Positions 1-64,000 of a DNA stretch of 64,000 bases are shown one piece after another. The DNA comes from Rhodospirillaceae bacterium (GTDB taxonomy: Bacteria > Pseudomonadota > Alphaproteobacteria > Rhodospirillales > CALINB01), in assembly GCA_038114465.1 (NCBI GenBank), contig JAYNQW010000004.1, positions 89,528 through 153,527 of the forward strand, given 5' to 3'. How positions within the stretch are numbered: the first letter of the stretch is position 1; each line of letters opens with the position of its first letter. A model generated the notes under the pieces. The model ran no database searches. It was not told the DNA's origin and saw only the letters and a list, made by a program, of their open reading frames with translations. The position numbers and the translations under genes were made by a program.

Positions 1-2
1 GC

Positions 3-878
3 CTCGGCATTGATTATGAATCCGTTAAAGCCGTAAACCCGGGTATCGTTTACGCCAGCATTTCCGGCTTCGGCCAGGATGGGCCCTATGTCAAACGGCC
101 CGGATTTGATCAAATCGCGCAAGGTGTCGGCGGTTTGATGTCGATCACCGGCGAGCCCGGCAAAGGCCCGATGCGGGTTGGCATTCCGATCTCCGATCTT
201 TGCAGCGGTTTATTTTGTGCCATGGGAATTTTATTGGCCTTGTTGCGCCGGGAGGAAACTGGTGAAGGCCAATGGATCCAAACCTCATTAGTGCAATCCA
301 TGGCCTTCATGCTTGATTTTCAGGCCGCCCGCTGGCTGATGAATGGCGAAGTCCCGCAGCAGGCCGGCAACCGCCATCCGACGGGAACGCCGACGGGCGT
401 CGTCGAAACCAAAGACGGGCACATTAATCTGGCTTCTTCCGGCAAGGTCATGTGGAAAAAACTTTGCATGCTGATGGAATTCGATGACTGGATCGATAAT
501 CCCGATTTCGCCGAAAGCAAGGATAGGTTTCGAAACCGGGAAAAAATATTTGATCGGCTAAACAAAACCATGCGCAAAGAAACAAGCGAATACTGGATCA
601 ACAAACTTAACGACGCGGGCATTCCGGCCGGTGCGATAAACTCCATCGATCAAACATTTAATGATCCGCAAGTGAAACATATCGGCATGTCGCAAAAAGT
701 TTCATCACCGGAGCTTGGTGAAATCGAACTTGTGGCTCAGCCGATTAAGATGAGCGACTCGACAAGCACGATTAACACACCGGCCCCTGAGCGCGGCGAG
801 CACACCGATGAAATTCTCACCGAACTGGGCATAAGCGCCGATGAAATCAAAGATCTACGGTCCCGAACCGTTATTTAG
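3..878 (+). CDS. CoA-transferase family III (CaiB/BaiF type), N-terminus cut by window edge
   Basis: The frame is open from base 3. The translation LGIDYESVKAVNPGIVYASISGFGQDGPYVKRPGFDQIAQGVGGLMSITGEPGKGPMRVGIPISDL aligns position-for-position with the full-length paralog at 10570..11763. Confidence 0.85.
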   Translation, partial: LGIDYESVKAVNPGIVYASISGFGQDGPYVKRPGFDQIAQGVGGLMSITGEPGKGPMRVGIPISDLCSGLFCAMGILLALLRREETGEGQWIQTSLVQSMAFMLDFQAARWLMNGEVPQQAGNRHPTGTPTGVVETKDGHINLASSGKVMWKKLCMLMEFDDWIDNPDFAESKDRFRNREKIFDRLNKTMRKETSEYWINKLNDAGIPAGAINSIDQTFNDPQVKHIGMSQKVSSPELGEIELVAQPIKMSDSTSTINTPAPERGEHTDEILTELGISADEIKDLRSRTVI

Positions 879-896
879 AGGAAAGGAATAAACGTC

Positions 897-1721
897 ATGG
901 CACCCGATGCAGTTGAAGAAATCGATGACATCGAAGAATATAATAAAATTGTTTATGAAACCGACGGTCCTGTCGCCAAAATTATTTTTAATAACCCTGA
1001 TCGCCGGAACGCCGTTTCGCCGGACATGATGCGGGCGGTCGACGCGGCCCTCGATAAGGTGATCGAGGACGATTCCGTTCGTGTGCTCGTGATTACCGGT
1101 GCCGGCGGCAAGTCATTTATCTCCGGCAGTGATATTTCCAAGTTTGACAAGCACCGTTCTTCACCCGAGCAAGTCGAAGCTTACAATCAACGCAGCAATC
1201 GCGTGCATGAAAAAATCGAGGGGATGGACAAGCCGACCATTGCCATGATCAACGGCTTTTGCATTGGCGGTGGCGCCGGATTTGCCCTCGATTGCGATAT
1301 CCGCATATGTTCAACGAAATCCCAATTTGGAATCCCGGCTGTTAAGCTGGGTCTTGGTTACCGGTATTCCAGCGTAAACCGCCTCTCCGAAATTGTCGGG
1401 CCTGCTTTTGCAAAGTTAATTTTGTTTACCGGCAGCCGGTTTACAGCCGAGGAAGCCTATCACATGGGCTTGGTTCACAAAGTCGTACCGGAAGAAGAGC
1501 TTGAAAGCACGGTGATGGAATTTGCCGAAACCATCGGCGGCAACGCGCCGTTAACGCTGAAATCCATCAAGACGATCATCAATAACATCGTTAAAGACCC
1601 GGACGACCGCGACATGGAAGAAGTCGAGCGTCAAATCGATGCGTGCTTCAAAAGCGAAGACTACATCGAAGGCCGCAAGGCATTCATGGAAAAACGCATT
1701 CCGCAATTTAAAGGAAAATAA
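897..1721 (+). CDS. Enoyl-CoA hydratase/isomerase (crotonase superfamily)
   Basis: 274 aa. Crotonase motifs VLVITGAGGKSFISGSDI and INGFCIGGGAGFALDCDIR. It starts 18 bp after the CoA-transferase stop and is a paralog of 9755..10543. Confidence 0.85.
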   Translation: MAPDAVEEIDDIEEYNKIVYETDGPVAKIIFNNPDRRNAVSPDMMRAVDAALDKVIEDDSVRVLVITGAGGKSFISGSDISKFDKHRSSPEQVEAYNQRSNRVHEKIEGMDKPTIAMINGFCIGGGAGFALDCDIRICSTKSQFGIPAVKLGLGYRYSSVNRLSEIVGPAFAKLILFTGSRFTAEEAYHMGLVHKVVPEEELESTVMEFAETIGGNAPLTLKSIKTIINNIVKDPDDRDMEEVERQIDACFKSEDYIEGRKAFMEKRIPQFKGK

Positions 1722-1730
1722 ATCACTCCC

Positions 1731-2789
1731 TTAAAGGGCGTCGACGATGGCCTGCCCGAGTTCCTGCGTGCTGGCCTTGCCGCCCATATCGGGCGTCATG
1801 GCAATCTTATCTTTAAGGACGATCTCGATTGCTTTGACAATTTGATCGGCCGCGTCCTTATGGCCGAGATGTTCAAGCATCATTGCCCCCGACCATATTT
1901 GGCCGATCGGATTGGAAATATTTTTTCCGGCAATGTCGGGGGCCGATCCGTGTACCGGCTCAAACATTGAGGGAAATTCTTTTTCCGGATTAATATTACC
2001 ACCCGGAGCAATCGCGATTGTGCCGGTTGCCGCCGGACCCAGGTCGGACAAGATATCGCCGAACAAATTACTGCCGACAACGACATCGAACCAATCCGGG
2101 TTGCGCACAAAATGCGCGGTGAGAATATCGATGTGAAATTGATCGGTTTTAATGTCAGGGTATTGCTCAGCAACCGCGGCGAACCGCTCATCCCAATAGG
2201 GCATGGTATGTTTAATGCCGTTTGATTTTGTTGCGGACGTTACATGTTTGGCCTCGCGTGATTTGGCAAGTTCAAACGCATATTTGATAATCCGGTCCGT
2301 CCCTTTACGCGTAAAAATGCTCAACTGCGAAACTTGCTCTTCATCTGTATCGGCGTACAACCGGCCGCCGATTTCAGAGTATTCCCCTTCATTATTTTCG
2401 CGCACCACATAAAAATCGATATCACCCGGCTTACGGCCTATGAGCGGACACGGCACCCCTTCGAAGAGACGTACAGGGCGCAGGTTCACGTATTGCTGGA
2501 ACTCGCGCCTGATCGGTATCAACAAACCCCACAACGAGACGTGATCCAAGACGCCCGGGAAACCGACAGCCCCGAGATAAATAGCATCATGACCCCGAAT
2601 TTGATCGAGTCCATCATCCGGCATCATCTGCCCGGTTTTAGCATAAACCTCGCAACTCCAATCGAACTCGTCCCAGGTAAAATTGATGCCTAATTTTCCA
2701 CCGATCGTATCCATAACGCGAATACCCTCGGGGACAACCTCCTTGCCGATGCCATCGCCGGGAATAACGGCAATTTTATAATCACTCAT
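1731..2789 (-). CDS. Tartrate dehydrogenase/decarboxylase-like (D-malate/tartrate branch of the isopropylmalate/isocitrate dehydrogenase family)
   Basis: 352 aa. Motifs IAVIPGDGIGKEVVPEG, YVNLRPVRLFEG and NLFGDILSDLGPA are typical of beta-decarboxylating dehydrogenases of the TtuC/DmlA type. Confidence 0.8.
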   Translation of the reverse strand: MSDYKIAVIPGDGIGKEVVPEGIRVMDTIGGKLGINFTWDEFDWSCEVYAKTGQMMPDDGLDQIRGHDAIYLGAVGFPGVLDHVSLWGLLIPIRREFQQYVNLRPVRLFEGVPCPLIGRKPGDIDFYVVRENNEGEYSEIGGRLYADTDEEQVSQLSIFTRKGTDRIIKYAFELAKSREAKHVTSATKSNGIKHTMPYWDERFAAVAEQYPDIKTDQFHIDILTAHFVRNPDWFDVVVGSNLFGDILSDLGPAATGTIAIAPGGNINPEKEFPSMFEPVHGSAPDIAGKNISNPIGQIWSGAMMLEHLGHKDAADQIVKAIEIVLKDKIAMTPDMGGKASTQELGQAIVDAL

Positions 2790-2821
2790 TTTATGTCCTG
2801 ATTACGGTTAAGCGTTTCGAT

Positions 2822-3607
2822 TTATTCTTCCGCGACAAAGGTATTGCGCAGCACACCGATATTGGTGATTTCAATTTCGCAAACATCGCCCGCTTTCATA
2901 TTGGGCGAAGCACCTTCCGCACCCATCCAAATCACATCGCCCGGATAGAGCGTCAGATAGCGAGTCATGGCGCTGATGTATGTCGGAATATCGAAAATCA
3001 TATTGTTGGTGGGAAATTCAATGGTGGTCTCACCATTGACCTTCACCGTGGTCGTTAATTTATCGAGATCGCCGACATCGGTTTCAATCCACGGCCCCAT
3101 AGGTTTAAAAGTATCCGTGTTTTTGCCGCGCCACATGGTGCGGTCACCCTTCTGCCAATCACGCTCACTGATATCGTTGCCAATGGTGTAACCGAATACG
3201 CAGGATAGTGCATCTTCCTTGGACAAATGCTTCGCTTTCTTACCGATTACGGCAACAATCTCACCTTCATAGTGAACCTGCTCACCGGCGTCTTTCGGAA
3301 TAACGACATTTTCCTCATGGCCGATCATGGCATTCACCGCGCGATATCCGATGTCAGGCTTTTCGGGGATGTTAGGCTCTTTGCCGATTCGTTTGGCGGT
3401 TTTGATCACATGTTCGGCGTAATTCAAACCGGCGGCATAAAAGGTCGGCGGAATGACCGGCGGCAGCCATTTGATATCATTCACGGAAACCGTATTGCCT
3501 GTTTTTTCCGGGTTTTCCCAGGGGATACCGTTCACTTCCTCAATCGTATCGCCGTCAACAATACCGTACGAAATTTTGCCCTTATGATCGTATCGCGCCC
3601 AACGCAT
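2822..3607 (-). CDS. Fumarylacetoacetate hydrolase (FAH) family protein
   Basis: 261 aa. FAH-fold motifs HYEGEIVAVIGKKA, GYTIGNDISERDWQ and PGDVIWMGAEG. Confidence 0.8.
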   Translation of the reverse strand: MRWARYDHKGKISYGIVDGDTIEEVNGIPWENPEKTGNTVSVNDIKWLPPVIPPTFYAAGLNYAEHVIKTAKRIGKEPNIPEKPDIGYRAVNAMIGHEENVVIPKDAGEQVHYEGEIVAVIGKKAKHLSKEDALSCVFGYTIGNDISERDWQKGDRTMWRGKNTDTFKPMGPWIETDVGDLDKLTTTVKVNGETTIEFPTNNMIFDIPTYISAMTRYLTLYPGDVIWMGAEGASPNMKAGDVCEIEITNIGVLRNTFVAEE

Positions 3608-3654
3608 GGCTTATTCTCCCTTATTTGAATTTTCTTCATGGGTTAAAACATTTT

Positions 3655-3975
3655 CTACCACATCAGCACAACAAATAATCCGACACCCGCTAAAACGCCC
3701 CATAAAATTGACCGCCGGGCCAGATAAAAGACCGCCAAGGCAGCACCAGCACCAGCCAGACGAATATCAAATGTTGCTTCCTGCAGCGTTCCGATAGGCA
3801 GAATAAGCATGCGCGCTACCAAACCGGCGATCAGGGCGTAGGCGATACAACTTACCCAATCAAAAACAGGACTGGTTGTTTCAAGCTGACCTGAGAAAGT
3901 AACACCGAGGGCCCGCCACATGTAGGTCGCAAGACCGGCACATAACGCCAACAACCAAGGCCAATACTCATCCAT
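3655..3975 (-). CDS. azlD: AzlD-like branched-chain amino acid transport protein, small subunit
   Basis: 106-aa polytopic hydrophobic protein. Its start overlaps the stop of the upstream AzlC-like gene by 8 bp. Confidence 0.65.
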   Translation of the reverse strand: MDEYWPWLLALCAGLATYMWRALGVTFSGQLETTSPVFDWVSCIAYALIAGLVARMLILPIGTLQEATFDIRLAGAGAALAVFYLARRSILWGVLAGVGLFVVLMW

Positions 3976-4744
3976 GGCCCTGCCCTTTCAACTTCATCGC
4001 CCGTTTGTTCATCATTCTGCCGCACACAAACCCGGCACTGCCTGCCACCAAACCCGTAGCGATTAACCCCCAATCCGGCGAAACAAGGTGAAAAAGCGGC
4101 CCCAATACCGCGCCCAAAACGGTCGCAATCGCGATTGATGGTTTGCTAATGCCGGCAAGGACAAGCAGCATGAAAAATATGGGATTGAGAAAGACCAATC
4201 CCAACGAAACCGGCCGCGGCACCGCACCCGCCAAAAAGTATCCCAAAGCCGCGCTCAACATGCCAGCGAACCAAATCGTCAGCGCAAATCCTAAATAATA
4301 AGGGAACCGTTCCTCACGTGGCATCAACGGCCCCCGTTGGATCAAATAGGCCCAACTGTTGATTGATAATAAATGGGCAGACAAGTAATAACGCCATGAC
4401 GGAACACCCGGATCACGAATGATCGGCATAACAGTGACAACCATCGGTAAAAACCGAACGTTTACCAATGACACGGTTGCCGTAATTACCAACAAGGACG
4501 CGCCCGTGCCGTAGAGTTCGATCATGGCGATCTGCCCCGGCAGCGCCCATGTGATGAATGTCGAAAACACGGCCAGCCAGACCGACAAATCGCTGTCACG
4601 AATCAGCGACCCGAACCCTAAATAACTGGCACTGAGGGCAAGGACCGGAATGCCGCATGCGGACACCGCACCGCCGAAGAAGGCGGACCTAAATGAGCCA
4701 TACTCATATTTATATGCCGATTGCTGTTCTTGATGGGGTGACAT
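3968..4744 (-). CDS. azlC: AzlC-like branched-chain amino acid transport protein, large subunit
   Basis: 258-aa multi-TM protein paired with the AzlD-like gene in the classical azlCD arrangement. Confidence 0.7.
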   Translation of the reverse strand: MSPHQEQQSAYKYEYGSFRSAFFGGAVSACGIPVLALSASYLGFGSLIRDSDLSVWLAVFSTFITWALPGQIAMIELYGTGASLLVITATVSLVNVRFLPMVVTVMPIIRDPGVPSWRYYLSAHLLSINSWAYLIQRGPLMPREERFPYYLGFALTIWFAGMLSAALGYFLAGAVPRPVSLGLVFLNPIFFMLLVLAGISKPSIAIATVLGAVLGPLFHLVSPDWGLIATGLVAGSAGFVCGRMMNKRAMKLKGQGHG

Positions 4745-4961
4745 AAATTTTTTGGAAGCCGATTAAGCATAATGATTAGGAATATAGGTGAAGGTATAGA
4801 ACCAGTCTGTTATTTTAAAAATGAAGAATTTTCTGTTCTCCGAGCAAATCAGCACACTGCCAATGCTCAAAACTTAAAAATATCAATTACTTCGGGGCTA
4901 TGCGAACCCGGTCCTGTTTATGGTACAGTGTTTTGGATAAGATAATTTGGACGGTACGATA

Positions 4962-5303
4962 ATGGCGCGTGGAGAAAACACACCCCCACCCCGGTATCAC
5001 GATCTTGGAGGACGCATGGCAGGTGCTATCGAAAAAACGGACCATATTCTCGAACCCTGGGAAAAGCGCGTCGATGTCCTGCGCAATCTTTTAGGGGATA
5101 AAACACGCCAAGTCCTAACAACAGACGAACTTCGCAACGCCATCGAAAACCTTGGCGAAAAAGCATACGATGATCATAGCTATTACGAACGTTGGATGGC
5201 GGCCTTGATGAATATTTTAAAAGATAAAGGTATGTTGACGCAGGACGAAATCGATCAACGCATGGCCGATATCCGTAGCCGCCTTGGTTTGGAGGAAGCA
5301 TAA
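4962..5303 (+). CDS. Nitrile hydratase beta-subunit N-terminal-half-like protein, copy 1
   Basis: 113 aa from the ATG at 4962 (the ORF track begins at a TTG at 4947). PPPRYHDLGG start, TTDELR and SYYERWMAAL resemble the first half of NHase beta. The stop overlaps the next start (TAATG). Confidence 0.75.
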   Translation: MARGENTPPPRYHDLGGRMAGAIEKTDHILEPWEKRVDVLRNLLGDKTRQVLTTDELRNAIENLGEKAYDDHSYYERWMAALMNILKDKGMLTQDEIDQRMADIRSRLGLEEA

Positions 5304-5650
5304 TGCCGAACCGCCCGCCACCACGTTATCACGATCTCGGCGGCCAAGATGCCGGACCGATTGAAATGGAAGAACACACCATCAAACCTTGGGTGCGCCG
5401 TTCCGATGCAGTCAAAAGCTTGCTATCCGATAAAAAGCGGCGTTTTTTAACAACTGACGAAACTCGCCACGAACTTGAAACCATGGGCGAAAACTTATAC
5501 TTCGGCTTGGAGTATGGCGAGCGGCGAATGATTGCGCTGATGAATGTCCTCACGAACAAAGGACTTCTAAGCCAAGAAGAGATCGATCAAAAAATTGAAG
5601 AAATATACGCACGCCTTGGTATCGAAAAGAAAATCGAGAAAAGCGCATGA
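5303..5650 (+). CDS. Nitrile hydratase beta-subunit N-terminal-half-like protein, copy 2 (possible beta-like accessory/activator)
   Basis: 115 aa. Paralog of copy 1 (RPPPRYHDLGG, TTDETR, EYGERRMIAL). It is translationally coupled on both sides (TAATG and ATGA overlaps). Confidence 0.7.
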   Translation: MPNRPPPRYHDLGGQDAGPIEMEEHTIKPWVRRSDAVKSLLSDKKRRFLTTDETRHELETMGENLYFGLEYGERRMIALMNVLTNKGLLSQEEIDQKIEEIYARLGIEKKIEKSA

Positions 5651-5931
5651 CAAACCAATTTAGTGTCGGTGATGAAATTATCGTTCGGGAGGCCTTCCCC
5701 CAGGGTCATATCCGCACGCCCCATTACATTCGAGGCAAAGAAGGCGTAATCACGGAAGTCCTCGGCGAGTACAACAACCCCGAAGAACTGGCCAAAGGCA
5801 TCAGAGATGCCCCGAAGAAAACCCTCTACCGGGTAAGGTTTGCACAAAAAACCGCTTGGCCGGATTACGATGGCCCTGAGAAGGATACGCTCGACCTCGA
5901 CATCTACGAGCATTGGCTCGAGGCAAAATAA
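5647..5931 (+). CDS. Nitrile hydratase beta-subunit C-terminal (SH3-like) half
   Basis: 94 aa. FSVGDEIIVRE, GHIRTPHYIRGKEGVI, LYRVRF and YEHWLE match the C-terminal domain of NHase beta. Confidence 0.75.
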   Translation: MTNQFSVGDEIIVREAFPQGHIRTPHYIRGKEGVITEVLGEYNNPEELAKGIRDAPKKTLYRVRFAQKTAWPDYDGPEKDTLDLDIYEHWLEAK

Positions 5932-5951
5932 AATACCAGGGAGAAAAATAG

Positions 5952-7253
5952 ATGACACACCCATCGGAGATGACCGTTCGCACCGCAAGGCAGGCCATTA
6001 AAAGCGGTCAACTCACATCGGAAAGTTTGGTGCGGGCCTATGCTGAGCGCATCGAAGAACGGGATGTCGACGTTAAAGCATGGGCATATTTTAATACCGA
6101 TCAGGCAATCGCCGCGGCCCAAGCCAGCGACAAGGCCGGGAACAAAGGTCCGATTGGCGGTATCCCTGTCGGCGTTAAGGATATTATCGACACCTTCGAT
6201 ATGCCGACCGAATACGGCTCACCCATTTTCAAAGGCAATCAGCCATCATCGGACGCAACCTGTGTTGCTTTAACGCGCGATGCGGGCGGTATCATCATGG
6301 GTAAAACGGCGACGACTGAGTTTGCCCATCAATTCCCGGCACCGACCCGCAACCCGCACAACACAGCCCACACGCCGGGGGGATCTTCAAGCGGCTCCGG
6401 CGCGGGCGTCGCCTCGTTCATGATTCCGCTGGCCTTCGGCACACAAACCGGCGGCTCGGTCATCCGCCCGGCCGCATTTTGCGGCGTCGTCGGCTACAAA
6501 CCGACATATGGCGAATTCGGTTTGAAAGGCGTGAAAGAAAACGCCCTGAGTTGCGATACCGTCGGCCTTTATGCCCGCTCTGTCGATGACATTGCTTTAT
6601 TCCGGGGGGCCTTATTGAAAAGCGATACGTCACCCCTGGCTGGAATTCCTTTGAATGGGCTCAAAATCGGTGTTTGCCGCTCTCATGCGTGGGACCAAGC
6701 CGACGAAACGACAAAAAATTGCATTGCCGAAGCAGCATCGCAATTATCCAAAGCGGGGGCAAACGTCAGCGATTACGACATGAGCGAAGCCGTCACCCTT
6801 TGTTCAAAATCGGCCAAAAGAACACGCAGTTACGAATTGCGGCGTTCCTTGGCTTATGAGTTCGCCAATCATTATGAAAAGATTAGTAAGGTTTGCCGCG
6901 AAGGTCGCCCAAAAGACGGCGAAAGTATTTCCCACGAACAATACCGCGAGGATCTCGCTCAAATGGCAAAATCCCGGTTGGCCTTTGCCGATGAAACCGC
7001 CGGGTATGACTTTCTCATCACACCATCGGCCACCGGCGAGGCGCCGAAAGGCTTGGAAACAACCGGCAATTCGGCCTTCAACGATATCTGGACGGCACTG
7101 CATGTGCCGACAGCCACAATACCGGCATTTAGCGGACCCAATAATTTACCCATCGGCCTTCAAGTTGTCGGCCATTACACACAAGATCAGCGGATGCTGG
7201 AGGCGGCACAGTCCGTTGCGTTCGCCCTCAATATTTACGAAAAAGCGGCATAA
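5952..7253 (+). CDS. Amidase (amidase-signature family)
   Basis: 433 aa. Amidase-signature stretch GGSSSGSGAGVA preceded by GIPVGVKD. It lies between the NHase beta pieces and the alpha subunit. Confidence 0.85.
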   Translation: MTHPSEMTVRTARQAIKSGQLTSESLVRAYAERIEERDVDVKAWAYFNTDQAIAAAQASDKAGNKGPIGGIPVGVKDIIDTFDMPTEYGSPIFKGNQPSSDATCVALTRDAGGIIMGKTATTEFAHQFPAPTRNPHNTAHTPGGSSSGSGAGVASFMIPLAFGTQTGGSVIRPAAFCGVVGYKPTYGEFGLKGVKENALSCDTVGLYARSVDDIALFRGALLKSDTSPLAGIPLNGLKIGVCRSHAWDQADETTKNCIAEAASQLSKAGANVSDYDMSEAVTLCSKSAKRTRSYELRRSLAYEFANHYEKISKVCREGRPKDGESISHEQYREDLAQMAKSRLAFADETAGYDFLITPSATGEAPKGLETTGNSAFNDIWTALHVPTATIPAFSGPNNLPIGLQVVGHYTQDQRMLEAAQSVAFALNIYEKAA

Positions 7254-7264
7254 AGGAATCGACA

Positions 7265-7912
7265 ATGGCAAGCCATGATCACGGCGACCATGATCACGAA
7301 CATGATCATGACAAAACATTTCAACCCGACGAGGAAGAAAGCCTCGGTCATTACGGTATTGCCGAAATGGCCGTGCGTGAACTGCTGCTTGAGCGCGGCG
7401 TTTTCACGGAAGATGAATTTAGATCGAAACTCGAGAAACTCGATAGCATTACGCCGGCGCTCGGCGCTAAGGTAATCGCCCGCGCCTGGACCGATCCAGA
7501 CTTTAAAAAGCGCTTGCTTGAAAACGGTTCCGAGGCGGTCAAGGACTTTGGTGTCGAGATGGGTTCGGTCGAGCTTTATGTCGTCGAGAACACACCCAAC
7601 GTTCACAATGTCATTGTGTGCACACTGTGCTCATGTTATCCGCGGCCCCTGCTTGGCGCACCGCCCGATTGGTACAAAAGCCGCAATTACCGGTCCCGCA
7701 CGGTCCGTGAGCCTCGTAAAGTACTGCAAGAATTTGGCACTGCTATATCCGATGATATTGAAGTCCGCGTGCACGATAGCGCCGCCGACCTGCGCTACTT
7801 GGTTCTGCCCATGCGCCCGTCGGGAACGGAAGATTATTCGGAAGAGCAACTCGAAGAATTGGTTAACCGGGACTCGATGATCGGCGTGACGGAAATCAAA
7901 TTTCCCCAATAA
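7265..7912 (+). CDS. nthA: Nitrile hydratase alpha subunit, cobalt type, with His/Asp-rich N-terminal extension
   Basis: 215 aa. Metal-binding VCTLCSCYPRPLLGAPPDWYKSRNYRSR (Thr in C-T-L-C-S-C indicates the Co type). C-terminal LPMRPSGTEDYSEEQLEELVNRDSMIGV. The N-terminus is MASHDHGDHDHEHDHD. Confidence 0.9.
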   Translation: MASHDHGDHDHEHDHDKTFQPDEEESLGHYGIAEMAVRELLLERGVFTEDEFRSKLEKLDSITPALGAKVIARAWTDPDFKKRLLENGSEAVKDFGVEMGSVELYVVENTPNVHNVIVCTLCSCYPRPLLGAPPDWYKSRNYRSRTVREPRKVLQEFGTAISDDIEVRVHDSAADLRYLVLPMRPSGTEDYSEEQLEELVNRDSMIGVTEIKFPQ

Positions 7913-7934
7913 AGCGGGCTCGGAAGGAATAGCA

Positions 7935-8846
7935 ATGCGGGTCATCTCACTCATCCCCAGCGCAACGGAAATCGTCGCGGCTCTCGGCTGCGCCGATCAA
8001 CTCGTCGGCCGGTCGCATGAATGTGATTTTCCAGAAAGCGTGAAAAAATTGCCAATATGCACGGCGCCGCGTTTGGATTTATCGGGATCGAGTGCGGATA
8101 TCGATAAACGCGTCAAAGATGCATTAAAAACGGCGATTGCCGTCTATGAAGTCGATGCCGAACTGCTGGAGGCACTGGACCCGGATGTCATCATCACGCA
8201 AAGCCAATGCGAAATTTGCGCCGTCAGCCTCAAAGATGTTGAAGCTGCCGTTTGCGACTGGACGGGTAAAAACGTTCAAATCGTTTCATTGGAACCGATG
8301 AGCCTCAATGATGTTTTTGAAGATATCAAACGGGTCGCCGCGGCCTTAAATGTTGAAACCGCGGGCGAGGGCCTAATCAAGAACATGAAGGGCCGAATTT
8401 CAGCCATTCAAGAAAAAACAAAAAATCTTCCAACGCATCCTAGAATTGCCTGCATTGAATGGACCGAGCCAATGATGGCTGCGGGCAACTGGGTACCGGA
8501 AATGGTTGCCATCGCCGGCGGTCAGGACCCCCTCGGCAAAGCCGGCGAACATTCACCTTGGATGGGCTGGGACGAGCTTCTTGAAGCAAAACCGGATGTC
8601 GTCGCGTTTATGCCCTGTGGCTACGATTTAACACGGACAAAGTCAGAAACGGATAGTGTCGTAAACGAACCTCAGTGGCAGGAACTGCCGGCCGTCAAAC
8701 AAGGCCGCACCTACATCACCAACGGCAGTGATTTTTTTAACCGCCCCGGCCCTCGATTGATCGAGTCCTTAGAAATCTTGGCGGAAATTCTTCACCCCGA
8801 GACCTTCCAGTTTGGCCACGAAGGCAAGGGCTGGCGCCCCCTTTAA
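7935..8846 (+). CDS. BtuF/TroA-like (class 8) substrate-binding-fold protein lacking a signal peptide
   Basis: 303 aa. It begins directly with the conserved MRVISLIPSATEIVAALGCADQLVG strand-helix of cobalamin/siderophore binding proteins, with no N-terminal hydrophobic leader. It starts 22 bp after the NHase alpha stop. Confidence 0.7.
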   Translation: MRVISLIPSATEIVAALGCADQLVGRSHECDFPESVKKLPICTAPRLDLSGSSADIDKRVKDALKTAIAVYEVDAELLEALDPDVIITQSQCEICAVSLKDVEAAVCDWTGKNVQIVSLEPMSLNDVFEDIKRVAAALNVETAGEGLIKNMKGRISAIQEKTKNLPTHPRIACIEWTEPMMAAGNWVPEMVAIAGGQDPLGKAGEHSPWMGWDELLEAKPDVVAFMPCGYDLTRTKSETDSVVNEPQWQELPAVKQGRTYITNGSDFFNRPGPRLIESLEILAEILHPETFQFGHEGKGWRPL

Positions 8847-8847
8847 C

Positions 8848-9114
8848 ATGAATGAAAAAAAAGCAACCCCAGTCCTTTGGATGGAAGCAGACGGTTCCCC
8901 AATATCTTGCGAAGAAAAAATCAAGGTCTTGGACGAAAACCTGGAGGAAATAAAACAGGTTTGCCAGGATGCGTTCGAAGATGCCGTTCTGATGGGATGC
9001 GATGAAACAAAAGTGCGGGAAATATTTAAATCCGTTATTAGCAAAATTGACAATCCCTATTCACAACAAGGGCCGAAAAAAAATGCCGATAACAATAAAC
9101 CCGTTCGATGCTGA
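8848..9114 (+). CDS. Hypothetical small acidic protein
   Basis: 88 aa from the ATG at 8848, one base after the upstream stop. No recognisable motif. Its end overlaps the start of the RraA-like gene. Confidence 0.4.
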   Translation: MNEKKATPVLWMEADGSPISCEEKIKVLDENLEEIKQVCQDAFEDAVLMGCDETKVREIFKSVISKIDNPYSQQGPKKNADNNKPVRC

Positions 9115-9739
9115 AATAATTTCCGATGAAGAACTAGCTTTATGGAAAACCGTTCCTTCAGCCGTTGCTTGCGATGCCATGAACCGAACCAACGGCATGA
9201 TCGCTGATATCCAATCGCTTGTACCGGATACCATCCTCGCCGGTCAGGCGTTGACTGTCCACGCCCCCAACGGCACCAATGCACCGCTCCACCACGCCGT
9301 GAAATGCGCCTTGCCGGGTTGCATCCTCGTCATCGATGCCAAGAACCTCAGAGACAAGGCCGTTTGGGGAAGTGTTGTGAACGCTTATGCTCTGACTTGC
9401 GGCGTCAGAGGGCTCATCTTTGACGGCTGTGTGCGGGATACGGCATTACTCAAGCAATCAGATATGCCAATATTCTGCCGTGGTTCGGCACCAAACGGAC
9501 CAACAAAAGAAGAAGTTGGTGGCGTTAACATCCCTATCACCTGTGGCGGAGTCACGGTTCATCCCGGCGATATCATTATCGGCGATGATGACGGCATCGC
9601 CGTTATTCCCTTTAAAACGCGTCAACCGGTGCTTGAAAAGTGCCAAGATCGCATGGCGGAAAAAGAAGACTGGAAAAAGAAAACCCAGGACGGGGTTTCG
9701 ACGGCGGAACTTTGGAAACTTACCCCACCGAAATCATAG
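9083..9739 (+). CDS. RraA-family protein (4-hydroxy-4-methyl-2-oxoglutarate aldolase / oxaloacetate decarboxylase-like)
   Basis: 218 aa from the internal ATG at 9083. WGSVVNAYALTCGVRGLIFDGCVRD and GDIIIGDDDGIAVIP are typical of RraA/HMG-aldolase proteins. Confidence 0.8.
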   Translation: MPITINPFDAEIISDEELALWKTVPSAVACDAMNRTNGMIADIQSLVPDTILAGQALTVHAPNGTNAPLHHAVKCALPGCILVIDAKNLRDKAVWGSVVNAYALTCGVRGLIFDGCVRDTALLKQSDMPIFCRGSAPNGPTKEEVGGVNIPITCGGVTVHPGDIIIGDDDGIAVIPFKTRQPVLEKCQDRMAEKEDWKKKTQDGVSTAELWKLTPPKS

Positions 9740-9754
9740 AAAATTTTCCGTAGA

Positions 9755-10543
9755 TTATTTACCGATGAAATTGGGCTTGCGTTTTTCCATGAACGCCCGC
9801 CGGCCTTCGATGTAATCCTGACTGTCAAAACAAGCCTTCACCATCGCTTCGCAAGTTCCCAAGTCCCGGTCATCGTCGTTCTTGACAATCTCACCGACGA
9901 TTTTCTTGATGGAAGCAACCGTCATGGGGGCATTGCCGGCGATCGTTTCGGCATAATCTTTGACAAAATCATCCAGCTCGGCATCCGGGACCACGCGATT
10001 AACCAAGCCCATACTGGCGGCTTCATCGGCGGCAAAACGCTTGCCGGTAAAAAATATTTCTTTCGTATAGGCCGGGCCGACAAGATCGGTCAGTTGGCGT
10101 ACCTTATCAAAAGCATAGCCCAATCCCAGCTTGGCGGCCGGAATACCAAAGCTCGATTTATCCGTACAAATTCGAATATCGCAGCAAATAGCCACCGCAA
10201 CCCCGCCGCCGATGCAATAACCTTGAATCATCGCAATGGTCGGCTTTGGAAAATTATAAAGGCCAAAATAAGCTTTGCGCCCTACCTCATCGTATTTTTT
10301 GATAGCCTCTTCAGACGCGCGTTCATCTTCGAACTTGGAAATATCTGCACCCGACACGAACGACTTGCCGCCGGCACCCGTGACGACAACCACCCGAACG
10401 TCATCGTCGTTCTTGAACGTTTCCAGCGCTTCCGTCACGCCCTCCCACATTTCCATAGAAACGGCATTGTGACGCTCGGGATTATTAAAAATGATCTTCC
10501 CTATCCCGCCTTCTTTTTCCATGAGGATCTTATCGGTTGCCAT
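9755..10543 (-). CDS. Enoyl-CoA hydratase/isomerase (paralog of 897..1721)
   Basis: 262 aa. VVVVTGAGGKSFVSGADI and IQGYCIGGGVAVAICCDIR. Roughly half the residues are identical to the 897..1721 product by eye. Confidence 0.85.
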   Translation of the reverse strand: MATDKILMEKEGGIGKIIFNNPERHNAVSMEMWEGVTEALETFKNDDDVRVVVVTGAGGKSFVSGADISKFEDERASEEAIKKYDEVGRKAYFGLYNFPKPTIAMIQGYCIGGGVAVAICCDIRICTDKSSFGIPAAKLGLGYAFDKVRQLTDLVGPAYTKEIFFTGKRFAADEAASMGLVNRVVPDAELDDFVKDYAETIAGNAPMTVASIKKIVGEIVKNDDDRDLGTCEAMVKACFDSQDYIEGRRAFMEKRKPNFIGK

Positions 10544-10569
10544 ATTTCGGGTCCTTCCGGGCTTGAAAC

Positions 10570-11763
10570 TTAAATAACGTTACGAGAACGGAGTTCGGCA
10601 AGCTGCTCTTCGCTGAAACCCAAACCCGATAAAATTTCATCTGTATTCTCGCCCCGTTCAGGTGGGGCCACTTTTAACGCGCTTTTCGACCGGTTCATAC
10701 GGATGGGTTGCGGCACCAATTCGATATCACCCATCGCTTCGCTCTTGACCGTCTCGCGAATTTTCAAATGTTCGACTTGCGGTTCCGCAAACACTTGATC
10801 GATAGTGTTGATCGCACCGCAGGGAATACTGGCGTCATTTAAGCGCTTCAGCCAATACTCTGTTGTATTTTCGGAAAAAAGCTCGTTGAGATCATCACAA
10901 AGCTGGTCGCGGTTTTTATCGCGGGATGCACCATCGACGTACTTCGGATCATCAATCCACACTTCTTTGTCGACTTCTTTGCAGAACCGGGCCCAAATCA
11001 CATCGCCGGCAACACCGAGATTCATATGGCCGTCTTTGGTTTTAAATACACCGGTCGGCATACTTTGCGGATGATTGTTACCGGCCTGTCCCGGAATTTC
11101 CTGATTGACCAGCCAACGGGCGGCTTGAAAATCGAGCATAAAAATCAATGATTGCAAAAGTGATGTGTTGACCCACTGTCCTTTGCCCGATTTTTCCCGC
11201 TCGATGATGGCAAGCAAAATTCCGTAAGAACAGAAAATGCCCGAACAAAGGTCAGCGATCGGGATGCCCACACGCATCGGGCCTCGGCCCGGCTCACCGG
11301 TAATCGACATCAGGCCGGCCATGCCTTGCGCAATTTGATCAAACCCCGGGCGTTTCGCATCGGGGCCGTCTTGACCGAAACCGGAAATACTGCCGAGGAT
11401 AACCCGGGGGTTGATGGCGGCAAGCGTGTCATAATCGATGCCTAAGCGTGCCTTGACATCAGGCCGAAAATTTTCGACGACAACATCGGCGTCTTTCACA
11501 AGCTTCTTAAAGATTTCGAGTCCGTCAGGCTCTTTCAGGTTGAGCGTTAAGCTGCGCTTATTCCGCTGCAGATTTTGGAAATCCGGCGTATGCCGGGGCG
11601 CGCCCAAAGCGCCATCGGCTTCCAAGGCCGAGGGCATTTCAACCTTGATCACATCAGCACCCCAATCGGCAAGCTGGCGTACACAGGTCGGGCCCGAACG
11701 CACACGGGTCAGATCGAGAACTTTAATGTGGTCTAAAACATCGGCTGCAGGGACGTGTGGCAT
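10570..11763 (-). CDS. CoA-transferase family III (CaiB/BaiF type), full length
   Basis: 397 aa. VLDLTRVRSGPTCVRQLADWGADVIKVE N-terminus and GFGQDGP...GLMSITGEPGRGPMRVGIPIADL core. Paralog of 3..878. Confidence 0.9.
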   Translation of the reverse strand: MPHVPAADVLDHIKVLDLTRVRSGPTCVRQLADWGADVIKVEMPSALEADGALGAPRHTPDFQNLQRNKRSLTLNLKEPDGLEIFKKLVKDADVVVENFRPDVKARLGIDYDTLAAINPRVILGSISGFGQDGPDAKRPGFDQIAQGMAGLMSITGEPGRGPMRVGIPIADLCSGIFCSYGILLAIIEREKSGKGQWVNTSLLQSLIFMLDFQAARWLVNQEIPGQAGNNHPQSMPTGVFKTKDGHMNLGVAGDVIWARFCKEVDKEVWIDDPKYVDGASRDKNRDQLCDDLNELFSENTTEYWLKRLNDASIPCGAINTIDQVFAEPQVEHLKIRETVKSEAMGDIELVPQPIRMNRSKSALKVAPPERGENTDEILSGLGFSEEQLAELRSRNVI

Positions 11764-11840
11764 GGAATCTCCCAGTCACAATTTATTTTGATTTCAATTC
11801 GGCCTTTGTCATAGCCAATCTGCTGGGCCCTCGACAAGCC

Positions 11841-13229
11841 TTAAGCGCGAAAATCCTTCATATCCGCCAAATCGGGCTTCTCAAAAAGCGCTGAACACCA
11901 GGCTTGAAGAACATCAGCCTGCTGGTCCGACCAGCCGCCGAACAGGACATTGGCGCGGAATTTTGCCTCCAGTTCTTCGCGGGTCAGAGGTTCCTTCACA
12001 CCGCCCCGAAGATGGGGCTGACGGACCTCCCGGGTACTGCCGTCATCGAGAGTCACAATCAAATGTCCTGAATAATTCTTAGGGTATTCATCATTGGGGT
12101 CGATTTCGTAAGTAATTTTCGAGGCAAGCTCGAGCACCTTCGGATCGGTTGTTCGCTCCTCGGTGAACTGCTTGAGACCTGCAGCCTGATCGATAATGCC
12201 GATGGCCGAACAGAAATGTCCGCTGAACTTTGCCGAATACGGTGTCGAAGGTTTTTGCTTTTCCGCTTCAGGCTCCCACAACCGGTGCACGGTCCCTTCG
12301 CCGACTTTCGCGATAATACTTTTTACCTTCGACGGATCGAGGCCCTCACGGCCCAATTTCACGGCACAATCAATAAAGGGCTGGGTCATCGTACCGCAGG
12401 CGTATGGTTTGAAAGCCGCCCTTTCCATTAAAAATTCTTGGCCAAGGCCATCCGTGATCGGCGAGAAATCGTATTCATGGTCTGGGTCGCCGAAGGCAAA
12501 ATAGAAACCGTGCTCGCCTTCGAGGACGGTGCGCGGACCTAAAAAGCCCCCCCGGCCCATTAGTGCGGCGCGAAGGCCGCACTGCGCGGACCAACCTGGA
12601 TGCATCCGTTTGGTCCATGTACCTTCCGCCAGATATTCAATGATACCGGATGCCAAGCTGGCGGCGATGCCTAACGCATTGGTTAAGTCTTTCGCCGAAT
12701 AACTTAACGCCGAACTGACCGCCGCCGTCGTTCCCATGGCGCCGATCACGGCCGTCGGGTGAAACCCGGCCCGGTGCACTGTGGTTTGCGCGACCAAGGC
12801 CATGCGGCACATGAGTTCGCAACCGACCACGATACCGCGCAGCGCATCGGCGCCGCTGAGGTTATAGCGTTCGCAGGCGGCAAGGGTCGCTGCGATCACC
12901 GGGGCGCCGGCATGAACCGGCGTACCTTCAAACGTATCGTCATAATCTTCGCCATGAGCGGCAGTACCGTTAATTAACGCCGCGCCGGCTGCATCCAAGC
13001 CTTGGGCATGACCGAACGCCGTACAACCACCCTCACCGTCCCAAGTTGTCGCAATTGCCTTCACGTAATCTTCATTACGCGCGGCGACGCATAATCCGGA
13101 AATATCCAAGACTATTTCCGATGCCTTGTTCCGGGCGGCGGCGGAAATACCGTCATTTTTAAGTGATGCCGCAAAATCGGCAAATATTTGCGAGGGAGAC
13201 AGGCCGGATGCCAGCGTTTTATTGCTCAT
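11841..13229 (-). CDS. MmgE/PrpD family protein (2-methylcitrate dehydratase-like)
   Basis: 462 aa from the ATG at 13229; the ORF-track start at 13316 adds an unlikely 29-aa leader. PrpD-family length and composition. Same strand as the downstream CoA-transferase/hydratase. Confidence 0.75.
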   Translation of the reverse strand: MSNKTLASGLSPSQIFADFAASLKNDGISAAARNKASEIVLDISGLCVAARNEDYVKAIATTWDGEGGCTAFGHAQGLDAAGAALINGTAAHGEDYDDTFEGTPVHAGAPVIAATLAACERYNLSGADALRGIVVGCELMCRMALVAQTTVHRAGFHPTAVIGAMGTTAAVSSALSYSAKDLTNALGIAASLASGIIEYLAEGTWTKRMHPGWSAQCGLRAALMGRGGFLGPRTVLEGEHGFYFAFGDPDHEYDFSPITDGLGQEFLMERAAFKPYACGTMTQPFIDCAVKLGREGLDPSKVKSIIAKVGEGTVHRLWEPEAEKQKPSTPYSAKFSGHFCSAIGIIDQAAGLKQFTEERTTDPKVLELASKITYEIDPNDEYPKNYSGHLIVTLDDGSTREVRQPHLRGGVKEPLTREELEAKFRANVLFGGWSDQQADVLQAWCSALFEKPDLADMKDFRA

Positions 13230-13397
13230 GATGTTAATCTCTGCTGAATGACGGGAAAGTATTTGATGTGCCTTCGACTTTACCGAATTTAAGTACCTTG
13301 GCAAATGGAATTTCATCGATTCAGGCTGTATTCAAGCGATCGAACACTATAAAAAATAGTCTTTGGTATTTAGCTGAATTAATTCGAAAATTTTGAA

Positions 13398-14261
13398 ATG
13401 AGCACGAACCTAAACGACGATCAAATTCACGCCGCGACTATCGCTGCATTATCCAATCAAGCACGCCAAATTGAAACACCCTGTGGTGACGGCAACATGG
13501 TTTGGCGCATTTGGGGAGATGGCCCGCCACTGGTTTGCTTTCATGGCGCGCATGGATCCTGGACGCACTGGTTCAACAACATTCCCGGCCTTGCCAAACA
13601 TTTTACAGTGATGGTGCCGGACTTGCCGGGTATGGGCGATTCGGCCATGCCACCGGAACCTTATACATTTGCGGATATTTCAAAAGTTGTTTCAGATTGC
13701 ATTGATCAAGTTATACCGAAACCACAATCGTTTGATGTCGCCGGCTTTTCCTTTGGTTCAACCATTGCCGGATTTATCGCCCACTATCAGGGTGACCGCG
13801 TTAAAAACTTAGCCCTTATCAGCTCAGGCGGCATGGGGCTCACGCGAACGGAACCGACAGGCCTGCGAAACTGGCGTAAAGCTGAAACCGAGGAAGAACG
13901 AGTTGCCGCAAACAGGCATAATCTCGGCGTATTAATGTTCGGCGATCACGGCAACATCGATGACCTCGCCGTCTATTTACAAAAGACGAATACCAGCCAA
14001 ACCCGGTTTAAGAGCCGTGTGATTAAAGAACGCTGGTCGATCCTGGTGGATATTCTGCCGAAGGTCAGCGCGCGTTTTATCGGCGTCTGGGGAGAGGTCG
14101 ATATTTACTCGAAAGGCCATATTCACGAACGCGAGGCCTATCTAAAAAATATTCAAAAAGACACGGCATTCCTCATGATCCCCGGCGCGGGTCATTGGGT
14201 CAATTATGAACACGCCGATACGGTCAACAGCTTCTTAATTGAATCTATCAATCGAGCTTGA
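13398..14261 (+). CDS. Alpha/beta-fold hydrolase
   Basis: 287 aa. LVCFHGAHGSW oxyanion region and GFSFGS nucleophile elbow (G-x-S-x-G). Confidence 0.75.
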   Translation: MSTNLNDDQIHAATIAALSNQARQIETPCGDGNMVWRIWGDGPPLVCFHGAHGSWTHWFNNIPGLAKHFTVMVPDLPGMGDSAMPPEPYTFADISKVVSDCIDQVIPKPQSFDVAGFSFGSTIAGFIAHYQGDRVKNLALISSGGMGLTRTEPTGLRNWRKAETEEERVAANRHNLGVLMFGDHGNIDDLAVYLQKTNTSQTRFKSRVIKERWSILVDILPKVSARFIGVWGEVDIYSKGHIHEREAYLKNIQKDTAFLMIPGAGHWVNYEHADTVNSFLIESINRA

Positions 14262-15081
14262 AGCCTTGATCTTTTAAATAAGCCGTAAAGTCATCCCGCT
14301 CCCGGATCGATAACCGGCGCGCTGCATTTTCGGTCCATCCATAACTGTCGGATACACCATATTTATCCAAATGCATTTGCCGATCGGGTGGAATAGCACG
14401 GCGTGCGTTCCGGCGTGTATCGTATGACTTTAATTCTTTTTCAAGATCGTCCTCGCGATATTGATCTTCATGAACAACAACCGATGGCGGCAGGCGCATC
14501 GAGAACATGGACTCCCCTTCTGGCCAGCCCGCTGCCATACCCGCAACTGGATAGACGCCCTCGGGCAGCTTCAGGATTGATGAAATTTCATAGACCTTTG
14601 TGCGAACATTACTGATAGCGCAACAGCCGATACCAATAGACTCGGCCGCCGCCATAAAACTCATCATGGCCAAGGCGGCATCGACGGCCGCGTTCATAAA
14701 CGTATCGACCGTGTTGTTTGCATAATCGTACCCTGTAAAGGCTGCAGCCTGTTGGCCCCGGCGCATATCGCCACAATACACCAGGGATACGGGCGCATGG
14801 GCAAACCACAGTGATTTTGGGTTTAACTCGAAGACCGCCTGGCGTACATCCTCATCTTTAAGCATGACGATTGAATACTGTTGCAGGTCCGATTTCGCCG
14901 GCGCCGATTGGGCACAGGCTAAAAGCGTTTCAATCACATCTTCCGGTACCGGATCGGGCTTGAATTTTCGGTATGAGCGGCGCGATAAAATCGATTTGAT
15001 CGCTCCCTGGGCCTCATCGTTCAAATCGTTCTCCGGCTTCAACCCAAAACGCTCTTCAAATAATTCCGATATTGTTGACAT
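14248..15081 (-). CDS. Nitroreductase family protein
   Basis: 277 aa from the ATG at 15081. ILSRRSYRKF FMN-binding motif. Its 3' end overlaps the convergent hydrolase gene by 14 bp. Confidence 0.7.
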   Translation of the reverse strand: MSTISELFEERFGLKPENDLNDEAQGAIKSILSRRSYRKFKPDPVPEDVIETLLACAQSAPAKSDLQQYSIVMLKDEDVRQAVFELNPKSLWFAHAPVSLVYCGDMRRGQQAAAFTGYDYANNTVDTFMNAAVDAALAMMSFMAAAESIGIGCCAISNVRTKVYEISSILKLPEGVYPVAGMAAGWPEGESMFSMRLPPSVVVHEDQYREDDLEKELKSYDTRRNARRAIPPDRQMHLDKYGVSDSYGWTENAARRLSIRERDDFTAYLKDQGFKLD

Positions 15082-15094
15082 GAAGTTTCCTCGT

Positions 15095-15829
15095 TTATTG
15101 AATTTGATCAATTTGGTCCGGATAATCTGTAAACACAGAGTGAACACCCCAAACCCGAAGTTTTGTCGCTCGTTTGTTTGAATTGACGGTATAACACCTG
15201 AGCGCATATCCGGAACTTAAAATTTCTTGCGCTGTTTTGGCATTTAACTGGTCGTGACGGCAATGCAAACCTTCACAAGCTAATTCCTTCAATATTTCTT
15301 TCCAGTTCGGCGGTATCTTGCCGACAATAAATGCGCGGTGAAACTCCGGCGCTTCTTCTTTTGCGGCAACAATACAATCCCGTTTAAAACTCGATATTAA
15401 TGGAGGCGGTGAAACATTTGACCAATGTTTCTTTAAAACAGCCGCAACACCATGACCGGATTCAATTTCCCGCCCCGGTGTGGATTTGATTTCGACATTG
15501 GCGCCGAGGTTTAAGTTTTTTAAAGTCACCAATGCTTCATCTAACGTCGGGATCCGTTCATTAGTGAATTCGTTTGAATACCATCTGCCGGCATCAAGCG
15601 GATGAATGCTTTCCCAATCCAAAGCCGATATTTTCCCTCGACCGTTGGTTGTTCGTTCAAGCGTTTCATCATGAAACAGGATCGGCACGCCATCCCGGGT
15701 CAGACGAACATCGAACTCAACCCAGCGAGCACCGATTGAAGCTGCCTTATGGAACGATACAAGGGTATTTTCAGGCGCGTGCCCGGCGGCACCACGGTGA
15801 CCGATCACAAAGGGTGTTGGCGACTTCAT
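15095..15829 (-). CDS. ugpQ: Glycerophosphodiester phosphodiesterase (UgpQ/GlpQ family, cytoplasmic)
   Basis: 244 aa. VIGHRGAAGHAPENT, WVEFDVRLTRDGVPILFHDETLERTT. Confidence 0.8.
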   Translation of the reverse strand: MKSPTPFVIGHRGAAGHAPENTLVSFHKAASIGARWVEFDVRLTRDGVPILFHDETLERTTNGRGKISALDWESIHPLDAGRWYSNEFTNERIPTLDEALVTLKNLNLGANVEIKSTPGREIESGHGVAAVLKKHWSNVSPPPLISSFKRDCIVAAKEEAPEFHRAFIVGKIPPNWKEILKELACEGLHCRHDQLNAKTAQEILSSGYALRCYTVNSNKRATKLRVWGVHSVFTDYPDQIDQIQ

Positions 15830-16003
15830 TGTATGGACAATATAAGCTTAAATCAGGATGTCACCCTTCAAAATTCAATGAAAATCATACACTTCTCAAG
15901 GAATTAGATGAAGGAAATATGGAAAAACGTTAAAGTAAGGCTGATTGTTGAAATACCGGTTTATGGTCTCCGCTATAGTCGGCTCTCGCTGGGGGAAAGC
16001 TAA

Positions 16004-18364
16004 ATGAAAAATGAAGCATCAAAAGCATCTGATCTCCTGAATCAGGCTGCATTAAATTATCACAGGGTGCCGACACCCGGGAAACTTGCCGTTATCGCGA
16101 CAAAACCTCTCGGCAATCAACGGGATTTGGCGCTGGCATACTCTCCTGGCGTTGCCGCAGCCTGCGAAGCTATCGTCGATGACCCGGCGGAAGCAGCCAC
16201 ACTGACAAGCCGGAATAATCTCGTTGCCGTTATCAGTAACGGCACGGCCGTTCTCGGGCTCGGTGATATTGGCCCCTTAGCCTCCAAACCCGTTATGGAG
16301 GGAAAAGCGGTCTTATTTAAAAAATTCGCCGGCATAAACGTTTTCGACATCGAAGTTAATGCAAAAGATCCGAAAAAGCTTATCGATACGATTGCAGCCC
16401 TTGAACCGACTTTCGGCGCCATCAATCTTGAAGACATTAAGGCACCGGAATGTTTTGAAGTTGAGAGCACGTTAAGAGAGCAACTTAACATTCCCGTATT
16501 CCATGACGATCAGCATGGCACGGCGATTATCGTCGGTGCTGCTATTCTCAATGGGCTTCGCGTCGTCGACAAGAAACTTGAAGACATCAAGCTTGTATCG
16601 ACGGGCGGAGGTTCTGCCGGTATCGCCTGTCTCAACCTGCTCGTCAGCATGGGGGTCAGGAAAGAAAATATTTACCTTATCGACCGTGTTGGTTTGGTCT
16701 ATGAAGGCCGCACAGAAGAGATGGATCCCTATAAAGCAGCCTTCGCCCAAAAAACCGAAGACCGCACCTTAGACGACGTGATTGACGGCGCAGATGTTTT
16801 TCTCGGCCTCTCCGCGCCGAAGCTTTTGACTCAAGACATGGTCAAGAGAATGGATAAAAAACCGGTGATCATGGCGCTGGCCAATCCCGAACCGGAAATT
16901 TCCCCGGAAGACGCTAAAGCCGCCAACCCTGATGCCGTCATCGCCACGGGACGGTCCGATTACCCCAACCAGGTCAACAATGTATTGTGTTTCCCATTTA
17001 TCTTTCGGGGTGCTCTCGATGTCGGCGCTACGACTATTAATGAAGAGATGAAAATTGCCTGCGTGCGTGCAATTGCAGACCTGACGATGGCTGAATCATC
17101 GGAAATCGTCGCCGCCGCCTATAGCGGCGAAGAACTGAAATTCGGGCCGGAATATCTCATTCCGAAACCATTTGACCCTCGATTGATTTTAGAAATCCCG
17201 CCTGCCGTGGCAAAGGCCGCTATAGATAGCGGCGTTGCCACAAGACCCATCGAGGATTTCGATGCCTATCGTGAAAAGTTAGCCCGGTTCGTTTTCCGAT
17301 CAGATATCCTCATGAAACCTTTGTTCGAGAAGGCAAAGCTCGACCCCAAACGAGTCGTCTTCGCCGAAGGAGAAGATGAACGCGTGTTACGGGCCGTTCA
17401 AATCGTCGTCGATGAAGGCCTTGCCAAACCGATTCTCATCGGCCGTCCTGAGGTCATTGACGCACGTATTGAGAAATTAGGCTCAAGAATCAAAGCGGAC
17501 GTTGATTTTGAAATCACAAATCCGGAAGACGATCCCCGTTACAACGACTACTGGCGCCAATACCACAGCATTACCGAACGCAAAGGCGTTTCGCCGGATG
17601 CAGCACGCACAATTATTCGAACAAACACAACGGCAATCGCGGCTATGATGGTCAAACGCGGCGAAGCCGATGCCATGATTTGCGGCAGCTATGGCCATTT
17701 TGATTTTCACTTAAAGTATGTGCTTGATGTTATCGGTTTAAGGGACGGCGTACGGGGCGTGTCTTCTCTCAGTATTCTCGTCATTAACAAAGGGACCTAC
17801 TTTTTCTGCGACACGTATGTCACTGCCGACCCATCTGCAGAAGAATTAAGTGAAATGACGATATTAGCCTCTGATTTTGTCAGCCGGTTTGGAATCATAC
17901 CGAAGGCGGCGATGATTTCTCATTCAATATTCGGCTCCTCGAACACGGAATCAGCGGTCAAGGTACGTCAAGCCGTCTCGATGCTGCGCAAACACGCTCC
18001 TAACCTTGAGGTTGATGGAGAGATGAACATTCATGTGGCCTTGGATGAAGATATCCGCGAACGGTTGTTCCCGAATTGTAATTTAAAAGGCCAGGCTAAT
18101 CTGTTCGTATTTCCAAATCTTGACGCCGCTAATAACACCTTTAATGCCGTCCGGGTTCTTGGAGACGGCCTGGCTGTAGGCCCAATCCTTCTCGGCGTCG
18201 CCTTACCAGCACATATTACGACGCCGTCCGTTACGGCGCGGGGCCTGGTGAATATGACCGCCCTTGCCGTTGCCGATGCCCAGCGTCTTGAGGCCCAAGG
18301 CGAAGGCAGCCAAATCAACATTGCATTTGACGGCCAGCACCCCTGCAGCGTCAACGAACAGTAA
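16004..18364 (+). CDS. maeB: NADP-dependent malic enzyme with C-terminal phosphate-acetyltransferase-like domain
   Basis: 786 aa. Malic-enzyme N-half ([36 protein letters not shown]) plus a PTA-like C-half. This is the MaeB architecture. Confidence 0.9.
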
Positions 18365-19156
18365 TTACCAGTCGTTTCTAAGCTCGCGAAGCTTCAAAAA
18401 TACCGTTTTTTCATCAGGATTTTCCGGTAAATCTGGAAATGCCTCGCGCAACTTCTCGATGACACCCGGGCTTTGCAGCCGATAAAAAGTATTCACTTCC
18501 TTTTCCAACGCCAGCGTGGTTACGAGTGCTTCATTGGTATCTTGGCCTTTGATATCTTGCAAAAGCTGTTGGGCCTTTTTGTTATCCGGCTCACGGTCAA
18601 GTGTGAATTGTAAGTTATTCTCGATATAATCATGTCCGGGATAAATTCTTGTATGATCAGGAAGTTTCGCCAATTGATTCACAAAAGTATCATAAAGCGA
18701 TTCCGGATGCCCCCCGCTTTTGCAATGTCCAGCACCCGCATTAAACATTGTATCGCCGCAAATAAGCGCGGGGTCATCAACATGGGCAAACAGGCAAACA
18801 TGACTCATCGTATGGCCTGGCGTGTCTAAGGCTTCCAGCTCGACAGATTTTCCGATCTTAATGACATCCCCTGCCTTAAGGCCACGTGATATATCGGGAA
18901 TCTTATCTTTGGCATTTTCATGAGCCAGCAATGATGCCCCCGTTGCTTTCATCATATCGGCGTTACCGCCTGTGTGATCGCCATGCTCATGCGTATTCAA
19001 TATTTGGGTAACGTCCCAACCTTTTTCCTTCGCCAAAGACAGGCACATTTCATGCTCAAGGGGATCAACCGCCAGGGCCTCTCCTGTTTCGGGACACACA
19101 ATCAAATAATTAAAATTCCGCCAGTTATTTCCGGTCCAAATTTGTTCAATGATCAT
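18365..19156 (-). CDS. gloB: Hydroxyacylglutathione hydrolase (glyoxalase II, MBL fold)
   Basis: 263 aa from the ATG at 19156. THEHGDHTGG metal motif. Its stop codon directly abuts the maeB stop. Confidence 0.8.
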   Translation of the reverse strand: MIIEQIWTGNNWRNFNYLIVCPETGEALAVDPLEHEMCLSLAKEKGWDVTQILNTHEHGDHTGGNADMMKATGASLLAHENAKDKIPDISRGLKAGDVIKIGKSVELEALDTPGHTMSHVCLFAHVDDPALICGDTMFNAGAGHCKSGGHPESLYDTFVNQLAKLPDHTRIYPGHDYIENNLQFTLDREPDNKKAQQLLQDIKGQDTNEALVTTLALEKEVNTFYRLQSPGVIEKLREAFPDLPENPDEKTVFLKLRELRNDW

Positions 19157-19261
19157 TATGCGGCTCCCTTGAAAGCAATTTATGCGACGGCATGGAGCGT
19201 TATCATACTCCAAACGAGAATGATTACACAAACAAGGGGAGCGAACCGGACAGCAAAGTTA

Positions 19262-20578
19262 TTACCGCTCGAGCATCGCCTTGTTGAATGAGCGTAAAAA
19301 CGGATCCAGTAAGTATTCCAATACCGTCCGTTTGCCAGTCTGAATGTTTGTTGTGACTTGCATACCGGGGAACAGTTGATACTTTAAATTCCCTCGCCTG
19401 AAATGGTCGCTTTTGGTTTCAATGCGGACCTTATAAAAAGGCTGGCCTTCCTCGGAAACCAGTGTATCCGGGCTGACTTGGACAACCTGCCCTGAAAGAT
19501 TGCCGTATCGCATGGCGTCGGCCGAAGCCAGCATCACCAGAGCCTGCTAGCCTTTACGCACATATCCAATATCTTGCGTCGGCAGCTTCGCTTCGATGAT
19601 CAGACGATCACCTGCCGGCACAATATCTACAACCGTAAATCCCGGTTTAAGGCCCCCCCCGACTGTCACCACATACAGTGTTTTCACCACACCATCGACA
19701 GGCGAACGCAGAACGGTTCGTTTCAGGTTATCTTCAAATTTTTGAATGCGCTGTAATAACTCATTGTAATTCAGCCGCGCTTCTTCGAGTTTTTTGCCCG
19801 TCTCAACAGCATGCTCGCTTTCGACGTTATCAAGCTTCGTCTGAGCTTCGTTCAAGGCAGATTTATTCCGTTCTAAAGTGGCAACATCTTCTTCAATTTT
19901 ACCCTGCATCTTGCTTCGGTCACGAAGCAGGTTCAAATGATTATAACGGTTTGTTAAATCATCTTTCAGCAAATCTTCGCTGATTTTAATTTGTTCGTTT
20001 AATAGCGACAAGCTGCGCCGTTGGTTTTTGATTCGTGCCGTTGTCTCTTTAATGTTTTGCCGCCGTTGTAAAACAACCTCTTTTTGACTGACGATATCGC
20101 TCTGGCGTTGACGTTTTCGTTTAGCGAATTGTTCTTTCGCCTGTTTCACGAGCAGGGGCTGACTTTTAGAAAGATCGTCGGGATATACCGGCTCTTTCAG
20201 CCCCGCCGCCTCGGCTTCCAACGATGCAATCGTCACTTGCAAAGAATTAAGTCGAACTCGCAGCTCACCAACGCCTGCCCCACTTGCCGTTGGCTCCAAT
20301 GTGATCAACGGCTGGCCTTTTTTTACGTGATCGCCTTCTCGAACGGCAATCTTTCGAACGATGCCGCCTTCGAGGTGCTGAATACTTTTTACCTGCGTCG
20401 AGGGAATGACCTCGCCGGTCGCCATACTGACGATATCAAGCTTTCCAATGGAGGCCCAAATAAAGAAGGATAAGCATAAAGCTACGCACAATCCCAAAAA
20501 TATATGGGTTGTTTTCGTGACATCATCTTCTTGGTCTTGAGCGGATGCCTGAATTTTTAATGATGGGTGGTCGTTCAT
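19262..20578 (-). pseudogene. HlyD-family type I secretion membrane-fusion protein interrupted by an in-frame TAG
   Basis: The 343-aa and 91-aa ORFs are in the same frame, separated by a single amber codon at 19547..19549 (...DIGYVRKG*QALVMLASADAMRYGNLSGQVVQV...). The joined product has the HlyD N-terminal TM, coiled coil and C-terminal LEYLLDPF ending. Confidence 0.8.
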
Positions 20579-22301
20579 TGTGCTGCTTCACCTGTACCGG
20601 GCTTGGCGGCTCCCGCCGCCGTCGGTTGTCCGGCTGTGGAGCCGGGTTCATTCTTGGGAGCATAATGGACTTTCGGAACGGGTTTACTATTAAGGTCAAT
20701 CGTTCCATGAGCCCCTTTTAATATTTTTGGATCATGTGTAATGGCGATAATGGTGTGCTTGCGCCGTGCTAGTTCGTTCATAACACCGTACAAGGCTGAA
20801 CAACCGTCTTGATCCAACCCCTCGGTAGGCTCATCCATGACAGCCAGGCGGCCACCCGTTGACAGGCCCCTGGCCAGCGCCAAACGCCGGCGAATACCAA
20901 GCGATAAATGACGCCCATCATGGGTAATGGGCGCTTCAAACCCTTTTTCGCTCTCATCAATAAAATGACGGAGTCCTGCCAAATCGATTACACGGTTCAA
21001 ACCGGCATTATCAATATCCGGATTGGCCACCCGAATATTTTCTTCGATGGTTGCATTTAAAAACGTGGGTTCCTGCGGAAGATAAATCACTTGCCGGCGC
21101 CACCATTCCGGCGTCACCTGGCGCAGCTCCAGGCCGTCGACCAGTATTTGCCCGCGTGTAGGCTCTAACAGCCCAACCAAGAGCCGGGCCAAGGTTGTTT
21201 TTCCGGTACCGTTTGAACCATTCACCACTAAAATTGCGCCGGGCTTTAAGTCGACCGTAAGCGATTCAAACAAAGGGTTGTTCGTGCTGGGATAAGCAAA
21301 TGACAAATCCCGTAATTCTAATGCGCCTTGATATTCGGCTTTAACCGAACCGCTGACAGGTTCCAAAGGAACACGGGAAAATTCAGCCAGCAAAGACAAG
21401 GACCGCTGTGCCTTAGCGAAAGTTTCACCGAGTTGAGACAATCGTGATATTGGCTGCAAAGCCCGCGCAGCTAAAATATTTGCACCGATCATCGCACCGA
21501 TATCCAATTTGCCTTGGACGACCAATGTCGCACCGACGGCAATTACGGCGACGCTCATCAATGCTGTCGCGGACTGGGTCACCGATTGAATGAGGCCCTG
21601 GCGCATGGCGATGTGCTGGCGCAAGCCTTGAGTGCGCTGTAGTTGTTTTTCCCAGGCTTGACGCAAAAATGAGCCGGCATTGAAAGCGCGGACAGTTTCA
21701 AACTCACGATTGGCCGTACTGACTAAACCGCTCGCTGAACCTGACGCTTCAATCAGGGCATCCGTCCCACTGCGCAATGAAGCCGCCATAACGGCACCAA
21801 AAATGAAGACACCGGCCAAAAAGATGATCACGATCCATGCAATTAGAGGGCTTAAAAAAAATAATGCGCCGACAAAGAGCAGAGAGAATGGAACATCAAG
21901 AACAACCGAAATATTCGCCGGCGCATAGGCCGTTTCGACAGCGGTCGCGCCATTAACGATTTCACGGCGAATGCCTTCAGGAATCCGTTGCAAGGCGACA
22001 GGCTTCGCTTGCGTCAGCACATGAAATCCGGAAATAGCAGCTTTTTGATCCGGGCTTTTACTTATTCCACGCGCCAGGCGCATGCGAAGTTGCCGGAAAA
22101 AAACTCCATGACCACGGCGATTAGAACGCCGGTTGTCAACGTGACCAATGTGGCGTTAACGCCATGTGCAACGTAACGGTTTAGAACTTGGATGACGAAT
22201 AACGGAGTCGCCAATGCCAATAGGTTTGCAAACACAGAAGCTATCAGAATTTCCGTCGCAATGACCGGATGGCTAAAAAGACGTTGATATAATTCCTTCA
22301 T
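20575..22301 (-). pseudogene. Type I secretion ABC transporter (PrtD/HasD-like, no C39 domain) with a frameshift
   Basis: The 79-aa N-terminal TM piece (22062..22301) and the 502-aa body (Walker A GSNGTGKT, signature LSLGIRRRL, Walker B LAVMDEP) are in different frames. Removing one base from the A7 run at 22097..22103 (T7 on the coding strand) joins them as ...VMEFFRQLRMRLARG... Confidence 0.8.
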
Positions 22302-22349
22302 TATTCGCTTTTCAAAAATTCTATTTGATCGCCGTTAAAAAAAACGTAT

Positions 22350-23024
22350 TTATTCTTCAAGCCACATCCGAATGAGATTGCCATAAACTTTTAACAGCAA
22401 GCCTTCTTCTTCTGATCCTGGATGCTTCTTGGTAATCATTTCACATGCTTTATTCATCTCAAATAACATTTGCCGGTGTGACACATCCCTAATCATACTT
22501 TGAATCCAGACGACGGAAGCAATTCGAACGCCGCTCGTCACTTTCTTAACTGTATGAAGTGTATTTGCCGGATAAACGATCGCATCACCCATTGGTAGCT
22601 TAAGCTCAGCATCGCCGACATCGGTTTTGACAAATAATTCACCCCCCTCATAACTTTCAGGGTCACTCAACAATACTGACACCGCGATATCGGAGCGCAC
22701 CATCGGGTCACTGCCCATGATGGGATTATCCGTATGAAAGCCGTAATACATGCCGGGTTCGTGACGGTTCACAATAGGCCGAGTCATTTTTGCCGGCATG
22801 CTAACAGCATTAACAGCCTCGCTATTCCAAAGCGCATCGAGAATCATTTTTTGCAATTCAGAAAATGACGCGGTCTTTTGAGCATCAACATGAAGGTTGT
22901 TTTTTACAAATTGCGCAGAAGGACCGGCCGTCTTCTTACCTTCGATGTATTTCGCACCGTCGATAATTTCTTTTGCTTTTTTTAGCTGCTCTTGATTGAG
23001 TAATTTTTGAACATGCAAAAACAT
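22350..23024 (-). CDS. PKHD-type Fe(II)/2-oxoglutarate hydroxylase (PiuC/YbiX-like), intact
   Basis: 224 aa. YYGFHTDNP (H-x-D) and YPANTLHTV distal His. It lies inside the T1SS operon, between the OMP and ABC genes. Confidence 0.75.
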   Translation of the reverse strand: MFLHVQKLLNQEQLKKAKEIIDGAKYIEGKKTAGPSAQFVKNNLHVDAQKTASFSELQKMILDALWNSEAVNAVSMPAKMTRPIVNRHEPGMYYGFHTDNPIMGSDPMVRSDIAVSVLLSDPESYEGGELFVKTDVGDAELKLPMGDAIVYPANTLHTVKKVTSGVRIASVVWIQSMIRDVSHRQMLFEMNKACEMITKKHPGSEEEGLLLKVYGNLIRMWLEE

Positions 23025-23117
23025 CTTTGGCTCCGAGCTGTAACGCGTTAACGGCTCCTGATTATAAGGGCTTTATAAGTAAACAAAGCGGATACAGTGT
23101 GACAAATTAATTCCGCA

Positions 23118-24447
23118 CTATTGTGCCGGTTTCGCAGGCCGCATAACTGCCTTAGCTGCCAATTTGCCCATGACAGCAAGAAGCGTAAACGCAGCAATAT
23201 CAACATCCCGCTCGGCCGACGCGGCATCACTCTCCGCGTTTACGAGGTTTGTCTCGCCGTTTAGTACATCCAACAAAGACCGCTTGCCCAATTTACGTTC
23301 TTTGCGAGCTAAGGTTAAAAATTCCGCCGCAATATTTGCCTGATTTCGCAATAACATGGCATTTTCACGTGCTGTATTTAAATTATCCCATGCATCACGA
23401 ACCTGTTGTTCAACTTTCCCCTTTGCATCGACATAACGGCCGGTCGCTGAATCAGCGCCTCTTTTTGATGCCCGAAGCGAATTTACGGCCGTAAAGCCGA
23501 GATTGAAGGGGTAAATAAATTGCACCATGCTGAGAAAGTCTTGTTCCCCACCCTAAAGTACCGCCGACATCCTTAGCAACTTTTGACTGCAATACTGCTT
23601 GAAACCGGGGGAAAAATTCATTTGCCCGCGTTAGATTGACATCTTCTTTCGAAATCAAGCTGGCAAAATGCGCGGCTTGCAGTTGCGGATTATGATCCAA
23701 TGCAATTGCAATAGCTTCCTTAATGCTTGAAGGCAACATATCACCGGGGAAGGCCGGTTTTACGAGTCCTTGATAACCAGGCGGTTCGGATTCAAAAACT
23801 TCCCGGTAGGCGTTGCGGGCAACCTTAAGATCACCATTGGCACGAACGCGGCGGGCTTGAGCACCGGCTAGCTGAACCTTCGCCTGCAAGACATCTGTCG
23901 ACAGCCCAGCGCCGCGTTTGACAAGGGCGTCTTCAAGTTCTGATTGCTTTTTGATGTTCTGTTCAGATTTCTGTGAAAACGAAAGAACATCATACGTACG
24001 GATCATATTGAGGTAAGCCGTAACGGATTGCAGTAACCGGTTTTGAATGGCTGCTGACAAGTTTGCGTTGGCTTGATCCATCGTCAAGCTCGCGGTGCAC
24101 ACTTGAGCATTCGTTGAGCCGAAATCCCATAAAAGCTGTGTAATGCTGAGATCTAATTGGCGGGTCGGCGCACGCGTATCAGCGCCGGGCTGAATTTGGC
24201 GTTCGTAGCCATATTGTGCATCGACATTTAACTGCGGGAACCAACCACCTAAAGCGACACGCGTCCGCTCACGCGCGGCGACCATGTCGGCTCTGGCAGC
24301 GTTGACCAAGTCATCTTTCTTCAAAAGACCCGGCACAAGTTCAGACAACGGTTTCGCCTGCGCAGAAACGCTTAAAAAAATTAAAGCTAAACCGGTTGCC
24401 AGCAAGCTTCGGTAGAAACTCGCTAAACCATTGGTAAATGTGGACAT
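23118..24447 (-). pseudogene. TolC-family type I secretion outer-membrane protein with a frameshift
   Basis: The N-terminal 331-aa ORF has a signal peptide (...LSVSAQA) and TolC repeats. The C-terminal 136-aa ORF is in another frame. TolC-like sequence switches frame near the G/C runs at about 23540..23556 (GGGTGGGG on the coding strand). Confidence 0.75.
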
Positions 24448-24702
24448 TTCCCGCCCTTATCGTAACGACACGGCACTGTACCACGGTATGCAATATTCAA
24501 AATATACGTAAAACCCACAAATTCCTTACTTTTATGAAATCGTGTTGCATTTCTACAACATCCTGAAATTGCACCACCAATTATGATACAAGCAATTGAT
24601 ATATAACAGGATTTTTTGCGACCGCCTTAGCGAAATACTAAATGCAACCTGACAGGGCTAGTCTCGGTCTCGAATCATACAAATTAGCTGCCCATCGAAA
24701 AT

Positions 24703-25719
24703 TTATAGCGTTCCCCATAATTGCGAATCGCGGTCTTCATCGCGCCAGACACCGGCTTCTTTACGCTCCTGGCGCCGCTTCGCGTGCCATCCTTTATAGG
24801 GCACATAATTGGGGTTCGACGGGGTATCGCTTTCAAGCATTTGCCGCGCAAGTTTCTTCGAGATCGGTTTGGGATTATCGCGCACGGAATAACCCCATCC
24901 TTTTAACAACGGACCAACAACGGCCTCTAAGGCTTCGCAATCACGGTCAGAAAGCCGTGTCTTATACATTTCACAATAATCGGTCGTAATCGGCTTCAAA
25001 ATGCTTGCGTGCAATGCATCGCCCCCACCCCAGTTTTTGGCCGAGTCCGACTGATGATGGTTCAGCATTTGCGGCGAATACTCTTCGCCAAGGAATTCAC
25101 AGAGCTTTCTTAATTCCTCTTCCGGCGCAGCACACAATTTTTCATAATGAATTTCATAATAAGAATTTGAATCCAGTTCCGCGCCTGATTCTTTAGCCGC
25201 CGAAACAAACATTTCCCACATTTGAGCGCCCGAATAAAGCGAGTAAGGCCAAAGCCGCGAGTCCGCAATATCAATTGCCATGTCCCGGCCATCTCGAATG
25301 ATATGTACAAACTGAGCGTCGGGGTAATCAGACTTAATCTCCTCCATCCAAAAACAGTTGCGAGGCGTCTTTTCACCCCAACGGGATTTTCCTGTGTCAC
25401 GCGCGTACTTACGGTGCAAAGCATCATAAAGCCCGGCAAACGATGGATCGGCCGATTCTTCAACCATTTCATCGGCCGATAACTGAGACGTCCAATCTTT
25501 GATGGATGGTGCCGCGAGAATATCTTCCGCCAGTGCTTTTAAATTAGCCTTATTGTTTAAATCGCCGTAGCTATAAAGATAAGGCCTCACCATTTCATAA
25601 AGCCATGCTGGCGACGGGACACCGATTCGCGGATGCGCATCCAAGATCAGCCGCATGAGCGTTGAGCCCGACCGGGGGGCACTCACAACAAAGATAGGTT
25701 TTTCACCAGTTACGGGCAT
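24703..25719 (-). CDS. Sulfotransferase family protein
   Basis: 338 aa from the ATG at 25719. PAPS 5'-phosphosulfate-binding loop VVSAPRSGSTLMRLILD. Confidence 0.75.
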   Translation of the reverse strand: MPVTGEKPIFVVSAPRSGSTLMRLILDAHPRIGVPSPAWLYEMVRPYLYSYGDLNNKANLKALAEDILAAPSIKDWTSQLSADEMVEESADPSFAGLYDALHRKYARDTGKSRWGEKTPRNCFWMEEIKSDYPDAQFVHIIRDGRDMAIDIADSRLWPYSLYSGAQMWEMFVSAAKESGAELDSNSYYEIHYEKLCAAPEEELRKLCEFLGEEYSPQMLNHHQSDSAKNWGGGDALHASILKPITTDYCEMYKTRLSDRDCEALEAVVGPLLKGWGYSVRDNPKPISKKLARQMLESDTPSNPNYVPYKGWHAKRRQERKEAGVWRDEDRDSQLWGTL

Positions 25720-25823
25720 TCGAATTCGTCCTCTCTGAGCCGGGTTGATTGCATAAGAATTTAGCGTTACCACCATTATAGCCACAGCATGGAAAAAACC
25801 AAATCGAGTCTAGGATCGTTGTT

Positions 25824-26009
25824 TTGACGTCAACAGATTCTTCTCAAACACGATGGCGGTGCCCTCTCTGTCACCGATTTGCCGAACCCATAGACGTGCA
25901 CGGCCATGTCCAATGCGGCTCATGCGGGCAAAACGCCGACCCCTGCTGTAGCGGGGAAACGGCTTACTGCACAACATTGAAACCGTCCGGGCTTCAAATC
26001 AAAGATTAA
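25824..26009 (+). CDS. Possible small Cys-rich (zinc-ribbon-like) protein
   Basis: 61 aa with a TTG start and no clear SD. C-P-L-C ... C-G-S-C spacing suggests a 4-Cys ribbon. Support is weak. Confidence 0.25.
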   Translation: MTSTDSSQTRWRCPLCHRFAEPIDVHGHVQCGSCGQNADPCCSGETAYCTTLKPSGLQIKD

Positions 26010-26105
26010 ATATCCTCACCTTCCTACATTCCATTTGACCCATTCTGTTCGCGTGATCACACTGCGGTATGCGATAGTTTTAATTTTTTCACAGGGAGAA
26101 TTACC

Positions 26106-26486
26106 ATGGATCAAGCAATGTTTGAGAAAGGCCTTTCCGTTCGCCGTAGTGTATTAGGCAATGATTATGTCGATGCCCGTATGGCCGAACTGGACGATTT
26201 CAGCCGCGACCTAAATCAGCTCGTCACTTCCTATGCTTGGGGTGAAGTTTGGGACCGCCCGGGGCTTCCAAAAAAAGTACGCAGCATGCTTTGTCTGGCT
26301 ATGCTCAGCGCACTAAACCGGCCCCATGAAATTAAAACGCACCTCCGGGGCGCCCTCAATAACGGCCTGACAAAAGACGAAATCAAAGAGGTCTTTCTTC
26401 AGGTTGCCGTGTATTGCGGTGCACCGGCGGCTGTCGACAGCTTTCGGATTGCCCGGCAATTCTTCGCCGAACAAGACGATTGTTAA
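26106..26486 (+). CDS. Carboxymuconolactone decarboxylase family protein (PcaC-like)
   Basis: 126 aa. YAWGEVWDRPGLPKKVRSMLCLAMLSALNRPHEIKTHLRGALNNGLTKDEIKEV is typical of gamma-CMD proteins. Confidence 0.8.
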   Translation: MDQAMFEKGLSVRRSVLGNDYVDARMAELDDFSRDLNQLVTSYAWGEVWDRPGLPKKVRSMLCLAMLSALNRPHEIKTHLRGALNNGLTKDEIKEVFLQVAVYCGAPAAVDSFRIARQFFAEQDDC

Positions 26487-26648
26487 GATTTAAGCGCTTT
26501 TCAATTCATCCCTAGACAAACAGGGATTCGACCCCATTTAATAAGGATTGTCGGATATGAGGCATTGCGTGCATATTTGATTTTTGGGCACCCCATATCC
26601 CAATGTCGCTGAAGGATTGCGAAAAGAACGAATAGAGGACTGAGAACC

Positions 26649-27479
26649 ATGTTTATTCAAACGGAAACGACGTCAAACCCGGCAACGCTCAAATTCTTAC
26701 CCGGAGACACCGTCATGCCCAGTGGATCGGCTGCATTTGCCAACACTGAAAATGCCGAAAATTCACCATTGGCAAAACGGTTGTTTGAAATCGACGGCGT
26801 CGTTCGTGTTCTATTGGAATCCGAATCGATCTCAATTAACAAAGCCGAAGACAAGGATTGGGATATTCTAAAACCGGCCATTCTTGGCGCTATTATGGAT
26901 CATTACACATCCGGCGATCAGGTCGTGACGGATGACGCCAACAATTCCGATAATAATAGCACCGATGGTGCCAGCAGCGAGATCATTGGCAAGATTGAAG
27001 AGCTCATTGAAACACGCATCCGCCCTGCAACATCACAGGGAGGCGGCGATGTTATCTTCCGCGAATTCAAAGACGGTATCGTTTATCTGGAGATGTTGGG
27101 TTCCGCAATCGGCCTGCAAGCTGGCATTGAAAATATGCTCCGGCATTACATCCCTGAAGTTCAAGGCGTAAGAGACTATCGTGATAATATTCCGAAACCG
27201 GGATTGGAAACGCCTCTCGCGGCTGCCGTACAAACTGTTTTGGATGAGAAAATCAATCCTGCCGTCGCATCCCATGGCGGGCATATCTCCTTAATCGATG
27301 TTCAGGAAAGCACGGCCTACATCCGCCTTGAAGGCGGCTGCCAGGGCTGCGGCATGGCCAATGTCACGCTCAAAGAAGGCGTCGAAAAAGAAATTCTAGC
27401 CTCTGTGCCGGGCATTACGACTGTCTTGGATTCGACGGATCACGCTTCCGGCAATAATCCGTATTATTCCGGCAGCTAA
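26649..27479 (+). CDS. Nfu/NifU-type Fe-S scaffold, three-domain variant
   Basis: 276 aa. Nfu_N domain (MFIQTETTSNPATLKFLPG), a middle NifU-like domain without a CxxC (GGGDVIFREFKDGIVYLEMLGSAIG), and a C-terminal NfuA-like domain with GGCQGCGMANVTLKEGVE. Confidence 0.75.
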   Translation: MFIQTETTSNPATLKFLPGDTVMPSGSAAFANTENAENSPLAKRLFEIDGVVRVLLESESISINKAEDKDWDILKPAILGAIMDHYTSGDQVVTDDANNSDNNSTDGASSEIIGKIEELIETRIRPATSQGGGDVIFREFKDGIVYLEMLGSAIGLQAGIENMLRHYIPEVQGVRDYRDNIPKPGLETPLAAAVQTVLDEKINPAVASHGGHISLIDVQESTAYIRLEGGCQGCGMANVTLKEGVEKEILASVPGITTVLDSTDHASGNNPYYSGS

Positions 27480-27489
27480 TTAATAGAGA

Positions 27490-29022
27490 TTACTCTTTGA
27501 GTGTCGCGCCCGTAGCGGCGTCCTCTCTCTTCGACTGATAAGCCCGCCAGAAGCCATAAGCGGCCGTTGCAATCGCCATGGCCATAATCACCACCGCTAT
27601 GGGACGGGTCATGACAGCCATTAAATCGCCCTGATGAATTGTGAGCGCTTTATTGAAGTTGCCCTCGACAATCGGTCCCATAACGAAGGCCAGCACGATT
27701 GGCACCGTCGGGATATCGATCTTTTCAAAGTAGTACGCCATCGCGGACATAATCAGCACCATGACAACATGTGCCCAGTAATTCGAATAAGCATAGGTGC
27801 CGATCAAAATCATAATCATGACGAAGGGACCGAGGATACGCCGCGGCACTTTGGCAATCGGACCCCAGACACGCATGCCGACGAGACCGACAAACAGAAG
27901 CATAAAGTTACAAACAATTAATCCGATAAAGATGGCCAGAACCAGCGACGTGCTTTCTTTAAAGAGCAACGGTCCCGGCACGATGCCTTTTGTTACCAAA
28001 ACACCGATGAGAATAGCTGCCGTACCTGAACCGGGGATACCCAACGATAACGACGGCACCAACGTTCCGGCAACAACGGCATTGTTTGCCGATTCGGGGG
28101 CTGCAACACCTTCGACAATCCCCGTACCCATAAGATGACGGCGCTTTGACCAGCGTTTTTCTTCGTTATAGGCAATGAGTGAACCAACCGATGCCCCCGC
28201 ACCTGGGATGGCGCCAATGGCGGTACCGATCAGGCTGTTACGAATCCATGTCGGGATCAGAAGTTTCACTTCTTCACCGGTAATTCTGTTGTTTTCCTTT
28301 TCTGCCGTTAGATCGGCAACTTGGCCTTTTTCAATTGTTTTACGATGATCAATGAGGAGCCGGAAGGCTTCCGGACCCGCCAAGAGCCCAATGACGATAA
28401 CGACCAACGGAAGTCCGTCCATGAGCGGTCCAAGGTCAAAGGTAAACCGCATCCCGCCGAAGCCTGAGCTGCCAATAGTTGCTAAAAAGAGGCCGATACC
28501 GGCGGCCAAAAACCCTTTTGCCGGGTCCTTGCCGAAAAAAGAACCGATGATCGAGATCCCGAACACGCCCAAGGCAAACATTTCGCCGGGGCCGAATTTC
28601 AAGGCGATATTCGCCAGTGCAACACCGGAAACGATAAAAATGAGTGTACTGGATAAACCACCGATGACACCGGAAAACAACGACACTTTCAGCGCCTTTA
28701 ACGCTTTGCCCTGTTGGGTCATCGTGTAGCCGTCCAAGACGGTCACAGCCCCTGCGGGTGTACCTGGCGTTCGAATAAGAATTGCCGGGATAGAGCCACC
28801 GTATTCAGCGGCAGAATACACCGCGACACAAAACAAAATTGCGTCCGGCGCCGACATGACAAAGGTTATTGGGAATAATAAGGCCAACGATTGCGAACTG
28901 CCGAAACCCGGCAATGCGCCAAGAATGATACCTAGAATAACACCGCCGAATAAGGCGACTAATGATACCGGACCGAATACCAATCCTGCCGCCGGTCCAA
29001 TGTGAGAGAAAAAACCTTCCAT
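27490..29022 (-). CDS. tctA: Tripartite tricarboxylate transporter large permease
   Basis: 510-aa polytopic membrane protein downstream of the tctC and tctB homologs. Confidence 0.85.
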   Translation of the reverse strand: MEGFFSHIGPAAGLVFGPVSLVALFGGVILGIILGALPGFGSSQSLALLFPITFVMSAPDAILFCVAVYSAAEYGGSIPAILIRTPGTPAGAVTVLDGYTMTQQGKALKALKVSLFSGVIGGLSSTLIFIVSGVALANIALKFGPGEMFALGVFGISIIGSFFGKDPAKGFLAAGIGLFLATIGSSGFGGMRFTFDLGPLMDGLPLVVIVIGLLAGPEAFRLLIDHRKTIEKGQVADLTAEKENNRITGEEVKLLIPTWIRNSLIGTAIGAIPGAGASVGSLIAYNEEKRWSKRRHLMGTGIVEGVAAPESANNAVVAGTLVPSLSLGIPGSGTAAILIGVLVTKGIVPGPLLFKESTSLVLAIFIGLIVCNFMLLFVGLVGMRVWGPIAKVPRRILGPFVMIMILIGTYAYSNYWAHVVMVLIMSAMAYYFEKIDIPTVPIVLAFVMGPIVEGNFNKALTIHQGDLMAVMTRPIAVVIMAMAIATAAYGFWRAYQSKREDAATGATLKE

Positions 29023-29040
29023 CAGAAACCTTTCATCGCC

Positions 29041-29550
29041 TTAAAAAAATTCGATGTGATTTGTGAGAATCTTCACCGGAAATGCGACATTCAATAAAAT
29101 GACAAATGAGAAGTAGAAAAACAGCGAAACAACCAGCGACAACAAGCCGACCTTAATGATCCGTGTCTTGAGTTTATCAAACCACCGGGTGATCAATAAA
29201 ATAAACATGAAAAGAAATGTGCAGGCCTCAAATCCAAGCACGGGCAACAAAAATATAAAGGCCAGGACTAAAGCAATGATATACGTAAATTGAACAAGGT
29301 CGATTGTTACTGTTTCACCTTCACCGGAAGCCACAGAGCCGCCAAAGAATAATTCTTTACCCCGGCGAAAAATAATGGATGCGCAAAAAAACAGCGAAAA
29401 GCCCAAAACAATACGGGGGAAAAAAGCATCGCCCGGATAACCCGGCAACATTGAAGGCGGAAAAGTGCTTGTATAATAAAACAAATATCCAAGCCCAATG
29501 GTGATCAGTAACACTGATACAAAATCAGCCGTTCCTTTTTGAAGAGTCAT
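29041..29550 (-). CDS. tctB: Tripartite tricarboxylate transporter small membrane subunit
   Basis: 169-aa protein with 4 TM segments, between tctC and tctA. Confidence 0.7.
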   Translation of the reverse strand: MTLQKGTADFVSVLLITIGLGYLFYYTSTFPPSMLPGYPGDAFFPRIVLGFSLFFCASIIFRRGKELFFGGSVASGEGETVTIDLVQFTYIIALVLAFIFLLPVLGFEACTFLFMFILLITRWFDKLKTRIIKVGLLSLVVSLFFYFSFVILLNVAFPVKILTNHIEFF

Positions 29551-29719
29551 GACAAACCCGATTGCTGGTTAAACAAACAAAGACTTTATCTTGAACATAT
29601 GAGTGATAAAGAAACCACCCGGTTGGTTCGCAGAGAATACTACGGCCTACCGGGTGGTTCAATCTTTGGTCATCTCTTGACGCATCATTTTAGCGTTCAA
29701 GAAATAGAAACGATCGTGA

Positions 29720-30709
29720 TTAGCTTCCCGCTTTCAGGATGCCCAACTTGATCATCAGTTTCCGGGTCGCTTTTTTACCGGCGCCGAACTCTTTATTGAG
29801 CTCCTTAGTATTGTCGTTATAGCCCGGAATCACGTGCGGCTGTTTGCTCAAATATTTTTTATAAGCTTCTGTTCCTCGAAGCTTGCTCAAAGAGCCCTTC
29901 AACGTTTTCATGGCCTCTTTCGGCGTACCTTTCCGGACCATGAAGCCTTGGAATTGGTGCGGGATCTTGTAGTTGATTCCAAGATCAGACGGCACTGGAA
30001 CGTCTTTCCAAAGCGGGTCATCCAGGCGCTTCTCATTGAGAAGCAGTAACGCCCGGGCTTTGCCGGCTTTAATATGAGAATTCCACTTGCCGGGCTGAGC
30101 AAAACCGATGATGAGGTGCTTACCAATAACGTCCTTCACGACGTCACCCGTACCTTTGTACGGCACAAACCGAACTTTGATGCCGGCAGTCTTGTGAATG
30201 AGTTCTTGGTGACGATGGTGGACAGAACCGATTTTGTTACTGCCCATAGCATATTTAAACGGCGCTTTTTTTGCCGCTTTAATCCAGTCCTTGTACGTTT
30301 TCCAAGGGCTGTCAGCATGCACGGCAATAGCATAGAGATGCTGTTCCATGACCGCGAGGATATCAAAGTCTTTTTCGCTGTACTTAAAATGCGGCAGGTT
30401 GAAATAACCCGTAAAGCTCGCACTGATGTGCAACAGTGTATGGCCGTCGTTCGGTTTATTCGCAACATAAACAACAGGCTCATGGTTGGAGCCACCGCTC
30501 TTGAACTGAACCTTAACTGGGTTTTTCAAATCTTTGCGAAGATGATCCGCAACCAAGTGACACCAAACCGCAGCACCGGAACCCGGCGATGTGGCGCAAA
30601 TGAAATCAATCGGTTTGCTTGGAAATTTCGCAGCCGCCGGACCAACGAGTCCCAACGACAAAATGCCAGCAAATGCAGACATAAGGGTAACTTTGCTTAG
30701 AGTACGCAT
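29720..30709 (-). CDS. tctC: Tripartite tricarboxylate transporter substrate-binding protein (Bug family)
   Basis: 329 aa from the ATG at 30709. Signal peptide MRTLSKVTLMSAFAGILSLGLVGPAAA, Bug-family length, followed by tctB and tctA. Confidence 0.8.
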   Translation of the reverse strand: MRTLSKVTLMSAFAGILSLGLVGPAAAKFPSKPIDFICATSPGSGAAVWCHLVADHLRKDLKNPVKVQFKSGGSNHEPVVYVANKPNDGHTLLHISASFTGYFNLPHFKYSEKDFDILAVMEQHLYAIAVHADSPWKTYKDWIKAAKKAPFKYAMGSNKIGSVHHRHQELIHKTAGIKVRFVPYKGTGDVVKDVIGKHLIIGFAQPGKWNSHIKAGKARALLLLNEKRLDDPLWKDVPVPSDLGINYKIPHQFQGFMVRKGTPKEAMKTLKGSLSKLRGTEAYKKYLSKQPHVIPGYNDNTKELNKEFGAGKKATRKLMIKLGILKAGS

Positions 30710-30856
30710 GTAAACCTCCCGTTTTCTCTTAAGCTCATTATTCAAATTTCGCCCCAGGGCTAAATCCCTGGAAAAACTTACCTTTGTTGTATCCGCCCCC
30801 TCCCCGGGTTGGCAACTCATATTTGCCCTCAATTTCCCGGGGAAAGCGCATTTTTC

Positions 30857-31504
30857 CTACTTTTTCGGGCCGAATCCCTTCTCGAAATGGGGCCCGCTCA
30901 TGGTGCCGTCGATGGCTTTACCGATGATTCCGTGGGATAAATCCTTCATGGCAATAAATATGACATCCTCTTTGCTGGTTGAAACCATCGTATGAGGCGC
31001 ATTTGCCGGGACGTATATCAACGTGCCAGCCGGAGCCAGCGATTTTTTCCCGTTAATCACACACCGGAGGGTGCCCTGAACCACGAAGTTGAACTGCTCG
31101 TTGGGGTGCGAGTGCATCCGCGAGCCAGTTCCACGGGGCTTGCGAATGTAGCCGATGAGCATCCGCTCACCCTCGACAACACCGCCGTGAGACGTGGAAT
31201 AACCTGTCCCCGCCGGAACTTTCTTAAGCTTGGCGAAGGGGAAATAATATTTACCGCGGCCGGCTTTAACTGCACCTTCGGTTTTCGTCTTACGGGACGA
31301 TTTTTTCTTCGCGGCTTTCCGCTTTGCCGGTTTTTTCTTAGCAGTCTTTTTTGCTGTTTTTCTTTTTGCCGGTTTACGGGCCGTTTTCTTCTTAGCCGGT
31401 TTTCTTTTTACGGAACGCTTTGCCGTTTTTTTAGCAACTTTTCTCTTCGACTTTTTCACCACTGTTTTTCTTTTTCTCGTCGTCTTTTTCGCTCGTTTTG
31501 CCAC
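30857..31504 (-). CDS. Cupin-domain protein with N-terminal histone-H1/AlgP-like Lys/Ala-rich tail
   Basis: 215 aa. GTG start 9 nt downstream of an AAGGAG SD. Residues 2-76 are K/R/A/T low complexity (AKKTAKRSVKRKPAKKKTARKPAKRKTAKKTAKKKPAKRKAAKKK). The C-terminal cupin has GTGSRMHSHPNEQFNFVVQG and GTLIYVPANAPH. Confidence 0.8.
   Translation of the reverse strand: MAKRAKKTTRKRKTVVKKSKRKVAKKTAKRSVKRKPAKKKTARKPAKRKTAKKTAKKKPAKRKAAKKKSSRKTKTEGAVKAGRGKYYFPFAKLKKVPAGTGYSTSHGGVVEGERMLIGYIRKPRGTGSRMHSHPNEQFNFVVQGTLRCVINGKKSLAPAGTLIYVPANAPHTMVSTSKEDVIFIAMKDLSHGIIGKAIDGTMSGPHFEKGFGPKK
31276..31501 (-). repeat. Lys/Ala-rich low-complexity coding repeat (degenerate AAG/AAA/GCx periodicity)
   Basis: Degenerate short repeats visible in the DNA (gccggtttt / ctttttgc units) encode the KKxAKK tail of the cupin gene. 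Confidence 0.7.
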
Positions 31505-31675
31505 GGGTATTTTCTCCTTTAGAGTGGTTTATTTCAAAAAAGGCTATCGGTTCATTAAGTGAACCGTCATTGCATTACACTTTACTCGAAACGGTTTCGA
31601 CACTCAAATTTTAAGATCACCTAAAATGGCGAACTTAAATTGACAGATTCATCCTTTCAGGGTTTGTATGAATTT

Positions 31676-33424
31676 ATGGAAAACCTCGCAGAAATTGAAA
31701 AGATTGAAACCGATGTCTTGATCATCGGCGCCGGTGTTGCCGGTATGATATCGGCGGAAGGTGCGATACGTTGCGGCATCGTGCCTTCCGTAATTACGAA
31801 AGGGACATATGCTTCTGGCAGTTCATCTATGGCCCGCGGTGGTCATTCTATTGCGATCGGCCATTCGAACCCGGACGATAACCCTGAAATTTTTTTCGAA
31901 GACACCCTCAAGGGTGGCTATGGGCTTAACAACCCAAGGCTCGCAAAAATCATGTGCGAGGAAGCCACGGACCGGACATTAGAACTTGATGCCTGGGGCC
32001 TCGGTTTAGCCAGAACCGAAGATGGCCGCTACGATCAAAAGCAAGGCGCCTATCCCCATCGGTTTGCCCGTCTCGTCCATTGTGGCCGCTTGATGGGAAA
32101 GCCCCTCATGGCGGCGCTTTCCAAAAAAACCAAAGGTGATGGTGTCGATCCACTTCAGCATGTGATGCTTGTCGATCTGCTGAAGGATGGCGATCGCGTT
32201 GTTGGCGCGTGGGGCTTTCGATATCGCGAAGGGGTTCCCATCGTTATTCACGCCCGCTCAACGGTTCTAACGACGGGCGGTGCGCCGCAAATTCATGAAC
32301 TCAACGATTCTCCGCCGACGATCACCGGCGACGGCTACGCCATGGCACTGCAAGCCGGTGCTGAACTGATCGACATGGAATTCATCGACTATCAGATGAT
32401 TACGGCAGCCCCACCAAAACTTGCCGGGTATCCACCCCACGCCAGCGGCTTTCTCAATGAGGGCGGATATTTAATCAACAAAGACGGCGAGCGGTTCATG
32501 GCCAAGTACGATCCCGACAAAATGGAACGCTCAACACGTTCCCTTTTGAACCGGGCCGTTGCCATGGAACTTTTCGAGGGCCGTGGAACCGAAAACAATG
32601 CCGTCTGTGTCGACATTCGCCATGTCTTTGAAGAAGCAAACCATGGAGCCTCCGGCGATATTATCGCCATGTTCAAAAAAAGCGGCGTGGATATGGAAAA
32701 CGGATTCCTGGAAGTAACCAGTGGCCCGCACACCTATCTCGGCGGTGTACGCATTGATGAATGGGGCCGCACATCTGTACCGGGACTATATGCGGGCGGT
32801 GAAGCCGCTGGCGGCATTCATGGCGCCAACCGGCTCGGCGGTGCCGCGCTGATCGATAGTTACGTCTTCGGATTTCGCTCGGGTATTACCGCGGCATGCG
32901 AAAGCCGCGAAACAGACCAGCCTGACCCGAACAGTGGCGGATGGCAATCTATCATGGAAGACTTTGCCGAACGCTATCACCGAAAAGAAACCTCGCTTAC
33001 GGTTGACGATTGGAGACGCGAAATCCAAACAGAGATCGTTAAAAATATCGGCCAAGTCCGAAGTGCGGACAGGCTTCAGCAAGGACTGGACCGACTTGAC
33101 GAATTAGAAAAATCATTTGATGAAATCGGCGTTAGCGGAGATACCGTTCGTGAACGATGTGACAATCTCCGCAAAATTTATGAAACCCAAAAACTGATTC
33201 AAGTCGCACGGATGCTCGGCACCGCCGCATTGCATAGGGAAGAAAGCCGGGGCGGCCATTTCCGGGTTGATTTCCCAGAACAAGATGATGAAAATTTTCT
33301 CGGCAACATTGTGCTGAGAGCTGAAAACGGTGGCATTCAACACGAGCTTCGACCGGTACCGAGCTTAACTGATGAGGCACCCCTGCCCCCCGGCGTCATT
33401 CCGACACAGGCTAAGGTCGCGTAA
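31676..33424 (+). CDS. FAD-dependent oxidoreductase of the fumarate reductase/succinate dehydrogenase/L-aspartate oxidase flavoprotein family
   Basis: About 582 aa from the ATG at 31676 (the track starts at a TTG at 31640). DVLIIGAGVAGM dinucleotide fold and GLYAGGEAAGGIHGANRLGG. There is no adjacent Fe-S or membrane-anchor subunit. Confidence 0.75.
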   Translation: MENLAEIEKIETDVLIIGAGVAGMISAEGAIRCGIVPSVITKGTYASGSSSMARGGHSIAIGHSNPDDNPEIFFEDTLKGGYGLNNPRLAKIMCEEATDRTLELDAWGLGLARTEDGRYDQKQGAYPHRFARLVHCGRLMGKPLMAALSKKTKGDGVDPLQHVMLVDLLKDGDRVVGAWGFRYREGVPIVIHARSTVLTTGGAPQIHELNDSPPTITGDGYAMALQAGAELIDMEFIDYQMITAAPPKLAGYPPHASGFLNEGGYLINKDGERFMAKYDPDKMERSTRSLLNRAVAMELFEGRGTENNAVCVDIRHVFEEANHGASGDIIAMFKKSGVDMENGFLEVTSGPHTYLGGVRIDEWGRTSVPGLYAGGEAAGGIHGANRLGGAALIDSYVFGFRSGITAACESRETDQPDPNSGGWQSIMEDFAERYHRKETSLTVDDWRREIQTEIVKNIGQVRSADRLQQGLDRLDELEKSFDEIGVSGDTVRERCDNLRKIYETQKLIQVARMLGTAALHREESRGGHFRVDFPEQDDENFLGNIVLRAENGGIQHELRPVPSLTDEAPLPPGVIPTQAKVA

Positions 33425-33430
33425 CGCCAA

Positions 33431-35173
33431 TCAGTGAATTTCAGGTTCCGGTGTCGGCGCACCCGCTTCGAGATAATCAAAATCACACCCCTGATCCGCT
33501 TGGCCGATATGATCCAAGAACATCTTGGTGTAACCACGCTCATAAACAGGGGCTGGTTTTTTCCATTTCGCCCGGCGCGCTTCTAGTTCTTTATCGGATA
33601 TATCGAGGTGAATGCGGCGCTGATCAACATCGACCTCAATAAAATCGCCTGTCTCGACAAACGCCAGTGGTCCGCCGATGTGTGACTCCGGTGCAACATG
33701 CAGAATACAAGCACCGTAACTGGTACCGCTCATGCGCGAGTCCGAGATCCGCAGCATGTCGCGCACGCCTTGCTTCAGTAATTTCTTCGGAATTGGCATC
33801 ATGCCCCATTCCGGCATGCCCGGACCGCCTTGCGGACCGGCTTTTTGCAGGACCAAAACCGAGTCTTCCGTAACTTCAAGATCGTCGCGATCAATTTCAG
33901 CCGCCATGTGGTTATAGTCACGAAACACAAGCGCCGGGCCTCTGTGTTTCAGGTATTTTTGATCGGCGGCAGCGGGCTTCATCACACAACCATCCGGCGC
34001 CAGATTGCCGTAAAGCACCGCCGTCGCCCCTTCGGCATAAATCGGATCGCTTAAAGGGTGAATCACATCGGACCGGTGAACTTTTGCAGTCTTGATATCT
34101 TCGCCTAACGTTTGGCCGCTGACAGTTTTGCACGAAAGTTTCAATAGGCTTTTTATTTCACTTAACACGGCGGGTAGGCCGCCTGCCGCGTGGAACTCTT
34201 CCATGAGAAACTCACCCGACGGCTTGATATTCGCAATGACCGGTGTCGTGCGCGAAATTTCATCGAAACGCTTTAGGGACATCTGCAAGCCGGCACGCCG
34301 GGCCATCGCAATGATATGTATGATAGCGTTTGTCGAACCGCCAAGCGCCATGTGAACGGCAATACCGTTATCGAATGAATCCTGCGTCAAGATGTCGCTT
34401 GGCTTGAGGTCTTCCCAAACCATATCGACGATACGCCGGCCGGATTCCGTAGCCATGCGTTTATGACTTGAATCCGGCGCCGGGATAGAAGAAGCGCCCG
34501 TTAACGTCAGGCCGATTGTTTCCGTCACCGCCGTCATTGTCGATGCTGTCCCCATGACCTGACAATGGCCGTACGAGCGTGCAATACCGCTTTCGATATC
34601 CTCCCAATCTTTTTCCGTGATATTGCCGGCACGAAGTTCGGCCCAATATTTCCAGGTACTGGTCCCCATACCCAGGGCTTCACCACGCCATTGACCGCCG
34701 AGCATGGGGCCCGCTGGCACAAAGATGGCTGGCAAATTCATGCTTAACGCGCCCATCACAAGCCCAGGCGTTGTTTTATCGCATCCACCAAGCAAAACAG
34801 CGCCGTCAACCGGGTGCGAGCGCAATAATTCTTCCGTCTCCATCGCCAAAAAATTTCGGTAGAGCATCGTCGTTGGTTTAACGAAAGGCTCAGATAATGA
34901 AATCGCCGGCAGTTCGATTGGAAACCCGCCAGCCTGAAGAACGCCTTTTTTAACTTCTTCCGCCCGCTGGCGGAGGTGGGTATGACAAGGGTTGATGTCG
35001 CTCCAAGTATTGATAATCCCGATCACCGGTTTACCGATAAAATCGTCGCGATCATGGCCGATTTGCTTCAAACGCGCCCGGTGCGCAAAGGAACGCAGGT
35101 CGGTCGCGCCGAACCATCGATGGCTCCGTAAATCTTCCGGCTTCATTTTTAGTTTCTTTTTAGGCATTCTCAT
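33431..35173 (-). CDS. IlvD/Edd-family dehydratase (sugar-acid/dihydroxy-acid dehydratase)
   Basis: 580 aa. LRSHRWFG, GIINTWSDINPCHTHL and LLGGCDKTTPG Fe-S ligand regions. The start is uncertain (Met1, Met3 or Met10). Confidence 0.85.
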   Translation of the reverse strand: MRMPKKKLKMKPEDLRSHRWFGATDLRSFAHRARLKQIGHDRDDFIGKPVIGIINTWSDINPCHTHLRQRAEEVKKGVLQAGGFPIELPAISLSEPFVKPTTMLYRNFLAMETEELLRSHPVDGAVLLGGCDKTTPGLVMGALSMNLPAIFVPAGPMLGGQWRGEALGMGTSTWKYWAELRAGNITEKDWEDIESGIARSYGHCQVMGTASTMTAVTETIGLTLTGASSIPAPDSSHKRMATESGRRIVDMVWEDLKPSDILTQDSFDNGIAVHMALGGSTNAIIHIIAMARRAGLQMSLKRFDEISRTTPVIANIKPSGEFLMEEFHAAGGLPAVLSEIKSLLKLSCKTVSGQTLGEDIKTAKVHRSDVIHPLSDPIYAEGATAVLYGNLAPDGCVMKPAAADQKYLKHRGPALVFRDYNHMAAEIDRDDLEVTEDSVLVLQKAGPQGGPGMPEWGMMPIPKKLLKQGVRDMLRISDSRMSGTSYGACILHVAPESHIGGPLAFVETGDFIEVDVDQRRIHLDISDKELEARRAKWKKPAPVYERGYTKMFLDHIGQADQGCDFDYLEAGAPTPEPEIH

Positions 35174-35209
35174 TCCGTCGACTGGTTGAATTAGCTAAAA
35201 CTAAGCATA

Positions 35210-36088
35210 ATGCCTAAACATTTGACAGAACAACAGATCACTCGTTACCGCGCCGATGGATTTCTCCATCCCTTTGAAGCTTTTTCTTCGGCGCAGGCAG
35301 CGAAATACCGCGATCATATCGATGCCTATGAAAAGCAAATCGGCGGTTCAGCGATGGGCTTCAAAGGTAAGTATCGCGCTAATCCTCATTTGTTGTGTCC
35401 ATGGGCCGACACGTTGGTTCGTTTGCCATCCATTGTCGATCTGGTTGAGGACCTGATCGGTCCCGACATTCTCTTATTTTCAAGCCGGTTTTTTATCAAA
35501 GAGCCCCACTCACCCGAAAATGCCGCATGGCATCAGGATGCGCCCTATATCGGCCTCAGGCCCTATGATGCCGTTTACGCCTGGGTAGCGATTTCTGATG
35601 TTCCCTTAGAAAGTGGGCCGCTGGAGTTGTTGAAAGGCAGTCATATTCGCGGCTTCCTCGATCATAAAGCCAACATGGTGGAACATAGTCTCACGGCAAG
35701 CGGCCAAGCCATCGTCGATAAAATCGATATGAGCGCACGCGAAACGGTTGTTTTAAAAGCTGGCCAGTTTTCTTTTCACCACACCTGCTGTGCCCATCAA
35801 TCGGGTGCGAACAATTCAGACATCCGCCGTATCGGAATCGCTTTAAATTACATACCGACACATGTCCGTCATTATGGCCCCGGCCCCATGCCGGCTACGT
35901 TGATTCGCGGTGAGGACACATACAGACATTTTGATCTTAAGCCGTCGCCGAAGACGAATTTCGATGATGAGGCCGTTGCCTGCCACGCCCAGGCTTTTGA
36001 AATCTGGAACCGAAATTATTTTGAACAAATGCGCCGGGCTGATGCCCACGATACGCCCTCTTCACCGGGCGCGGCCGTTCCCGCATAA
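35210..36088 (+). CDS. Phytanoyl-CoA dioxygenase (PhyH) family Fe(II)/2OG oxygenase
   Basis: 292 aa. YRADGFLHPFEAFS N-terminus, AAWHQDAPY (H-x-D), distal FHHTCCAHQSGAN. Confidence 0.75.
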   Translation: MPKHLTEQQITRYRADGFLHPFEAFSSAQAAKYRDHIDAYEKQIGGSAMGFKGKYRANPHLLCPWADTLVRLPSIVDLVEDLIGPDILLFSSRFFIKEPHSPENAAWHQDAPYIGLRPYDAVYAWVAISDVPLESGPLELLKGSHIRGFLDHKANMVEHSLTASGQAIVDKIDMSARETVVLKAGQFSFHHTCCAHQSGANNSDIRRIGIALNYIPTHVRHYGPGPMPATLIRGEDTYRHFDLKPSPKTNFDDEAVACHAQAFEIWNRNYFEQMRRADAHDTPSSPGAAVPA

Positions 36089-36110
36089 TATTTAAAGCCA
36101 AAATTGCCCT

Positions 36111-36138
36111 AAAAACCCGAAGAATTAAGGGTTTTTTT
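36111..36138 (+). terminator. Weak rho-independent terminator after the PhyH-family gene
   Basis: AAAAACCC (36111-36118) pairs with GGGTTTTT (36129-36136) and is followed by a T run. The stem is AT-rich. Confidence 0.4.
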
Positions 36139-36241
36139 GCCTCTATGGCCGTTGCGGCCCCCCGAGCCATTGTTTATAGTGACCGCAAATTTCCAAGGCA
36201 GAAAACAAAATCCACCTGCCCACATAAACAAAGGTTTTTTT

Positions 36242-36257
36242 ATCCCCCTGAGGGGAT
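36242..36257. promoter_or_regulatory. Inverted repeat ATCCCC-N4-GGGGAT just upstream of the IclR-family gene
   Basis: Perfect 6-bp arms, 22 bp upstream of the ATG at 36279. It could be an operator or a 5'-UTR hairpin. Confidence 0.25.
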
Positions 36258-36278
36258 CCAGTTGGAGGAAGTGATCGG

Positions 36279-37052
36279 ATGAAGCCGGTCCGTTCTGTCG
36301 AGCGCGCAATCGCTATTTTATTCCTGGTTGTTCAAAGCGACCGGCCGATGGGGCTTTCTGAAATTAGCCGGACCATCGGCCTCGACAAGGCAACGTCGCT
36401 GCGGCTTCTGTCCACATTGGCCTCGGCCAAACTTGTCCAACAGGACGCGATTACGCGACGGTATATGCCTGGAGCCAATATCTCGAGGTTATACAGTTCT
36501 TGGCGAAGCGATCTCCGGCATATCAGCCGGCCGCATTTGGAGCCGCTTTTACGCCAAGTTCAGGAATCTGTTTGTCTGGTTTGTCCGCGCGGCACCGAAC
36601 GGGTCACAATTGAAGCAATTGCCGCCTCCCATGAACTCTGCGTTGTCCCGGCCATTGGGAGCGCCGTGCCGATTTACGCCGGCGCATCGGGCCAAGTTCT
36701 TATGGCCTACTTGCCGGAGTCCGAGCGGGAACGCATTATCAAGGCGACAAACTTGCACCCGGTCGTTCCGGGATCGGGTTCGGATCGAAAATCATATCTT
36801 GCGAAACTTGAAAAAGTCCGTAACCAGGGCTTTGCTTACAGCATTGGCGATGTAACGCCGGGCGGCTCCGCTATATCAGCGCCGGTGTTTGACTCCGATG
36901 CAAACATTGTTGCCACTGTTGTGGTTCGAGGACCGCAAACACGGCTTATGGAAAAAGAGCTAATTGCAATGGCGCCCCATGTGATAAAGACGGCCAGCGA
37001 CATTAGTCAGGAATTAGGATATGGGCATTTGCAAAAAGCAGCGATGAGTTGA
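36279..37052 (+). CDS. IclR-family transcriptional regulator
   Basis: 257 aa. N-terminal wHTH (SVERAIAILFLVVQSDRPMGLSEISRTIGLDKATSLRLLSTL) plus a C-terminal IclR effector domain. Confidence 0.85.
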   Translation: MKPVRSVERAIAILFLVVQSDRPMGLSEISRTIGLDKATSLRLLSTLASAKLVQQDAITRRYMPGANISRLYSSWRSDLRHISRPHLEPLLRQVQESVCLVCPRGTERVTIEAIAASHELCVVPAIGSAVPIYAGASGQVLMAYLPESERERIIKATNLHPVVPGSGSDRKSYLAKLEKVRNQGFAYSIGDVTPGGSAISAPVFDSDANIVATVVVRGPQTRLMEKELIAMAPHVIKTASDISQELGYGHLQKAAMS

Positions 37053-37118
37053 TATCGATCGACGTTCCATACCATACAGTCCCCTATTTAAAATTCTGGA
37101 TAACGAGGAAAAGACACC

Positions 37119-38897
37119 ATGAAAATGACGACGGAAGAAGCATTTGTAAAAGTACTGCAAAGGCATGGTATCGAGCATGCTTTCGGCATTATCGGGTCGG
37201 CGATGATGCCGGTTTCCGATTTGTTTCCGAAAGCAGGTATTACGTTTTGGGACTGCGCGCATGAGTGCAATGCCGGAATGATGTCCGACGGCTTTACGCG
37301 CTCCAGCGGCAAAATGAGCATGATGATTGCGCAAAACGGCCCGGGCATTACGAACTTTGTGACACCGGTCAAAACTGCGTATTGGAATCACACCCCGCTT
37401 CTCCTCGTCACACCGCAAGCCGCGAATAAAACAATGGGCCAAGGCGGTTTCCAGGAAATTCCGCAAATGGCCGTGTTTGAAGACATGGTTTGTTATCAAG
37501 AAGAGGTTCTGGATCCGTCACGCGTCGCCGAAGTGCTCAATCGGGTAATTGAACAAGCATGGCGCGGCAGCGCACCGGCACAAATCAACGTACCGCGTGA
37601 TTTTTGGACGCAGGTCATTGATATTGAGTTGCCCGAAACGATTAAAATCGAACCATCCGCCGGCGGCAGCGCTTCTATTAAGGAAGCTGCCAAAATACTG
37701 TCGGAAGCTAAGTTTCCCGTAATTTTGAACGGCGCGGGCGTTGTCTTAAGCGGCGGCATTCCCGCTTCGGCCGCCTTAGCTGAGAAACTGAGCGCACCGG
37801 TATGTTGTGGTTATCAGCACAACGACGCCTTCCCCGGCAGCCACCCGCTGTCCGTCGGCCCGCTTGGCTATAATGGATCAAAAGCGGCTATGGAGCTCAT
37901 TTCCAAGGCCGACGTCGTATTGGCGTTAGGAACACGCCTGAACCCGTTTTCGACATTGCCCGGCTATGGAATTGATTATTGGCCGAAAGACGCCAAAGTC
38001 ATTCAGGTTGATATGAACGCAGACCGGATTGGCCTCACGAAAAAAGTCACCGTTGCAATCCAGGGTGATGCTCGGTTGGTTGCCGAGCAGTTAGCCAAAA
38101 GTGTCGCGCCTACAGCCGATAAGAAATCGCGCGAAGACCGCGAGGCCTTAATCCATCAAACCCGTTCGGCCTGGCAACAGCAACTTTCTTCAATGGATCA
38201 TGAAGACGACGATCCAGGCACGACATGGAATGAACGCTGCCGCAAACGCGAGCCCGAAAAAATGTCGGCGCGCATGGCCTGGCGGGCGATTCAAGCCGCC
38301 CTGCCGCAGGAAGCGATTATTTCATCCGATATCGGCAATAACTGCGCGATCGGCAATGCCTATCCGACCTTCGAAGAGGGCCGCAAATACCTCGCACCGG
38401 GCTTGTTCGGGCCATGTGGCTACGGCTTTCCGGCTATTCTGGGTGCGAAAATTGCATGTCCCGATACACCCGTCGTCGGATTTGCCGGTGATGGCGCATT
38501 TGGTATTTCCATGAATGAAATGACCGCCTGTGGCCGCGATCCGTGGCCGCCGATTACAATGGTCATTTTCCGCAACTACCAATGGGGTGCGGAAAAACGC
38601 AACACGACACTCTGGTTTGACGATAACTTCGTCGGTACCGAGCTCGATCTCGATGTCAAATATGCCGACATCGCCAAGGCCTGCGGAGTGAATGGCGTAC
38701 AGGTCAGCACCATGGAAGAGTTGACCGAGCAACTGGCTAAAGCGATCGATGCGCAAATGAAGGATAAGAAAACAACCTTCCTGGAAGTCTTGTTAAATCA
38801 AGAACTCGGCGAGCCATTCCGGCGCGATGCCATGAAAAAACCGGTCACGGTTGCCGATATCGATCCTAAAGATATGCGGCCACAGCAAACGGCTTAA
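37119..38897 (+). CDS. xsc: Sulfoacetaldehyde acetyltransferase (ThDP-dependent)
   Basis: 592 aa. The N-terminus MKMTTEEAFVKVLQRHGIEHAFGIIGSAMMPVSDLFPKAGITFWDCAHE... is one I recognise as characteristic of Xsc. ThDP motif GFAGDGAFGISMNE. This is recognition from memory, not a search. Confidence 0.8.
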   Translation: MKMTTEEAFVKVLQRHGIEHAFGIIGSAMMPVSDLFPKAGITFWDCAHECNAGMMSDGFTRSSGKMSMMIAQNGPGITNFVTPVKTAYWNHTPLLLVTPQAANKTMGQGGFQEIPQMAVFEDMVCYQEEVLDPSRVAEVLNRVIEQAWRGSAPAQINVPRDFWTQVIDIELPETIKIEPSAGGSASIKEAAKILSEAKFPVILNGAGVVLSGGIPASAALAEKLSAPVCCGYQHNDAFPGSHPLSVGPLGYNGSKAAMELISKADVVLALGTRLNPFSTLPGYGIDYWPKDAKVIQVDMNADRIGLTKKVTVAIQGDARLVAEQLAKSVAPTADKKSREDREALIHQTRSAWQQQLSSMDHEDDDPGTTWNERCRKREPEKMSARMAWRAIQAALPQEAIISSDIGNNCAIGNAYPTFEEGRKYLAPGLFGPCGYGFPAILGAKIACPDTPVVGFAGDGAFGISMNEMTACGRDPWPPITMVIFRNYQWGAEKRNTTLWFDDNFVGTELDLDVKYADIAKACGVNGVQVSTMEELTEQLAKAIDAQMKDKKTTFLEVLLNQELGEPFRRDAMKKPVTVADIDPKDMRPQQTA

Positions 38898-38910
38898 AGC
38901 TGTTACCGCT

Positions 38911-38952
38911 AAAAAAAGTAAAAGGCCGCGATCTGATCGCGGCCTTTTTTTT
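38911..38952. terminator. Bidirectional rho-independent terminator between convergent xsc and the dehydrogenase gene
   Basis: GGCCGCGAT (38924-38932), loop CTG, ATCGCGGCC (38936-38944). An A-rich run lies upstream and T8 downstream. Confidence 0.85.
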
Positions 38953-38969
38953 GTGTGTTATAATTTTTC

Positions 38970-39929
38970 TTAAAGAATGTCTTTGTTCACGACCAAACTG
39001 GGGTCGAGCTTGCCGTCGAATACGGCTAAGACATTCCGCGCACAAACTTCCGCCATACGCTGGCCACACTCGACGGTAAACGCACCGCAGTGCGGAGAAA
39101 TGACAATATTATCGAGCTTAAACAGAGGGTTATTCGCCTCCGGCGGCTCAGGATCAAACACATCCAACGCCGCCGCAGCCAATTTGCCTGACGACAGGGC
39201 TTCACATAAATCACTTTCGTTGACCATGCCGCCTCGCGAGACGTTCACAATAAACGCGCCATCCTTCATGGTTGAAATTTCTTTTGCCGTGATCAAGTTT
39301 TCCGTTTCCGGTGTCTTCGGTACGTGGATGGAAACATAATCCGCATCCGGCAAAGCCTTGTGAAAGTCTTCAACCGGCTCGTAACCAGCTTTCTTCACAT
39401 CTTCCGCCGACACAAACGGATCTGAAATAAGCACCGTCATACCGAATGCCGCACACCGCTGTGCAACCTCTCGACCAATACGTCCAAAACCGGCAACGAG
39501 AACTTTCTTATTTAAGAGTTCCGTTTGCGAAAACGAATCGCGGATTTTGAAATTTCCATCCCGGGTCGCATTGTCATAGGCGACGAGTTTTTTCGCCATC
39601 GCCAACATCATTGCAAGCGTATGCTCAGCAACAGCTGTTGCGTTCACGTTACCAACCAAAGCCAGGGGTATTTTTCGCGCCGTCAATGCATCAACATCGA
39701 CCGCTTCATATCCGACGCCATGACGCGCCACAATTTTAAGGTTCGGCGCGGCATCGACAACCTCTTGGTTGATTTTCGTCATGCGTACGATGATGGCATC
39801 CGTTTCCGGAAGATGGTCGAAAATTTCCGGCACGTGCTCCGCTAATTCCGTAAATTCAACATCTGGTGCATCACGCAAAATTTGCAGCCCGGCATTGTGA
39901 ATTTTGCCGAGCACAAGAACTTTTTTCAT
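38970..39929 (-). CDS. D-isomer-specific 2-hydroxyacid dehydrogenase (SerA/GhrB-like)
   Basis: 319 aa. NAD fold VLVAGFGRIGREVAQR, and VNVSRGGMVNE ... ISPHCG catalytic region. Confidence 0.85.
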   Translation of the reverse strand: MKKVLVLGKIHNAGLQILRDAPDVEFTELAEHVPEIFDHLPETDAIIVRMTKINQEVVDAAPNLKIVARHGVGYEAVDVDALTARKIPLALVGNVNATAVAEHTLAMMLAMAKKLVAYDNATRDGNFKIRDSFSQTELLNKKVLVAGFGRIGREVAQRCAAFGMTVLISDPFVSAEDVKKAGYEPVEDFHKALPDADYVSIHVPKTPETENLITAKEISTMKDGAFIVNVSRGGMVNESDLCEALSSGKLAAAALDVFDPEPPEANNPLFKLDNIVISPHCGAFTVECGQRMAEVCARNVLAVFDGKLDPSLVVNKDIL

Positions 39930-39963
39930 TAAGATTTCTCTCTTTCCGTTAGTGAATTAAAAA

Positions 39964-40422
39964 CTAGCTGTCTTCGCCGGCGATAAAAGCACCGCTTTTT
40001 TTACCGTCGACGGCATCGCCGGCAACGTAATAACCAACATCTTTAGCTGCAAAATACACCGCATCTTCTTCATCGGTTGTCACGACGTAATGCTCTTCAT
40101 TCGCCGGGATATGGATCAGCTGACCGGGACCCGCGATTCCTTCCTTATCGCCGACCTTGTATTTTACTTTTCCCTTCAATACGAGATTGAATTGCTCATT
40201 AGCATGGGTATGCAAACGAGATCCCGTTCCTTTCGGTTTATTAACAAGAACGACTTGAAGCTTCTTGCCGCGAACGGCTGCACCGATTGAAGAAGAATAA
40301 TGAGGACCAATCATAAACTGATCCATGTCGCCCATATTGAACAGGCAATTATCGGCACTGGCCCGAGTTACCAGCTTGTCGGTTTCTTCGTGAATGTTTT
40401 CATATTTTTCTTCGTCACTCAT
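39964..40422 (-). CDS. Cupin_2 (KdgF-like) protein, tandem copy 3 (most divergent)
   Basis: 152 aa. GTGSRLHTHANEQFNLVLKG and GQLIHIPANEEH. Confidence 0.8.
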   Translation of the reverse strand: MSDEEKYENIHEETDKLVTRASADNCLFNMGDMDQFMIGPHYSSSIGAAVRGKKLQVVLVNKPKGTGSRLHTHANEQFNLVLKGKVKYKVGDKEGIAGPGQLIHIPANEEHYVVTTDEEDAVYFAAKDVGYYVAGDAVDGKKSGAFIAGEDS

Positions 40423-40437
40423 TGTTTGCCTCCCAAT

Positions 40438-40881
40438 TTAATCCGATTTAACACCGGGTGCGACATACGCACCGGTGTTCTTGCCGTCAACGGGATCGCC
40501 ATACATTAAATGCGACGTATCCTTCACGGCGTAATATTCAACATCGTTATCTTCCGCCGCGACCGTGTAATGAGGCGTATCGGCCGGAATATAAATTAAG
40601 GTACCAGGCGTCGCGACAGATTCCACATCACCGACGCGAACCTTCAGTTTTCCTTTTAATACGTAATTAAACTGCTCATTCGGATGGGTATGCAGTCTCG
40701 AACCGGTTCCCGGTTTTTTACGCACAACTGCAACTTGCACTTTGTTGCCTTCGACGATGCCGCCGCGGGCGGATGAGTAGTGTTCTCCGATCCCGAACTC
40801 TTCAAGATTGAAGAGATCGAAGAAACAGTTGCCATTCCCGGCTTTGTGAGAATGTTGATTAATTTTTTTATCTTCAGCCAT
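40438..40881 (-). CDS. Cupin_2 (KdgF-like) protein, tandem copy 2
   Basis: 147 aa. GTGSRLHTHPNEQFNYVLKG and GTLIYIPADTPH. About three-quarters of residues are identical to copy 1 by eye. Confidence 0.8.
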   Translation of the reverse strand: MAEDKKINQHSHKAGNGNCFFDLFNLEEFGIGEHYSSARGGIVEGNKVQVAVVRKKPGTGSRLHTHPNEQFNYVLKGKLKVRVGDVESVATPGTLIYIPADTPHYTVAAEDNDVEYYAVKDTSHLMYGDPVDGKNTGAYVAPGVKSD

Positions 40882-40923
40882 TGATTACTTACCTCAATCA
40901 TTAAAATGGTCGTTGACTTAGCA

Positions 40924-41361
40924 CTAACCGTCTTTGGGCTCGATATAAGCACCCGTGTTCTTGCCGTCGACCGCTTCGCCATGCATCAAATAAGACGTAT
41001 CTTTAATTGCGTAGTATTCAACATCGCCGTCTTGTGTCGCGACCGTGTAATGAGGAATATTCGCCGGGATATATACCAGCGTCCCCGCCCGGGCTAACCC
41101 TTCGACGTCACCGATCTTTACCTTGAGCGTTCCCTTGAGAACATAATTGAATTGTTCATTCGCATGCGTATGAAGCCGCGAACCTGTTCCCGGTTTTTTC
41201 CGAACGATCGCGACTTGGACCTTATCGCCTTCGACAATCCCGCCACGGCCCGACGAATAATTCTCGCCGATCCCGAATTCTTTAAGATTAAATAAATCGA
41301 AAAAACAATTGCCGTCGCCGGCCTTATAGGAATTTTGGTTGATTTTTTCTTTATCCGCCAT
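40924..41361 (-). CDS. Cupin_2 (KdgF-like) protein, tandem copy 1
   Basis: 145 aa. GTGSRLHTHANEQFNYVLKG and GTLVYIPANIPH. Confidence 0.8.
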   Translation of the reverse strand: MADKEKINQNSYKAGDGNCFFDLFNLKEFGIGENYSSGRGGIVEGDKVQVAIVRKKPGTGSRLHTHANEQFNYVLKGTLKVKIGDVEGLARAGTLVYIPANIPHYTVATQDGDVEYYAIKDTSYLMHGEAVDGKNTGAYIEPKDG

Positions 41362-41465
41362 TGGCCTCCCTTTTAATTGTTCTTTTTTTATAACAATAAA
41401 TTATTTTTTCCGATATCGCTACTTTCACGCTGCTACAGGCAAAAATAAAACCGGGTTTGCTTTTG

Positions 41466-42230
41466 TCACGCTTTATATTTTTTAGCCAAGGCCGCTGTTT
41501 CCCGGGAGAGTATGGCAAGGTCCGCACCAACACCGATATAAGCATACCCTTTTTCGAGACATGCCCGAATAAGGTCCTCTGAAGGCCATAATGTGCCTGC
41601 GGGCTTATTCACGGCCTGGCATTTGGCAAACCCCTCATCCAGTAGCGCTAATACATCCGGATGGGTCATTTGGCCGATCATGCCCATCTCGGCGGATAAA
41701 TCAGCGGGACCAAAAAAGAATCCGTCAACACCGTCGACGGCAGCAATTTCTTCAATATTGGCCAATCCTTTCTTCGACTCAATCTGCATTAACCGGCAGA
41801 TGGCTTCATCGGCCTCATGAACATAGTTTGGGTTCTTTCCAAACCGGTTGCCCCGCTGCATTAATGAGACGCCGCGGATCCCTTCCGGCGGATACCGGGT
41901 TGCTGCAACACATTCACGCGCATCATCGGCCGTTTCAACCATCGGAAAAACAAGCGACTGTGCGCCAGCATCCAGGAGCCTTTTCACAATCACGGGCTCC
42001 CGCCATGGCGGGCGCACTAAGGCTGAGCAGTCATTTTGCGCTAAGGCCTGAAGCTGACCGAGAACGGAAGCAATATCGTTGGGCGAATGTTCCATATCCA
42101 CACAGACCCAATCGAAGCCTGCATCGGAAAGAACATCGGCGACCCAATTACTGCAGAGCGTGCTCCACAGGCCGATTTGCTGCTCGCCCTTAATCAGTCG
42201 TTCTTTAAAACGGTTGGTAAACTTCGCCAT
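41466..42230 (-). CDS. HpcH/HpaI-family 2-keto-3-deoxy-acid aldolase
   Basis: 254 aa. GLWSTLCSNWVADVLSDAGFDWVCVDMEHSPND and RYPPEGIRGV are typical of HpaI/GarL/RhmA aldolases. Confidence 0.85.
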   Translation of the reverse strand: MAKFTNRFKERLIKGEQQIGLWSTLCSNWVADVLSDAGFDWVCVDMEHSPNDIASVLGQLQALAQNDCSALVRPPWREPVIVKRLLDAGAQSLVFPMVETADDARECVAATRYPPEGIRGVSLMQRGNRFGKNPNYVHEADEAICRLMQIESKKGLANIEEIAAVDGVDGFFFGPADLSAEMGMIGQMTHPDVLALLDEGFAKCQAVNKPAGTLWPSEDLIRACLEKGYAYIGVGADLAILSRETAALAKKYKA

Positions 42231-42253
42231 TTTTTAACTTTAGCCTAAAACAC

Positions 42254-42278
42254 CACAGCCCGGCAAAGCCGGGCTGTG
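42254..42278 (-). terminator. Intercistronic 11-bp GC-rich hairpin (attenuator/partial terminator or mRNA-stabilising element)
   Basis: CACAGCCCGGC-AAA-GCCGGGCTGTG between the amidohydrolase stop and the aldolase start. On the minus strand it is followed by GGTGTTTT. Confidence 0.4.
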
Positions 42279-42302
42279 AATGAAACGATAAAGTCAGAAG
42301 AC

Positions 42303-43625
42303 CTATTTATCCGCGATCTTCCAATCGAGATAATCTTTCTGAATGACCCGGACATCCTTGCCCGGCCGGCGGTCAACCATCAGTTGACCTTCTTTAAAGA
42401 CCATTTGAAGCTTTTTGCGGTCTTGCAGAATTTTAATGTTTTTCAGCGGATCGCCATCCACAACGACGATATCGGCAAGCTTTCCTTTTTCGAGGGTGCC
42501 GATTTCATCTTCCATATGCAGCGCTTCGGCGGCGTTTTTCGTTGCCGTCATGATCGCGTCCATCGGTTTCATGCCAAGATCGGTATAAATTTCAAGCTCA
42601 TAAGCATTAGTACCGAAGCCCGGTTCGTAACCCATGTCCGTACCCATGGCAATTTTGACGCCGCTTTCGTACATCACTTGGAAGGTGTTGAAGCAATCCG
42701 GTTGAATCCGTTTCATCTTCACCAAGATAAATTCTGCCGTACCGATTTCCCGGCGGATATCGATGGCATGGTCCGTGCGGTGTGCCAAGGTCGGCGTCAC
42801 GGGGACTTGTGCATCGACAATGCGGGCAATCGAGTCGTCATCATGAAACACCATATGCTCAATCGTATCGGCGCCGGCTTTCAAAGCCATCCGATGGGCA
42901 TCCGGTGTAAAGCAGTGAATGGAGGCAAAATGCTCAACGGCATGCGCTTCATCGACCACGGCGTCGAGCTCTTCTTGCGTATGGTTACGAACGGTCGGCT
43001 CTTCTTTATCGGTGCCGCCGCCACCCGAAGCACAGGTTTTGATCCAGTCACAGCCGGTGAGCAGATTTTTCCGCGCCAAACCGCGTAAGGCATCGGCACC
43101 GTCTGCCGTCGTTCCCGGCGGGCGAATCGCCGCACGCGGCAGGATGAGATCCAAGTGCGAGCCCGTGCCGACGGCAAAGGCACCAATCACGAGACGGGGA
43201 CCAGCCATAACGCCATTATTAATAGCATCGCGAACCGCGCACATTTCCTCCGTCACGAGGCCCCACGGGGTGATGAAACCGAGGTCACGCAACGTCGTAA
43301 AGCCCATTTCCAAGCAGAGTTGAGCATGAAACAGTGCATAAAGTTGTTGCAGCTGCGGTGTAATTTCCCATTGCGCAACGCGGTAATTATTAAAAGTTAA
43401 ATTATTAAACATGCAAAGATGGATATGAAGATCCATCATGCCCGGCATCAATGTCGCTTTCGGCACATTAATAACCTCAGCACCTTTCGGCACCTTGACT
43501 TTGCTGGCGGGACCAACAGCTTGAATTTTTTTGCCTTTAATTACGATGACAGGGTTCTTAACGACTTCGCCTCCGTTGCCGTCAATTAATCGCCCACCTT
43601 TAATAACTGTTACATTAGCCGCCAT
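42303..43625 (-). CDS. Amidohydrolase-superfamily metal-dependent hydrolase (COG1228-like)
   Basis: 440 aa. N-terminal beta-sandwich IKGGRLIDGNG and the H-x-H metal motif PGMMDLHIHL. Confidence 0.8.
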   Translation of the reverse strand: MAANVTVIKGGRLIDGNGGEVVKNPVIVIKGKKIQAVGPASKVKVPKGAEVINVPKATLMPGMMDLHIHLCMFNNLTFNNYRVAQWEITPQLQQLYALFHAQLCLEMGFTTLRDLGFITPWGLVTEEMCAVRDAINNGVMAGPRLVIGAFAVGTGSHLDLILPRAAIRPPGTTADGADALRGLARKNLLTGCDWIKTCASGGGGTDKEEPTVRNHTQEELDAVVDEAHAVEHFASIHCFTPDAHRMALKAGADTIEHMVFHDDDSIARIVDAQVPVTPTLAHRTDHAIDIRREIGTAEFILVKMKRIQPDCFNTFQVMYESGVKIAMGTDMGYEPGFGTNAYELEIYTDLGMKPMDAIMTATKNAAEALHMEDEIGTLEKGKLADIVVVDGDPLKNIKILQDRKKLQMVFKEGQLMVDRRPGKDVRVIQKDYLDWKIADK

Positions 43626-43953
43626 TAGAGATATCCCTCCAAAAAGTCAGATTTACATATTATCCACACGCCCCAGACTAGGGCGTGAGTCATTAGCGAA
43701 GATTCAAGTGAAACCGAAAAAAGCTTCCCCGGATTAAACTTGGTTTTCAGCCGTTTTATAACGCGGACAAAACAATCGTCAATCTTGAAACATCACCATC
43801 GGTTTACCTTGTGCACCGATCTCATGATTGTGGAAAATCTTCCACGCAATAAAAGCGCCTCTTTTCCAATTGAAACAATGCCTTAGTTGAAATTGCCCGC
43901 ACGAACCAAGAGAACTATATTCTTACCAAACCACACAGCCATAGGATCACACC

Positions 43954-45075
43954 ATGCAAACCCGAATTCCCTGCGTCCACATGCGGGGCGGTACATCAAA
44001 AGGCCCGTTTTTTCATCTCTCAGACTTACCGGCCGACGAAGCAACCCGTGACGCAGTCCTGCTCTCCGCCATGGGCTCACCGGATATTTTGCAAACCAAT
44101 GGGATTGGCGCGGCAACGCCCCTAACAAGTAAAGTTGCCATCATAAGCAAGTCAAAGCGTGATGATGCGGATTTGGATTATTTGTTTGCTCAGGTTGCGC
44201 TCGACAAACCTGTTGTCGATACAAACCCGAACTGTGGCAACATGCTCTCCGCCGTCGGCCCCTTCGGACTGGAAGAGGGCTTAATCAAAGCTGGTGATCC
44301 GGAAACCATCGTGAAGATATACAATGTCAACACGGATACGCTCATCGAGGCTGTCATCCAAACGCCCGGCGGCAATGTGACTTACGATGGCGATGCTTCT
44401 ATTGACGGTGTTCCCGGTACCGCCGCACCGGTCATTTTAAACTTTTTAAACGCAGCCGGATCAAAATGTTCTTCAATGCTGCCAACGGGCAAACCCAAAG
44501 ACATCATTGACGGCATCGAAGTATCTTGTGTCGATGTCGCCATGCCGATGGTTTTCGTCAAAGCCGAAGACATGGGCAAAACCGGGCACGAAAGCAAAGC
44601 GGAACTCGATGCGGATAAAGAATTTTACAAAAAACTAGAAGATATTCGGCGAAAGGCTTCAAAACTCATGGGCCTCGGAGATGCTTCAGACAAAGTCATT
44701 CCAAAATTCGGCATCGTTGCCGCCCCCAAGAACGGTAGCATAACCGCACGTTACTTTGTTCCCTTTACTTGCCATGCCGCGTTCGCCGTCACGGGAAGTT
44801 GTTGCGTCGCTTCTGCTGCCATCACGCCGGGAACGGTTGCCAATGATGTCGCCAAAATCGGCAACGCCGATAAGCAAATCGTGACTCTAGAACATCCAAG
44901 CGGATCAATTGACGTCAATGTTGAATTTGGCATGAAAGACGGTTTTCCCGATGTCAATCGCGTCGGCATTCTCAGAACGTGCCGCCGGTTATTCGAGGGA
45001 CATGTTCTCATTCCTGAATCAGTTTGGCGCGGGCATGAGTCTGATGCACCCAAACATCAGGCCGCGGCAGAATAG
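43954..45075 (+). CDS. PrpF-family isomerase (2-methylaconitate isomerase / 4-oxalomesaconate tautomerase-like)
   Basis: 373 aa. IPCVHMRGGTSKGPFF, TSKVAIISKS and NCGNMLSAVGPF. Confidence 0.8.
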   Translation: MQTRIPCVHMRGGTSKGPFFHLSDLPADEATRDAVLLSAMGSPDILQTNGIGAATPLTSKVAIISKSKRDDADLDYLFAQVALDKPVVDTNPNCGNMLSAVGPFGLEEGLIKAGDPETIVKIYNVNTDTLIEAVIQTPGGNVTYDGDASIDGVPGTAAPVILNFLNAAGSKCSSMLPTGKPKDIIDGIEVSCVDVAMPMVFVKAEDMGKTGHESKAELDADKEFYKKLEDIRRKASKLMGLGDASDKVIPKFGIVAAPKNGSITARYFVPFTCHAAFAVTGSCCVASAAITPGTVANDVAKIGNADKQIVTLEHPSGSIDVNVEFGMKDGFPDVNRVGILRTCRRLFEGHVLIPESVWRGHESDAPKHQAAAE

Positions 45076-46668
45076 TTATAAGTTGCCAGGTTTCGGCGAC
45101 TTCCCGTACAAAAATGTCATGTTAATCCGGTGATTTTCATAACCCGGTTTAAAATCGATATCGTCTGTTCCGTGTAAAACATTTGAATGGAACAATACGG
45201 CTCGGTTGCAACCGTACGGCACATGAAATGATTCGGCATCCGGCTCAGCAATCACCTTCTGGAATTCGCTTTGCTTTTGCTCGCTCATTTCGCCAAGAAA
45301 CTCTCTTGATACTTTCTTGTTCCACATAACCAATCCGCCGGTTTTCGGATCGTTGTTTGCCTCATCCGGCGTAATCCAAAAATTAATACTGGCCGCGCCG
45401 TCATCACAATGCACGCCAAGGCCGGATTTATTTTTAAAATACTTGTATGCCCAACAGGACGTAAACGGATATGCCCCGAATAACTTCGGAAATGCGCTCT
45501 TGATATCCATGGCAATTTGAAAAATCAAAGGACAGGAAAACCCTGTCATCAAATTTGTTTCGATCTCATCTTCGTAATCGAGCAGACTCCAAACCGTTGA
45601 ATTGAGACAGAACGCTCTTAATGCTTGCAGCGCCTCATCACGCAATAATCCGTCAAAGAACGTGAATCCGTGCGGGTTTTCGAAAAATTGCGCCTCGATT
45701 TCCTCCGTATCAAGCGAAGGCGATAGCGTACCTCCCTCAATGAGCGGGCTGTTTTCATGATAAACAATGCGATTATACGTATTTTGCAAAAGCTGCGATG
45801 CCGGTGGATTTAATGCACTCAATTTTCCTTCGTAACAATCTCCAAGGCGATCATAAATCTCTCGGTATTCATCGATCAGGGTTAGATAATCTTTCGAAAC
45901 TTTTTTCTGATTAATAAGATGATTGAGTTGATCGATGTCATGCTTAAGCTTCGTTTTGTTATAGCGGTTAAATTCCACAAACTCGTCTAATGGGCGCGGC
46001 CCTATTGCCCGAAATGCCTTGATAGGCTCAATAAAATGCCGGGCCGCTTCCTCAAACTTCCCTTTTGCAACAAGCACCAACCCCAAGTCCGTGAAAACCT
46101 CTGTCGATTGTGGATCCAGACGAAGGCAATTCCGGTATGCGGCTTCCGCTTCATCGAACTGCTTTGCGGTCACAAAGGCATTGCCCAAATTTCGATACGC
46201 GCCGGCATGATCTGGAGAATTTTGAATTACTTGCCGATATCGATGAACGGCATTTTCAATATCACCAGACTCCAAAAGCGCGTTGCCTAAGTTCAATAAA
46301 ATTTCCGTATTATCAGGATCGCCCGATAATGCCTGCTCTAATACGGGGATGGCGTCCGCCGGTCGCCCAAGATCAATCAAAACCAAGCCCAAATTTGCAC
46401 CGGCCTGTGTCAAGGATGGGTCCAATACAATCGATTGTTGAAAATGATCGGCCGCACTTTCCAACCGGCCGAGCATGTATTGAGCGTTACCAAGCAAGCA
46501 ATGAAAATCCGGATCATCCGGCTTTGCCGCAATGGCTTTCAGTAGATGTGTTTCGGCAAGCTCGGCAGAATCTTTTTCGAAGGCAATCAATGCGGCGAGA
46601 TAATTTGCTTCGGCATCATCAGGAGCGGCGGCAAGAATTCGATTGCACACATCTTCCGCCTCAGCCAT
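45076..46668 (-). CDS. TPR-repeat protein with C-terminal putative Fe(II)/2OG-oxygenase-like domain
   Basis: 530 aa. The N-terminal ~200 aa are TPR repeats. The C-terminus has GVHCDDGAASINFW (H-x-D) and AVLFHSNVLHGT. Its stop abuts the PrpF-family stop. Confidence 0.6.
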   Translation of the reverse strand: MAEAEDVCNRILAAAPDDAEANYLAALIAFEKDSAELAETHLLKAIAAKPDDPDFHCLLGNAQYMLGRLESAADHFQQSIVLDPSLTQAGANLGLVLIDLGRPADAIPVLEQALSGDPDNTEILLNLGNALLESGDIENAVHRYRQVIQNSPDHAGAYRNLGNAFVTAKQFDEAEAAYRNCLRLDPQSTEVFTDLGLVLVAKGKFEEAARHFIEPIKAFRAIGPRPLDEFVEFNRYNKTKLKHDIDQLNHLINQKKVSKDYLTLIDEYREIYDRLGDCYEGKLSALNPPASQLLQNTYNRIVYHENSPLIEGGTLSPSLDTEEIEAQFFENPHGFTFFDGLLRDEALQALRAFCLNSTVWSLLDYEDEIETNLMTGFSCPLIFQIAMDIKSAFPKLFGAYPFTSCWAYKYFKNKSGLGVHCDDGAASINFWITPDEANNDPKTGGLVMWNKKVSREFLGEMSEQKQSEFQKVIAEPDAESFHVPYGCNRAVLFHSNVLHGTDDIDFKPGYENHRINMTFLYGKSPKPGNL

Positions 46669-46918
46669 TTGGCCGGACCGCCGCAGTTCATCGGCATTAT
46701 CTAATGCCTGCTCGATCTCGAGTGATTGAATTTCAGTTTTCTCCTATCCCATGGAGTGAAGGCAGAAAAACAGCTTCGTTCAAAATATAACAAACGAAAC
46801 CGAATACAACTATGCCAACGATTTTTCATGAATGCCTATGAGACGGGTCAATCGGGTTTTAGGCAATTGATTGCGGGTGTATAGTTCTATTCATCACATT
46901 TTTTGAGGACACATCGCC

Positions 46919-48388
46919 ATGAAACCGATGAACCTGCTTTTCATCATGTCGGACCAGCACAGCAACAAAATTTTAGGGTGCCACGGCCATCCGATTATCA
47001 AAACGCCTCATATGGACCGGCTTGCCGAACGAGGAACACGGTTTACCGATGCCTATTCCCAATCACCGGTCTGTGTACCTGCAAGAGCTTCCATCGCGAC
47101 GGGCTTGTATGTTCACGAAAACAAAAATTGGTGTAACGCCCATTCTTATACCGGCGAAATCAAGGGGTGGGGACACCGGCTTCAAGAGGGCGGCCATCAT
47201 GTGCTTTCGATTGGCAAGTTGCATTATCGCAACGAGACCGATCCGACAGGGTTTGATGAACAAATCATCCCCATGCATGTTGTCGAAGGGGTCGGCGATC
47301 TGTTAGGATCCGTTCGTGATCAAATTCCCTTACCCGTACGCCATAAAGGCAAAACGCTGAGCGAGCGTATTGGCCCCGGTGAATCGACATATACGAAATA
47401 CGATAGCGATATTACAGAAAAAACCTGCGGTTGGCTGAGAACGGAGGCGCCTAAACATCAAGATAAACCATGGTGCCTTTTTTCTTCCCTTGTTTGCCCC
47501 CACCCGCCCTTCATCGCACCACCGGAATTTTACGCGCTCTATAATCCGGAAGAAATGCCGTTCGACAAAGGTGTTGGTGATGAAGATTTCAAACGCCACC
47601 CCTGGGTCGAGGAGCAACGCAATTGCCAATTCTTCGATCAGCATTTCAGGAATGAAACGCGCAAAATCGCCATTGCCTCTTATTTCGGCACGACATCGTT
47701 TTTCGACGATAATCTTGGAAAAATCATGCGCGCCCTGGAAGAAACGGGACTCGATCAAAGCACCCGGGTCGTTTACACGAGCGACCATGGTGAGAACCTC
47801 GGCACCCGCGGGCTATGGGGCAAATCCAACTTATACGAAGAACCCGCCGCCATACCGATGATCATTGCCGGACCGGATATCCCCGAAGGCCATGTCTGCA
47901 CCACCCCGGTTTCTCATGTCGATTGTTACCAGACAATCCTTCACGGGGTCGGTTTGCCCCTAAACGATAAAGAAAAATCGATGCCGGGCCGGTCGATGTT
48001 TGAAATTGCTTCTAATCACAATGACCCCGAACGCATTGCTTTCTCCGAATATCACGCCATGGCAGCGGCAACCGGCGCGTTCATGCTGCGCAAAGGCCGC
48101 TATAAACTAATTTACTATGTTGATTACAAGCCTGAATTATTTGATTTGGAAGCTGACCCGGAAGAAACCATCAATCTTGTAAGTGATCCGGCGCACAAAG
48201 ATACGCTGAGTGATATCGAGCAAGAATTACGCAAGATTATCAACCCTGAGAAAACTGACCGGGAAGCCAAAGCTAGCCAAGCGGCCATCATTGAAAAACA
48301 TGGCGGACGCGAAGCCATTATTCAACAAGGGGGCTTTGGAAATACCCCGGCACCCGGGGAAAAACCAGTATTTGCGGCTGGTCCGTAG
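46919..48388 (+). CDS. Cys-type sulfatase (formylglycine-dependent), no signal peptide
   Basis: 489 aa. LLFIMSDQHS metal site and SPVCVPARASIATG (C-x-P-x-R). The N-terminus has no hydrophobic leader. Confidence 0.85.
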   Translation: MKPMNLLFIMSDQHSNKILGCHGHPIIKTPHMDRLAERGTRFTDAYSQSPVCVPARASIATGLYVHENKNWCNAHSYTGEIKGWGHRLQEGGHHVLSIGKLHYRNETDPTGFDEQIIPMHVVEGVGDLLGSVRDQIPLPVRHKGKTLSERIGPGESTYTKYDSDITEKTCGWLRTEAPKHQDKPWCLFSSLVCPHPPFIAPPEFYALYNPEEMPFDKGVGDEDFKRHPWVEEQRNCQFFDQHFRNETRKIAIASYFGTTSFFDDNLGKIMRALEETGLDQSTRVVYTSDHGENLGTRGLWGKSNLYEEPAAIPMIIAGPDIPEGHVCTTPVSHVDCYQTILHGVGLPLNDKEKSMPGRSMFEIASNHNDPERIAFSEYHAMAAATGAFMLRKGRYKLIYYVDYKPELFDLEADPEETINLVSDPAHKDTLSDIEQELRKIINPEKTDREAKASQAAIIEKHGGREAIIQQGGFGNTPAPGEKPVFAAGP

Positions 48389-48512
48389 ACCCTATTTTTG
48401 CCACATTTTTAAGGCACTCTTGTTGAATACCGCTTCTTTCGTTACTAATAGAGACGGTATAAAACCGGATAACAATAAAATAAATATCATCACGCAATAG
48501 GGAGGAAATCGA

Positions 48513-49553
48513 ATGCGATTTTCATTAAAGACGACAGCTAAATTAAGTCTTGTCGGCTTCGCCGGCTTGGCTTTGATGGGCGGCACCATGGATGCTGCGC
48601 ATGCTTGGAAGCCCTCGAAAAAGCTCGAAATTGTAACTCATGTAGCAACCGGTTCTTCGACATACGCTTTTGCAAAAGCCGTCGAAAAATCGATCAAGAA
48701 ACAACTTAAACATGGTGTCAAAGTGACCTCGATCCGCGGTGCACGCGGCGACCGGGCTCGCCGTCATCTGCGCATCAAAAACAAAGGCAATAATCACATG
48801 ATGCAAGTGATTACGCCTTCGCAGGTTAACAACCCCATTCTCGCAGAACAAAAAACGCGTCCGTGGCACTTTGAGCCGCTGGCCGTTATGGTTGTAACCC
48901 CGCTTTTGTTTACGGTGAATGCCAAAGAATCCCGTTTTGGCAAAGGACCGTACAAATCGATGAAGCAGGTTTTTGACATCGCCAAGAAGAAACCGATGAA
49001 ACTTATCCATGGCGGAAACTCCATGGGTACGGTGGCATCCCTCGTTCATATTATGATCGAGAAAGAACTCGGCATTAAAATGACGTTCACGCCGTTTGAA
49101 TCCGTCGGCATCACAGAGCTGCTGGGTAACCACATTGATTTCATCATGCAAAATCCGGCGCAGGTCAATAACTTGGTCAAAGCCGGCCGCTTTAAGATTC
49201 TCGGCGCTTCCGAGAAACTCGGCGGCTACCCGAATGTTAAAACCTACGCCGAACAAGGCTTCAATTTTAAAGTCTTGAAACAGTATCGCGGTTTGTGGAT
49301 GCCGAAAGGCGTGTCAAAAGAAGCCATCAAATACTGGATGGCCGCTTTGCAAAAAGTTCGCAAGGATAAAGATTTTGTAAACTATGTTACGAAAAACAAT
49401 CTGACAGCTGTTTGGACACCTCGTGCCAAGCTTGCAAAAATGCTTAAAGAAGAATTCGACGCCTATTGGGAACTTGATCACAAGCTCAACCTGATCGGTA
49501 AGAAGATCAAAAAAATGGGCAAAAAGAAAAAGAAGAAAAAGAAAAGCAGTTAA
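48513..49553 (+). CDS. Orphan Bug/TctC-family periplasmic solute-binding protein with poly-lysine C-terminus
   Basis: 346 aa. GGGAGG SD, signal peptide ending AAHA, and a C-terminal GKKIKKMGKKKKKKKKSS. Confidence 0.75.
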   Translation: MRFSLKTTAKLSLVGFAGLALMGGTMDAAHAWKPSKKLEIVTHVATGSSTYAFAKAVEKSIKKQLKHGVKVTSIRGARGDRARRHLRIKNKGNNHMMQVITPSQVNNPILAEQKTRPWHFEPLAVMVVTPLLFTVNAKESRFGKGPYKSMKQVFDIAKKKPMKLIHGGNSMGTVASLVHIMIEKELGIKMTFTPFESVGITELLGNHIDFIMQNPAQVNNLVKAGRFKILGASEKLGGYPNVKTYAEQGFNFKVLKQYRGLWMPKGVSKEAIKYWMAALQKVRKDKDFVNYVTKNNLTAVWTPRAKLAKMLKEEFDAYWELDHKLNLIGKKIKKMGKKKKKKKKSS

Positions 49554-49564
49554 CAAATTAAAGC

Positions 49565-49607
49565 TTACCCCCGCTCGGTTCCCAAACCAGCGGGGGTAAT
49601 GCTTTTT
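49565..49607 (+). terminator. Rho-independent terminator
   Basis: TTACCCCCGCT (49565-49575) pairs with AGCGGGGGTAA (49589-49599), followed by TGCTTTTT. Confidence 0.8.
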
Positions 49608-49736
49608 AGAAACACTTTCCCTTTACGAATTCGATTTTTTCCCTAACATTGATAAATCAATGAAATTGGGCCACAACCCAACACGAAATACTCGCTTCAT
49701 CTCAAGCAAAAATTCTTCAACGGGGAGACACTTGCC

Positions 49737-51419
49737 TTGACGAAAACCAGCCAAGCTCTCGTTCAAACAATGATTGACGCAGGTGCTCAAAGGGCCTTCA
49801 CCTTGCCGGGGCTCGGCATTACATGGACCTTAGACGCCTTTCATGAAAAAAAGGATGAATTTGATGTCATCCTGACCCGGACGGAGCAAATCGCATCCGT
49901 GATGGCCCAGGTCACCGGCCGCCTGACTGGCCGACCCGGTGTATTTATGGGGCAAGGCCCGTTTGCCTCGACAATTGGCGGCTTCGGTATTCTTGAAGCG
50001 TATTTTTCCGGCTCGCCGATGGTGATCCTCACCGAAACGTCCGATTATGACGGCTTCGGTCAGTACGGCGTCTACCAAACCATGACCGGTGATTACGGCG
50101 GCGCGGATATTCAATCCATGCTCAAGGGCATGACGAAATACAGCACCTATGCGACCGAACCGCAGGATGCCGTCTACGGACTACAGATGGCATTCAAGCA
50201 CGCGACCTTGCCCCGCAGTGGGCCGGCAGCCGTGATTATGAAAAGCGGCATTGTCCGGCAAGATGTTCCCGAAGATGCACGTGCAAAACTTTATCCGATA
50301 GACGGTTATCTTGCCTACACCCCGCCCGTGGTCGACAAATCCGCAATCGAAAAAATTGCAACCCTGATTAACGAAGCAAAAAACCCTGCCATTATTGCCG
50401 GGAACGGCGTATTGGCCGCAAACGCGACTAAAACATTGCACGCCATTGCCGAGAAAACCGGCGCCATGGTGGCGACCAGCTACAATGCCAAAGGGTGCGT
50501 GGATGAAACCGCTGATTTTGCCGTCGGCATGATGGGAACCTGGGGCTGCAAAACCGCCAATCGGTCCGTTGCTTCCGCCGATGTCATTATCATGGTTGGC
50601 GTCAGCATGGGACCGGATTACACCCGGTTCCGCGATGCCGATATGATACGCCCCGGCGATCAAACCTTGGTTCAAATCGATATCGATCCGCGTAATGCCG
50701 GCTGGGTGTATCCGGTAGACCTGGCCGTGACAGCCGATGCCGCCGATGCCTTGCAGGCCTTGAGCGAGACTTCGCTGAAATCCGACTCACGGGATCAACG
50801 GGTCAAACACATTGCAAAGATCAAAGATGAAACCGGCTACAATGCCGTTCCCGATCTTCCGGCGGCACAAGGCAGCGTTCATCACGTTGACGTCGTAAAG
50901 GCATTTCAAAAATTCTTAGGCCCTGATGATTATTTAACGTTGGATGCCGGTGCCAACCGCATTTGGACGACAAACAGTCTGCGCATTAAACACCCCGGCC
51001 AGCTGGTCGTTCCCGGCGGAATCGGCGGTATGGGCTGGGGCCCCCCGGCGGCGGCGGCCGTCAAATTGGTGCATCCGGACAAACGTGTCACCAGTCTTGC
51101 CGGTGACGGTGGCTTTTCAACATCCATGCAGGTTTTATCGACCTGCATTCAGCAAGATTTATCGGTTGTCTTTGTAGTTTCAAACAATCAAGGGCTTGGC
51201 ATGGTTCGCGACAATACCGGCGATAATCATGTCGCCGTTGATTTTGATAATGTTGATTTTGCCAAAGTCGCCGAAGGTTTTGGGTGCCGGGGCATGACCG
51301 TCACACAACCCGATCAAATTTGTGATGCCCTTGAAGAGGCTCACCGCGCCGGCGGCCCCGTCGTCGTTAATGTGAGTGTTGATCCCGAAGCAAGTCACCA
51401 CTTAGCAATGGATGCATAA
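49737..51419 (+). CDS. ThDP-dependent enzyme (acetolactate synthase/benzoylformate decarboxylase-like)
   Basis: 560 aa. TTG start 9 nt after GGGGAG. ThDP motif LAGDGGFSTSMQVLSTCIQQDLSVVFVVSNNQG. Confidence 0.8.
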   Translation: MTKTSQALVQTMIDAGAQRAFTLPGLGITWTLDAFHEKKDEFDVILTRTEQIASVMAQVTGRLTGRPGVFMGQGPFASTIGGFGILEAYFSGSPMVILTETSDYDGFGQYGVYQTMTGDYGGADIQSMLKGMTKYSTYATEPQDAVYGLQMAFKHATLPRSGPAAVIMKSGIVRQDVPEDARAKLYPIDGYLAYTPPVVDKSAIEKIATLINEAKNPAIIAGNGVLAANATKTLHAIAEKTGAMVATSYNAKGCVDETADFAVGMMGTWGCKTANRSVASADVIIMVGVSMGPDYTRFRDADMIRPGDQTLVQIDIDPRNAGWVYPVDLAVTADAADALQALSETSLKSDSRDQRVKHIAKIKDETGYNAVPDLPAAQGSVHHVDVVKAFQKFLGPDDYLTLDAGANRIWTTNSLRIKHPGQLVVPGGIGGMGWGPPAAAAVKLVHPDKRVTSLAGDGGFSTSMQVLSTCIQQDLSVVFVVSNNQGLGMVRDNTGDNHVAVDFDNVDFAKVAEGFGCRGMTVTQPDQICDALEEAHRAGGPVVVNVSVDPEASHHLAMDA

Positions 51420-51437
51420 AAATCTAAGGAGAAAAGT

Positions 51438-51989
51438 ATGAGCCGATTAGAAACATTAACCCCTGAGACGATGACGGAAGAACAGCGTAAAGTTCATGAT
51501 GACATCGTTGCCGGACCGCGCGGCAAAATGACGTTGCCAATGAACGCTTGGCTGCGCAGTCCGCCATTTGCCGATGGCGCGCAAAACTTAGGGGCGTTCA
51601 TCCGCTGGGGCTCAACCCTCGATGCCCGGCACGTCGAGCTCGCCATTCTCATTATGTTGCGCTATTGGACAGCACAACCGGCTTGGTATTCGCATGTTCA
51701 GCACGGCCTGAAAGCCGGTTTGGAGCTGGAAATCATTGACGCGATTAAGGAAATCAAACGGCCGGATTTCAAACGATCCGATGATGAGGCCTTGTTTGAT
51801 TTTTGCGTTTCGCTCATTCTTGACCACGAAGTGCCCGACGAAGCTTATGATGCTGCCGTAAAAGAATTCGGGGAACGGGGCGTTATGGAGATCATCGGCG
51901 TGATCGGTTATTACTGCATCACATCGATGACCTTAAAGGCCTTTCGTGTTCCCATGCAGGAAGGTGTCGAACCTCAGCTTAAGGACTAG
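51438..51989 (+). CDS. Carboxymuconolactone decarboxylase/AhpD-like family protein
   Basis: 183 aa with a strong AAGGAG SD. All-helical CMD-family pattern (RHVELAILIMLRYW..., MEIIGVIGYYCITSM). Confidence 0.65.
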   Translation: MSRLETLTPETMTEEQRKVHDDIVAGPRGKMTLPMNAWLRSPPFADGAQNLGAFIRWGSTLDARHVELAILIMLRYWTAQPAWYSHVQHGLKAGLELEIIDAIKEIKRPDFKRSDDEALFDFCVSLILDHEVPDEAYDAAVKEFGERGVMEIIGVIGYYCITSMTLKAFRVPMQEGVEPQLKD

Positions 51990-51997
51990 CTTTTCGT

Positions 51998-52804
51998 TTA
52001 CGCGCCCTGGCTATCAACAAATTTTTCCAATTCAATTGTCGATTCGACAGAAACAAATCGGGCAGGCCCTTCAGTAACTTTTAATGAAATTTTGCTGCCT
52101 TTTGGAATCTCAATAACATCATCACGGCTACATTGCTGGCAATCGCCGTCAACACTGACTTCAAGACCGCCCCGCACCAGATAAATGAACCGTTCATGTT
52201 CACTGGTATGCAGGGGTTCTTCATGTCCCATGGGCATATCGCAAAAGCCAAAATTTAACCGTTCGCCCATGACACGGCGGATGGTTTTGGCCGAATTTGC
52301 CGGCGCGTCGAAGGAATCTATAATGTTGTAATAGGGTGTCCCAAAACCATCGAAAATGGCCGTGGATTTCTCCGGGTCTTTTTCTTCACCGGGCCATTCA
52401 CCCTTGGCATGTTTCGCCCAGACTTCTTCTTCGACAGGCGGTGCATCCGGCAGCGGCTCATCAACGGCGGCGCCCACCATCGACCACGTCGGCTCTTTAA
52501 TCGCGAGATAACACATATCCCCTTCTTCGGCGGCTTTGAGCTGATGCTGCGCGCTCGGCGGCACATGCATTAGTGTTCCCGGCATGATCATGCGGCGATC
52601 CTTGCCGCACAAAGCATTCGCTTTTCCTTCAAGGATGAAGATCATGTAATCATTAGGGTGATAATGGGCTACCGATCCCGTGCTGGTTTCTTTTCGAACG
52701 TGCGCAAAGTAAATATATTTTCCGACGATTTTTCGAGTTTGCCCCGTAGACAAATGAACCGCACGCGTCCGGGCTTCATAGTTTTCGAACCGGTGAAATG
52801 TCAT
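51998..52804 (-). CDS. Bicupin protein (same subfamily as the single-domain cupins), copy B
   Basis: 268 aa. The N-domain has STGSVAHYHPNDYMIFILEG and GTLMHVPPSAQH. The C-domain has LHTSEHERFIYLVRG. Confidence 0.75.
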   Translation of the reverse strand: MTFHRFENYEARTRAVHLSTGQTRKIVGKYIYFAHVRKETSTGSVAHYHPNDYMIFILEGKANALCGKDRRMIMPGTLMHVPPSAQHQLKAAEEGDMCYLAIKEPTWSMVGAAVDEPLPDAPPVEEEVWAKHAKGEWPGEEKDPEKSTAIFDGFGTPYYNIIDSFDAPANSAKTIRRVMGERLNFGFCDMPMGHEEPLHTSEHERFIYLVRGGLEVSVDGDCQQCSRDDVIEIPKGSKISLKVTEGPARFVSVESTIELEKFVDSQGA

Positions 52805-52841
52805 CGTAGCCTCCCTCAGTTTTAATTTATTAATTCGTTAT

Positions 52842-53639
52842 TTATTGATCGATTTTTTCTTCCAAATACGGCATCGAAATAACGGATGCGTAACGAACAG
52901 GTCCTTTCGTTACTTTAGCGGAAAATTTACTCCCTTTCGGAATCTCTAAAACGTCGCCGGGCTCACACGATTTGGCCTCACCGGCAATATATGTCTCCAA
53001 ATGTCCATTAATGAGATAGATAAATTCCTCATGGTCCGTTTTAGGACGCTCGATTTTAGTACCCTCCGGCATATCAGAAAACTCGAACGCGAGCCTCTGC
53101 CCCTCAACCCGCCGAATTCGATTTAATGAAATCGATGGCGCATCAAACGAATCAATCACCGGATAATAACAATGATTTAACCCGTCGAGTATCGCGGAAG
53201 ATTGTTCAGGATTTTTTTCACCGCCCGGCCACTCCCCGGCGGCATATTGCTTAGCGACGTCTTCAACATCCGGCGCCTTATCTGGCAGAGCCTCATCTTC
53301 AGCAACACCCACCATCGACCAGGTTTGGTCTTTAATATAAAGATATTGCATATCTTCTTCTTCGGTTGCCTTAACGGAATGACGGGCGTTTGGCGGAATA
53401 TGAACGAACGTGCCCGCGGGAACCACACGGCGATCCCGACCGACGACGATATTCGCCTTTCCTTTGATGACGAAAACAAGCAATTCGTTGGGGTGATAAT
53501 GAAGCTCTGAACCGGTGCCCGCGGCCTTTGTGACATGGCAAAAGAACATGTACTGGCCTTCAATTTTACGGTTCTGTGCCGTTGTTAAGTGAATCGCGTG
53601 GGCGCGTGCTTTATAATCTTCAAACCGGTGGTATGGCAT
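52842..53639 (-). CDS. Bicupin protein, copy A (tandem paralog)
   Basis: 265 aa from the ATG at 53639. That start (MPYHRFEDYKARAH) aligns with MTFHRFENYEARTR of copy B. GTGSELHYHPNELLVFVIKG. Confidence 0.75.
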   Translation of the reverse strand: MPYHRFEDYKARAHAIHLTTAQNRKIEGQYMFFCHVTKAAGTGSELHYHPNELLVFVIKGKANIVVGRDRRVVPAGTFVHIPPNARHSVKATEEEDMQYLYIKDQTWSMVGVAEDEALPDKAPDVEDVAKQYAAGEWPGGEKNPEQSSAILDGLNHCYYPVIDSFDAPSISLNRIRRVEGQRLAFEFSDMPEGTKIERPKTDHEEFIYLINGHLETYIAGEAKSCEPGDVLEIPKGSKFSAKVTKGPVRYASVISMPYLEEKIDQ

Positions 53640-53791
53640 AGAATGATCACTCCCTTTCACCGCTCATCATATACTCCTTTTAATCGATCGCAAATCCTGC
53701 GCCATATGCACATGGAACCCATCGGCAAAAAAACCGCATGATATAAACAAATTTTGCGTTTAAATTTAGATATTTAGTATACGCAGGCCGG

Positions 53792-54565
53792 TTAAGTGAG
53801 TTGATCCATGAATTCAACCAGCTTAATACACGTCTCCGCACCATGACGTTTCGTCATTTGCAGGCGGCCTGTTTCTGAAGACAGCACTTCACTCAAATCA
53901 GCAAATAAGTCTTTCAATAACCATTGAAATGTCGATTGGGTAAGCTGCAAACTCAGCAAGTCCTGCGCCGATATTTTTTCTGAAGCACCGGAATGATCGT
54001 TAACGAGGTCGACAAACCACGTGGCACTTTCATCGATGCTCTCCAAGTGAAGAGCTAAAGCCACTAAAGCATCAAGCGCCACATGCTGGGCATCTTTATC
54101 GCCGTAAATTTTATTCCAATCGATATTTTCTAAACTGCCATTGGCACGCTTGATGATTTCTTTCGTCATTTCCTGATAACGCTCTATCAGGCTGCGGCCC
54201 AGCAATATGTGGAGAACCGTAAAAAAACCGGGCAATACGGATCGGGATAATTGATGGTCGTCTTTAATGGCTTCGTGAGGATTAACGAGACGGTGTTCAA
54301 ATGCGCGAACGATCAAGCGGCCGAAAAAATTTTCCCGCTTATCGTCTTGCACGCCGAGTGTGCGCAAAACCCTGAGATAGTCCTCAATGTCCATCTGTGT
54401 ATGTTCAGTTTTATCGGCGGCTTTTGCTGGCTTTGGCTTTGCCTTAGCGGTTGTCGTCTTTTGGGCAACTTTGCCATGATCCGTTGCAGGTATAAAAAGT
54501 TCAGCAGGAGCCTCTTCGGCAGGCTGTGCTTTCTTTTGTAAGGAGGCCCCGGATTTATTCGCCAT
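53792..54565 (-). CDS. Hypothetical protein with disordered Lys/Ala/Pro-rich N-terminus
   Basis: 257 aa with no motif I recognise. The N-terminal ~55 aa are low complexity (TTTAKAKPKPAKAADK) and the remainder looks helical. Confidence 0.5.
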   Translation of the reverse strand: MANKSGASLQKKAQPAEEAPAELFIPATDHGKVAQKTTTAKAKPKPAKAADKTEHTQMDIEDYLRVLRTLGVQDDKRENFFGRLIVRAFEHRLVNPHEAIKDDHQLSRSVLPGFFTVLHILLGRSLIERYQEMTKEIIKRANGSLENIDWNKIYGDKDAQHVALDALVALALHLESIDESATWFVDLVNDHSGASEKISAQDLLSLQLTQSTFQWLLKDLFADLSEVLSSETGRLQMTKRHGAETCIKLVEFMDQLT

Positions 54566-54831
54566 GGCGTTTCATTAACCTTCACGTCGTTTCGCTAAAC
54601 CAAATTTCCAAGCAAAGTTCGATTTTGCCCGGATATGTCTACAGGGGTCCTATAAGCTAAATATATTAACAAATAATATAATTAGCACAATATATTGGGT
54701 CCGCATTGCCGAGCACGGGGCAATGAAGAAATCGTCTTTATTTTTTTATGGAGAACCTGGCCGGGCCGATAATGTGCCATAAACCAACCGGTTTAGCGAA
54801 CGAATTTCACAATAACAAACAAGACCAACGT

Positions 54832-54866
54832 AATTCCTTTCAATTTTAATCAAATTGAATGGAATT
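54832..54866. promoter_or_regulatory. Imperfect 15-bp inverted repeat upstream of selA
   Basis: AATTCCTTTCAATTT-TAATC-AAATTGAATGGAATT (one mismatch), about 90 bp upstream of the selA ATG in an AT-rich 390-bp spacer. Confidence 0.25.
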
Positions 54867-54954
54867 TTATATTTGTGATTCGACTTGCTTGACGATCCAA
54901 GTGATGAGCCCTAGCTTACACACGTCTCATAAACCGTCGGGACCGTGTGTACCC

Positions 54955-56388
54955 ATGACTTCCTCCAAAGCCGCTTTGGCTACCATCCCTTCTGTCGATG
55001 CTATTCTGAGATTGCCGTCTATTGAAGCGCTCATTGACACCCATGGGCGAGCGCTTGTAACCGATGCAGCACGGACGACACTTTCGGACCTTCGAAAAAA
55101 AATAACGGCAGAAAACGAATCGTCACAAATCGCCACGGACGAAGAATCGATATCGGCGGTGATATCAAGATTGTTGAAATCGTGGTCCGAACCCAGCTTG
55201 CAAAATGTTTTCAATCTTACCGGCACGGTCCTGCATACAAATCTCGGCCGGGCTTTGCTACCCGAAGTCGCCATCGATGCCATGGTGGCGGCCGGCCGGC
55301 AAGCATCCAACCTGGAATTTAATCTCGCAACCGGCAAGCGCGGCGACCGGGACGATCACTTCAACGAAATTATTTGCCGCTTAACGGGGGCTGAAGACGC
55401 GACGGTTGTAAACAACAATGCCGCCGCTGTCTTATTATGCTTAAACACTTTGGCTCTTCGTAAGGAGGTGCCTGTGTCGCGCGGGGAATTGATCGAAATC
55501 GGCGGATCGTTCCGCATGCCCGATATTATGAGCCGGGCGGGCTGCAAACTGATTGAGGTCGGCACGACAAACCGGACCCATCTGAAAGACTTTGAAGGCG
55601 CAATCAACGAACGGACGGCGCTTTTGATGAAGGTTCACACCAGCAACTATGCCATTGAGGGTTTCACCAAGGCAGTGCCTGAAAAAGAATTGGCCTCTCT
55701 CGCGCACAAAAACGATATTCCGTTTATCGTCGATTTGGGTAGCGGCACCCTGACTGATTTAACCCAATTCGGCCTACCGCACGAACCGATGGCCCAGGAA
55801 ACATTCGCTCAAGGCGCAGATGTCGTAACTTTCAGCGGTGATAAGCTTCTCGGCGGCCCTCAAGCCGGCATTATCGCCGGGCGGGCCGATCTGATCGCAA
55901 AAATTAAAAGCAATCCGATGAAACGGGCGATGCGACTCGATAAAGTTACGATTGCCGCCCTCACCGCCGTGCTGCAGCTATATTTGAATCCCGAAAAATT
56001 AGCGGAACGCTTGCCGACAATTAGATTACTTTCGCGGCCCCAGGATGAAATCAATAAACTTGCTGTTCAAGTACAACCGCATTTGCAAGATTGGCTTGGC
56101 CCCGATTTTCATACCACCATTGAGGATTGCCACAGCCAAATCGGCAGCGGCTCCCTGCCCTTGGCAAAACTGCCAAGTGCTGCTCTCGTTATTCGTTCTA
56201 AGGAGGGCAAACGAAAATCGGGTGCCTTGATGCGCCGTCTTGCCGATGCTCTGCGGAAACTCCCCTGCCCGGTGATCGGCCGCATTCAGGACAATGCGTT
56301 ATGGCTCGATCTGCGCTGTCTTGAAGATGAAGAAGGATTTGCCGCTCAGCTTTCCGCCAAACATGTTCCCATCGAGACGCAATCATGA
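54955..56388 (+). CDS. selA: L-seryl-tRNA(Sec) selenium transferase
   Basis: 477 aa from the ATG at 54955. IPSVDAILRLP N-terminus and the PLP-lysine motif FSGDKLLGGPQAG. ATGA overlap with selB. Confidence 0.9.
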   Translation: MTSSKAALATIPSVDAILRLPSIEALIDTHGRALVTDAARTTLSDLRKKITAENESSQIATDEESISAVISRLLKSWSEPSLQNVFNLTGTVLHTNLGRALLPEVAIDAMVAAGRQASNLEFNLATGKRGDRDDHFNEIICRLTGAEDATVVNNNAAAVLLCLNTLALRKEVPVSRGELIEIGGSFRMPDIMSRAGCKLIEVGTTNRTHLKDFEGAINERTALLMKVHTSNYAIEGFTKAVPEKELASLAHKNDIPFIVDLGSGTLTDLTQFGLPHEPMAQETFAQGADVVTFSGDKLLGGPQAGIIAGRADLIAKIKSNPMKRAMRLDKVTIAALTAVLQLYLNPEKLAERLPTIRLLSRPQDEINKLAVQVQPHLQDWLGPDFHTTIEDCHSQIGSGSLPLAKLPSAALVIRSKEGKRKSGALMRRLADALRKLPCPVIGRIQDNALWLDLRCLEDEEGFAAQLSAKHVPIETQS

Positions 56389-58322
56389 TTGTCGCAACGG
56401 CAGGACATATCGATCACGGCAAAACACTACTGGTCAAAGCCCTGACCGGGGTCGAAACGGACCGGTTACCGGATGAGAAGCGTCGCGGCCTGACGATCGA
56501 CCTTGGCTTCGCTTACCAAGATATCGGCCAAAAAGACATCTTGGGGTTTGTCGATGTCCCTGGCCATGAAAAATTCGTCCGCAACATGCTGGCCGGTGTC
56601 ACCAATATTGACTTTGCTCTTCTTATTGTTGCCGCCGATGATGGCGTGATGCCGCAAACGATTGAACACTTAGAAATTCTCAATTTACTGGGCATCAATA
56701 ACGGCGCTATCGTCATCACAAAAATAGACCGTGTTGAAAAAAACCGCGTTAACGAAGTCGATGATGAAATCGAACAGTTGTTACAAGGTTCAACATTGCA
56801 AAACGCTCCGGTTTTTTATGTCTCAGCGTTGACAGGCGATGGCATCGAGACACTTAAATCTTATTTATATGAGGCCGCCGAAACAACCGAACAACGGCAA
56901 TCCAAGGGTCACTTTCGTCTCGCCGTTGATCGTTGCTTCACGCTATCCGGTGCAGGCCTTGTCATCACCGGGTCCGTCTTTTCCGGTGAAGTACACAATG
57001 GTGATCAACTCATTGTTTCGCCGCACGGCATGCCGGCGCGGGTTCGCAGCCTACATGCCCAAAACCAGGAATCCGATACAGGGCACGCCGGGCAACGTTG
57101 CGCCCTGAATATCACGGGGCGCGACCTCAAAAAATCAGCCGTGCAACGTGGCGATTGGATTGTCTCTAAGCCCGCGCACATCCCCTCCGACCGCATCGAT
57201 GTTTATGTGAAGGTACTGGCCGGAGAATCCAAACCGATCCGCCATTGGACCCCTGTGCATATCCATATAGGTGCCGCCGACATATCGGGACGAGTCGCAA
57301 TACTAGAAGGCGGCTCAATCCCTTCGGGAGGGACCGGCTACGCTCAGCTGGTCTTGGATGAAAAAACCAATGTTCTTTTTGGGGACCGTTTCATCTTACG
57401 CGATCAATCTGCACGCCGGACGATCGGCGGAGGATATATACTCGATCCCTTCGCACCCAAACGCGGTCGAGCCCGGCCCGAGCGCCTCGAACAGCTGTTA
57501 GCAATGGATGACAAAGATCCAAAAACCGCTTTGGTTAAACTTTTAGAAGTTTCACCAAAAAGCATCCAAGTGAATCAGTTCCTTGCCGCACGCGGCATTA
57601 CGGAAGCAGAGGAAAATATCATCACAGAACCGGCGGATACGGTCATATTCGGATCTGATGAAAATCGCTTTGCCGCATCGAAAAATCATTGGGATGAATT
57701 AGGCGAAGAAATTAATGCCGTATTGAAAAAATGGCACAAAGAACGGCCAGAGAGCCCCGGGTTAACAGTTGAACAGATCAGAAAACGCCTGAGCATCCGT
57801 CAAATCGCCGGCGCGCTTGAAGCCGCCATTGAAACACGGGTTGCTGAAAAACATTTAACCCGTCATAGCGAGCTGATCAGCGTGGCAGGGCACAGGCCAG
57901 CCATTCCACCGCAAGAAGAGGCGCTGTGGAAACGCGTTCAACCGATCCTCGAAGAGGCCGGCATCAGACCGCCGACGGTCCGCGAGCTCGCAAACGTTCT
58001 CGACATGAAACCCGATCAATTGCAAAAATTTCTGGACCGTACCGCCCGGCGGGGGCTCGTTCAATCCGTCGCGAAAAACCGGTATTTCACGTTGAACGCG
58101 CTGAATGAGCTGGGGTCCATGGCACAGGAGTTATCCGAAGCCAACAACGGCGGGGCTTTCAACGCTGCCGCATTTCGCGACCGCTCGGGGATCGGCCGCA
58201 ATCTAACGATCGAATTGCTTGAACACTTCGATAAGGTTAAATTGACCAAACGCCAGGGAGACCTGCGCACTGTCGTTCAACCCGTCGATAAAATTTTCCC
58301 GACACCTACGGAGACTCCATAA
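56385..58322 (+). CDS. selB: Selenocysteine-specific translation elongation factor
   Basis: 645 aa. G-domain AGHIDHGKT, DVPGHEKF and ITKIDRV, plus a long C-terminal winged-helix extension. Confidence 0.9.
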   Translation: MIVATAGHIDHGKTLLVKALTGVETDRLPDEKRRGLTIDLGFAYQDIGQKDILGFVDVPGHEKFVRNMLAGVTNIDFALLIVAADDGVMPQTIEHLEILNLLGINNGAIVITKIDRVEKNRVNEVDDEIEQLLQGSTLQNAPVFYVSALTGDGIETLKSYLYEAAETTEQRQSKGHFRLAVDRCFTLSGAGLVITGSVFSGEVHNGDQLIVSPHGMPARVRSLHAQNQESDTGHAGQRCALNITGRDLKKSAVQRGDWIVSKPAHIPSDRIDVYVKVLAGESKPIRHWTPVHIHIGAADISGRVAILEGGSIPSGGTGYAQLVLDEKTNVLFGDRFILRDQSARRTIGGGYILDPFAPKRGRARPERLEQLLAMDDKDPKTALVKLLEVSPKSIQVNQFLAARGITEAEENIITEPADTVIFGSDENRFAASKNHWDELGEEINAVLKKWHKERPESPGLTVEQIRKRLSIRQIAGALEAAIETRVAEKHLTRHSELISVAGHRPAIPPQEEALWKRVQPILEEAGIRPPTVRELANVLDMKPDQLQKFLDRTARRGLVQSVAKNRYFTLNALNELGSMAQELSEANNGGAFNAAAFRDRSGIGRNLTIELLEHFDKVKLTKRQGDLRTVVQPVDKIFPTPTETP

Positions 58323-58350
58323 ATGCCGGGAAAAATTTTGAATGAATTCA

Positions 58351-58390
58351 GGAAGGGAATCGGGCCCGGTGGCTCGGACGGACTTCAAAT
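58351..58390 (+). pseudogene. selC: 5' half of tRNA-Sec (selC) ending at the 3' edge of the anticodon loop
   Basis: GGAAGGGA (8-nt acceptor strand), AT, CGGGCC-CGGT-GGCTCG (6-bp D stem with 4-nt loop, a tRNA-Sec hallmark), G, ACGGA, then the loop CTTCAAA with the TCA anticodon at 58385-58387. The expected TCCGT stem, variable arm and T arm are absent; TTTTAAAGCCCTG follows instead. Confidence 0.7.
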
Positions 58391-58595
58391 TTTAAAGCCC
58401 TGTTTTTACTGATTCACACCAGTTAACACATTCTTTTATTTTCAATATGTTAGCTGGTTACTTGTGCCTTCATTTACCCTCTAAAACTACCCCTTTCTAA
58501 TCCGTTGGGTGCCAATTTACTCATTATTATCTAATAACGCAGCCACCCAAATATCAGGCGCGTTTTTGAATGATGAATTCAGAAAGGAGTTAGCT

Positions 58596-59803
58596 ATGCC
58601 GACAGAAACTACCCGAAAGAAGCTTTATAATGAAGTCTGGGAACGGCCAATGGTTAAAGTCGCTGCCGATTATGGTATTTCTGATGTTGTACTGAAAAAG
58701 ATTTGCAAAAAATTCAACATTCCAGTGCCTGGCCGCGGCTATTGGGCCAAACTAGCTGCTGGTAAATCAGTAAGCCGTATTCAATTACCTCCAATCGGCG
58801 GGGATGATGGAAAAATCATAATTTCTGGCATGCCTAAGAGCCAATTGCCGACAAACGTAATCGAAGCTAAATATCAAGCTGAAATATTTGAAAGTTTGAA
58901 CGACAATAATATCGATGTCGAAGGTTTTTACTACCCGACCCACTCCTTAATAACAAAAACTAGAAATAAGCTGGAAAAACGTAAGGCTGACAAACAGGGT
59001 CTGGTCCACCTTCATAATAAATCAGATTTTTGGCTTTCCATATCTCCTGCCAGCCTTGATCGCGTTGCAATATTTCTAAATGTATTTGTTCACGAATCTG
59101 AAAACAAAGGGTTTCAGTTCAAACCCCATGATGATGGGTTAAATATTGTTGTCAATAATGAATCCATAAGCCTTTCTATCGAAGAAAAGCTCGATAAGTC
59201 TCCACATGAACTTACAGAAAAGAGATCAATAAAATAAACAGGTGGGATAAGCGACATAGTTATCTTGATGAAAGTCCCTGGAAATCCAGCGCAAGGTTGA
59301 GAGATAACAACATCTCTAAATGGAATTACACGCCAAACGGTAAACTCGTGATAAAACTGGATCAATACTATAACGATGGCATTCGCCGGCGTTTCTTTGA
59401 TGCAAAAATACAAAAAATTGAAAGTCATCTAAACAACATAATGGTTTCCCTTGTGGCCTGCGCAGCGGCCGCACATGAAAGAAAAATTGAAGCTGAACGC
59501 CGCCACCAAGAGTATTTGGTTGTACAGGCCAAGAGAGAAGAAAACCGTCGGAAACAGGAAATCGAGGAAATTCGAGTCAAATTTTTGGTGAAACGTTTAG
59601 ATGAATGGAAGGACCTTCAGAGTATTAAAGCTTTTATCACTGATGTCGCTAAAACAGCGCCTGATATGCCTGAAGGCGAACGGCAAGCTGTATTAAACTG
59701 GGTTGACTGGGCCCAGGATTATGCGGAAAGACTAAACCCGATTAACCGCTATTATTTTGACCTAGAAAAAATCGATAAATTAAAGTCTTGGGAATTGAGT
59801 TAG
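58596..59803 (+). pseudogene. Hypothetical protein (GRGYWAK motif N-domain plus charged coiled-coil C-domain), apparently frameshifted
   Basis: The ATG at 58596 follows a GGAG SD. Frame A ends ...SPHELTEKRSIK*. Frame B is open from 59210 and reads TLQKEINKINRWDKRH...NISKWNYTPNGKL. A 1-nt shift in the A-run near 59215-59222 would join them into a protein of about 400 aa. Confidence 0.55.
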
Positions 59804-59923
59804 AAACGACCCCTGGGATTTACCAGCTCTTGGGTAACTTAAAAGATCGACTCAGTGTGAAATGTGACAAATGCATTGAATTGATACCCGAATATGATCC
59901 AAGGCGATCAATCAATTGACAGG

Positions 59924-60178
59924 TTAGAAAACCTTATTGTGATCCCTGCCCTCGCCGCCATGGGACTCTTTCTTTCTCATCATCAAGAGTAACTCATAGA
60001 CAATTAGCCCACCACCTATGCCGCCAACTCCATAAAGGATAAGCACGCGTACGATTTGCTCCATGGCGTGCTTTGTAGGTGTTAATACGACTAAACCCTG
60101 ATCTAAAACGGCAACAACTGCTATTCCCAATAAGGCGAAGAAATACATCAGGGGATCGTGTTTCATTTTTTCAGTCAT
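59924..60178 (-). CDS. Small two-TM membrane protein
   Basis: 84 aa with two hydrophobic helices. It lies 13 bp downstream of the CPBP gene on the same strand. Confidence 0.5.
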   Translation of the reverse strand: MTEKMKHDPLMYFFALLGIAVVAVLDQGLVVLTPTKHAMEQIVRVLILYGVGGIGGGLIVYELLLMMRKKESHGGEGRDHNKVF

Positions 60179-60190
60179 CCTTAAGCTACC

Positions 60191-60853
60191 TTATACGAAG
60201 TGCCATACATCAATAGCGTAGTGGGCAATGATGGGCGGAATGATAGAGCGTGTTGAAATAAATAATACCATAAGAATAACACCACTGACAAAGGCCCCAA
60301 CAACATTAGGCACTCCATTTGACCAATGCGTTAAGGCGAATATAAGTGATGAGGCAATAGTGAGAATGGTTGAACTGCTCGTAAATTGCTCGATCACCCC
60401 CCTTAATACGCTTCGAGAAGAAAATTCTTCAGCAAATGCATTAAGTGCTAACCCAAAAGTGAGATCGATCCAGTAAAGGGGTGCAGAATTAACCCCTGGG
60501 TACGTAAACAGCGCTGTGCCTGGTATGAGATTTACAAGCGGTTGGCGGATAACAAATTCAACTGCAAAAAGCAGAACAATAGCAATCAGTGTGAACAATG
60601 CTGATTTGATGATGGGTGCTCTTGATTGCCCTTCATCTCCTCGTATCCAGTTGAACGATTGTTTTACATATTCCCGGAAGCTCGGCATCAATAAAACAAT
60701 CGCAAGAACCAATGCCTTGGATATGTAATCAGCCAGCAGCCACTGCTCTGGTGTTTCGGCTGAAATGTAGAAAACGTCATTAATATAAAGTGGTGCAAAT
60801 AAGAGCCCCAATAAGGCAATTTCTTGGCTGCGAGAAGGAGCTTGGCGTGGCAT
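60191..60853 (-). CDS. CPBP-family intramembrane glutamic endopeptidase (CAAX protease/Abi-like)
   Basis: 220 aa, polytopic. Motifs AEEFSSRSVLRG (EExxxR), FALTHW (FxxxH) and AHYAIDVW (HxxxD/N). Confidence 0.8.
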   Translation of the reverse strand: MPRQAPSRSQEIALLGLLFAPLYINDVFYISAETPEQWLLADYISKALVLAIVLLMPSFREYVKQSFNWIRGDEGQSRAPIIKSALFTLIAIVLLFAVEFVIRQPLVNLIPGTALFTYPGVNSAPLYWIDLTFGLALNAFAEEFSSRSVLRGVIEQFTSSSTILTIASSLIFALTHWSNGVPNVVGAFVSGVILMVLFISTRSIIPPIIAHYAIDVWHFV

Positions 60854-61002
60854 GTTCTACTTCTGTTTTATATTTGTTCTCAAATTTGTACTAACTATGT
60901 TCTTTGTTCTCATGCAAATCATACAAATTGAATTATGACTTAATTATCAACCGAATCTATACAAAAGTATAAGTTTCAATGGTTTACGCCAGAAATTTAT
61001 AG

Positions 61003-61392
61003 CTACTTTTTGCGTTTATCTTTTCCTGAAAAATTTTTCTTAAATTGCCTTCGCCGGTCCGGGCCGATGTAAGTGATGTTGCTGTCACAGTCCCTTATTA
61101 CGATGAAATTTTTTAATTGATCGCCAGACAAAAAGTTCATCATTCCTTTTGGTTGCTTTTCACCAATGACAAGCAGATCCATTGAAATTCCAAAATATTG
61201 ACTAAGGGCAATCAAAGTTAAGATGCTTGGTTCTCGCTCTCCACGCTCATATTTTAAAATGGTATCTGTTCTGAGCCCGATAACTTCGGCAATATCTTTT
61301 GCGGTCAATCGATGACGTTCGCGGAGCTTGCGAAGGTTTACACCAAATCGCTCAGAAGCTGCTTTTTCAGGGGTAGCCCTTTTTTTTGCCAT
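61003..61392 (-). CDS. XRE-family helix-turn-helix regulator
   Basis: 129 aa. LRKLRERHRLTAKDIAEVIGLRTDTILKYERGEREPSILTLIALSQYFGIS. Divergent from the integrase gene. Confidence 0.8.
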   Translation of the reverse strand: MAKKRATPEKAASERFGVNLRKLRERHRLTAKDIAEVIGLRTDTILKYERGEREPSILTLIALSQYFGISMDLLVIGEKQPKGMMNFLSGDQLKNFIVIRDCDSNITYIGPDRRRQFKKNFSGKDKRKK

Positions 61393-61505
61393 CAGCTTAT
61401 TTTGACATCTACAAATGAGAACATTTCAACAATACAAAATGTCTGGTTTATAGCCAACCTTTTCCGCCTTCAGTAAGGTTCTTCAAAAATTCATGGGAGG
61501 CAACT

Positions 61506-63287
61506 ATGGACCGAATTGAGCTGATCAACCGAGGCAAGGAGTATTATCTGCAGGCAACAATCCCCGATGATCTGATTGAAGAAATTGGAAAGCCAGTTAT
61601 AGAAATTCCCCTTAATACAACTGACATTGTGCTCGCACGAGATCGGTTCTTCGTTGAGCGGCTTAAATTGGCGCAATCAATACGTGCTGGGAGGAAGCTT
61701 TTTGACCTAGAAGAATTAAATACGGCATTCGGCCAGGATATTAGCAAGCTATGCAAAAAGCTGTTCAATGACAAAGTCAAAAAACTTTTATGGGAGCAAG
61801 GCCGAAACTTAGAGCTTGAAATTAAAAATTGGCAAAATGACCTTTATGCTAATGAGTGGTCAGACAAGAACAACAAGTCAGTATTGGAAATTCTATCTGA
61901 CATTGGGATGATATTACCCTGTGAATCTTTATGTTTTGAGCTTGCCCGCAAACAGATAGCCCGAACTATTTTATCCGCATTGACGCTTGCCGAGAATCTC
62001 AAGAGCGGTGGAGATGAAATTGATGCTGAACTAACTCAGCTTATATCGTTACCCGATAAGACTGCTCCACAGGACAGGTCCGTTGTTCCAATTGAACGTG
62101 AAATTGACATTACCGTAGATCAAATGATTGAGCTTTTTTTAAGCGAAAAGCGTATGAGGTGGGCGAACCCTGACGCGCTAGGCACTTATAAAATTGCGTT
62201 TAGGGCCTTACGGGAAATTGTCGGGGCTGAACGAAAGATTAAGCACATTACCCGAGCCGATGGGATCCGAATGCAAGACATTCTGTCACGTATTCCCAAA
62301 AACCCTACACACCTTTACCCACACTTAACGCTTGAACAAGCAGCCAAACAAGCAGAAACCGAAGGCATTGAATCGATAACAAAACGCTCTTCAAGAGGAC
62401 ATCTTATAAAAATATGCTCAATTCTGAATTGGGCCGTGAAAGCCCTTTATTTAAGTGCAAATCCATTAAGGGGCTTTGGGTCATCTTTAAAAGGTGAAAT
62501 GAGTGTGCGCCGCTGGCGGCCATTTACGATTGGTGAAATGAATGAATTATTTCAATCACCAGTTTTCACAGGGTGCAAAAGCGACCGTTACCCTTTGGAG
62601 GCCGGAGAATACAAAGTTACCGATAGCCGGTATTGGGTTCCCTTGATTGCGCCATGGACCGGAATGCGCCTCATGGAAATTTGCCAATTAGAGGAATCCG
62701 ATATTCAAATTCATGCCGGTATCGATGTGATCAGTGTTTCAAAAGTATCCCTCGAAGGTGAAGGAGATGACACCAAAGCTGTTAAGTCAGAGGCCGGCAA
62801 TAGGTTAATTCCAATACACCCTGAACTTGTTAAGCTTGGGTTCCTTGATTTTGTTAAAGAAAGGCGGAAGACTGGGAAAATTAGATTATTTCCGGAGGTT
62901 TCCCTTTATAAAAACCGCCGTTACGTTACGTCATTTAGCCCTTGGTTTCGGCGTGTCTTGAACAGCCTCGGCTATAAAGACAAGCGTTTAGTTTTCCATT
63001 CTTTCAGGCACAGCTTTCGTGATGCCCTAAGAGAGGGGGAAGTTAACCAAGAGGCCGTTTGGAAACTTGGCGGCTGGAGCCCGAATAGCCGCGGCACTGA
63101 TGCACACTATGGGGAAGGCTTAAGTGTTAAGTCACTTTATAAGGCGATCAAAAATATTGAGTATCCTGGGTTGGAAGTTTCACATTTATACCGAGAAGAT
63201 TTAGATGCATTCAATACCGAGAACACAGGCCCATTTACTGTTACGCGGTACAAAAACATGGGTAAGGGTGTTTGGCAAGTTGAGTAA
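61506..63287 (+). CDS. int: Tyrosine-type site-specific integrase (large, 593 aa)
   Basis: GGGAGG SD. C-terminal catalytic signatures TGMRLMEICQL (Arg), HSFRHSFRD (H-x-x-R) and GTDAHYGEG (Tyr). Long N-terminal extension. Confidence 0.85.
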   Translation: MDRIELINRGKEYYLQATIPDDLIEEIGKPVIEIPLNTTDIVLARDRFFVERLKLAQSIRAGRKLFDLEELNTAFGQDISKLCKKLFNDKVKKLLWEQGRNLELEIKNWQNDLYANEWSDKNNKSVLEILSDIGMILPCESLCFELARKQIARTILSALTLAENLKSGGDEIDAELTQLISLPDKTAPQDRSVVPIEREIDITVDQMIELFLSEKRMRWANPDALGTYKIAFRALREIVGAERKIKHITRADGIRMQDILSRIPKNPTHLYPHLTLEQAAKQAETEGIESITKRSSRGHLIKICSILNWAVKALYLSANPLRGFGSSLKGEMSVRRWRPFTIGEMNELFQSPVFTGCKSDRYPLEAGEYKVTDSRYWVPLIAPWTGMRLMEICQLEESDIQIHAGIDVISVSKVSLEGEGDDTKAVKSEAGNRLIPIHPELVKLGFLDFVKERRKTGKIRLFPEVSLYKNRRYVTSFSPWFRRVLNSLGYKDKRLVFHSFRHSFRDALREGEVNQEAVWKLGGWSPNSRGTDAHYGEGLSVKSLYKAIKNIEYPGLEVSHLYREDLDAFNTENTGPFTVTRYKNMGKGVWQVE

Positions 63288-63386
63288 TTCACAAATGCTT
63301 TTCAATTTCTTATGGCATGGAGTTATCACCCGAGGACAGAAAACTAACAATGAGATCTTTAGATTGTTCAGATCGGCCTTAATACA

Positions 63387-64000
63387 TTGCAAACTCCCCT
63401 GAACCTTTATTTCCAGGACCTACAGGTCGGGCAGCTTCGATACCAAGTTGGCGGAGAATTAGAATTTATCTATCACACTGACTGGCTTGGGTGGGAACAT
63501 GCATTCCCTGTTTCACTTTCTCTACCACTCAAAGCGAAACCGCATATTGGCAATAATGTTACAACTGTGTTTGACAATCTCCTTCCAGATAAGGTCGAGA
63601 CTCGTCTTAGATTGTCAGAGATTGTCGAGGCAAATGGGTATGATGTTTACAGTCTCTTAGCCAAGATTGGGCGTGATTGTGCGGGAGCAATACAGCTACT
63701 CCCTGAAGGTGAAGAGCCAACTTCAAATGAAGCTGTCAAAGGCCGATCGATAGATGATCAAAACATTGCTGAAATGTTAAACAATCTTTCGACGCTATCA
63801 TTAGGAATTGGCCCTAGTGAGGATTTCAGAATCACATTAGCCGGGGCCCAAGAAAAAACAGCCTTATTATTTTGGAAGGATAAATGGCATATTCCAGAAC
63901 AAGCAAGCCCGACAACGCATATTATCAAGCCTGAAATAGGAATTCTAAACAATGGGCTCAACCTAACCCAAAGTGTTGATAATGAATTTTTTTGTTTAAC
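63387..64000 (+). CDS. hipA: HipA-family serine/threonine kinase toxin, N-terminal part (runs off the window)
   Basis: This ORF is absent from the ORF track because it has no stop in the window. The frame is open from 63363 and the likely start is the TTG at 63387. AFPVSLSLPL, FDNLLPD, IGRDCAGAIQLLPE, FRITLAGAQEKTALL, PTTHIIKPEIG and SVDNEFFCL match the HipA N-terminal domains. Confidence 0.8.
   Translation, partial: MQTPLNLYFQDLQVGQLRYQVGGELEFIYHTDWLGWEHAFPVSLSLPLKAKPHIGNNVTTVFDNLLPDKVETRLRLSEIVEANGYDVYSLLAKIGRDCAGAIQLLPEGEEPTSNEAVKGRSIDDQNIAEMLNNLSTLSLGIGPSEDFRITLAGAQEKTALLFWKDKWHIPEQASPTTHIIKPEIGILNNGLNLTQSVDNEFFCL

Follow-up and report, generated by a model that had tools for sequence, protein, structure and literature searches.

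Genes and features of the cupin locus

The window (the whole 64-kb stretch of DNA that was analysed) carries three consecutive cupin genes on its minus strand, named here cup1, cup2 and cup3, which lie within a unit that also encodes an amidohydrolase, an aldolase and a dehydrogenase. The features of this unit and of the related genes in the window are as follows.

30857..31504, minus: cup4, fourth single-domain paralogue, adjoining TctCBA; the cupin is residues 69-215 of the maximal ORF
36279..37052, plus: IclR-family regulator, upstream of xsc (Pfam scan)
37119..38897, plus: Xsc, sulfoacetaldehyde acetyltransferase (NCBIfam TIGR03457, NF005713), convergent with the cupin unit
38920..38948, no strand assigned: bidirectional terminator-like hairpin in the gap between dehydrogenase and xsc, with a 13-bp stem and T runs on both sides
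38970..39929, minus: D-isomer-specific 2-hydroxyacid dehydrogenase, last gene of the unit (2-Hacid_dh_C, E 9e-60)
39964..40422, minus: cup3, B-type cupin, 152 aa, longer N-terminus, HTHANEQ
40438..40881, minus: cup2, A-type cupin, 147 aa, HTHPNEQ
40924..41361, minus: cup1, A-type cupin and second A copy, 145 aa, HTHANEQ, shortened C-terminal tail
41362..41465, minus: AT-rich spacer of 104 bp upstream of cup1, with two weak promoter-like matches
41466..42230, minus: HpcH/HpaI-type class II pyruvate aldolase, upstream of the cupins (Pfam HpcH_HpaI, E 2e-45)
42253..42279, minus: GC-rich hairpin of 12 pairs between amidohydrolase and HpcH, a consensus match only
42303..43625, minus: amidohydrolase, COG1228, prolidase/carboxypeptidase type (Amidohydro_1, E 3e-40)
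51998..52804, minus: bicupin 1, N-terminal domain family-related
52842..53660, minus: bicupin 2, N-terminal domain family-related

An earlier note, made from the sequence alone, had described the three genes with their lengths and with gaps of 42 bp (cup1-cup2) and 15 bp (cup2-cup3), the flanking aldolase, amidohydrolase and dehydrogenase, and a total of six cupins in the window. The ORFs and the Pfam analysis confirmed this description; the flanking genes are all on the minus strand, and the six cupins are cup1 to cup3, cup4 and the two bicupins. The note's estimate by eye, that the first two copies are about three-quarters identical and the third more divergent, agrees with the measured identities of 78 % for cup1-cup2, 52 % for cup1-cup3 and 51 % for cup2-cup3. 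The similarity among the three is far above chance (tblastn E 1e-43 to 1e-77).

Each cupin gene has a Shine-Dalgarno-like site (GGGAGG for cup1, GAGG for cup2 and GGGAGG for cup3). The three genes share one frame in the window, and a fusion of their products by stop-codon readthrough or selenocysteine insertion was considered and rejected, since the stop codons are TAG, TAA and TAG, none being TGA, and since relatives do not keep this frame relation, the gap between their cupin genes being 14 bp (locus L084), 41 bp (L001) or 11 bp (L002). The spacer upstream of cup1 may contain an internal promoter for cup1-cup2-cup3-dehydrogenase; the promoter scan gave matches no better than the shuffle expectation. 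No riboswitch or leader was found 5' of cup1 with Rfam, which gave zero matches across the whole window. The hairpin between amidohydrolase and HpcH, judged from its sequence, may act as a terminator or attenuator within the unit.

Among the solved structures, the closest to the aldolase is HpaI (2v5j, E 1e-70). The amidohydrolase is related to the Xaa-Pro dipeptidase 2qs8, the Arg carboxypeptidase Cc2672 (3mtw) and ochratoxinase, and the dehydrogenase to PGDH, McyI and glyoxylate reductase. None of these three partners reaches any NCBIfam equivalog cutoff, and the solved structures closest to them are generic; the pathway is thus not assignable from the partners. Xsc scores well above its cutoffs, with 928 bits for TIGR03457 (cutoff 676) and 1025 bits for NF005713 (cutoff 620). 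SelA and SelB are also encoded within the window.

Cupin fold and invariant residues

The three proteins exceed the Pfam Cupin_2 (PF07883) cutoff of 27.2 bits by a wide margin, scoring 56.6 (cup1), 61.3 (cup2) and 54.1 bits (cup3). The AlphaFold model of cup2 (pLDDT 87.9) is all-beta with a single beta-barrel, and its top structural matches found by Foldseek are all cupins. We concluded that cup1 to cup3 are members of the Cupin_2 superfamily, and the assignment of the cupin barrel is confident.

The two motifs quoted in the earlier note, GTGSRLHTH[AP]NEQFN and G-x-L-x-x-IPA-x-x-x-H, were found in all three proteins. They belong to the hallmarks of a small, uncharacterised Cupin_2 subfamily, namely Y-S-S, G-x-G-S-x-L-H-x-H-x-N-E-Q, I-P-A-x-x-x-H and K-D. 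Every one of the 95 single-domain members, cup1 to cup3 included, has the same eight residues H64, H66, N68, E69, Q70, H104, K120 and D121, and the terminal extensions are conserved as well, with Y-S-S at the N-terminus and K-D...G..VDG at the C-terminus. Out of 1.8 billion cluster representatives, about 59 clusters belong to the subfamily at E<=1e-30.

Two ancient lineages and the copy number across genomes

The family survey covered 78 loci, and all the recovered loci are from MAGs or metagenome assemblies. The NJ tree shows a B clade with 100 % bootstrap and an A clade with 90 %. Three copies were found only in the window and in L086, a contig of the same species from SRR25455802. The sister loci L083 to L085 carry two copies, one A and one B, and L002, L003 and L005 also carry two, an A and a truncated A with no B. 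Pairs of A and B occur in an unrelated gene context in L001 and L006 to L010. About 65 other genome loci carry a single copy, so that single-copy loci make up most of the family; B-only singletons occur in Nitrospinaceae (L013, L014, L016 and L021). The cassette composition differs even among close relatives. The earlier note had allowed for the case that orthologous loci generally carry a single cupin; this is not what is seen, as two cupins are present at the syntenic orthologous loci.

The results do not bear out the note's view of the array as a triplication. cup3 belongs to the B clade together with genes of other phyla, where it clusters with the genes in second position of the L001, L006 to L008, L010 and L084 pairs; it is 86 % identical to L84_B and 71 % identical to L1_B, which has this second position in the pairs of Nitrospinota-type MAGs. 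cup1 and cup2 belong to the A clade. cup1 is 85 % identical to L84_A, the only A-type gene at sister locus L084, and cup2 is 81 % identical to L84_A and 72 % to L2_A. A single recent tandem triplication was rejected, as the copies do not form one clade and cup1 plus cup2 were monophyletic with respect to L84_A in 0 of 200 NJ replicates. The array consists of an ancient pair of paralogues, A and B, and of a second A copy that was added later.

A and B have different fixed residues at nine positions, and two of these differences (R54N and V81Y) are charge or size changes in the barrel. At these nine A/B-distinguishing positions cup1 and cup2 match the A consensus at six; cup1 deviates at 124, 127 and 130.

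Age of the second A copy and selection on the array

All three copies are under strong purifying selection, with dN/dS of 0.047 for cup1-cup2, 0.062 for cup2-L84_A and 0.028 for cup3-L84_B. The genes are intact and constrained, as expected of the three retained paralogues of which the earlier note had spoken, and neither relaxed selection nor loss of metal ligands in the extra copies, which it had named as the opposite case, was observed. A degenerating duplicate (pseudo-enzyme) was rejected on the same grounds, dN/dS being 0.03-0.06 and every invariant residue present.

The synonymous sites of cup1-cup2 are saturated (pS about 0.74), which indicates that the duplicate A is old and without ongoing homogenisation, and which rules out recent gene conversion between the two genes. 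The cup1-cup2 dN of 0.143 exceeds the values of 0.075-0.119 found for the neighbouring genes between the window and L084. Lineage-specific derived residues number 8 in cup1 and 6 in cup2, compared with 1 in the sister gene, which is single-copy; one of the derived changes of cup1, P67A, concerns the residue after the second His. Shared-derived sites are distributed 4:1:0, weakly favouring the grouping of cup1 with L84_A.

Recurrent genomic partners

The cross-genome survey of the arrangement that the note had proposed showed an amidohydrolase-cupin core in 25 of the 78 loci. The amidohydrolase orthologue (about 65 % identity) lies <=6 kb from the cupin gene in these loci, mostly directly upstream, and it is a family-wide conserved genomic partner of the cupin. 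A COG0523 GTPase (metallochaperone) is found near the cupin in 23 of the 78 loci, counting true CobW-type proteins only and leaving out antisense ORFs of GC-rich genomes; this fits a metal-dependent enzyme module. TctC receptors and the family-related bicupin are also recurrent neighbours, homologues of bicupin 2 lying near cupins in many loci, and an IclR-family regulator recurs beside the family's cupins in 8 loci. cup4 belongs to the main single-copy clade.

The dehydrogenase keeps its position in L002, L005 and L083 to L086, and the adjacency of xsc to the cupin unit is conserved in L002, L083 and L086. The link to Xsc is confined to one Rhodospirillales group, and the amidohydrolase-cupin core is present in many genomes without Xsc. 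The literature on a cupin with Xsc, with amidohydrolase and COG0523, or with HpcH/amidohydrolase/TctC yielded nothing relevant.

Proposed function and alternative explanations

The explanation that we favour as a whole, with a probability of about 0.45, is that of an old A/B pair with a kept second A, whose products would be separately active metal cupins diverged in preference. According to this proposal, A (cup2) and B (cup3) would be an ancient mononuclear-metal pair, and the lineage of the window would have added and kept cup1. Each cupin would be an enzyme in its own right, probably a dimer as are other small cupins, and would bind a divalent metal through His64, His66, Glu69 or Gln70, and His104 (cup2 numbering), which we take to be the ligands by their position in the motif and by comparison with the KdgF structure. 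A and B, and to a lesser extent the two A copies, may have diverged in substrate or stereochemical preference; for A and B this is suggested by the nine fixed differences at the level of the sequence. Each cupin might isomerise, tautomerise or decarboxylate a related 2-oxo/hydroxy-acid intermediate of a route running from the amidohydrolase through the HpcH aldolase to the 2-hydroxyacid dehydrogenase. As the route lies beside Xsc in these Rhodospirillales, it may handle an organosulfonate.

A somewhat unlikely alternative is that A and B form a functional hetero-dimer or hetero-oligomer similar to an unfused bicupin, with the second A as an alternative A subunit. Their adjacency is conserved across phyla and in unrelated contexts (the window, L083-L085, L001 and L006-L010), the very short intergenic gaps are compatible with translational coupling, and A-B gaps of 15 bp in the window, 14 bp in L084 and 41 bp in L001 would suit hetero-dimerisation equally well. 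In addition, both the window and many loci encode family-related bicupins close by, and a whole-library search found many proteins that fuse two family domains, either with both sites intact (P0038-P0040) or with one degenerate site (P0042, P0043, P0045, P0050, P0052, P0053 and P0061). Such natural fusions show that family domains can pair physically; however, they are not A-B fusions, for in P0038 and P0039 each half has its nearest relatives in the cup4-like lineage. A Rosetta-stone argument from an A-B fusion was therefore rejected, the fusion halves stemming from other family lineages and giving generic support for pairing only. Moreover, most of the family is single-copy and hence presumably homo-oligomeric, and both A and B keep the complete invariant residue set, unlike heteromers made of a catalytic and a scaffold subunit. 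The occurrence of A and B apart, in the B-only Nitrospinaceae loci and the A-only L002, L003 and L005, argues against an obligate hetero-oligomer. Less probable still is functional redundancy, the second A copy being retained for the sake of dosage; the number three would then have no mechanistic meaning beyond the A-B pair. The restriction of three copies to one species-level lineage, the agreement of cup1 and cup2 with the A consensus at 6 of 9 positions and the varying make-up of the cassette between close relatives are in line with it. Nevertheless, the duplicate is old, as its saturated pS and its dN of 0.143 against 0.075-0.119 for its neighbours indicate, cup1 and cup2 never grouped to the exclusion of L84_A, and strong constraint combined with 8 and 6 derived residues against 1 in the sister gene fits divergence better than redundancy.

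Two further alternatives concern the nature of the proteins. It is very unlikely that they lack catalytic activity and serve in ligand binding or regulation, as AraC-type sensor domains do when they stand alone. They do score 32-41 bits with Pfam AraC_binding, above its gathering threshold of 21.1, but such cross-matches are usual among Cupin_2 proteins, cup1 to cup3 have no DNA-binding domain, the His/His/Glu-Gln/His set and K-D are invariant across the 95 members, and the genes lie between enzyme genes and are associated with a metallochaperone. It is even more improbable that they are KdgF orthologues linearising 4,5-unsaturated uronates. KdgF (5fq0, 5fpx, 5fpz) is likewise a single-domain Cupin_2 protein with H-x-H-x-x-E-Q and a later His in the second motif; because of these common motifs the two probably share the type of mononuclear site, and KdgF is present among the weak PDB matches. 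Yet the 'KdgF-like' label given by the earlier note does not extend beyond that local motif. The family profile searched against PDB matched KdgF with E 4.9e-4 to 9.6e-4 (22-23 bits), behind more than 40 other cupin entries, whereas YxaG gave 2.4e-12 and OxdC about 1e-11 in the same search, and KdgF took rank 45 in Foldseek. The window cupins are 35-40 residues longer than KdgF, whose chains of 110-114 aa are without the N- and C-terminal extensions and their conserved Y-S-S and K-D. They are also without a uronate, pectin or alginate gene context: the longer ORFs of the window contained no polysaccharide lyase, kduI/kduD, kdgK/kdgA or uronate transporter (Pfam, NCBIfam), and no uronate-catabolism gene was found among the recurrent neighbours in the 78 related loci.

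Our favoured reading, separately active A and B cupins with a kept second A, is compatible with a fairly ordinary enzyme-gene expansion: the triple is a lineage-specific copy-number state and not a new type of system. If the reading is true, an uncharacterised cupin subfamily would join the list of catabolic accessory enzymes, and a clean series found in nature, from one gene through a tandem pair and a triple to the fused bicupin, would be material for studying the origin of bicupins. The family-level lead is more useful; the adjacency of amidohydrolase and cupin, often with COG0523 and in one lineage with xsc, points to an undescribed pathway. A bolder idea, which we regard as a long shot, is that the amidohydrolase-cupin core, often with COG0523, constitutes an undescribed metal-dependent catabolic module that in these marine-type Rhodospirillales would be part of a new organosulfonate route, in which HpcH would yield sulfoacetaldehyde for Xsc, A and B would form a split bicupin isomerase or decarboxylase, and the second A would be a subunit of alternative specificity.

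Comparison with other known cupins

The small marine-bacterial cupin DMSP lyases DddK, DddQ and DddW act on an organosulfur substrate, and the window unit adjoins xsc. The Ddd enzymes have the motif H-x-H-x4-E-x-Y, unlike the window cupins with their spacing H-x-H-x2-E-Q; DddQ took rank 36 in Foldseek, and neither DMSP/acrylate genes near the window cupins nor a specific sequence match to the Ddd cupins was found.

The best Foldseek matches, with E about 2e-7 and a target TM of 0.8, are Sthe2323 (4e2g), TM1459 (1vj2) and TTHA0104 (1v70). These are dimeric metal-binding minimal cupins which, like the window cupins, have no known physiological role; they are about 20-24 % identical to the window cupins and do not have the terminal extensions of the family.

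The best profile matches in PDB, with E 2e-12 to 2e-11, are the quercetin 2,3-dioxygenase YxaG (1y3t, 2h0v) and the oxalate decarboxylase OxdC (1j58). Both are fused two-domain proteins of distant similarity whose metal-motif details differ from those of the window cupins, and nothing points to dioxygenase or decarboxylase chemistry in the latter. YxaG and OxdC illustrate the route from a monocupin through a tandem pair to a fused bicupin, which the window family also shows.

The tandem cupin genes and their operon

The earlier note had described three consecutive minus-strand cupin genes, and the ORF coordinates confirm them, with intergenic gaps of 42 bp (cup1-cup2) and 15 bp (cup2-cup3). 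A Shine-Dalgarno-like site lies 5' of each gene, all three products pass Pfam Cupin_2, and the two motifs quoted in that note, GTGSRLHTH[AP]NEQFN and G-x-L-x-x-IPA-x-x-x-H, are present in every copy. The flanking genes are as it stated, all on the minus strand, and its count of six cupins in the window is correct:

41361..40924, minus strand: cup1, ORF of 145 aa, stop TAG
40881..40438, minus strand: cup2, ORF of 147 aa, stop TAA
40422..39964, minus strand: cup3, ORF of 152 aa, stop TAG
42303..43625, minus strand: amidohydrolase, flanking the array
41466..42230, minus strand: HpcH/HpaI aldolase, flanking the array
38970..39929, minus strand: D-2-hydroxyacid dehydrogenase, flanking the array
38920..38948: bidirectional terminator-like hairpin, common to the cupin unit and xsc
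within 30857..31504: cup4, a single-domain paralogue
51998..52804: bicupin
52842..53660: bicupin

At the protein level, cup1 and cup2 share 78% identity, and cup3 shares 51-52% with each of them. The three genes (39964..41361) share one reading frame, both gaps being divisible by three; this looks coincidental, because related loci do not keep the frame relation and the three stop codons are TAG, TAA and TAG.

Copy number and phylogeny

A family alignment was built, 79 loci were recovered from one-genome-per-species contigs, further contigs were added by exact-protein look-up, and all loci were then censused by HMM. Apart from the window, three adjacent copies were found in just one contig, from the same species (L086, 99-100% identity). 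The operon of the nearest sister lineage (L083-L085, 81-86% identity) matches that of the window except that it holds only two cupins (amidohydrolase-HpcH-cupin-cupin-dehydrogenase); a more distant Rhodospirillales lineage (L002, L003, L005) has two each. Adjacent pairs occur in unrelated gene contexts in L001, L006-L008 and L010 (Nitrospinota and unclassified MAGs) and in L087, and a single copy is present in about 65 other loci.

Phylogenetically, cup3 groups with the second genes of the L084, L001, L006-L008 and L010 pairs and with single-copy Nitrospinaceae genes (B clade, bootstrap 100%); it is 86% identical to the B gene of L084 (L84_B) and 71% to that of L001 (L1_B). The first genes of those pairs group with cup1 and cup2 (A clade, bootstrap 90%). 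The second cupin of L002 (10462..10845) and L005 (9677..10060), 127 aa long, is 60-67% identical to cup1/cup2 and 44% to cup3, lacks both the Y-S-S segment and the VDG tail at the C-terminus, and is a truncated, fast-evolving A-type copy; its dN/dS between the two loci is 0.07, indicating that purifying selection persists. No B-type cupin is present at these two syntenic loci. Between HpcH and the dehydrogenase, the window has the order A'-A-B, the sister lineage A-B and the next lineage A-A''. The term 'tandem triplication' used in the earlier note misdescribes the array, which consists of an ancient A/B pair and a further A copy.

Age of the duplication and selection

The cup1-cup2 comparison shows saturation at synonymous sites (pS 0.74), which rules out recent gene conversion between the two, and a dN (0.143) above that of neighbouring genes between the window and L084 (0.075-0.119). 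In NJ bootstrapping, cup1 and cup2 grouped to the exclusion of the A gene of L084 (L84_A) in 0 of 200 replicates, and the trio was monophyletic in 94%. Outgroup-polarised sites gave 4 shared-derived changes for cup1 and L84_A, 1 for cup1 and cup2 and 0 for cup2 and L84_A, with 8, 6 and 1 unique changes in cup1, cup2 and L84_A, respectively. From the saturation, the high dN, the NJ grouping and the polarised sites, we infer that the A duplication arose no later than the split from the sister lineage; that lineage probably, on weak evidence, lost one A copy.

The dN/dS ratios are 0.047 for cup1-cup2, 0.062 for cup2-L84_A and 0.028 for cup3-L84_B; cup1 and cup2 are both under tight constraint while gaining substitutions of their own. 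Residues H64, H66, N68, E69, Q70, H104, K120 and D121 (cup2 numbering) are invariant in 95 single-domain members, cup1-cup3 included. Rather than the single cupins at orthologous loci, with relaxed selection or ligand loss, that had been envisaged as the contrary outcome, we found paired orthologues, low dN/dS and retained invariant residues. Judged from sequence, cup1-cup3 are real genes and look functional.

Separate enzymes, heteromer or dosage

We favour the reading that cup1-cup3 are separate, diverged enzymes, at a probability a little short of even (about 0.45). Nine positions are differently fixed in A and B, which suggests diverged specificity and argues against an obligate heteromer, as do the occurrence of A and B each alone, the single copy in most of the family, and the retention of every invariant residue by both types. 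An A/B heteromer is nevertheless conceivable, if rather unlikely, given that A-B adjacency is kept in unrelated gene contexts, that the intergenic gaps are short, and that the best hits of a profile search of the whole library (59 cluster representatives at E<=1e-30, 439 at <=1e-10) include numerous natural fusions of two family domains; these fusions, however, are not A-B fusions. That the extra A copy serves pure dosage we consider improbable, and we retain separate, diverged enzymes as the preferred reading.

The fusions (P0038-P0040, P0042, P0043, P0045, P0050, P0052, P0053 and P0061 in the search) join two domains of the same cupin family, with both HxHxNEQ sites intact in some and one degenerate in others. 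Singles, pairs, the triple and fusions form a series from monocupin to bicupin.

Genomic context and likely role

The amidohydrolase is the conserved genomic partner of the cupin family: 25 of 78 loci have an orthologue (about 65% identity) <=6 kb from the cupin, usually next to it on the 5' side and in the same orientation. Its relatives of known structure are prolidase, arginine carboxypeptidase Cc2672 and ochratoxinase. In 23 of 78 loci a true COG0523/CobW GTPase is encoded near the cupin, the initial figure of 51 being an artefact of antisense ORFs. In many MAGs of Burkholderiales and Alphaproteobacteria (e.g. L028, L034, L040, L062, L070) this type of metallochaperone adjoins the amidohydrolase-cupin pair, and none is encoded in the window; the adjacency suggests metal delivery to the amidohydrolase or the cupin. 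Other recurrent neighbours of the family's cupins are TctC receptors and a related bicupin.

The Rhodospirillales unit also includes HpcH and the dehydrogenase and is convergent with xsc (sulfoacetaldehyde acetyltransferase), which in the window scores 928 bits against an NCBIfam cutoff of 676. Other neighbours are IclR, a PhyH dioxygenase, a NadB/Frd-like flavoprotein, TctCBA, cup4 and an L-arabinonate-dehydratase-type enzyme (985 bits, cutoff 882). Since none of the operon enzymes reached an equivalog cutoff in the NCBIfam scan and a literature search found no paper linking the operon's genes, we predict no more than that cup1-cup3 work as metal-dependent cupin enzymes whose substrate is a small oxo/hydroxy-acid intermediate and whose step comes after, or runs alongside, that of the amidohydrolase. 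The cupins in the window lineage may sit in a sulfoacetaldehyde-yielding route. What merits follow-up is the amidohydrolase-cupin(-COG0523) module at family level and its position beside xsc.

No phosphate acetyltransferase gene adjoins xsc (37119..38897, plus strand); the window's only PTA domain makes up the C-terminal portion of a MaeB-type malic enzyme (16004..18364), 21 kb away. Compared with the syntenic MAG locus L002, the window carries an insertion (46919..49553), between a TPR protein and a 560-aa ThDP enzyme, of an extra TctC receptor and a choline-sulfatase-like sulfatase, which scores under the equivalog cutoff and is another sulfur-related gene in the island.

Other features of the window

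Genes for SelA (selenocysteine synthase) and SelB (Sec-specific elongation factor) lie at 54859..58322; within the window ARAGORN called no tRNA-Sec, Rfam gave zero RNA families across the 64 kb, and no candidate selenoprotein gene was identified. An 86-nt tRNA-Arg(gcg) called by ARAGORN at 9367..9452, within an RraA-like ORF (9002..9739), is probably a false positive, because Rfam gave no match at the gathering threshold. GC falls from about 0.50 to 0.41-0.43 in 58001..64000, a region that carries a phage-type integrase (61506..63287; DUF6538 and Phage_integrase) and may mark the border of an integrated element. The alpha subunit of a nitrile hydratase (7265..7912) comes immediately after an amidase (5952..7253), and neither a beta subunit nor an activator was recognised among the scanned ORFs. 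In 19547..25785, a type-I-secretion-like set consists of an HlyD-type adaptor, an ABC exporter and two OEP fragments (23118..24447), the outer-membrane factor appearing to be split into two ORFs; beside it are genes for a 2OG-Fe(II) oxygenase (22350..23024) and a sulfotransferase (24703..25785).

Relation to KdgF

The cupins had been called KdgF-like, a membership that we reject. Dozens of other cupins matched the family profile better than KdgF structures did (E 5e-4 to 1e-3, 22-23 bits), as did YxaG quercetinase and OxdC at about 1e-12 to 1e-11. The AlphaFold model (pLDDT 87.9) best matched the generic minimal cupins Sthe2323, TM1459 and TTHA0104, and KdgF ranked 45th. No uronate, pectin or alginate genes turned up when the longer ORFs of the window were scanned with Pfam and NCBIfam. 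The array represents a conserved cupin pair, from an uncharacterised Cupin_2 subfamily, in a variant copy number; it is not KdgF. The window cupins are 35-40 residues longer than KdgF, with conserved Y-S-S and K-D elements of their own, whereas the H-x-H-x-x-E-Q motif alone is common to both, and a metal site of the KdgF-like type is plausible in them.

What the first reader, a model, noticed from the sequence alone, without database searches (positions are those of the whole stretch)
58351..58395. tRNA-Sec stops at the anticodon loop exactly where an integrase island begins
Seen: 58351-58390 reads as the 5' half of a bacterial tRNA-Sec. It has an 8-nt acceptor strand GGAAGGGA, a 6-bp D stem with a 4-nt loop (CGGGCC-CGGT-GGCTCG), anticodon-stem strand ACGGA and loop CTTCAAA with the TCA anticodon. 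The complementary stem strand (expected TCCGT), the long variable arm, the T arm and the acceptor 3' strand are all missing. AT-rich island DNA follows from about 58391. Established: selC is a classical island integration hotspot, and tyrosine integrases often cross over in the anticodon loop. Normally the element carries a copy of the displaced tRNA segment so that an intact gene is regenerated. Two inferences follow. Either the element duplicates the 5' half, so that the intact selC lies at the far (unseen) end and this is the leftover host 5' fragment. Or selC is genuinely split or inactivated.
Basis: partly seen in the sequence, partly recalled or inferred. Interest (0 to 1): 0.7.

Follow-up and report, generated by a model that had tools for sequence, protein, structure and literature searches.

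The report
Leftover tRNA-Sec half beside an island
The half selenocysteine-tRNA gene is the stub left when a 25.8 kb mobile island inserted into the gene; the island carries its own copy of the first 40 bases, so a complete gene is rebuilt at its far end, which is a known but uncommon arrangement.

Summary
Window 58351-58390 is identical to nt 1-40 of the tRNA-Sec gene, and the match stops one base past the anticodon loop. No full tRNA-Sec lies in the window.

Overlapping contigs extend the window. One NCBI MAG contig carries all the genes from SelB to PrpD in consecutive accession order. Together they place an intact tRNA-Sec (Rfam 79.7 bits) at window-equivalent 84200-84294. Its first 40 nt are a perfect direct repeat of 58351-58390.

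The DNA between the repeats is a 25.8 kb island. A second tyrosine integrase, Int#2, ends 101 bp upstream of the rebuilt gene. The motif GGGTGCCAATT occurs three times in 94 kb, and all three copies sit just inside the two island ends. Five relatives have an uninterrupted selB-selC-DinB-like-PrpD locus.

So the island entered selC at or near the anticodon loop and supplies the 5' half instead of the usual 3' half. Islander records this arrangement in 159 of 3919 islands. In 80 loci with homologous integrases, 10 have the same orientation, 8 of them at tRNA-Ser or tRNA-Sec.

Verdict: real, explained, and a new member of a known kind. Interest is modest.

The parts
54955..56388 (+). selA (selenocysteine synthase), host gene upstream of the site
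   Evidence: Pfam SelA 3.2e-162. The called gene is 477 aa in L010. Synteny with relatives is conserved on this side.
56385..58322 (+). selB (Sec-specific elongation factor), intact, 645 aa
   Evidence: Pfam GTP_EFTU, Beta-barrel_SelB and SelB winged-helix domains. It is identical to NCBI MEL0106593.1 of a Rhodospirillaceae MAG.
58294..58334 (+). Conserved hairpin spanning the selB stop codon, just upstream of the tRNA start; host sequence, function unknown
   Evidence: Inverted repeat found. It is kept in 5 relatives, with 2 pairs changed on both sides.
58351..58390 (+). attL: displaced host 5' fragment of tRNA-Sec (nt 1-40), the left copy of the 40-bp direct repeat
   Evidence: Rfam truncated hit of 25.7 bits. 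It is 40/40 identical to the relatives' tRNA-Sec and to the intact copy at window-equivalent 84200-84239.
58391..58595 (+). Left end of the island (P' arm of the inferred attP), AT-rich and non-coding
   Evidence: Sequence diverges from all empty-site relatives exactly at 58391. GC drops here. Two promoter-like sites at 58413-58451 point into the island.
58507..58517 (+). GGGTGCCAATT, candidate arm-type integrase binding site, 117 bp inside the left junction
   Evidence: The exact motif occurs only 3 times in the 94-kb composite, all on the + strand. The other two are tandem copies at window-equivalent 84127 and 84138, 62-73 bp before the intact tRNA. Homologous integrases carry similar 11-bp-spaced tandem repeats in the same place.
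58596..59803 (+). Two island ORFs of unknown function (about 213 and 151-168 aa)
   Evidence: ORFs and called genes. There are no Pfam hits above the curated cut-off and no NCBIfam or PHROG hits.
59924..60853 (-). Small membrane ORF plus a CPBP/CAAX-type intramembrane protease (island cargo)
   Evidence: Pfam Rce1-like 8.8e-16. NCBI name: CPBP family protease, MEL0106597.1.
61003..61392 (-). XRE-family HTH regulator (island)
   Evidence: Pfam HTH_3 2.1e-14. NCBIfam RstR-like 4.6e-13, below that model's curated cut-off (49.4 vs 80 bits).
61506..63287 (+). Int#1: 593-aa tyrosine integrase with a DUF6538 N-terminus. It lies 3.1 kb inside the island and is probably not the enzyme responsible for the selC junctions.
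   Evidence: Pfam Phage_integrase 5.5e-9 and DUF6538. PHROG 1 integrase 1.6e-27. No arm-motif copies or tRNA fragment lie next to it.
63387..64000 (+). hipA-family toxin kinase gene, cut by the window end (it runs to window-equivalent 64670)
   Evidence: L001 11882-13165 has Couple_hipA and HipA_C domains.
58391..64000 (.). Part of the 25.8 kb island that lies inside the window. The rest runs to window-equivalent 84199. It carries a YeiH-family gene, an ECF sigma/ChrR pair, CMAS, DUF1365, amine oxidases and SDRs. Int#2 lies at 82452-84098, tandem arm motifs at 84127-84148, and the intact tRNA-Sec at 84200-84294.
   Evidence: Window 51506-64000 equals L001 1-12495. L001 20947-21782 equals L031 1-836 at 100% identity. 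The intact tRNA lies at L031 11749. The composite was built. The gene order matches consecutive NCBI accessions MEL0106593 to MEL0106621 on one 188,911-bp contig.

Best explanation
A 25.8 kb genomic island has integrated site-specifically into selC, the tRNA-Sec gene that follows selAB in this marine Rhodospirillaceae genome. Recombination was between the gene and an island attP that carries a copy of tRNA-Sec nt 1-40. The crossover is inferred to lie at or near the anticodon loop, at the right-hand limit of the shared 40 bp. Because the island carries the 5' part rather than the usual 3' part, it sits upstream of the regenerated gene. The functional selC is therefore the island-borne nt 1-40 joined to the host nt 41-95. 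It lies at the island's right end (attR), 101 bp downstream of integrase Int#2. The host's own nt 1-40 are stranded after selB at the left end (attL), which is the fragment at 58351-58390. Int#2 is the likely catalyst. It is a tyrosine recombinase with the conserved catalytic residues, and repeated GGGTGCCAATT arm-type sites lie on both sides of the inferred attP. Shown here: the two repeat copies, the intact gene, island contiguity, the empty sites in relatives and the arm motif placement. Inferred: the exact crossover point, which integrase acted, that the rebuilt selC is now transcribed from island sequence, and whether the island can still excise.
For: (1) The fragment equals nt 1-40 of tRNA-Sec and no more.

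(2) Five relatives with SelB 75-80% identical, or with the same conserved flanks, have selB, an intact 95-nt tRNA-Sec, a DinB-like gene (-) and PrpD (-) with no insert.

(3) The extension is consistent across sources. The window overlaps L001 at 99.99% and L001 overlaps L031 at 100% over 836 bp. L031 carries the intact tRNA-Sec at 11749-11843, which is window-equivalent 84200. That gene scores 79.7 bits in Rfam against a gathering score of 47. It is followed by the DinB-like and PrpD genes, about 75% identical in nucleotides to the relatives' right flank.

(4) The JGI contig behind L001 runs on into the MFS gene of the same cluster (P0270). One NCBI MAG contig of 188,911 bp carries SelB MEL0106593, Int#1 ...599, HipA ...600, CMAS ...613, Int#2 ...620 and PrpD ...621 in order.

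(5) The 40-mer occurs exactly twice in the 94-kb composite, in direct orientation.

(6) k=31 Logan contigs stop at tRNA nt 30 or 40 when approached from both the selB side and the Int#2 side, and L004 starts at nt 11. That is what a 40-bp repeat predicts.

(7) Int#2 matches Pfam Phage_integrase at 1.5e-27 plus SAM-like domains and PHROG 1 at 1.5e-75. R372, K410, H485, R488, H511 and Y521 are invariant across 23 homologues.

(8) All three exact copies of GGGTGCCAATT lie just inside the island ends. Homologous integrases have 11-bp-spaced tandem repeats in the same position. This was seen in 9 of 10 same-orientation loci by exact repeat (the tenth, L048, is imperfect) and in 22 of 28 canonical loci.

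(9) Ten of 80 homologous integrase loci have the tRNA 5' end facing the integrase. The nearest neighbour in a rough tree, L070, also sits 103 bp before a tRNA-Sec.

(10) Islands with a 5' tDNA fragment are on record: 159 of 3919 in Islander, PMC4383910 Table 1.
Against: The composite beyond 64000 is stitched from three assemblies of different samples. I did not read the single NCBI contig itself. Its contiguity is inferred from accession order and the shared contig length. No consensus sigma-70 promoter was found in the 101-bp Int#2-tRNA spacer, so how the rebuilt selC is expressed is unknown. No empty-site allele and no attP circle junction was seen for this species, so current mobility is unproven. 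The island holds two integrases, and much of its cargo looks like ordinary chromosomal genes (the ECF sigma/ChrR and CMAS cluster). It may therefore be composite or old. The attP side of the core (TTTTAAAG) does not mirror the anticodon stem, so the core-site assignment is only an inference.
Confidence: 0.9

Rival explanations
1. selC is truly inactivated. The island inserted without restoring the gene, and the organism has lost or is losing selenocysteine decoding.
For: No full tRNA-Sec lies in the window or within 10 kb downstream of Int#1.
Against: An intact tRNA-Sec of 79.7 bits lies at the island's far end, on sequence that overlaps the window's extension and on the same NCBI contig. selA and selB are full length and identical across many samples.
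Confidence: 0.02
2. There are two co-occurring strains or species. One has a broken selC (the window) and another has an integrase next to an intact selC (L020/L031). The link between them would be an artefact of stitching metagenome contigs.
For: The tRNA is 100% identical among relatives, so short-k assemblies break there. The composite uses contigs from different samples.
Against: The L001-L031 overlap is 836 bp at 100%. The L001 source contig itself continues into the MFS gene of the right-hand cluster (P0270 on the 62,752-bp contig). Consecutive NCBI accessions 593 to 621 lie on one 188,911-bp contig. One 36,291-bp ENA contig carries variants of SelB, Int#1, HipA, sigma, CMAS and the hydrolase together. 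Both junction types are found in the same samples, such as ERZ23498582, Ga0181593 and 3300022914.
Confidence: 0.04
3. The 5' fragment is one half of a split tRNA gene whose halves are joined in trans, as in Nanoarchaeum.
For: The break falls right after the anticodon loop, the position where known split tRNA genes are divided (from general knowledge, not tested here).
Against: No free-standing 3' half exists. The 3' part was found only inside complete genes. The fragment is explained by a direct repeat flanking an integrase-bearing insert.
Confidence: 0.005
4. The 25.8 kb segment is not one element. It would be a tandem or nested composite: an older Int#2 island carrying the stress-response cluster, plus a later Int#1-HipA-XRE-CPBP module inserted near its left end. 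This modifies the best explanation rather than replacing it.
For: Two unrelated tyrosine integrases are present. The left 6.5 kb has lower GC (about 0.40) than the middle (0.41-0.50). An 18-bp imperfect repeat brackets Int#1-HipA (D15).
Against: No internal copy of the 40-mer or other tRNA fragment separates the modules. The arm motif at 58507 lies to the left of the Int#1 module, so the extreme left end belongs to the Int#2 system. The 18-bp repeat is about what chance gives, by my own estimate of roughly 0.6 expected in 8 kb. Every strain variant seen carries both modules.
Confidence: 0.3

Closest known systems
Genomic islands in tRNA/tmRNA genes with a displaced 5' tDNA fragment (Islander database; Hudson, Lau and Williams, Nucleic Acids Res 2015, PMC4383910)
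   Same: It has an intact tDNA at one end and a cognate end-fragment in direct orientation at the other. A tyrosine integrase lies inside, the 25.8 kb size is within the 2-200 kb range, and the 5' fragment lies upstream of the tDNA. Islander lists 159 such islands among 3919, and 2083 islands with an anticodon-centred attP.
   Different: This one is in an uncultured marine Rhodospirillaceae and targets tRNA-Sec. I did not check whether any of the 159 Islander cases uses tRNA-Sec or a related integrase.
Classical selC-associated pathogenicity islands of Enterobacteriaceae (for example LEE and PAI-I of E. coli, SHI-2 of Shigella); from general knowledge, not tested here
   Same: The target gene is the same (selC) and the mechanism class is the same (tyrosine integrase).
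   Different: As far as I recall, those islands lie downstream of an intact selC next to its 3' end, with a P4-like integrase. Here the island lies upstream and supplies the 5' 40 nt, the crossover is near the anticodon loop, and the integrase is of a different family.
Lambda-type heterobivalent tyrosine integrases with arm-type sites and an anticodon-loop crossover (for example phage HP1 at tRNA-Leu; Williams 2002 sublocation classes); from general knowledge, the paper was not held
   Same: The catalytic residues are conserved. Repeated arm-type motifs lie on both arms of the inferred attP. The identity block ends at the anticodon loop.
   Different: attP carries the tRNA's 5' half rather than the segment from the anticodon stem to the 3' end. 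The island must therefore also supply whatever drives transcription of the rebuilt gene.

Membership tests
tDNA-integrated genomic island (Islander signature) | Intact tRNA gene at one end | tested here: met
   tRNA-Sec at L031 11749-11843, which is window-equivalent 84200-84294. ARAGORN finds tRNA-SeC in the 99.9%-identical L020 and L022. Rfam scores 79.7 bits against a gathering score of 47.
tDNA-integrated genomic island (Islander signature) | Cognate end-fragment of the same tDNA at the other end, in the same orientation and on the correct side (5' fragment upstream) | tested here: met
   The 40/40 identical nt 1-40 lie at 58351-58390 on the + strand, upstream of the intact gene. There are only two copies in 94 kb.
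tDNA-integrated genomic island (Islander signature) | Tyrosine integrase gene inside the interval | tested here: met
   Int#2 matches PF00589 at 1.5e-27 and Int#1 matches PF00589 at 5.5e-9. Both hit PHROG 1 integrase.
tDNA-integrated genomic island (Islander signature) | Segment absent from related genomes, which have an uninterrupted target (empty site) | tested here: met
   L007, L008, L009, L021 and L023 have selB followed by the intact tRNA-Sec; the DinB-like gene follows wherever the contig extends far enough, and PrpD is seen in L007 and L009.
tDNA-integrated genomic island (Islander signature) | Excision and circularisation (attP and attB products) | not testable with these tools
   No empty-site allele of this species was seen among 21 SelB-bearing contigs. 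The read-level junction search could not be run.
Functional bacterial tRNA-Sec gene, as applied to 58351-58390 itself | Complete cloverleaf with an 8-bp acceptor stem, long variable arm, T arm and 3' acceptor strand | tested here: not met
   Only model positions 1-42 match. The 3' 55 nt are absent from the window and from the next 10 kb. The fragment is not a gene.
Split (trans-joined) tRNA genes | A separate 3'-half gene elsewhere, not part of a full gene | tested here: not met
   A metagenome scan with the 3' half returned only complete tRNA-Sec genes.
Heterobivalent tyrosine integrase (Int#2) | Catalytic R-K-H-R-H-Y residues | tested here: met
   R372, K410, H485, R488, H511 and Y521 are invariant in the alignment of 23 homologues.
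Heterobivalent tyrosine integrase (Int#2) | Arm-type repeats on both attP arms, distinct from the core | tested here: inconclusive
   GGGTGCCAATT occurs twice 62-73 bp before the tRNA start and once 117 bp inside the left end. Equivalent 11-bp-spaced repeats are seen across the family. Binding was not tested.

The most novel reading that the evidence does not exclude
Int#2 may belong to a cross-phylum lineage of tyrosine integrases that has flipped its orientation on the symmetric anticodon stem-loop. Such integrases would enter long-variable-arm tRNA genes (Ser and Sec) from the 5' side, so the island supplies the tRNA's 5' half and its transcription signals. Expression of the only selC would then be under island control and uncoupled from selAB.
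Probability: 0.3. Interest if true: 0.45.

Novelty: new member of a known kind. Interest (0 to 1): 0.3.

Why it matters
The result settles a possible mis-annotation. This genome has not lost selC, and the 40-nt stub after selB should be annotated as an attL tRNA fragment rather than a pseudogene of consequence. It is also a worked example of the minority arrangement in which an island replaces the 5' half of a tRNA gene. In that arrangement the element, not the host, must provide the gene's upstream signals. Island-finding tools that look only for 3' fragments downstream of a tRNA would miss such islands. The family survey gives a testable lead. Integrases of this family carry 11-bp-spaced arm repeats just after their stop codon. 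A subset, mostly at tRNA-Ser and tRNA-Sec, uses the reversed orientation.

Tried and rejected
- I looked for the tRNA 3' half (expected acceptor strand, anticodon-stem strand and whole 3' 55 nt) in the window and in 10 kb beyond Int#1. Only random 7-10-mers turned up.
- I first took 58495-58512 (TTCTAATCCGTTGGGTGCC) for a decayed remnant of the tRNA 3' part. I rejected that reading: the GGGTGCCAATT in it is the arm-type motif shared with the other island end.
- I searched for direct repeats that would close a small island right after HipA. None was convincing.
- A scan of genome contigs with the 40-mer gave 0 hits, so the source genome and its close relatives are not among those species representatives.
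- A look-up of the CMAS homologue P0122 led to a different relative and was uninformative for linkage.
- A promoter scan of the Int#2-tRNA spacer found nothing.
- Williams 2002 (PMC100330) is not held. A search for selC, integrase and anticodon loop gave 0 papers, and two literature queries failed on syntax.
- The split-tRNA and gene-loss readings were considered and rejected, as set out under the rival explanations.

Full report
**What is at the coordinates**

Window 58351-58390 reads GGAAGGGAATCGGGCCCGGTGGCTCGGACGGACTTCAAAT. It starts 29 nt after the stop codon of a full-length selB (56385-58322), which follows selA. ARAGORN and Rfam at gathering score find no tRNA-Sec anywhere in the window.

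When the search is cut at 58391, the Rfam tRNA-Sec model gives a 3'-truncated hit of 25.7 bits (E=7e-4) over model positions 1-42, with near-maximal posterior probabilities. When it is allowed to run on, the model scores only 16.7 bits, with filler after the anticodon loop. GC drops from about 0.50-0.56 to about 0.40 at this point.

**What the intact gene looks like**

SelB has close homologues at 75-80% identity. The exact protein is named by NCBI as coming from a Rhodospirillaceae MAG. In three relatives (L007, L008, L009) an identical 95-nt tRNA-Sec follows selB directly. Downstream of it lie a 236-aa DinB-like gene and a PrpD-family gene on the minus strand. Two more relatives (L021, L023) have the same arrangement.

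The window matches that tRNA at 40 of 40 positions for nt 1-40 and not at all afterwards. The break is therefore 58390|58391, one base past the anticodon loop. Upstream synteny with the relatives is conserved: a TPP enzyme at 90% amino-acid identity and two further ORFs at about 80%. The relatives' downstream genes are absent from the window and from the next 10 kb.

**Finding the other half**

The 3' part of the tRNA is absent from the window and from L001, a metagenome contig 99.99% identical to the window that extends it by 9.3 kb.

Short-k (Logan) contigs of the same organism gave a first clue. They end exactly at tRNA nt 30 or nt 40, and one begins at nt 11. A k=31 graph does this when the 40 nt are repeated.

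A metagenome scan with the 3' half then returned four contigs, all with complete tRNA-Sec genes. In two of them (L020 and L022) the left flank is not selB. L022 comes from the same sample as island contig L006. The left flank in both is a 548-aa tyrosine integrase, here called Int#2. It ends 101 bp before the tRNA and is transcribed in the same direction. The right flank is the DinB-like/PrpD pair, about 75% identical in nucleotides to the relatives.

**Linking the two ends**

- L031, from the same ENA sample as L002, is 99.9% identical to L020 and overlaps the right end of L001 by 836 bp at 100%.
- The JGI contig behind L001 itself continues into the MFS gene of the L031 cluster (P0270 on the 62,752-bp contig).
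- In an NCBI MAG, one 188,911-bp contig carries these proteins in consecutive accession order: SelB MEL0106593, CPBP protease 597, XRE 598, Int#1 599, HipA 600, YeiH 601, sigma 604, cytochrome c 609, FAD oxidoreductase 611, DUF1365 612, CMAS 613, MFS 614, SDR 617, hydrolase 619, Int#2 620 and PrpD 621.
- In the stitched 94-kb composite the 40-mer occurs exactly twice, at 58351 and 84200, in direct orientation.
- The second copy is the start of an intact tRNA-Sec scoring 79.7 bits in Rfam against a gathering score of 47.
- Logan contigs approaching from the Int#2 side also stop at tRNA nt 30 or 40.

**Interpretation**

A 25,849-bp segment sits between two 40-bp direct repeats, has a tyrosine integrase at one end, and is absent from five relatives that have a precise empty site. 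This is the signature of a site-specifically integrated genomic island. It is unusual in that the island carries the 5' part of the target tRNA.

The rebuilt gene therefore lies at the island's right end and consists of island nt 1-40 plus host nt 41-95. The host's own nt 1-40 are stranded after selB. The repeat begins exactly at tRNA position 1, with no similarity upstream, and ends just after the anticodon loop. That pattern fits a crossover in the loop, with attP carrying the segment needed to restore function. The crossover position itself is inferred.

**Which integrase**

Int#2 has the catalytic residues R372, K410, H485, R488, H511 and Y521, all invariant across 23 homologues. It matches PF00589 at 1.5e-27.

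The 11-mer GGGTGCCAATT occurs three times in 94 kb, all on the + strand. Two are tandem copies 62-73 bp before the intact tRNA. One lies at 58507-58517, 117 bp inside the left junction. In a reconstructed attP these copies would flank the core by about 100-120 bp on each side, as arm-type sites do.

I fetched 80 loci encoding 35-46% identical integrases. An 11-bp-spaced tandem repeat lies just after the integrase stop codon in 9 of the 10 loci with the same orientation by exact repeat; the tenth, L048, has an imperfect copy. One of these, L039, has nearly the same word, GGTGCCAAT. Exact repeats of this kind also occur in 22 of 28 canonical-orientation loci.

Int#1 (61506-63287, DUF6538 type) lies 3.1 kb inside the island. 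No tRNA fragment or arm motif lies near it. It is probably cargo or part of a nested element.

**Is the arrangement known?**

Yes. Islander's own statistics list 159 islands with a 5' tDNA fragment against 3760 with a 3' fragment. Its configuration filter explicitly accepts a 5' fragment upstream of the tDNA (PMC4383910).

Among the 80 homologous loci, 47 have a tRNA gene adjacent to the integrase:
- 37 are canonical, with the tRNA 3' end facing the integrase.
- 10 are reversed: seven at tRNA-Ser, one at tRNA-Sec and two at tRNA-Lys.

In a rough neighbour-joining tree, the nearest neighbour of Int#2 is the integrase of L070, a Vulcanimicrobiota MAG. It also sits before a tRNA-Sec, with a 103-bp spacer compared with 101 bp here. 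This suggests a lineage with the flipped orientation, but the tree is crude and the far ends of those islands were not available.

**What remains open**

- No consensus promoter was found between Int#2 and the tRNA, so how the rebuilt selC is transcribed is unknown.
- No empty-site allele or circle junction was seen for this species, so current mobility is unproven.
- The island may be composite. It has two integrases. Its left module, of about 6.5 kb and GC about 0.40, carries hypothetical ORFs, a CPBP protease, an XRE regulator, Int#1 and HipA. A larger block carries an ECF sigma/ChrR pair and the amine oxidase-DUF1365-CMAS-MFS cluster.
- I did not read the single NCBI contig directly.

**Verdict**

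This is a new member of a known, minority kind of tRNA-gene island. Interest is modest.

Noticed in passing
window 9367-9452 (+): ARAGORN calls an 86-nt tRNA-Arg (anticodon gcg) here. Rfam finds no tRNA at gathering score, nor at E<=1 in a local search. It is probably a false positive.
   Followed up: partly
window 58294-58334: A hairpin (TTTTCCCG...CGGGAAAA) spans the selB stop codon just upstream of the tRNA start. It is conserved in five relatives, with two pairs changed on both sides. Its function is unknown; it may be a processing or termination signal between selB and selC.
   Followed up: partly
L031 10001-10480 (window-equivalent 82452-82931): The Int#2 ORF is 548 aa, but homologues are about 385 aa and align from about residue 160. 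The extra N-terminal part gives a weak Pfam hit to Zn_dep_PLPC (1e-7). It could be a fused domain, a gene remnant or a mis-called start.
   Followed up: no
L037-L116 (80 loci from genome contigs): Integrases of this family have two or more direct repeats at 11-bp spacing just 3' of their stop codon, whichever way the adjacent tRNA faces. The word varies with the integrase, for example GGTAGCAA, ATGTTAGCAAA and GGCACACAA. These look like arm-type sites that co-vary with the protein.
   Followed up: partly
L001 13421-21782 and L031 1-9565 (window-equivalent about 64900-82000): The island cargo resembles a singlet-oxygen/ECF sigma-ChrR type stress cluster. It includes ECF sigma, a ChrR-like cupin, a fasciclin-domain protein, two SDRs, two amine oxidases, DUF1365, cyclopropane-fatty-acid synthase, MFS, DUF3833 and SnoaL. 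A relative carries the same CMAS cluster on contigs with no integrase in view.
   Followed up: no
L001 19933-20562 (window-equivalent 71438-72067): Two adjacent short ORFs of 98 and 104 aa both hit GTP_cyclohydroI. This may be a frameshifted or split folE/queF-like gene.
   Followed up: no
L013, L015-L018, L032, L034, L036, L004: Logan contigs end or start exactly at tRNA nt 30, 40 or 11. This is a clean example of a 40-bp att repeat fragmenting k=31 assemblies, and the pattern could be used to detect such repeats.
   Followed up: yes
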